NCBI GenBank assembly: GCA_019749915.1
Contig: JAIEPE010000028.1
Coordinates: forward strand, 1-24,000
Direction: 5' to 3'
DNA length: 24,000 nucleotides
Source: Alphaproteobacteria bacterium
GTDB taxonomy: Bacteria > Pseudomonadota > Alphaproteobacteria > UBA9655
In this document: one piece after another, positions 1-24,000 of the stretch
How positions within the stretch are numbered: position 1 is the stretch's first letter
Layout of the letters: each line of letters starts with the position of its first letter
The notes under the pieces: model-generated
What the model was told of the DNA's origin: nothing
What the model saw: only the letters and a program-made list of their open reading frames with translations
Databases searched by the model: none
Translations under genes and position numbers: made by a program

Positions 1-8
1 ATTAGTGT

Positions 9-76
9 TCGAATTAAACTGGATTTAATGTTCGATTTGGGCCGGATTCACCGTTCGATTTCGATCGGATTATGCA
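9..76 (+). repeat. Three tandem 23-bp units (TCGAwTT-N3-4-YYGGATT...) forming a transposon-end-like array that ends ...TGCA at 76
   Basis: The units start at 9, 32 and 55: tcgaattaaactggatttaatgt / tcgatttgggccggattcaccgt / tcgatttcgatcggattatgcac. The period is exactly 23 bp. The array abuts the truncated istB reading frame at 77. Confidence 0.6.
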
Positions 77-565
77 CCCTGCGGGACGGGGAAGACATTT
101 TTAGCCTGTGCCCTTGCTCACAAATCCTGTCTTTCTGGATACACCTCTCTTTACTGTCGTGTGGGACGTCTCTTATCTGAACTACAACTGGGAAAAGGGG
201 ACGGACAATACAGTAAGCGTATGACGGAGCTCGCTAAGACAGATGTTCTCATCTTGGACGACTTTGGCCTCTCTCCCCTTACAGAGGATCACCAACGTGA
301 TTTATTGGAGATTTTAGATGATCGCCACGACAAGCGCTCAACAATTGTTACAAGCCAAGTGCCCGTCAAGTTATGGCATGACTGCATAGGGAATGAAACG
401 CTTGCAGATGCCATTCTTGATAGGCTCGTTCATAACTCCTATCGGGTCGAGATTAAAGGAGAGTCGATGAGAAAGGCTCGGAGTCATATTGGAAAAGATA
501 AAAATAGCTTAAAGAAAGAGAAAACCCTCAATCCATTGTTGGTGAAGAAGAGCGATGAGGATTAA
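77..565 (+). pseudogene. istB: IS21-family IstB-like AAA+ transposition helper ATPase, 5'-truncated
   Basis: The frame is open from 29. From 77 it reads PCGTGKTFLACALA (Walker A), then VLILDDFG (Walker B) and DRLVHNSYRVEIKGESMR (typical IstB C-terminus). About 100 N-terminal residues of a normal IstB are missing. Upstream in frame is repeat DNA with a stop at 26-28. The only in-frame start is a GTG at 161, downstream of the Walker A. Confidence 0.8.
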
Positions 566-697
566 TCAAGATACAAAATCCTTAAAGGCTACATTTACAA
601 CAAGTAAAATCTTTGACGAAGGAGGGCACAATAAGGTAATTTAATAGAGAACATTGCTTCTCTTGGGAGTGTGGTTTGATTAAAGAGAAACCCACGA

Positions 698-810
698 CCG
701 GATTGAACCAGAAAAGATGACCGGATAAAATCGGAACACGCGCCCGGATTAAACCAGAACGGCCGACCGGTTAAATCCAGAATCACCCACCGCTTTCACC
801 GGAATACGCA
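698..810 (+). repeat. IS21-like right terminus: four tandem 23-bp units (CCGGATTAAACCAG core) plus a degenerate fifth, ending CGGAATACGCA
   Basis: The units start at 698, 721, 744 and 767: ccggattgaaccagaaaagatga / ccggataaaatcggaacacgcgc / ccggattaaaccagaacggccga / ccggttaaatccagaatcaccca. A degenerate unit, ccgctttcaccggaatacgca, spans 790-810. The array lies 130-245 bp downstream of the istB stop, where an IS21 right inverted repeat with multiple transposase sites is expected. Confidence 0.6.
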
Positions 811-864
811 ATTTTAGAATAGAACCAACTCTTCCCTCGTTTATTAATATGAGCTTAGCTTAAA

Positions 865-1599
865 ATGGAATCAAAGGACTGTTTTTCTCTTAAATTTAAT
901 GAAGTGCATATCTGGTCTGCTTGTTTGTCAGAGAATGAAACCAGTCTCCCTTATTTTACTAGCCTCCTTTCTCAGGATGAGCAGGAGAGGGCGAGCCACT
1001 TTAAGTTTTCCAGAGATCAGAAGAGATATACTATTTCTCGAGGTATTTTAAGAAGTCTTTTAGCGGGATATTTAAGGGAACCTCTCCAGAAAATAGAAAT
1101 TTTATACGGTCTTTGGGGAAAACCCTGTTTGCCAGAAGAAAAGGCTCTATCCTTTAATCTCTCTCATTCAGGAGACTATGCTTTATATGCGTTCACACAA
1201 GGTTATGAGGTCGGTATTGATGTGGAGTATATCGATGTATCTCTTGAGTTAGAAGACATGGCAAAGAGTGTTTTTTCCACAGCAGAATTTTCTCATTGGA
1301 AAGCACTCAATGCACAAGAAAAAATACATTCCTTTTTTAAGCACTGGGTTTCAAAAGAAGCTTTCTTAAAGGCTTCAGGAAAGGGGTGCTTAGAAAACAG
1401 ACATGCACTCACGTTAACTAAGACAAGCGATTTCAAACAAGAGCTCAAAAGCGATTTACGAGAGGAAGCCAAAATAATTTATCCCTATTGTTTTGAATCT
1501 ATACTTGGTTATGCAAGTGCCTTATTCGTTGAAGGACCTTCTTTGAAGCCGCTTCATTATATCTGGGAAAAAGATTTTTCTTGTCGCCCATTCTTTTAG
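865..1599 (+). CDS. 4'-phosphopantetheinyl transferase, Sfp/EntD type
   Basis: 244-aa ORF with PPTase motifs FNLSHSGDY, VGIDVE and WVSKEAFLKASGKG (W-x-x-KEA-x-x-K). Neighbours are NRPS accessory genes. Confidence 0.85.
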   Translation: MESKDCFSLKFNEVHIWSACLSENETSLPYFTSLLSQDEQERASHFKFSRDQKRYTISRGILRSLLAGYLREPLQKIEILYGLWGKPCLPEEKALSFNLSHSGDYALYAFTQGYEVGIDVEYIDVSLELEDMAKSVFSTAEFSHWKALNAQEKIHSFFKHWVSKEAFLKASGKGCLENRHALTLTKTSDFKQELKSDLREEAKIIYPYCFESILGYASALFVEGPSLKPLHYIWEKDFSCRPFF

Positions 1600-1778
1600 T
1601 GCAAGTGATTTATGCATATTAAACTGTATTACTGATAAAATCCGGATAGGAAATTCACACTTCACCCTTGAAACTGCCATACTGTGACATACTGCCTTAA
1701 CTGTGAGTTGCAAATCATTTTTGAATGTGTAAGAGTATTTTTTGTCCACATATAGAAACTGCATTAAAAGGAGAAAGT

Positions 1779-2000
1779 ATGTTTGAGCATTGTGAATCAT
1801 GGAGAGTGGTGATTAACATAGAGGATCAATATTCTATTTGGCCGACTTCCAAAGAGATTCCTCCAGGATGGAGAGAAGAAGGGAAGGCCGGGACAAAAGA
1901 TGAATGCCTTGCCCATATTAAAGAGGTTTGGGTTGATATGAGACCTCGAAGCTTAAAGGAACAGATGGATACGAAGCAACTCGAGTCTGAAGTCGCCTAA
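1779..2000 (+). CDS. MbtH-like protein (NRPS adenylation-domain chaperone)
   Basis: Signature [10 protein letters not shown]...PPGW...[17 protein letters not shown] with the three invariant Trp. The ATG at 1779 is preferred over the track start at 1725 because AAGGAG at 1768-1773 sits 5 nt upstream and the resulting 73 aa is the family-typical size. Confidence 0.9.
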
Positions 2001-2075
2001 AAGTAGCTAGGCCCTCAGCTAAGAGGTTTTGGTTTGCTGTAGGGAGGCTTAAACTCCTGCAGATCCATCTATCCT

Positions 2076-3281
2076 TTAAGCAAGGCGAAGATATTGATCT
2101 TCATTTTGCCACTTATAGTCCTGGATGGCGAGTGCGAGTCTTTTAATCCCCAGCTCTATAAGCTCTATAGGACAAAAGGCAAAGCTAAGGCGGAGACAGC
2201 TTTGAACATCGTCTCTTTCGCCAACTAAGAAGGCATTTCCTGGGATAAAGGAGACTTTTTCTTCTTCAAGAGCAAACTTAAATAATCTCTTTGTGTTAAT
2301 CGAGGGGGGTAATTTTCCCCATATAAAAAAGCCGCTTTTTGGAATTGTGAATTCCATCTCAGGAATGTATTTATGAAGAGAGTAAACCATGACATCTCTT
2401 TTTTCTTTGTAAGTCCCTCTAAGCTTTAAAATGCGTTCTGTTAGAATGTCCTTTTCAAAATAGGAGGTTATAAGCTTTTGACTGAAGGAACTTGTGTTAA
2501 TATCGAGACCTTCCTTTAAGATTTCCAATTTTTCTATGATGGGTTCAGAAGCAATAATCCATCCTGTTCTCAGAGAAGGAGCCAGAATCTTGGAAAAGGA
2601 TCCAATATAAAAAACTCCTTCCTTCCAAAAGGACTTTAGGGGAGGATCCACAGGGTCGTAATTTAAGAATCCATAGGCATCATCTTCTATAATAGGGATT
2701 TTATATTGTTTAGCTAATGTCGTAAGCTCAATACGTTGTTTCTTGCTTAAACTTGTTCCTAAGGGATTATGTCCCTCTGATATTGTATACATTAAGCTGG
2801 GCCGGGTATTTTTCTCTAAAATCTGTCTTAGTTCTTTCATATGGAGTCCACTTTGAAAACAAAGAGGACTGGGAATAAGATTTAGGTGCATCGCTTGAGC
2901 AACTTGGATGAACCCAGGATAGGTTAATTGGTCAACAAGAATATCCGCTCCTTCATTAGCAAATAGCTTCGTAAGTAGAGTCATTGCTTGTTGAGCGCCG
3001 GTGGTTAATAAGATTTCTTTGGGAGTACAAACTACCTGTTTCTCTTTCATAAACTCTGCAATGTGAGCTTTTAATTCATATGAGGGAGGTGAATATTGTA
3101 AGTTATGAGGAGAGAACAGTTCCTCATAACAATCTTTAAGCTCTGGAAGTCTTAGAAGATTATTATCTGGCCTTCCAAGAGAAAAAGAAATGATATCTGG
3201 GTTTGCTGTTGTTTCCAAAGCTTTTTGGACACCTGATTTTTCTAAATTTTTAATCCATAGAGGAAGAAGCTCTTTAAACAT
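2076..3281 (-). CDS. hpgT: PLP-dependent class I/II aminotransferase (2-aminoadipate/MocR-type fold); by context the 4-hydroxyphenylglycine transaminase
   Basis: 401 aa with fold-type I hallmarks: TTGAQQAM, HNPLG, IIEDDAYG, and SFSKILAPSLRTGW (PLP lysine in SxSK). It overlaps the upstream HmaS-like gene by 8 nt, indicating translational coupling. The family call is firm; the HpgT function is inferred from context. Confidence 0.8.
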   Translation of the reverse strand: MFKELLPLWIKNLEKSGVQKALETTANPDIISFSLGRPDNNLLRLPELKDCYEELFSPHNLQYSPPSYELKAHIAEFMKEKQVVCTPKEILLTTGAQQAMTLLTKLFANEGADILVDQLTYPGFIQVAQAMHLNLIPSPLCFQSGLHMKELRQILEKNTRPSLMYTISEGHNPLGTSLSKKQRIELTTLAKQYKIPIIEDDAYGFLNYDPVDPPLKSFWKEGVFYIGSFSKILAPSLRTGWIIASEPIIEKLEILKEGLDINTSSFSQKLITSYFEKDILTERILKLRGTYKEKRDVMVYSLHKYIPEMEFTIPKSGFFIWGKLPPSINTKRLFKFALEEEKVSFIPGNAFLVGERDDVQSCLRLSFAFCPIELIELGIKRLALAIQDYKWQNEDQYLRLA

Positions 3282-4359
3282 CGATCAGGGCTCTCTGTTG
3301 GTCTTTTTCAACGGCTGCATACAGAGCTTTGATGTTATTGCTCCCAAATCCAGTTGAGTTTTCTCTTTGGATGATTTCAATAAAAAAAGTAGGAAGGTTT
3401 TGGAGAGGGCGCGTAAACATTTGCATGAGATATCCATGTTTTTCTAAATCTACAAGGATGTTTAAGCGTCTTATCTCTTCCATGTTCTCCTGGAGAATTT
3501 TTTTGAGGGCAGGAGGGATATTTTCATAATAAGTTTCTGGAATTTCAAGAAACTTGATGCCATTATTTTTTAAATATTGTGCCATGCTAATAATATTCTT
3601 TGATGAAAAGGCGAGATGTTGAACACCAGCACAACCATGGTAGGAGATGAAGTTCTCGACTTGAGAGGGCTTTTTATTTGAAACCCCTTCAACTAAGACA
3701 AACTTAATGGTTTCAGTGGGGTTACTAATAACGACCGAGTTCATTCCACTCTCATTTGTCGTAATGTTTTCTGCAGAAAAAAGGTAAAACCCCAGCACAT
3801 CTTCATAAAACTGTCTCCATTTCCTAAGACTTCCTTTTTCAACGGCAATAGCAATATGATCTATAGTCTCCAAGTTAAAAGGGTTCTTTTTGAGAGGATA
3901 GTTTAAAGGTGTGTAAAACGGTAGTTCATGGGAAGAAGGGGCTTCTCTCTCAATAAATGAATGAACTGTATTTCCAAAAGTTGCAATGGTTGCTTTTATG
4001 ATTTTGCTCTTGCCGTCATCTATTTCAGTGGGTTCTAAAATAGAGACAGCTCCTGCTTTTAGGGTAACTTCATAAAGTTGGGAGACGTTGTTTGTCGTAA
4101 AGGCGATATCTTTGATGCTTTCATCGTGATTTATAACATGCTTTAAAAGAGAAGAGTCTCGATTTAGAGAGGAGCTAATTACCAACCTAATAGATTCTTG
4201 ACGAAGGAAATACGAGATTTGATCTTTGAGTCCTGTTTCTGGGCCTGCGTAAGCAATAATATCAAAACCAAACACAGATCTATAAAAGTTTGCTGCTTGA
4301 AAGGCATTGAAAACGTATATTTCTATATGATCAATAGCTGTTAAGGGAGTTTGGGTCAT
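3274..4359 (-). CDS. hmaS: 4-hydroxymandelate synthase (HPPD-family non-haem Fe(II) dioxygenase)
   Basis: 361-aa two-barrel VOC/HPPD fold with C-terminus FFIEIIQRENSTGFGSNNIKALYAAVE. The HPPD consensus GNFxxLF is replaced by NNIKALY (Ile343, Tyr347), the substitutions I recall as diagnostic for HmaS. The PxN of HPPD is replaced by VLV in IKFVLVEG. It is co-located with the Hmo and aminotransferase genes. Confidence 0.75.
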   Translation of the reverse strand: MTQTPLTAIDHIEIYVFNAFQAANFYRSVFGFDIIAYAGPETGLKDQISYFLRQESIRLVISSSLNRDSSLLKHVINHDESIKDIAFTTNNVSQLYEVTLKAGAVSILEPTEIDDGKSKIIKATIATFGNTVHSFIEREAPSSHELPFYTPLNYPLKKNPFNLETIDHIAIAVEKGSLRKWRQFYEDVLGFYLFSAENITTNESGMNSVVISNPTETIKFVLVEGVSNKKPSQVENFISYHGCAGVQHLAFSSKNIISMAQYLKNNGIKFLEIPETYYENIPPALKKILQENMEEIRRLNILVDLEKHGYLMQMFTRPLQNLPTFFIEIIQRENSTGFGSNNIKALYAAVEKDQQRALIDV

Positions 4360-4473
4360 AAAGCAGTGGCCTCTTGTTAATGTGATGTCAGCAGATGCAA
4401 TTCCTGATGGTAATGAAACTCATTTTCTATTAAATTTATCTTAGTCATTCAAGTTTGCAAAGGATACAACCAA

Positions 4474-5478
4474 ATGCTGTCAGATTCTAATATAAAATCT
4501 TGGTTTTTAAAAGAAGAAGAAAAGGGACTTGTCCCCGGACTCATCCCTGGGCTTCCCTTAGGGAGTTCTGGGCCTCTTGTATTAGAAGCTCAAGGAAAAA
4601 CCTTTAATCCTTTTGAGTGGGTTAAAGAACACAAATCTTCTCTTGAGAGCTGCTTAGTAAAACATGGAGGAATTCTCCTCAGGAACTTTAACATTCATTC
4701 TGTCTCCGAGTTTAATCGCATTGTGCAAAGTTTATCACCTGACCTTCTCGACTATGTCTATCGATCAACGCCAAGAACAAAATTAGGCGGAAAAATATAT
4801 ACGGCAACAGAATATCCTGCCGATAGGGTTATCCCTTTGCATAATGAGAATGCATATTCCAAATCTTGGCCCCAAAAAATCTTCTTTTTCAGTGTCATTA
4901 TTGCTTCTGAAGGGGGAGAAACGCCTATTGCAGATAGTCGAGATGTTTATAAACAAATAGATCCTGAAGTTAGAAGTAAGTTTGAAGAATATGGGGTTAT
5001 GTATACACGTAATTACAGTAAGGAAATTGACCTAAGCTGGCAAGAAGTCTTTCAAACGGAAAGTCAAGAGGCGGTTAACCAATACTGTAAGGATCACGAT
5101 ATTGAGTTTGAATGGAAAAAGGGAATTACTGAATTAACGACACGGCAAACATGTCAAGCGACTCTTGTTCACCCCACAAGTGGAGAATCCGTATGGTTTA
5201 ATCAAGCGCACCTCTTTCATATTTCTTCTTTAGATGAAGTGTCCCGTTTGTCTCTTATTAAAGAGTTGGGAGAAGAGAATATTCCGCGTAATGCTTCCTA
5301 CGGCAATGGAGAGCCTTTTGAAACTGACATTTTAGACCATATTCGCGATGCTTATGAGAAAGAGAAAATAAAGTTTAAATGGCATAAAGGAGACATCATG
5401 ATTCTTGATAATATTCTTATGGCCCATGGAAGAGAAACTTATAAAGGCGAAAGAAAGGTAGCCGTTGCTATGGCGTGA
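4474..5478 (+). CDS. TauD/TfdA-family Fe(II)/2-oxoglutarate dioxygenase, SyrP-like (amino-acid beta-hydroxylase of NRPS clusters)
   Basis: 334 aa with an HxE facial-triad motif in IPLHNENAYSKSWP, GGETPIAD, the distal His in ILMAHGRETYKG, and WFNQAHLFH. The overall pattern matches SyrP-like proteins as I remember them. Confidence 0.8.
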   Translation: MLSDSNIKSWFLKEEEKGLVPGLIPGLPLGSSGPLVLEAQGKTFNPFEWVKEHKSSLESCLVKHGGILLRNFNIHSVSEFNRIVQSLSPDLLDYVYRSTPRTKLGGKIYTATEYPADRVIPLHNENAYSKSWPQKIFFFSVIIASEGGETPIADSRDVYKQIDPEVRSKFEEYGVMYTRNYSKEIDLSWQEVFQTESQEAVNQYCKDHDIEFEWKKGITELTTRQTCQATLVHPTSGESVWFNQAHLFHISSLDEVSRLSLIKELGEENIPRNASYGNGEPFETDILDHIRDAYEKEKIKFKWHKGDIMILDNILMAHGRETYKGERKVAVAMA

Positions 5479-5536
5479 GTTCTCTTTCAAAAATGAAGAG
5501 AGATCAAGCTAAATGCTACCCTTACCTTACCTTATT

Positions 5537-6310
5537 CTACTCTTCTACACTTTCTCTTTTTTCCTGACTGTGCCGCTCTCCAATTTGATTAATGAGGGCT
5601 AAGATGTTTTTTTGATTATCCTTTATAAAGAAGTGTTCTCCTGGAAAAGAGAGATGTTCGAACTTTCCTGATGTATAGGCCGACCAGGCAAGGATCTCTT
5701 CTTCTGTAACTGTTTGGTCATGGGTGCCTGAAAGAGCCAGAATATCACAAGGAAGCGGCTGTGACTCTGAAAAGAAATGTGTTTCATAAATACTAAAATC
5801 ATTTTTGATGATTGGCAAAAACAACTCAAGAAGCTCATCATTATGAAGAATCCGTTCATCGATTCCATTGTAGACTTTTAACTCTTCCTTTAAGGCCTTA
5901 TCATCTAATTGGCTGAGATGTTTCATTCGCAAAGGCAAATGAGGGGCTTTTGTGGCAGAGACGATCATATGATGAGGATACATGCCGTAGTGTTGATGCA
6001 CAGATTTTACAAACTCAAACGAAATTAAAGCCCCAAGACTGTGCCCAAACACAAAGAAAGGCTTATCTTTATAGAGATGAAACCCTTCCCTTAACTGAGT
6101 TGTAATGTCTTTGAGGTTATTATTCAAAGGTTCAGTAAATCTATTTTCTCTTCCTGGGAGTTGAATAGAAACCATCTCAATATGAGGGGAGAGGAGTTCT
6201 CTCCAAGGGTAGTAAGCTGATGCCCCGCCTCCAGAATGGTGGAAGCAAAAAAGCCTAATAGTTGCTTGAGGTTTTTTTTCATACTCTAGAAACCAGGGAT
6301 GATTATTCAT
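5537..6310 (-). CDS. Type II thioesterase (NRPS/PKS editing, alpha/beta hydrolase)
   Basis: 257 aa with N-terminal LFCFHHSGGGASAY, the nucleophile elbow GHSLGA, and C-terminal FPGEHFF (catalytic His). This is the classic GrsT/SrfAD-type pattern. Confidence 0.85.
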   Translation of the reverse strand: MNNHPWFLEYEKKPQATIRLFCFHHSGGGASAYYPWRELLSPHIEMVSIQLPGRENRFTEPLNNNLKDITTQLREGFHLYKDKPFFVFGHSLGALISFEFVKSVHQHYGMYPHHMIVSATKAPHLPLRMKHLSQLDDKALKEELKVYNGIDERILHNDELLELFLPIIKNDFSIYETHFFSESQPLPCDILALSGTHDQTVTEEEILAWSAYTSGKFEHLSFPGEHFFIKDNQKNILALINQIGERHSQEKRESVEE

Positions 6311-6498
6311 TTTTTTACCTTACAATCTGGACAATACGAGAGACTAAAATCATCTGAGTTGAGGTAGCCTTCCCTTCTTTTTTTATTTTCATCTTATTCC
6401 TTCCCAATGAGTTTAATTTCTTGTAAGTTTTGCTTTGCCTGAAGTTAAAGTCTCTTTGAAAATGATCCGTTTCTTGGCTATTTTTAGATAAGTTAACT

Positions 6499-8301
6499 AT
6501 GAGAAAATTAGAGCATATGCAAGAAAGATTCAAGAACCTCCTAATTATAAAAGATTTACTCCCTTTCTTATGGACGAAGGAAGAAAAAATCCGAAGCTTA
6601 TTCCTGTTTGCGTTTGGGCTTATTTTTATCTCAATTGCGCTTGATCTCAGCATTCCCCTTGTTTTAAAGGAAGTTGTCTCTTGCCTTGCGATTCCGGATA
6701 AAAGCATGACCTATCAGTTATCCTTGCTCTTAGTGGCCTATGGAATTATTTGGACGCTCTCTCAAGTCATTCAAAACGTAAGACAGATCATTATGGTAAA
6801 GCCGCTGGAGAGTTGTATCCGACTTTTTTGTTCTAAGTTTTTTGATCATTTGCATTCCTTGCCTATGACATTTCATATGGATAGAAAAACAGGCTCTCTT
6901 ACCAATGCTTTAGAACGGGCCCAACATGGGTTTCCAGATGTGTTCTGGGGACTATTTTTATTTATTATCCCAACAATCATAGAGTTATTTTTAGCAGCCG
7001 CCATCTTATGTTATTTTTATGGAGCCATTTATGGATTTCTCTTACTCTTTATAGCCACTATTTTTATCATATTTACCCTATATGCCGCAAAGTGGGCATC
7101 TCACTTTCAAACAATGAGCAACGACCAACAATCAAACACAAATGCAAATATCGTTGATAGCCTCTTAAACTTTGCGAGCGTTAAGTACTTTAATAATAAA
7201 GAGCATGAGGTCTTAAAGTGCGATACTCATCTTAAAAAGAGAGAAAACCTCCTCGTTAAATCATTATCAAGTATGGAACTTGTTCAAATTGGGCAAAGCC
7301 TTATTATAGGAGGTGGACTTGTCTTACTGACCTACACAGCAGGAAAACAAACCTTATTAAACGTATATGATGTGAGTGATTTCGTTCTCATCAATGGATA
7401 TGTCCTACAGTTTGTGGCTCCTTTAAGTCAGATGGGGTTTATTGCAAGAAACGTGAGGAGAGGATTTAATGAACTTGCTGACGTCATGAAAATTTATAGA
7501 ACTAACCATTCATCTTCTCTACCTTCTGGAGATTCCTATTCACCCGATAAGTTAGAAAGCATAGAGTTTAAAAATGTTTCATTTGGCTATGAACCCTCTC
7601 GCCTTGTGCTCAACGACGTGAGTTTTACTCTTGAAGCTGGCAAAACCATTGGGATTGTCGGAGAAACGGGCTCAGGGAAATCAACAATTTCAAGTCTTCT
7701 TTTTAAATTCTATGACGTAAATTCAGGAAAGATTTTTATTAACAATGTGGACATTCAAAGTTTAGACTCAAATAGTCTCTACAAACTCCTCGGCATTGTT
7801 CCTCAAGACGTAACTCTCTTTAATATGAGCATTTATGAGAATATTCTTTATGGACGCCCAAGGGCTCAAAAAGAAGAAGTTGAGGAGGCTATAAAATTGG
7901 CTCACCTTGAACCTTTTTTAAAAAAGCTTCCTGATCATTATGATACGATTGTGGGAGAAAGAGGTTTAAAGCTCTCTGGAGGAGAAAAACAACGGATAGC
8001 TATTGCAAGGGTTCTTTTAAAGCGGCCAGCTTTATATGTTTTTGATGAAGCCACCTCATCTCTGGATCTTAAAACAGAAGAAACCATTATGAATAATATA
8101 GCCCCCCTCTTAAAAAAATCTACATCCCTTATTATTGCTCATCGCTTATTTACAGTAATTAATGCGGATGAAATCCTCGTCCTTCACAATGGGGTTATAC
8201 AAGAACGGGGCACCCACCTGTCTCTCTTAAAGGAAGAGGGGGGCTATGCTTCATTGTGGAGGGCTCAAGAAGAGGCTCATAAGAAGTCTTATGCAGCTTA
8301 A
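6499..8301 (+). CDS. ABC exporter, fused permease-ATPase half transporter (Atm1/ABCB-like)
   Basis: 600 aa with a hydrophobic N-terminal half of about 6 TM. Motifs: Walker A GETGSGKST, signature LSGGEKQRIAIAR, Walker B LYVFDEATS, H-loop IIAHRL. Confidence 0.9.
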   Translation: MRKLEHMQERFKNLLIIKDLLPFLWTKEEKIRSLFLFAFGLIFISIALDLSIPLVLKEVVSCLAIPDKSMTYQLSLLLVAYGIIWTLSQVIQNVRQIIMVKPLESCIRLFCSKFFDHLHSLPMTFHMDRKTGSLTNALERAQHGFPDVFWGLFLFIIPTIIELFLAAAILCYFYGAIYGFLLLFIATIFIIFTLYAAKWASHFQTMSNDQQSNTNANIVDSLLNFASVKYFNNKEHEVLKCDTHLKKRENLLVKSLSSMELVQIGQSLIIGGGLVLLTYTAGKQTLLNVYDVSDFVLINGYVLQFVAPLSQMGFIARNVRRGFNELADVMKIYRTNHSSSLPSGDSYSPDKLESIEFKNVSFGYEPSRLVLNDVSFTLEAGKTIGIVGETGSGKSTISSLLFKFYDVNSGKIFINNVDIQSLDSNSLYKLLGIVPQDVTLFNMSIYENILYGRPRAQKEEVEEAIKLAHLEPFLKKLPDHYDTIVGERGLKLSGGEKQRIAIARVLLKRPALYVFDEATSSLDLKTEETIMNNIAPLLKKSTSLIIAHRLFTVINADEILVLHNGVIQERGTHLSLLKEEGGYASLWRAQEEAHKKSYAA

Positions 8302-9409
8302 AGTCCCCTCAACCATAAGAGAAGACGATTTGCTCAACAACCTTTTTGATCTTAAAGGATTTGAACTTGCGGCTCACAATAAACTCTCAAAAGCAACTCA
8401 TGCTTTTTTTGCAGGAGGGGCAGGAGAGGGAATAACTCTGAATGAGAATGTTTCTGCCTTTGACGATCTGAAGCTCTTACCAAGGATTTTAAGAGACGTG
8501 CAAGAACGTTCTTTATCTACGACACTCCTCAATGAACGAATAGATTTCCCTCTTCTGATAGCTCCTATGGCTTTTCAGTGCCTTGCCCATCCTGAAGGAG
8601 AAGTAGCAACGACCAAAGCAGCTCAGGAACATAATATTCCCATGGTTGTGAGTACCTGCTCCACGTGCTCTTTTGAAGAGATAAAGGTACAAACAACAAT
8701 AGCCCCTTGGCTACAGCTGTATATCTATAAGGATCGAGAAATTACAAAGAATTTAATTCAGCTGGCCGAAGCTTCTGGCTATAAGGGGATTGTTTTAACT
8801 GTCGATGCTCCTCTATACGGCAAAAGAATTAACGAGCTTCATCATCCTCTCACACTTCCTTTAGATTTTGAGATAAAAAACTTACAAAATGCGGGCTTAA
8901 ATTTAAAAGACATACCTTCAAGCAAGCTAGCCAGTACCTTAGCGTCCTTGCTTGATCCCTCTTTAACTTGGAATGATATAGATTGGCTCCGTTCCATAAC
9001 GGGACTTCCCCTTATTCTTAAAGGAATTATGAACCCTAAAGATATTCAGATTGCTCAAGTACATGATATTGAAACACTCATAATCTCGAATCATGGAGGA
9101 AGACAATTAGACACAAGTCTTTCGGCACTTGAGACCTTAAAGCTCATGAGAGGCTTGGATAAAGGGAAGATGGAGTTCATCCTCGATGGAGGAGTCAGAA
9201 AAGGCGTCGATATTTTAAAAGCTCTCGCTCTGGGGGCTAAAGCTGTGATGGTCGGACGGCCTATTCTTTGGGGACTAGCCGTGGGAGGAGAAGACGGCGT
9301 AAAAAAAGTTTTGGCCATCTTAAAGGCAGAGTTAGATTTAGCGATGGCCCTATGCGGGTATACCTCGATAAACCAAATTAATGAAGAGGTGCTTTACTTC
9401 CCTGGGTAG
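8291..9409 (+). CDS. hmo: FMN-dependent alpha-hydroxy-acid oxidase; by context 4-hydroxymandelate oxidase
   Basis: Glycolate-oxidase/LldD family with SNHGGRQLD, LDGGVRKG and GAKAVMVGRP. The ATG at 8291 overlaps the ABC stop by 11 nt. The alternative ATG at 8246 has a GAGGGG Shine-Dalgarno-like run but a 56-nt overlap, so the start is uncertain. Confidence 0.8.
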   Translation: MQLKVPSTIREDDLLNNLFDLKGFELAAHNKLSKATHAFFAGGAGEGITLNENVSAFDDLKLLPRILRDVQERSLSTTLLNERIDFPLLIAPMAFQCLAHPEGEVATTKAAQEHNIPMVVSTCSTCSFEEIKVQTTIAPWLQLYIYKDREITKNLIQLAEASGYKGIVLTVDAPLYGKRINELHHPLTLPLDFEIKNLQNAGLNLKDIPSSKLASTLASLLDPSLTWNDIDWLRSITGLPLILKGIMNPKDIQIAQVHDIETLIISNHGGRQLDTSLSALETLKLMRGLDKGKMEFILDGGVRKGVDILKALALGAKAVMVGRPILWGLAVGGEDGVKKVLAILKAELDLAMALCGYTSINQINEEVLYFPG

Positions 9410-9412
9410 ATA

Positions 9413-10753
9413 ATGAAAAAAATCTCCGAAAAATACAAAAAAAGTAAAATCAGAAGAAAACTTATGAACCTAAAGAAATCCCTCCTTGTAGAAAAAAGAG
9501 TTATCGTTGCCTCCTCTTTGGGAAACTTGCTCGAAATGTACTCTTTCTCACTTTTTGCGTTGCTTCTCCCAACGCTCACACCCCTATTTTTCCCTTTATC
9601 AGACCCTTTGGCTGCGCTTTTTCTAGCTTATAGTGTTTTTTCTGTTGGATTCCTCGCCTATCCTTTAGGCGCACTTCTCTTTGGATATATGGGAGACAGA
9701 TATGGTCGGCGATTTGCTTTATCCCTATCCCTCCTGGGGATGGCACTGAGTACTTTCTGTATAGGGTTGTTACCTTCTTATGCAACACTCGGTATTATTT
9801 CTCCCTTACTCTTAGCTTGTTTTCGCCTTATTCAAGGAATTTGTGCAGGAGGAGAGTGCATGGGAAGTGGAATCTTTCTTATTGAGTCTACCTCAGCAAA
9901 AAACTCTGGATTTTTTGGCTCATTAGTTGCTGCCTCAGGGACTTTTGGCGCTCTTTATGCTTCTATTGTAAGTGTCATTTTTGTTTCATCAATAATGCCT
10001 TCTTGGGCGTGGAGAATTCCCTTCATCGTCTCAATTTTTATTGGAGGCGTTGGGTTATATCTAAGGAGTACGTTAGAGGAGAGCTCTTCTTTTAAGAATT
10101 CTTTTTCTAAAACCAATTACAGTCCTATAAAAGAAGTCTTTCGCCATCATTTTATCCCCTTATTATGTGCCGTCGGTATAGGGGCTCTTGGGACTGTTCC
10201 CTTTTATCTAACCATAGGGTTTCTTAACAGCTACTTAGTTTTTTTAAATATCATAACCATCCAACATAGTGAGAGTTTGAATTTTATCCTCTTGCTATTC
10301 TGTGTTCTTACGATGCCATTTGTAGGCTATTTGGCAGATAAGGTAGGTCACGTAAAAATTATGGTCTTGTCTGCTCTTCTTTCTTTAATGTACGCCTATC
10401 CATTTTTCTGCATTGTTTACACGGACTCCTTTTTTACTATCGTTTTTGCGGAGCTGCTCTTTCTAGCCCTTTCACAACTGTTTGTAGCGCCGCTCAATGC
10501 TTTCATGTCCCAGCTTTTTCCTGTACGTGCCCGATATACGGGGGCAGCTTTTGGATATTGCATGGGTATGGCTTTGTTTGGTGGGACAGCTCCTTATATT
10601 TCTTTATCTCTTATAAACTGGCTAGGAACGCCTCGCGCTCCTTTCCTCTATATGATGTTTATTTGTTTGATAGGGCTTATTTCTGTTCGTATGGGGAAGG
10701 GTTATTTAGCATCTGAACAAAGAGAGTATAAACTTATAGAGAGCGAGGTTTAG
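9413..10753 (+). CDS. MFS transporter (metabolite:H+ symporter / ProP-like subfamily)
   Basis: 446 aa with about 12 hydrophobic segments and the MFS loop motif GDRYGRR between TM2 and TM3. It starts 4 nt after the hmo-like stop. An alternative start lies at 9464. Confidence 0.85.
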   Translation: MKKISEKYKKSKIRRKLMNLKKSLLVEKRVIVASSLGNLLEMYSFSLFALLLPTLTPLFFPLSDPLAALFLAYSVFSVGFLAYPLGALLFGYMGDRYGRRFALSLSLLGMALSTFCIGLLPSYATLGIISPLLLACFRLIQGICAGGECMGSGIFLIESTSAKNSGFFGSLVAASGTFGALYASIVSVIFVSSIMPSWAWRIPFIVSIFIGGVGLYLRSTLEESSSFKNSFSKTNYSPIKEVFRHHFIPLLCAVGIGALGTVPFYLTIGFLNSYLVFLNIITIQHSESLNFILLLFCVLTMPFVGYLADKVGHVKIMVLSALLSLMYAYPFFCIVYTDSFFTIVFAELLFLALSQLFVAPLNAFMSQLFPVRARYTGAAFGYCMGMALFGGTAPYISLSLINWLGTPRAPFLYMMFICLIGLISVRMGKGYLASEQREYKLIESEV

Positions 10754-10837
10754 GGGAGAAAAAATGCAAAAACAAATAATAAAGAAAAGATAAGAAAAGC
10801 TGCCTAAATTTTAGCTCAAGAGGGAGAGATAATAAAT

Positions 10838-11092
10838 ATGAATCAAATGATGGGGACTTCTAAAGAAGCTCAAAATAAAATCCTCCATTTTTTAGAGGAA
10901 GAATTTGCCAGATTAAAATCTGATTGCCAGGAAGAATTTAAAAAGAAGGGCATGATAAAACGAAAAAACATAGATAAGAAACGACAGAAACTACATCAAA
11001 AGATAGAGGCTGTGTTCAAAATACATTCTTTAGATGCAGCAATAAAGGAAGGACTTCGTTCTCTCCAAGAGGAAATCAAGAATTTTACCTGA
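10838..11092 (+). CDS. Hypothetical small charged/coiled-coil protein (84 aa)
   Basis: ORF only. It is Lys/Glu-rich and helical-looking, with a weak GGGAGAG about 10 nt upstream. I recognise no family. Confidence 0.35.
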   Translation: MNQMMGTSKEAQNKILHFLEEEFARLKSDCQEEFKKKGMIKRKNIDKKRQKLHQKIEAVFKIHSLDAAIKEGLRSLQEEIKNFT

Positions 11093-11173
11093 ATGATAAC
11101 AAAGAAAAGAAAAATTAGGTGAAACTTCAATACAATCTCGTACATTAAAAAACCTGATTGCGGAAAGGTCCTT

Positions 11174-12736
11174 TTAAGAGACACAGGATAATGCCTCCCT
11201 TTCTGTGATTGTTTTGATCGCCATAATTCGATCCATTCGAAAAACTTTATCCTCCTGACTTGTGTGGCAAAAAGCTTTAATTCCCATGTAAGAGATGTTT
11301 TGATACTTCATCAACCTAACGTAAGTTGGTGTTATACGACGAGTGGATTTTTCATTGCTTGCATTGAGGTAAATAATCTCAAGGAGTTGCTGATTTACAA
11401 GGGCAGTTTTGATAAGTTCACTGGTTTCTTCAGGAGAAAAGTGCAGGGACGGTGTGTGCCTTTTAAGATGACTTATGAAAGTAACAACCTCTTCATCACT
11501 CCAGATGTGTCGTGGGTGAATCTGCTTTTTTAAGATCAACCCTTCAAGAGATGTACATCGACTTAAGGCCACATAAACTTGTCCGGACATAAAAGCACCA
11601 CTTCCAATATCAAGGATAACTTTTTGAAAGGTTTTCCCCTGACTTTTATGAATCGTGAGGGCCCAGGCGAGGGCGAGGGGGTATTGGCTGAAAGAGCCTA
11701 TTATCTCTGATTGAATCGCATTTTCTTCAAGAAAAAAGCGGTTGATTTCCCATTTGTGAGGGGAGACATGAACAACTGTCCCCTTTTCGAGGCATACAAC
11801 AATAGTGATATTTTCCTCTTCATCTTTTTCAAAGGCTAGAATTTTTCCCATCGTGCCATTGATCCAGTTCCCTTCAAGATCATTATTTACCATCATAATT
11901 TTGGCGCCTTCCTTAAGGGTTAAAGTCTGGCGTGTTGGATAATATTCTTGTCCAAAAGTTCCCTTGATCTGTGCCTCTGCGGTAAAAGGTTTGCCCTTTA
12001 AAGCATCCAGTTTGTCTGCATTAATAGTATCCGCGTTGCCGTTTTTTGGAGTAAGGTAAATATACCACTCCGATTCAAAATCTGGTTTCACCCGTTGGTT
12101 TAAGAGAGCCATATCCTCTTCTGTCATTGTCTCGTTACGAATGGCGTTTAAAAGGCGAATGAAATGATCCTCTTGCTGACGAAATATTTTCTCCAACTCT
12201 ATAAAGGTCATCTCGTATTTTTCAAAAAATAGAGCACTGAAAAAATAAGGGCTTTTATAGTGGGCTCCAAAAATGTCCTTTTCTTGAGAGGTGACAACGG
12301 GAGGCAATTGATAAAGGTCTCCAATAAAAATTATTTGGATTCCCCCAAAGGGCTGGGAAGGATTTTTTCCATTCAAACGTAGAAATCTATCCACGCAGTC
12401 CAATAAGTCAGCTCTCACCATAGAAATTTCATCAATAACAATGGCATCTAACTTTTTATAAATATTTTTCTTTTCTTTGCCTTTAATCGTTTTAATGGAG
12501 TTTAAGGTGACGCTATGTTTGAACTTAAAGAAGGAATGAATCGTTTGTCCCTGCACATTGATTGCCGCAACCCCTGTGGGGGCTAATACAACAATCTTCT
12601 TCTTTGTATGATGCCTAAAATAAGTGAAGAGAGTTGATTTTCCGGTTCCCGCTTTCCCTGTGATAAAAAGATTCTGAGAGGTATTCTCCATGAGGTCCAG
12701 AGTCTCATTAATGGCAGGATTAAAAGTAATATTCAT
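11174..12736 (-). CDS. Pif1/RecD-family SF1B helicase with C-terminal WYL-like domain
   Basis: Pif1 motifs: GKAGTGKST, LAPTGVAAINVQGQTIHSFF, IVIDEISMV, PFGGIQIIFIGDLYQLPPV, LTIHKSQGKTF, YVALSRC. The C-terminal ~80 aa (nt 11177-11419) reads RRITPTYVRL...ISYMGIKAFCHTSQEDKVFRMDRIMAI, resembling the WYL fold pattern (x-Y-L-x-A-x-C...R-x-F-R-x-D-R-I). Confidence 0.85.
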   Translation of the reverse strand: MNITFNPAINETLDLMENTSQNLFITGKAGTGKSTLFTYFRHHTKKKIVVLAPTGVAAINVQGQTIHSFFKFKHSVTLNSIKTIKGKEKKNIYKKLDAIVIDEISMVRADLLDCVDRFLRLNGKNPSQPFGGIQIIFIGDLYQLPPVVTSQEKDIFGAHYKSPYFFSALFFEKYEMTFIELEKIFRQQEDHFIRLLNAIRNETMTEEDMALLNQRVKPDFESEWYIYLTPKNGNADTINADKLDALKGKPFTAEAQIKGTFGQEYYPTRQTLTLKEGAKIMMVNNDLEGNWINGTMGKILAFEKDEEENITIVVCLEKGTVVHVSPHKWEINRFFLEENAIQSEIIGSFSQYPLALAWALTIHKSQGKTFQKVILDIGSGAFMSGQVYVALSRCTSLEGLILKKQIHPRHIWSDEEVVTFISHLKRHTPSLHFSPEETSELIKTALVNQQLLEIIYLNASNEKSTRRITPTYVRLMKYQNISYMGIKAFCHTSQEDKVFRMDRIMAIKTITEREALSCVS

Positions 12737-12964
12737 TGCGACCAGGCATCGTTTGCTGTTTTTGTAACAGTGTTCTTGCGGGATTGAGTAAACATTAAGA
12801 CAGGTTTGAAACTCATTTTAAGTTTTGATCATTTGTGGGGGTGGTTAAGTTAACCTTTTGCCTTACCCTGTTCTATTGGAAATGCGCTGCAGCCCCCTCC
12901 TGCATTTCGGAGATACCATAGCAAAAATTTTAAGGAAAGGAAATAAGAATCAAAAGTATAAGAA

Positions 12965-13210
12965 TCAGAAACGCCTCTCCCCAACAGACCTCCATCTTTC
13001 AAAGTTATCTTCATCGAACTCATTTTCTTCAAAACAAGTTATGAGAAAGCCCAGAAGCTGGAGGGCCTTAGGGCGGTTTTCATAGGCTTGAAGCTCATCT
13101 CCCGGGGTGATGTGGAAGGCATCCATGAGGCCGGATTTCTGTAAAAGGCCGCCCAGCATTATTAAAGTTCGAGTACGATTTTTACGGTCGACATTGTGTT
13201 GCTGTTTCAT
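12965..13210 (-). CDS. traD: TraD-like small conjugal-transfer accessory protein (Ti-plasmid TraD family, not the F-type coupling protein)
   Basis: The motif RKNRTRTLIMLGGLLQKSGL matches the R-K-x-x-T-R-x-x-I-x-LGGL-x-x-K-x-GL core of Ti TraD. The ATG at 13210 gives 81 aa and no overlap with the upstream gene. The track start at 13333 would overlap the traC-like gene by 107 nt. Confidence 0.6.
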   Translation of the reverse strand: MKQQHNVDRKNRTRTLIMLGGLLQKSGLMDAFHITPGDELQAYENRPKALQLLGFLITCFEENEFDEDNFERWRSVGERRF

Positions 13211-13226
13211 TTTCTGTTTCTCTCGA

Positions 13227-13559
13227 TTAAGAAGATTTCTGAGATGGTTTAGATTTTGCTGTAGCCGTTTCAAGCGGGAGGGTAGGGGGCTGCTTTTTAG
13301 ATTTTGAGCGCCGCAGAAATCGATCACCTGCATCTCGCCAGGCCTCCACCAGGGCGAGCCCTGTTGGGTCTTTGGTGGAGATTTTGTTCTTTAGAAAGAG
13401 CAGGGCTCCAAGGAGGATATTGTCCTCAACTTGGGCAAGATCAAGGGATGTCATGAGGGCTGCAATTTCCTGGTGGCGCTCTTTCAGAAGAGTCTGATGG
13501 TGGGATTGGAGAGTTGAGATTTTGGATTCAAGTTGGCGTAATTTTAATGAGACACTCAT
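13227..13559 (-). CDS. traC: TraC-like relaxosome accessory protein (Ti-plasmid TraC family), tentative
   Basis: 110 aa with an N-terminal coiled coil, then LDLAQVEDNILLGALLFL...WRDAGDRF, similar in layout to Ti TraC. It is divergent from the relaxase across the oriT gap, as in Ti plasmids. The ATG at 13559 has AAGGAG (complement of 13568-13573) 8 nt upstream. Confidence 0.5.
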   Translation of the reverse strand: MSVSLKLRQLESKISTLQSHHQTLLKERHQEIAALMTSLDLAQVEDNILLGALLFLKNKISTKDPTGLALVEAWRDAGDRFLRRSKSKKQPPTLPLETATAKSKPSQKSS

Positions 13560-13580
13560 GTGTTTTTCTCCTTTGTTCAA

Positions 13581-13605
13581 GCGCTTAGGTTTCTCGCCTA
13601 AGAGC
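13581..13605 (-). promoter_or_regulatory. Inverted repeat in the traC-like leader (possible operator)
   Basis: GCGCTTAGG (13581-13589) and CCTAAGAGC (13597-13605) form 8/9 complementary arms with a 7-nt spacer. The element begins 22 nt upstream of the 13559 start. Confidence 0.3.
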
Positions 13606-13730
13606 ATGGTTCACATTTTTGCCTCTTTACGGTTGTAGTATAGCAAACTTGCATAAACGACACAAGTATAAAAATATACATTGATACAAAAATATAAAAA
13701 TTATACACTCCTCATTAGGCAGTCATCTTT

Positions 13731-13776
13731 AGATGCGCACTTATGCGGACTTGCCAGTCGGGGACCGGCAGTCCTC
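13731..13776 (-). other. Predicted origin of transfer (oriT), MOBQ type
   Basis: The minus strand reads GGACTGCCGG-TCCCCGA-CTGGCAAGTCC-GCA-TAAGTGCGC-ATCT. This is an inverted repeat followed by a 9-mer identical to the RSF1010/R1162 nick-region core TAAGTGCGC(CCT), as I recall it. It lies in the gap between the divergent traC-like and relaxase genes, next to an AT-rich tract at 13664-13708. Confidence 0.6.
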
Positions 13777-13885
13777 TGTGCTTAACGGCCACAGGCGAGA
13801 TGATAATTCAAGGTCAGCGGCAGACCTTTTTTAGAGACTTCGCATCACAACAACACAATGGATTGACGCCTAGAGTTAGGTGTCC

Positions 13886-16800
13886 ATGGCGATTTACTCG
13901 CTCAATCTTGGCTTTATTTCCCGCAGTGAAGGTCGCTCTGCGGTGGGCTTTAGTGCGTATATTTCAGCGGGTCATCATCTGGATGAACGTACTGGCATTC
14001 GTCATGATTATGTATGTAAGGAAGACGTTATTGTCAGCCGCATTCTAGCCACTGAGGGGGCTCCGGCTTGGGCAAAGAATGCAGCAACCTTATGGAATCA
14101 CGTTGAGGCTTTTGAAGATCACTTTGCGACCTTAAGGTTCAGAGGAGACACCCGCAATCCTGATAAAAACCAGAAGAGTTTAGAAGCAAGAGAGCGCTTT
14201 TTAAACACAACCCAAACCGCTCAAACAATCATGGGGGCGTTACCTCTTGAGTTTACACAGATGGAGGCTGAAGCCTGTGTGGAGGAATTTCTTAGGGAGC
14301 GATTTGTCTCTCGGGGTCTTGTGGTGCAATACGCCATTCACTGGGATAAAGGGAACCCCCATTTTCATGGATTAATCACCCGGCGGGCTCTTGAAGGTGA
14401 TGCATTCGCTTTCCGAAAAGATCGAGACATTGTTACTAAATCCGAGCTTCGTATCACACGCAAAGCCTGGGAAAGCGTTGCCAATAAACATCTGGCTTTA
14501 GGAGGCCATGAAGTTCGCATTGATTGCCGATCTTACGCAGATCAGGGGCTTGATTTGCTCCCTACCCGCCATGAAGGATGGTATGCTCAGAGGCTTGCAG
14601 AACGAGATGAATATTCACGCATTGTTTCTGAGAATGACAACATTCGTCAAAAGAATATTGAGAGTCTTTGTAAGAATCCGGGAGCTTTAATTCACGAGGT
14701 GTCCATTAAACGCACCGTCTTTACCCGCAAACATCTTGAAGAAGAAATTATTCGCTGGGTAGGCGGTGATGAAAAACTTTTTGCCCTTTTGCAAGTGAAG
14801 GTAGAGGGTGTTGAAATACCCCCAGAGCTCATCCTGAAAACGGCTAATCACAATCAGAATGCTGTATTTGAAGGGGGGATTAACAACATAGCTGCCAAGT
14901 TTATGGAGAAGCTATTAGAAAACACAAACATGGTTGCTGTTGTTGGCGAGAACCTTAACCGCGAGAAGATTTTTACGTCCGCTTCTTATCAACAACAAGA
15001 AGAACAACTCCTCTGTTTTGGAGAGATCTTATCACAACGACAGAACAAAACTGTTTCTGAGAATCTGGTTTTAAAAGCCATTGAACATCGCGAAGAAGAG
15101 CTTGGTTTTGCTTTGTCTGAGGAACAACGTGGGGTCATCTCCCATCTCTGTTCTGGTTCTGATATCAGCATTTTAAATGGTAAGGCCGGCACGGGTAAAA
15201 CAACTCTGTTGAAGGTCGTCGCTGAAGCGTATCAAGAGGCTGGTTATGAGGTTTTGGGCACCTCTTTTCAAGGAAAAGTTGTTGATATCATGGAAGAAGA
15301 AATCGGCATTTCTTGTCGAACTCTTGACAGCTTTATTTATGCCTGGAACAAGCATCAAACACAAAGGGAATTAGTTGAAAGTGGTAAGCTCTGGGGACGG
15401 CCTTACATCTATGCCTTTAATAGCATGAAGGAAATGGAGAAATCTCGGTTCACCGAGAAAAATGTAATCATTGTTGACGAAGCCAACATGATTGGAGGGA
15501 GGCTCTGGGAGCCTTTCTTAAAGGAAGCTGTAGAGAAAGGTGCCAAGGTCCTTATTGTGCAAGACCCTGCCCAGATTAAGTCTCGTGATCCTGGGGATTA
15601 TGGCCGTCTTTTTGCAGAACGGTTTGGCGTTGCTGAAACAACTGAAGTCGTGCGTCAGAGAGTGGGGTGGCAGCGGGAGTGCTCAAAATACCTCAATGAC
15701 CATGAGGTCCTGGATGGTCTTAAGCCTTATTATGATAAGGGTCATTTGACCTGGTTTGATAATAGAGAGAAAGTCATTACTGCTCTTGCTCAATCTTATG
15801 TTAAAGACCAACTCGAAAACCCCGACCAAACCCGCATTGTCCTTGCCTATCGGAATACGGAAGTTCATGACCTTAACCAAGCCATCCGCCATGTTCTTCA
15901 AGAACACGGCCAGCTTCAACAGACCTTTCAACTTCATGGACAAGAGTACGCCATTGGGGATCGGATTCGCTTTACCCAAAATGACAACCATGGACAATAT
16001 ATTAAAAATATTGATGGAGGAGAGCACCTCAAGGGAGTTAAAAACGGGACTTTTGGAACTATTGAAGCCTATGACGAAAGATCTGCAACGCTTACCGTAA
16101 GGCTCGAGAATAACAGACTCGCCTGTAACAGACACGTCTCTTTCAACACGACGGCATATACAAAAATCACCCATGGATATGCCATGGGAGTTCATAAGTC
16201 AGAGGGAAGCACTTTTGACAAGAGCTTTTTATCGCTCGATCCTCTCCTTGATCCTCACACCTGTCTTGTCGCCATGACTCGTCATCGCCAGGATGTTCAG
16301 GTTTATATTAATCGGGAACAGTTTGTTGATTTTAAAGATGTGGTGGATCAAATTTCTCGTACTGCTCTTAAAGAAACAATTCAAGATTATCAGATTACTG
16401 AAGAGCAAAAGTCTTACTTCAATCGCGTTCAACAATATAAGGATTTACTTGTAGAAGGGGTAAATCTACGGGAAGAGATGGAAGGAACTCTTGACCCAAA
16501 GACGCCTTTTTATAAGCATCCTTCCTATCTTGCCTATCAACTGTGTTTTGAGGAGAAGAAACGGGTTGCTAGTAGCATCCTTGAGGACTGGAAAGTTCAT
16601 GCCCCTTATACGCGCCTTGCAGGTCTTCGTAAGGATGTGCTTGAGGTAGAAGCAGGACTAAGACCTCGCTTATTATCTGACATTGAGTATCGAGCCTCTA
16701 TTCAAGTTCAGGGGTATATGGACCTTGTGCTTCAAACACGAGCGCTTTGGAAGGAAATCTCTACAACTCATCCTATATCCTTAGCTCATTCCCATGCTCT

Positions 16801-24000: not shown

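Follow-up and report, generated by a model that had tools for sequence, protein, structure and literature searches.

The probable accessory half of a nonribosomal peptide synthetase gene cluster, with a proposed, divergent 4-hydroxyphenylglycine route, on an alphaproteobacterial conjugative element

In this study we asked what nine genes that look like the helpers of a nonribosomal peptide synthetase (NRPS) might be doing in DNA in which no synthetase is found. The genes lie intact at 865-10753 of the window, by which we mean the whole 24-kb stretch of alphaproteobacterial DNA that was analysed. A preliminary description read them as an NRPS accessory island with an aryl-glycine branch (HmaS, oxidase and transaminase) and with the synthetase out of view, and both the pocket of the HmaS-like enzyme and the related loci support this reading. 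Positions 803-11115 probably represent the accessory half of an NRPS gene cluster carried by a conjugative element, and we consider it likely that the 4-hydroxyphenylglycine (Hpg) branch and its helpers serve an NRPS encoded outside the window. The proposal is built on genes identified at family level, on a pocket of the HmaS type, on a conserved gene order, on NRPS genes that adjoin the block in related loci and on purifying selection; we infer the substrates of the three branch enzymes, the transport direction of the MFS protein and that the source genome still has the NRPS.

All nine open reading frames were found at the positions described before, pass Pfam gathering thresholds and align over their full length with orthologues, and purifying selection acts on each of them (dN/dS 0.10-0.28, measured against the related locus L007), which confirms the earlier claim of intactness. 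The 8-nt overlap of the aminotransferase and HmaS-like genes is present as well (3274-3281). For the ABC transporter and oxidase genes, an 11-nt overlap requires an oxidase start at 8291; from the first ATG at 8246 the overlap is 56 nt. The absence of condensation (C), adenylation (A) and thiolation (T) domains also held: among window ORFs of at least 70 aa there was no Pfam match to C, A, T, F or R domains, four NRPS proteins of related loci, used as tblastn queries, found no match at E <= 1e-6, and no C-A-T module occurs anywhere in the 24 kb. Likewise no prephenate dehydrogenase (Pdh) was matched among the window ORFs in the Pfam search, as had been stated, and no homogentisate-pathway genes were found in the window.

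Where, then, could the synthetase be? Colinear counterparts of 803-11115 occur, at 91-93% nucleotide identity, in metagenomic contigs from low-GC Alphaproteobacteria (803-11094 with L007, 91.2%; 2018-11115 with L025-L027, 92.6%), and NRPS genes stand beside the same gene block in at least eight related contigs. C-A-T modules adjoin the syntenic block in L004, L005, L011, L019, L020, L022 and L025-L027. The NRPS either abuts the aminotransferase gene or comes after a CmlA-like hydroxylase that lies next to the PPTase and MbtH genes: in L004, L005, L019 and L022 CmlA is followed by an F-C-A NRPS start, in L020 an A-domain region is found about 3.4 kb beyond CmlA, in L011 a C-A NRPS lies 3.7 kb from HmaS, and in L025-L027 the A_C-PCP-TE end of an NRPS is convergent with the aminotransferase gene. 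All NRPS-bearing related contigs end inside the NRPS, which is seen as contig-end fragments, so its absence from one contig says little. The A-domain codes beside the related islands include DILQLGLIW (glycine) in L022, a glycine-like code in L020 and DIGTFGEVW in L011; no Hpg-type code is among those visible there, which counts against the proposed Hpg branch. Formyl-initiated NRPSs, of which LgrA of linear gramicidin is an example, load through F-A-PCP modules. The NRPS past CmlA in L004, L005 and L022 is similar in that it begins with formyltransferase N and C parts, a partial C-like region and an A domain. This feature occurs in the relatives and not in the window, the A-domain code is that for glycine, and the tie to the window island is by synteny only.

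In the window the corresponding junction, which holds the CmlA gene in L007 and L008 and the NRPS in L025-L027, is occupied by an internally deleted IS21-family remnant (1-802, plus strand) that bounds the island on the left; homology with L007 and L008 begins at about 803. Of IstB only the C-terminal 134 aa remain (161-565; positions 130-235 of 238 in the IstB_IS21 profile), with the reading frame closed upstream, between terminal arrays of a 23-nt repeat in inverted orientation (2-47 and 678-792). This agrees with the 'IS debris' noted earlier at the left edge; istA is absent, and the remnant is not a complete IS21 structure with istA and istB between inverted ends. Since the first position of the window falls about 12 nt within the IS end, the DNA further left is out of sight. 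Of the three options named in the preliminary description, a megasynthetase past the left edge, behind the IS, would fit the relatives best, and the NRPS is presumably still present in the source genome.

The strongest alternative, which we regard as unlikely, is that the NRPS half was lost through an IS21-mediated rearrangement, leaving the nine genes as a recent relic from which no peptide is made any more. Homology on the CmlA side stops exactly at the deleted IS21 remnant, and the 13 kb to the right of the island contain no NRPS. Loss in the lineage of the window is conceivable because in L007, the closest architectural relative, which shares the PPTase-MbtH-aminotransferase junction, CmlA is followed by nothing but 2.1 kb of non-coding DNA, and no NRPS lies within 9.4 kb. 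Decay is also seen in other relatives: L008 has lost both HmaS and the aminotransferase, and in L004 the PPTase gene is split. However, nine of nine window genes are full-length and under purifying selection, the related assemblies break inside their NRPS, which makes its absence from a contig a poor guide, and the window starts inside the IS, with nothing to its left visible.

Returning to the proposal that the island serves an NRPS outside the window, the Hpg branch would begin with the HPPD-fold Fe(II) dioxygenase at 3274-4359 (minus strand), which would convert 4-hydroxyphenylpyruvate to (S)-4-hydroxymandelate, not homogentisate. The protein shares with HPPD the fold, the metal ligands of the 2-His-1-Glu iron site (the QH and E motifs align with PDB 1T47), 34-44% identity and a score of 343 bits to TIGR01263, above the NCBIfam equivalog cutoff of 277; it differs from HPPD in its biosynthetic genomic context and in its pocket, where the S. 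avermitilis enzyme (1T47) is changed by P243V, N245V, K to S, F364I, F368Y and I371V. Its eight-position pocket signature is SVVGSIYV; the HmaS enzymes of two Streptomyces Hpg clusters have STVPSIYV and STLPSIYV, and HPPD has SPNPKFFI. The substitutions also match the pocket and tunnel residues published for S. coelicolor Hms (S221, V223, F350, G351, S352, I355, L358, Y359 and V362; PMC3720870), and F337I by itself makes S. avermitilis HPPD yield hydroxymandelate (PMC13260116). In the window protein and in every homologue of at least 48% identity, HmaS residues take the place of the HPPD Asn and of both Phe residues of the C-terminal helix. As judged from these residue comparisons, the protein carries a pocket of the hydroxymandelate-synthase type, and the earlier HmaS assignment is borne out at the positions that determine the product. 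Globally it is closer to HPPDs (34-44% identity) than to actinomycete HmaS, for which the figure was 29-32% in this comparison and 29-34% across alignments, and it falls outside the characterised HmaS clade, in a clade of its own (rough NJ tree, midpoint rooting); its homologues are publicly annotated as HPPD.

The second step, from 4-hydroxymandelate to 4-hydroxyphenylglyoxylate, is proposed for the FMN-dependent (S)-2-hydroxy-acid oxidase at 8246-9409 (plus strand, alternative start 8291; PF01070, FMN_dh, 397 bits). Among related loci whose sequence reaches that far on this flank, most have the oxidase together with HmaS. The oxidase of the window is 40-43% identical to Streptomyces Hmo and scores higher against glycolate and hydroxyacid oxidases than against Hmo (among PDB matches, HAO1 307 bits and A. 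orientalis Hmo 224 bits). The translationally coupled aminotransferase at 2076-3281 (minus strand), whose start overlaps the HmaS stop codon, is the proposed transaminase that would turn 4-hydroxyphenylglyoxylate into L-4-hydroxyphenylglycine. It is a class-I PLP enzyme of the LysN / multiple-substrate / MocR-like subgroup (PF00155, Aminotran_1_2, 131 bits; best PDB match 1WST, 198 bits). With 24% identity to a Streptomyces HpgT, it does not look like an orthologue of actinomycete HpgT. Of the HmaS-Hmo-transaminase trio described before, the HmaS pocket and the linked FMN oxidase stood, and for the third member a coupled class-I aminotransferase is present. Wherever a related locus still has both HmaS and the aminotransferase, the two form a conserved pair.

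It might also be that the trio yields another aryl- or alkyl-glycine, for example phenylglycine from phenylpyruvate, which we think improbable. Phenylpyruvate and other 2-oxo acids are also substrates of those Hms enzymes that have been characterised (PMC3720870), and the window enzyme differs from actinomycete HmaS at two pocket positions (V221, where theirs is T or S, and G225, where theirs is P). Against this, the Ser that hydrogen-bonds the 4-OH is kept, and in the relatives phenylalanine hydroxylase or pterin-4a dehydratase genes lie beside the module, which points to a supply of tyrosine or 4-hydroxyphenylpyruvate.

The remaining genes would act around the NRPS. The Sfp/HetI-type 4'-phosphopantetheinyl transferase (PPTase; 865-1599, plus strand; PF22624, AASDHPPT_N, and PF01648, ACPS) has HetI as its best NCBIfam match (146 bits, under the equivalog cutoff), is 80% identical to its L007 and L008 orthologues and would prime the carrier domains. 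The MbtH-like protein (1725-2000, plus strand; PF03621, 67 bits), with orthologues in L007, L008, L010, L011, L020 and L021, would partner the adenylation domain that loads Hpg on the NRPS encoded outside the window. The stand-alone type II thioesterase (5537-6310, minus strand; PF00975, 126 bits, 224/226 profile positions) would clear mis-primed carriers; all three proteins match full-length domain models above Pfam gathering thresholds. The gene at 4474-5478 (plus strand) encodes a TauD/TfdA-family Fe(II)/2-oxoglutarate dioxygenase (PF02668, 139 bits), for which the nearest structures are those of clavaminate-synthase-like At3g21360 and 9YUT. It is probably an amino-acid beta-hydroxylase that would hydroxylate one residue, and of the 'SyrP-like hydroxylase' named earlier it is this fold that we can confirm. 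Two exporters had been proposed, of which one held. The ABC half-transporter (6499-8301, plus strand; fused TMD-NBD, MsbA / HlyB-like; PF00664, PF00005) has exporter families as its best NCBIfam matches, all under equivalog cutoffs, and would export the peptide. The MFS transporter (9413-10753, plus strand), which adjoins the oxidase gene in L001, L007 and L025-L027, is of importer type: its best match is the metabolite/H+ symporter family (TIGR00883, 311 bits, cutoff 443), followed by ProP, TcuC and ShiA. Judged by these families, its probable role is the import of a precursor and not the export of the product, and it might stand in for the missing prephenate dehydrogenase.

Could these genes work without a synthetase, with free 4-hydroxymandelate, 4-hydroxyphenylglyoxylate or Hpg as the end product, exported by the ABC or MFS protein? 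Three enzymes and two transporters do lie together in a window without an NRPS. However, MbtH, the type II thioesterase and the Sfp-type PPTase are conserved with the trio under purifying selection, to our knowledge none of the three has a role without carrier and adenylation domains, and the block adjoins NRPS genes in relatives; we therefore find this very improbable. Least credible of all is a catabolic set of HPPD, glycolate/lactate oxidase and general aminotransferase for tyrosine or hydroxy-acid degradation that came to lie beside NRPS helpers by chance, which the HPPD equivalog match, the public annotations and the higher global similarity to HPPDs and hydroxyacid oxidases than to HmaS and Hmo would favour, but which is opposed by the replaced Asn and Phe pair, by the homogentisate-pathway genes not found in the window, and by the recurrence across many contigs of the HmaS-aminotransferase overlap and its linkage to the thioesterase, TauD, ABC and oxidase genes.

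How does an island serving an outside NRPS compare with known systems? The Hpg sub-cluster of actinomycetes (HmaS-Hmo-HpgT with or without Pdh, in glycopeptide, CDA and ramoplanin/enduracidin clusters; our comparison set was the Streptomyces plasmid loci L016 and L017) also combines an HPPD-fold enzyme with HmaS pocket residues, an FMN 2-hydroxyacid oxidase, a PLP aminotransferase, MbtH and an NRPS context. In contrast, the island is low-GC DNA (38% GC) on a TraA-type conjugative element, its HmaS is separate in the tree, its aminotransferase belongs to a different class-I subgroup, and it lacks Pdh and has an MHS-type MFS protein, with phenylalanine hydroxylase or pterin dehydratase in its relatives. 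A distant parallel is found on the closed plasmid p1 of the Rickettsiales endosymbiont 'Candidatus Bandiella numerosa' (NZ_CP104165.1), a conjugative replicon with an overlapping HmaS-like and aminotransferase gene pair, MbtH, PPTase, ABC transporters, an HtpG gene and a pterin-4a dehydratase. There the HmaS-like/aminotransferase/MbtH/PPTase set is parted from the NRPS by transposons, about 26 kb away behind Tn3 copies. The plasmid differs in that identities are 37-41% only, the pocket signature (VIKIF) is less HmaS-like, an SDR replaces the FMN oxidase, and SbnA/SbnB and arginase genes are present.

The left IS debris had been taken as the only visible boundary of the island, and comparison now shows the right edge as well, at about 11115: in L025-L027 this position is joined directly to 12794. 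Within this edge lies a tenth conserved gene (10838-11092, plus strand) for a charged 84-aa protein that has no match in Pfam or PADLOC. Nucleotide homology to it is found in L001, L007, L020, L022 and L025-L027 (in L001 and L025-L027 the gene calls include one of 83-84 aa here), and it travels with the island. Outside the island, 11116-12793 (minus strand) is an insertion specific to the window, with a gene for a PIF1/RecD-like helicase with a C-terminal WYL domain (11174-12736; Pfam, PADLOC). The conjugative-transfer context follows at 12965-19198 (PF06412, PF03389, AAA_30, Toprim_3), with two small TraD-like ORFs (12965-13607, minus strand) and a TraA-type relaxase-helicase-primase (13880-19198, plus strand); the same relaxase also adjoins the island in L011 and L025-L027.

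In conclusion, the entire window is conjugative-element and defence DNA, with no recognisable core host gene against which the host-like composition described earlier could be compared, and the three-enzyme Hpg route in its island is divergent. Since HmaS is 29-34% and the aminotransferase 24% identical to the actinomycete enzymes, the Hpg branch was not acquired recently from actinomycetes. The hosts of these elements are low-GC Alphaproteobacteria, probably protist-associated and Paracaedibacteraceae-like, to judge only by the source names of related proteins.

Our analysis supports the view that this DNA carries the helper-gene part of a divergent nonribosomal peptide synthetase (NRPS) cluster with a supply branch for 4-hydroxyphenylglycine (Hpg), which is a known kind of cluster. 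The ORF listing and the Pfam and NCBIfam scans of the window bear out all nine genes named in the preliminary description: an Sfp/HetI-type PPTase (865-1599, forward strand), an MbtH-like protein (1725-2000, forward), a class-I/II aminotransferase (2076-3281, reverse), a dioxygenase of the 4-hydroxyphenylpyruvate dioxygenase (HPPD) fold (3274-4359, reverse), a TauD/TfdA dioxygenase (4474-5478, forward), a stand-alone thioesterase (5537-6310, reverse), a fused ABC exporter (6499-8301, forward), an FMN-dependent 2-hydroxyacid oxidase (8246-9409, forward, with a start possibly at 8291) and an MFS transporter (9413-10753, forward). The 8-nt overlap of the aminotransferase and dioxygenase genes is real, and the 11-nt overlap of the ABC exporter and oxidase genes holds or not depending on the choice of the oxidase start codon. 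An ORF of 130 aa at 6315-6707 on the reverse strand has no family match and overlaps the start of the ABC gene; it is probably spurious. A conserved gene for an 84-aa protein (10838-11092) also lies inside the island. This protein is highly charged, has no match in Pfam or PADLOC and, in at least seven related loci, is found together with the island; we rejected it as a stand-alone carrier protein, as it has neither a Ser-containing carrier motif nor a Pfam match. The GC content is 38.8% in the island and 41.8% in the remainder of the window. That remainder is mobile-element and conflict-system DNA without a core host gene for comparison, so that the ‘host-like composition’ once ascribed to the island has no yardstick in the window. 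No tRNA genes were found as markers of an integration site.

The synthetase itself is indeed missing from the window, as had been noted: condensation, adenylation, carrier, formylation and reductase domains are absent from every ORF, and a tblastn search that used four NRPS proteins of related loci as queries found no NRPS sequence in any frame. Related contigs indicate where it belongs. Window positions 803-11094 are colinear with the closest architectural relative, L007 (JAIEQB010000045.1), at 91.2% nucleotide identity, and positions 2018-11115 with the loci L025-L027 at 92.6%; together these define an island of ~803-11115 that includes the 84-aa gene. L025-L027 have an NRPS 3′ end (A C-terminal subdomain, PCP, TE) ~100 nt past the aminotransferase gene, in convergent orientation, and the contig end falls inside the NRPS. 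Four further loci (L004, L005, L019 and L022) have the block followed by MbtH and PPTase genes (not in L022), a CmlA-like diiron beta-hydroxylase and an NRPS whose first domains are of the formyltransferase, C-like and A types and which is again cut by the contig end. L020 combines the same helper genes and CmlA with an NRPS A-domain region ~3.4 kb further on, at the contig end, and L011 has a C-A NRPS 3.7 kb from the gene of the dioxygenase and a TraA relaxase on the opposite side. Homologue searches with the F-C-A start and the PCP-TE end returned only contig-end fragments and no full-length partner NRPS. Because NRPS genes adjoin the block in these relatives, the helper island belongs to an NRPS cluster whose synthetase is systematically lost at assembly breaks. 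‘Ca. Bandiella numerosa’, a Rickettsiales endosymbiont, has a distant helper set on a closed plasmid, ~26 kb away from an NRPS and with Tn3 copies in between. This conjugative plasmid (F-type, 136 kb; NZ_CP104165.1, L013-L015) has a fragmented NRPS region with a pair of HmaS-like (hydroxymandelate synthase-like) and aminotransferase genes, SbnA/SbnB, arginase, a stand-alone formyltransferase, MbtH and PPTase. By tblastn, a long NRPS-like stretch runs from L014 36459-41999 on into L013 1-1734; it is largely without annotation in the PLSDB table.

At the left edge, where the preliminary description had recognised insertion sequence debris, window positions 1-802 are an IS21 remnant, with the window starting ~12 nt inside its outer end. 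The remnant retains only the C-terminal 134 residues of IstB in a frame closed upstream, contains no istA, and carries 23-nt repeat arrays at 2-47 and 678-792 in inverted orientation. Homology to L007 and to a second relative, L008, sets in at ~803, which is 60 nt ahead of the PPTase start, and in both a CmlA gene occupies the place of the remnant. A live alternative is therefore that the NRPS was lost in the lineage of the window: L007 shares the PPTase-MbtH-aminotransferase junction, yet its CmlA gene is followed only by a non-coding stretch of 2.1 kb and no NRPS lies within 9.4 kb, and there are signs of decay in relatives, with HmaS and aminotransferase lost in L008 and the PPTase split in L004. 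However, all nine genes of the window are full-length, with dN/dS of 0.10-0.28 relative to L007, which argues against such a loss. What remains of HmaS in L008 (3165-3348) is a fragment of 52 residues, and no aminotransferase is left. Signs of decay are also seen at L004:15014-15777 and 16340-17419, and both L004 and L005 have a split PPTase and extra thioesterase and FMN-oxidase fragments. Beyond CmlA, L007 carries a second TauD-family dioxygenase and a second aminotransferase (3285-5462) beside IS66 genes, a pair that presumably resembles hydroxylase/PLP-enzyme pairs for modified arginine residues.

For the HPPD-fold dioxygenase the question is whether it is an HmaS or an HPPD. This protein clears the NCBIfam HPPD equivalog cutoff, and among PDB entries the best-matching HPPD structures score 227-237 bits and two HmaS structures 181-190 bits. 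We dropped such score rankings (HPPD above HmaS and, for the oxidase, human HAO1 above the hydroxymandelate oxidase Hmo) as discriminators and preferred pocket residues and context. The product-determining residues disagree with the whole-sequence scores: in the alignment with S. avermitilis HPPD (1T47), Pro243 is replaced by Val, Asn245 by Val, Phe364 by Ile and Phe368 by Tyr, and the Ser contacting the 4-hydroxyl group is retained. Two papers back the use of these positions as diagnostic. A passage of PMC13260116 describes the HPPD Asn as critical for homogentisate formation and F337I by itself as leading to hydroxymandelate production in S. avermitilis HPPD. The pocket and tunnel of S. coelicolor Hms are formed by S221, V223, F350, G351, S352, I355, L358, Y359 and V362 (PMC3720870); the homologous residues in the window protein are V, V, F, G, S, I, L, Y and V. 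As positive controls we used two Streptomyces plasmid loci in which ‘hppD’ lies beside an alpha-hydroxyacid oxidase, a PLP aminotransferase and an NRPS, together with dpgABC or prephenate dehydrogenase. The eight-position signatures are STLPSIYV and STVPSIYV in the controls, SVVGSIYV in the window and SPNPKFFI in HPPD. Among the best 120 database homologues (P0001-P0120), all those at 48% identity or more are without the Asn and have Ile or Val at the first Phe; homologues with the canonical PN...FF pattern all lie below 47% identity. Since the pocket residues decide here, against the whole-sequence scores, we conclude from sequence comparison that the dioxygenase is HmaS-like, though far from actinomycete HmaS (29-34% identity, depending on the alignment used). 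In a rough NJ tree it falls into a separate clade. Of the environmental proteins in this similarity range (P0001-P0120) that carry the annotation ‘4-hydroxyphenylpyruvate dioxygenase’, most have neither the Asn nor the first Phe of HPPD and show patterns such as P[VML]..IF or VV.SIY instead; the annotation is probably wrong for a large group of enzymes that are not HPPDs.

Two further enzymes make up the putative Hpg route. The oxidase is a typical (S)-2-hydroxyacid oxidase (307 bits to human HAO1, 224 bits to A. orientalis Hmo; 40-43% identity to the Streptomyces Hmo controls), and the aminotransferase belongs to the LysN/multiple-substrate/MocR-like subgroup, with 24% identity to a Streptomyces Hpg transaminase. 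The assignment of both to the route therefore rests on context: the HmaS and aminotransferase genes, paired through an overlap of stop and start codons, are found together with the oxidase gene in one related contig after another. The earlier picture of an NRPS accessory island with an Hpg supply branch is thus supported, with corrections. The ‘SyrP-like’ hydroxylase is supported at the level of the TauD family only, and of the two supposed exporters the ABC protein stands whereas the MFS protein does not, its best match being TIGR00883, the family of metabolite/H+ symporters, with a score of 311 bits against a cutoff of 443; ProP, TcuC and ShiA come next. Characterised members of the symporter family are importers, and we read the MFS protein, by analogy, as a predicted precursor importer. 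Phenylalanine hydroxylase or pterin-4a dehydratase genes adjoin the module in some relatives; together with the importer they might provide a rationale for the missing prephenate dehydrogenase. At L001:2118-2492 and 16666-19130 and at L012:1-7526 the cluster occurs in a variant form that includes either pterin-4a dehydratase or an aromatic amino acid hydroxylase dependent on biopterin, along with an asparagine-synthetase-like enzyme, an Asp/Glu racemase and a conserved 548-573-aa protein without Pfam match. An FAD monooxygenase, a methyltransferase and two MbtH genes are confined to the L012 version.

Stachelhaus codes were read from alignments to the A4-A5 segment of GrsA-PheA, re-read by eye because the automatic alignment was unreliable at position 278; the reference segment was checked only for being internally consistent with the published numbering. 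The A domain of L022 reads as the glycine code DILQLGLIW, that of L020 as a glycine-like code and that of L011 as a code without an assigned residue; no Hpg-type code occurs among the very few A domains visible beside related islands. At L022:15301-18226, L004:19243-21012 and L005:16109-17950 the domain order at the NRPS start is formyltransferase N and C, a partial C-like region, then A. Formyltransferase domains preceding an A domain with a glycine code suggest a putative N-formyl-Gly starter in the NRPS beside related islands.

The surroundings of the island are those of a conjugative element. In L025-L027 the TraD/TraA segment (window 12794-16035) follows directly after the island; the window has a peculiar insertion, a PIF1/RecD-like helicase with a WYL domain (11116-12793), exactly between the 84-aa gene and the TraD-like genes, and L025-L027 are without these 1678 bp. 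PADLOC matches in this insertion are RecD-like and PDC-S68 candidate defence proteins. Two overlapping ORFs on the reverse strand (12965-13607) each have a weak TraD match, and this may be normal rather than a frameshift, since relatives have two small separate genes there. A TraA relaxase-helicase-primase of 1772 aa is also encoded, and positions 19649-23961 contain, one after another, the genes of an LRR protein, an HtpG-like ATPase and a TOTE-type AEP-helicase. The AEP domain matches profile positions 146-229 only and is hence either split or without its N-terminal part. L001, L024 and the Bandiella plasmid likewise have an HtpG-like gene flanking the island. Homologues at 70-96% identity come from metagenomes and from MAGs labelled Alphaproteobacteria, and related NRPS fragments are labelled Candidatus Paracaedibacteraceae and Rickettsiaceae. 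The F-box/LRR proteins encoded in several related loci suggest that the carriers live in association with eukaryotes.

What is notable about this cluster is its conjugative-element carrier in low-GC, probably symbiotic Alphaproteobacteria, together with the non-orthologous transaminase. Our literature searches turned up reports of NRPS clusters in Rickettsiales symbionts and no account of an Hpg branch in such organisms. We offer only tentatively, and as a rather doubtful proposal, that this is a mobile NRPS cluster of intracellular protist-associated Alphaproteobacteria with an Hpg line independent of actinomycetes, making a formyl-initiated hydroxylated Hpg-peptide. Its carriers would be Paracaedibacteraceae-like MAGs, that is genome-reduced symbionts, with a distant cousin on a Rickettsiales plasmid and spread by conjugation. 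The HmaS lineage would have gained the same pocket residues as actinomycete HmaS, a non-orthologous aminotransferase would complete the route, a precursor importer would replace prephenate dehydrogenase, and the peptide might be a defensive or killer-trait compound.

For the analysis of such genomes there is a practical trap, as short-read assemblies break inside NRPS genes and helper-gene islands then appear orphaned; the public ‘HPPD’ annotation of the whole clade to which the dioxygenase belongs is probably wrong. Hpg is a characteristic component of actinomycete peptides of clinical importance, and a branch of the HmaS type in conjugative-element DNA of 38% GC from probable protist symbionts would mean that aryl-glycine chemistry has a wider host range than was known. 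The island may thereby point to a mobile, uncharacterised peptide natural product in symbionts, and such compounds are candidates for host defence.

Follow-up and report, generated by a model that had tools for sequence, protein, structure and literature searches.

The intergenic gap between a large relaxase gene and two divergently oriented small genes in the 24-kb window (the whole stretch of DNA analysed here) very probably contains a genuine MOBQ oriT of the RSF1010/pSK41/Ti type, with a bona fide relaxase nick site at which the nicking itself is predicted. It is best explained as the oriT of a Ti/RAGE-like DNA-processing (Dtr) module. It is a fresh instance of a well-known type that involves no new mechanism and leaves the picture of MOBQ conjugation unchanged. 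Its value lies in a precise oriT and a predicted nick position for a large relaxase-helicase-Toprim family from uncultured, apparently host-associated Alphaproteobacteria (as judged from MAG relatives and the plasmid of an amoeba symbiont), and the site can anchor the annotation of such mobile elements, for which no oriT description was found in the literature searched (RAGE, Holosporales).

On the minus strand, positions 13774-13731 read as a 12-bp hairpin followed by GCA, TAAGTGCGC and ATCT. The initial annotation had quoted the same letters but started them at 13776, 2 nt away from their actual position. The parts of the site are as follows:

13774-13765, minus strand: 5' arm of the hairpin, GGACTGCCGG (window sequence)
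13764-13758, minus strand: segment TCCCCGA between the arms (window sequence)
13757-13747, minus strand: 3' arm of the hairpin, CTGGCAAGTCC (window sequence)
13747-13774, minus strand: the whole inverted repeat, predicted relaxase-recognition hairpin (folds, covariation, strand bias of wobbles)
13746-13744, minus strand: GCA spacer from hairpin to core (window sequence)
13743-13735, minus strand: nick-region core TAAGTGCGC (exact match to the published RSF1010 core, invariant in 21/21 loci)
13734-13731, minus strand: ATCT after the core (window sequence)

The arms form nine Watson-Crick pairs with one G:T pair and one bulged A, exactly as first described, and two extra pairs (T13764-A13758 and C13763-G13759) leave a CCC loop and bring the total to 12. 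Between the main stem and the core lie 3 nt, or 1 nt when the outer G-C pair is included in the stem. Folded as DNA, 13785-13725 of the minus strand reached -11.1 kcal/mol (z = -2.9 against dinucleotide shuffles, of which 2/200 were equally stable), and the 40 nt 5' of the core folded better than 300/300 random 40-mers drawn from the window.

The initial annotation held the 9-mer to be identical to the nick core of RSF1010/R1162, which agrees with published sequences (PMC4814116, PMC3832669). The published substrate of RSF1010 MobA is CAGTTTCTCGAAGAGAAACCGGTAAGTGCG/CCCTCCC, where the slash marks the nick (PMC4814116; ...GAGAAACCGGTAAGTGCG/CCCTCCC in short form), the MOBQ oriT consensus is NWACCNNTAAGTGCGCCCTYNN (PMC3832669), and a Gram-positive MOBQ variant with the consensus NcgtNtaAgtGCGCcCTta likewise contains the TAAGTGCGC core (PMC10333310). 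The window shares 9/12 core bases with the MOBQ consensus, namely the 8 nt leading up to the nick and the base at +1, while bases +2 to +4 are ATC instead of the consensus CCT. By homology with RSF1010 TAAGTGCG/CCCT, the nick is predicted to fall between G13736 and C13735 of the minus strand.

The gap that holds this site is flanked by three genes:

13886-19198, plus strand: relaxase gene, 1770 aa, ATG at 13886 (Pfam, NCBIfam, 4HT4 alignment)
13227-13559, minus strand: oriT-proximal accessory ORF, 110 aa, with a coiled-coil N-terminus, in the position of Ti traC (translation)
12965-13333, minus strand: TraD(Ti)-like accessory ORF, 122 aa, with the motif RKNRTRTLIMLGGLLQKSGL (Pfam, BLASTP)

Pfam assigned to the relaxase a MobA_MobL domain (E = 8e-44), an AAA_30/RecD-like helicase, DUF7146 and Toprim_3. 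Its N-terminal domain aligns to NES (PDB 4HT4), the sole solved structure that was matched (E = 2e-13, at low identity), with Tyr25 at the catalytic position and the histidine motif HWDKGNPHFH. Among NCBIfam models, TraA_Ti (TIGR02768) scored 504 bits, which is under its equivalog cut-off of 590.45, and MobQ scored 148 bits. The oriT-proximal accessory ORF most likely starts at ATG 13559, with AAGGAG 8 nt upstream, so that the gap spans 13560-13885. This ORF had been called traC-like, which holds for its position and fails for homology: BLASTP against Ti TraC detected no similarity (E = 6), and Pfam gave a weak, sub-threshold TraD match. The distal ORF at 12965-13333 matched Pfam TraD with 29.7 bits (cut-off 22.3) and Ti TraD with E = 1e-4 in BLASTP, and the motif RKxxxRxxIxLGGLxxKxGL is common to both proteins. 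Both accessory ORFs are conserved in the same arrangement, together with the site, in 8-9 related loci, with the TraD-like ORF at full length, and the two divergent small ORFs are likely to encode relaxosome accessory proteins. As a separate observation, they overlap out of frame by ~107 nt; in related loci the overlap is 38-104 nt and both full frames are kept at a protein identity of 40-82%, which could reflect a true gene overlap or a recoding site.

The decisive sequence evidence for an oriT is the comparison across loci. With the first 300 aa of the relaxase as a query, 17 loci at 31-91% identity were retrieved from species-representative genomes (mostly alphaproteobacterial MAGs, some gammaproteobacterial or Legionellaceae). 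The query also matched small mobQ/mobC plasmids of E. coli and a plasmid from Candidatus Paracaedimonas, an amoeba symbiont. Two more copies from the source genome, together with the 17 MAG contigs, the Paracaedimonas plasmid and one of the E. coli mobQ plasmids, made up a set of 21 loci. An exact TAAGTGCGC lies upstream of the relaxase gene and on the opposite strand in every one of the 21, and a hairpin ends 1-3 nt before it in all of them, although the hairpin sequences are unrelated between clades. The flanks are otherwise unalignable across the set, nothing is conserved 3' of the C at nick +1, and the 9-mer keeps its place, its strand and its spacing to the hairpin. The E. coli locus (L004) is a MOB-typed mobilizable plasmid and has the same orientation of the nick strand. 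A blastn search of the gap against plasmids returned no match.

The initial annotation had considered the 9-mer unlikely to occur by chance in a 270-bp gap. It does occur only once in the 24-kb window, but there are 9 copies in the 2.08-Mb assembly, and with one mismatch allowed its count in the window equals the shuffle expectation, so the 9-mer alone is unconvincing and its significance comes from its position, its strand and the adjacent hairpin. That a 9-mer and an inverted repeat have merely met by chance between two genes is nonetheless effectively refuted, since the 9-mer recurs at the same place, on the same strand and at the same hairpin spacing in 21/21 loci whose flanks cannot otherwise be aligned, and since genome-wide matches to a model of the site coincide with relaxase genes only. 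The core sits on the expected strand and side of the hairpin.

The model in question, a covariance model (R1) built from six loci, describes a stem of 7 bp with a loop of 4 nt, followed by a single unpaired base and the core. It found one strong site per locus, a single site in the window, and two further matches (E 0.7-0.94) in L004 and a MAG relative (L009). Searched across the source genome, it returned three matches with E <= 1, upstream of the long relaxase genes on contigs C72, C53 and C42. In the R1 alignment 97.5% of cells were paired, a percentage that is inflated because the pairs were counted in an alignment fitted to R1 itself, and compensatory double changes occurred at 7/7 pairs. 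None of 500 shuffles reached the observed covariation score, and sliding the partner by 1-3 columns reduced pairing to 16-37%. Across 19 distinct hairpins, the nick strand carries 5 G:T wobbles vs 0 on the relaxase-sense strand, which argues that the TAAGTGCGC strand, not the mRNA, is the folding strand. Together, the model and the 21 loci point to the parts under selection: the 9-mer, the stem geometry, and a CGCCYGTGGCC...AGCACA box described below.

Between the site and the accessory genes, the gap contains an AT-rich tract with promoter-like sequences on both strands:

13681-13709, plus strand: promoter-like TTGATA-17-TACACT facing the relaxase gene (consensus match only)
13637-13665, minus strand: promoter-like TTGTGT-17-TATACT facing the accessory genes (by eye; below the scan threshold)
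13660-13701, plus strand: AT-rich tract with the direct repeats ACACAAGTATAAAAAT and ACAAAAATATAAAAAT; it fills the space between the divergent promoter-like sites and extends into them

The scan for the plus-strand site gave 1 site vs 1.0 expected in shuffles, and its hexamers are kept in a second copy of the gap on contig C42, where the minus-strand site reads TTGTGT-17-TAAACT. The tract and its AAAAATATA-type direct repeats (13660-13675 and 13686-13701) are present as noted at the outset, but the suggestion of an IHF site was dropped: the consensus WATCAANNNNTTR is unmatched in the gap, its sole match in the window lies inside htpG, and the tract instead carries promoter-like hexamers on both strands.

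A transcript from 13681-13709 would read through the oriT, which would place the site in the 5' UTR of the relaxase gene, and the oriT regions of MOBQ plasmids such as RSF1010 overlap autoregulated promoters. The hairpin and the 9-mer could on these grounds be a purely regulatory element, that is, an operator or a 5'-UTR RNA structure controlling the relaxase gene, but this is very unlikely. An operator would keep the sequence of its arms, whereas here the arms vary freely and complementarity is kept; a sense RNA hairpin would tolerate G:U on its own strand, but each of the 5 wobbles falls on the other strand and would give A:C in a transcript; and the invariant 9-mer equals the experimentally cleaved nic sequence (PMC4814116).

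The remaining features of the gap were assessed in an alignment of 11 alpha-clade loci, whose relaxases are 62-91% identical, and by comparison with the C42 copy of the gap, which is 89% identical:

13775-13797, minus strand: conserved box CGCCTGTGGCCGTTAAGCACAGA, immediately 5' of the hairpin (11-locus alignment)
13860-13872, plus strand: conserved block GGATTGACGCCTA, ~14 nt ahead of the relaxase start codon (minus-strand reading GGCGTCAAT, invariant or nearly invariant in the 11 loci)
13810-13828 (to 13835 with the T-run), plus strand: inverted repeat AAGGTCAGC/GCAGACCTT followed by TTTTT, between oriT and the relaxase start (identical in C42)
13578-13589 / 13597-13608, no strand assigned: inverted repeat CAAGCGCTTAGG / CCTAAGAGCATG in the leader of the accessory operon (repeat search)

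Besides the start codon, three blocks are conserved in the alignment, namely GCATAAGTGCGC, CGCCYGTGGCC-N5-AGCACA(AG) and GGCGTCAAT. Within the box, CGCC.G.GGCC and AGC.CA are invariant in the 11 loci, and its end, AGCAC(A), recurs in the Ti, Paracaedimonas and E. coli mobQ plasmids. The box was also considered as a hairpin (CTGTG/CACAG), but the variation at its Y position is uncompensated in relatives, which makes a sequence-specific protein site more likely; 13797-13775 is a candidate contact site for an accessory protein or the relaxase. In addition, AGCAC is complementary to GTGCT of the nick core, and in the MFE fold GCAC is base-paired to GTGC, a pairing on which covariation is silent because neither partner varies.

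The inverted repeat in the accessory leader, already pointed out in the initial annotation, carries compensatory A>G / T>C changes in C42 (CTTAGG/CCTAAG to CTTGG/CCAAG) and is a candidate operator or mRNA hairpin. The repeat at 13810-13835 is terminator- or attenuator-like and may be an attenuator or a protein-binding site; the terminator scan called no intrinsic terminator at 13810-13828. In the hairpin arms of the oriT, the sole change in C42 turns the G:T pair into A:T.

Compared with known systems, the window resembles Ti plasmids in its organisation and left-hand box, and RSF1010 and pSK41 in its nick core. With RSF1010/R1162, the MOBQ1 prototype, it shares an identical TAAGTGCG/C and an inverted repeat just 5' of it on the nicked strand, a divergent relaxase gene on the other strand, and a single-Tyr MobA/MobL relaxase with Tyr25 and a histidine triad. 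It differs from RSF1010 in having ATC, not CCT, at +2 to +4; in its GCA spacer, whereas the RSF1010 repeat abuts the core; in its 12-bp stem with a bulge and unrelated sequence; in the RecD-like helicase added to the relaxase; and in accessory genes that are TraD_Ti-like, not MobB/MobC. The C-terminal primase-type Toprim domain of the relaxase is reminiscent of the MobA-RepB' fusion of RSF1010.

The Ti plasmid used for comparison was pTi_CFBP2407 (NZ_KY000060.1), in which traG-traD-traC lie on one side of oriT and traA on the other, and the strand opposite traA reads ...GGCCGTGGGCAAGCAC GTCGC ATCA GCGAC G TATAATTGCGCCCTT. Common to both are the gene order (accessory genes, oriT, then a divergent traA), a nick strand opposite traA, the AGCAC-IR-N-TATAATTGCGCCCT arrangement with a nick core ending in ...TTGCGCCCT, a relaxase followed by a RecD-like helicase, which in the window is nearest to TraA_Ti among the NCBIfam models though under the equivalog cut-off, and a TraD-like small protein. 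The Ti-like traA/oriT/traC layout proposed earlier holds for the order seen on pTi_CFBP2407 but not beyond traD, where no traG/T4CP follows; on that side the window has a Pif1-WYL helicase gene, which is missing from the other copy. Unlike Ti, whose core is TATAATTGCGC, the window has the core TAAGTGCGC, and its relaxase has an extra ~900 aa that include DUF7146 and Toprim. NES of pSK41/pLW1043 is the match of the relaxase domain in 4HT4, and the TAAGTGCGC core is common to the Gram-positive consensus; in pSK41, too, a single A separates the hairpin from TAAGTGCGC, and CAC stands in front of the hairpin. The host phylum of pSK41/pLW1043 is different (Gram-positive), and NES is without helicase and Toprim domains.

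The source assembly comprises 2.08 Mb in 73 contigs, is 97% complete, and is fragmented and MAG-like. I take it to resemble genomes with RAGE (Rickettsiales amplified genetic elements), which combine an F-type T4SS with Ti-type traA/traD; the likeness consists of Ti-type TraA/TraD modules, an F-type TraC with a TrwB/TraD_F-type coupling protein, and multiple relaxase copies. Among plasmids, the closest relative belongs to Candidatus Paracaedimonas, the amoeba symbiont. Eight MobA/MobL relaxase genes were found (C59, C54, C43, C49, C45, C72, C42 and C53), five of them encoding ~1200 aa, and the C45 gene is interrupted by TGA. No TAAGTGCGC-type core was present in the upstream sequence searched for these five (~185 nt only for C43 and C45), which presumably use another nick sequence. 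Contig C72 (25704-40775; 82208-82980) encodes an F-type TraC, a TrwB/TraD_F-type coupling protein and a 2397-aa relaxase, which is preceded by its own hairpin and core, GTGATTG CAA ATCAC CG TAAGTGCGC (82939-82980), in flanks that resemble the Paracaedimonas plasmid oriT.

From ~800 to 22160, the window has diverged copies at 84-96% identity on C42, C24, C47, C12, C69, C11 and C23. This stretch includes NRPS helper genes, the Dtr module and htpG, with the Dtr module being the most diverged (~84-86%), and its copies may be paralogues of an amplified element or the product of strains assembled together. An indel particular to this copy is formed by the Pif1-WYL helicase gene (11116-12793): C42, C12 and C47 join 11115 straight to 12794, so the helicase does not belong to the constant content of the Dtr module. 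The window yielded neither an integrase nor an att site nor a tRNA. At its right edge, a TOTE-type AEP primase fused to a ResIII/DEAD helicase (22180-23961, minus strand) runs off the window, and an IS21 IstB fragment lies at its left edge (161-565, plus strand).

The main reading would be qualified if the site were a relic: an oriT descended from the MOBQ type, and maybe still bound by the relaxase, in a copy that no longer transfers, as part of a DNA-processing module stranded in a symbiont-type genome that accumulates and decays mobile elements. I consider this possible but unlikely. It draws on the window having neither a coupling protein nor a mating pore next to the module (Pfam showed no T4SS-DNA_transf and no TrwB domain), on an assembly with a single T4CP and a single F-type TraC, both on C72, and with no VirB4-type ATPase, on the one relaxase gene in eight that is TGA-interrupted, and on the IS21 IstB fragment. 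Against it, two copies that are only ~86% identical both keep an uninterrupted relaxase ORF (1772 and 1776 aa), hairpin, core and box are fully kept between the copies save for the one change that improves pairing, and both accessory ORFs are intact and conserved, which fits purifying selection on a working module.

For this oriT, the following course of processing is proposed by homology with RSF1010 MobA and NES. The N-terminal MobA/MobL domain would bind the minus-strand hairpin (13774-13747) at its base together with the single-stranded TAAGTGCG, and Tyr25 would cleave between G13736 and C13735 and stay linked to the 5' phosphate of C13735. The fused RecD-like helicase would then unwind the minus strand 5'->3', and since that strand would leave 5'->3', the accessory genes (towards 12965) would enter first and the relaxase gene last. 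Once reconstituted on the incoming strand, hairpin and core would direct termination and religation. Relaxosome assembly probably involves the accessory proteins together with the conserved box, and as the AT-rich tract carries divergent promoter-like sites, this assembly probably represses both operons, as in RSF1010. Being without its own coupling protein and pore, the module would need a T4CP/T4SS in trans, most plausibly the F-type system of C72.

A bolder reading, offered tentatively and more doubtful than not, takes the Dtr module (oriT, relaxase-helicase-Toprim protein and the two overlapping accessory genes) as an amplified, pore-less mobilisable unit that would parasitise the F-type T4SS of C72. 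On this reading, the shared core TAAGTGCG/C would allow a common processing chemistry, and element-specific hairpins would prevent cross-reaction between relaxases. The AGCAC flank, which extends from Ti plasmids to these symbionts, may in addition pair with GTGC of the core, and the extended cruciform so formed would mask the nick site until the relaxosome assembles.

Two minor observations concern the sequence beyond the nick. Starting at nick +1, the window can form a mini-hairpin of 4-5 bp (13735-13724, minus strand; CATC-TAAA-GATG), for which compensatory variants occur among the window and L007, L008, L010, L012 and L013 (CATC/GATG, CATCT/AGATG, CCTCA/TGAGG, CATCC/GGATG and CCAGG/CCTGG). 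It covaries in 8 alpha-clade loci, yet is energetically weak, missing elsewhere and indistinguishable from controls. In the MAG relative L009 (2740-2840, minus strand), two 45-nt repeats in tandem come after the nick region; they contain the degenerate cores TAAATGCGC and TAAATGCGA without a hairpin.
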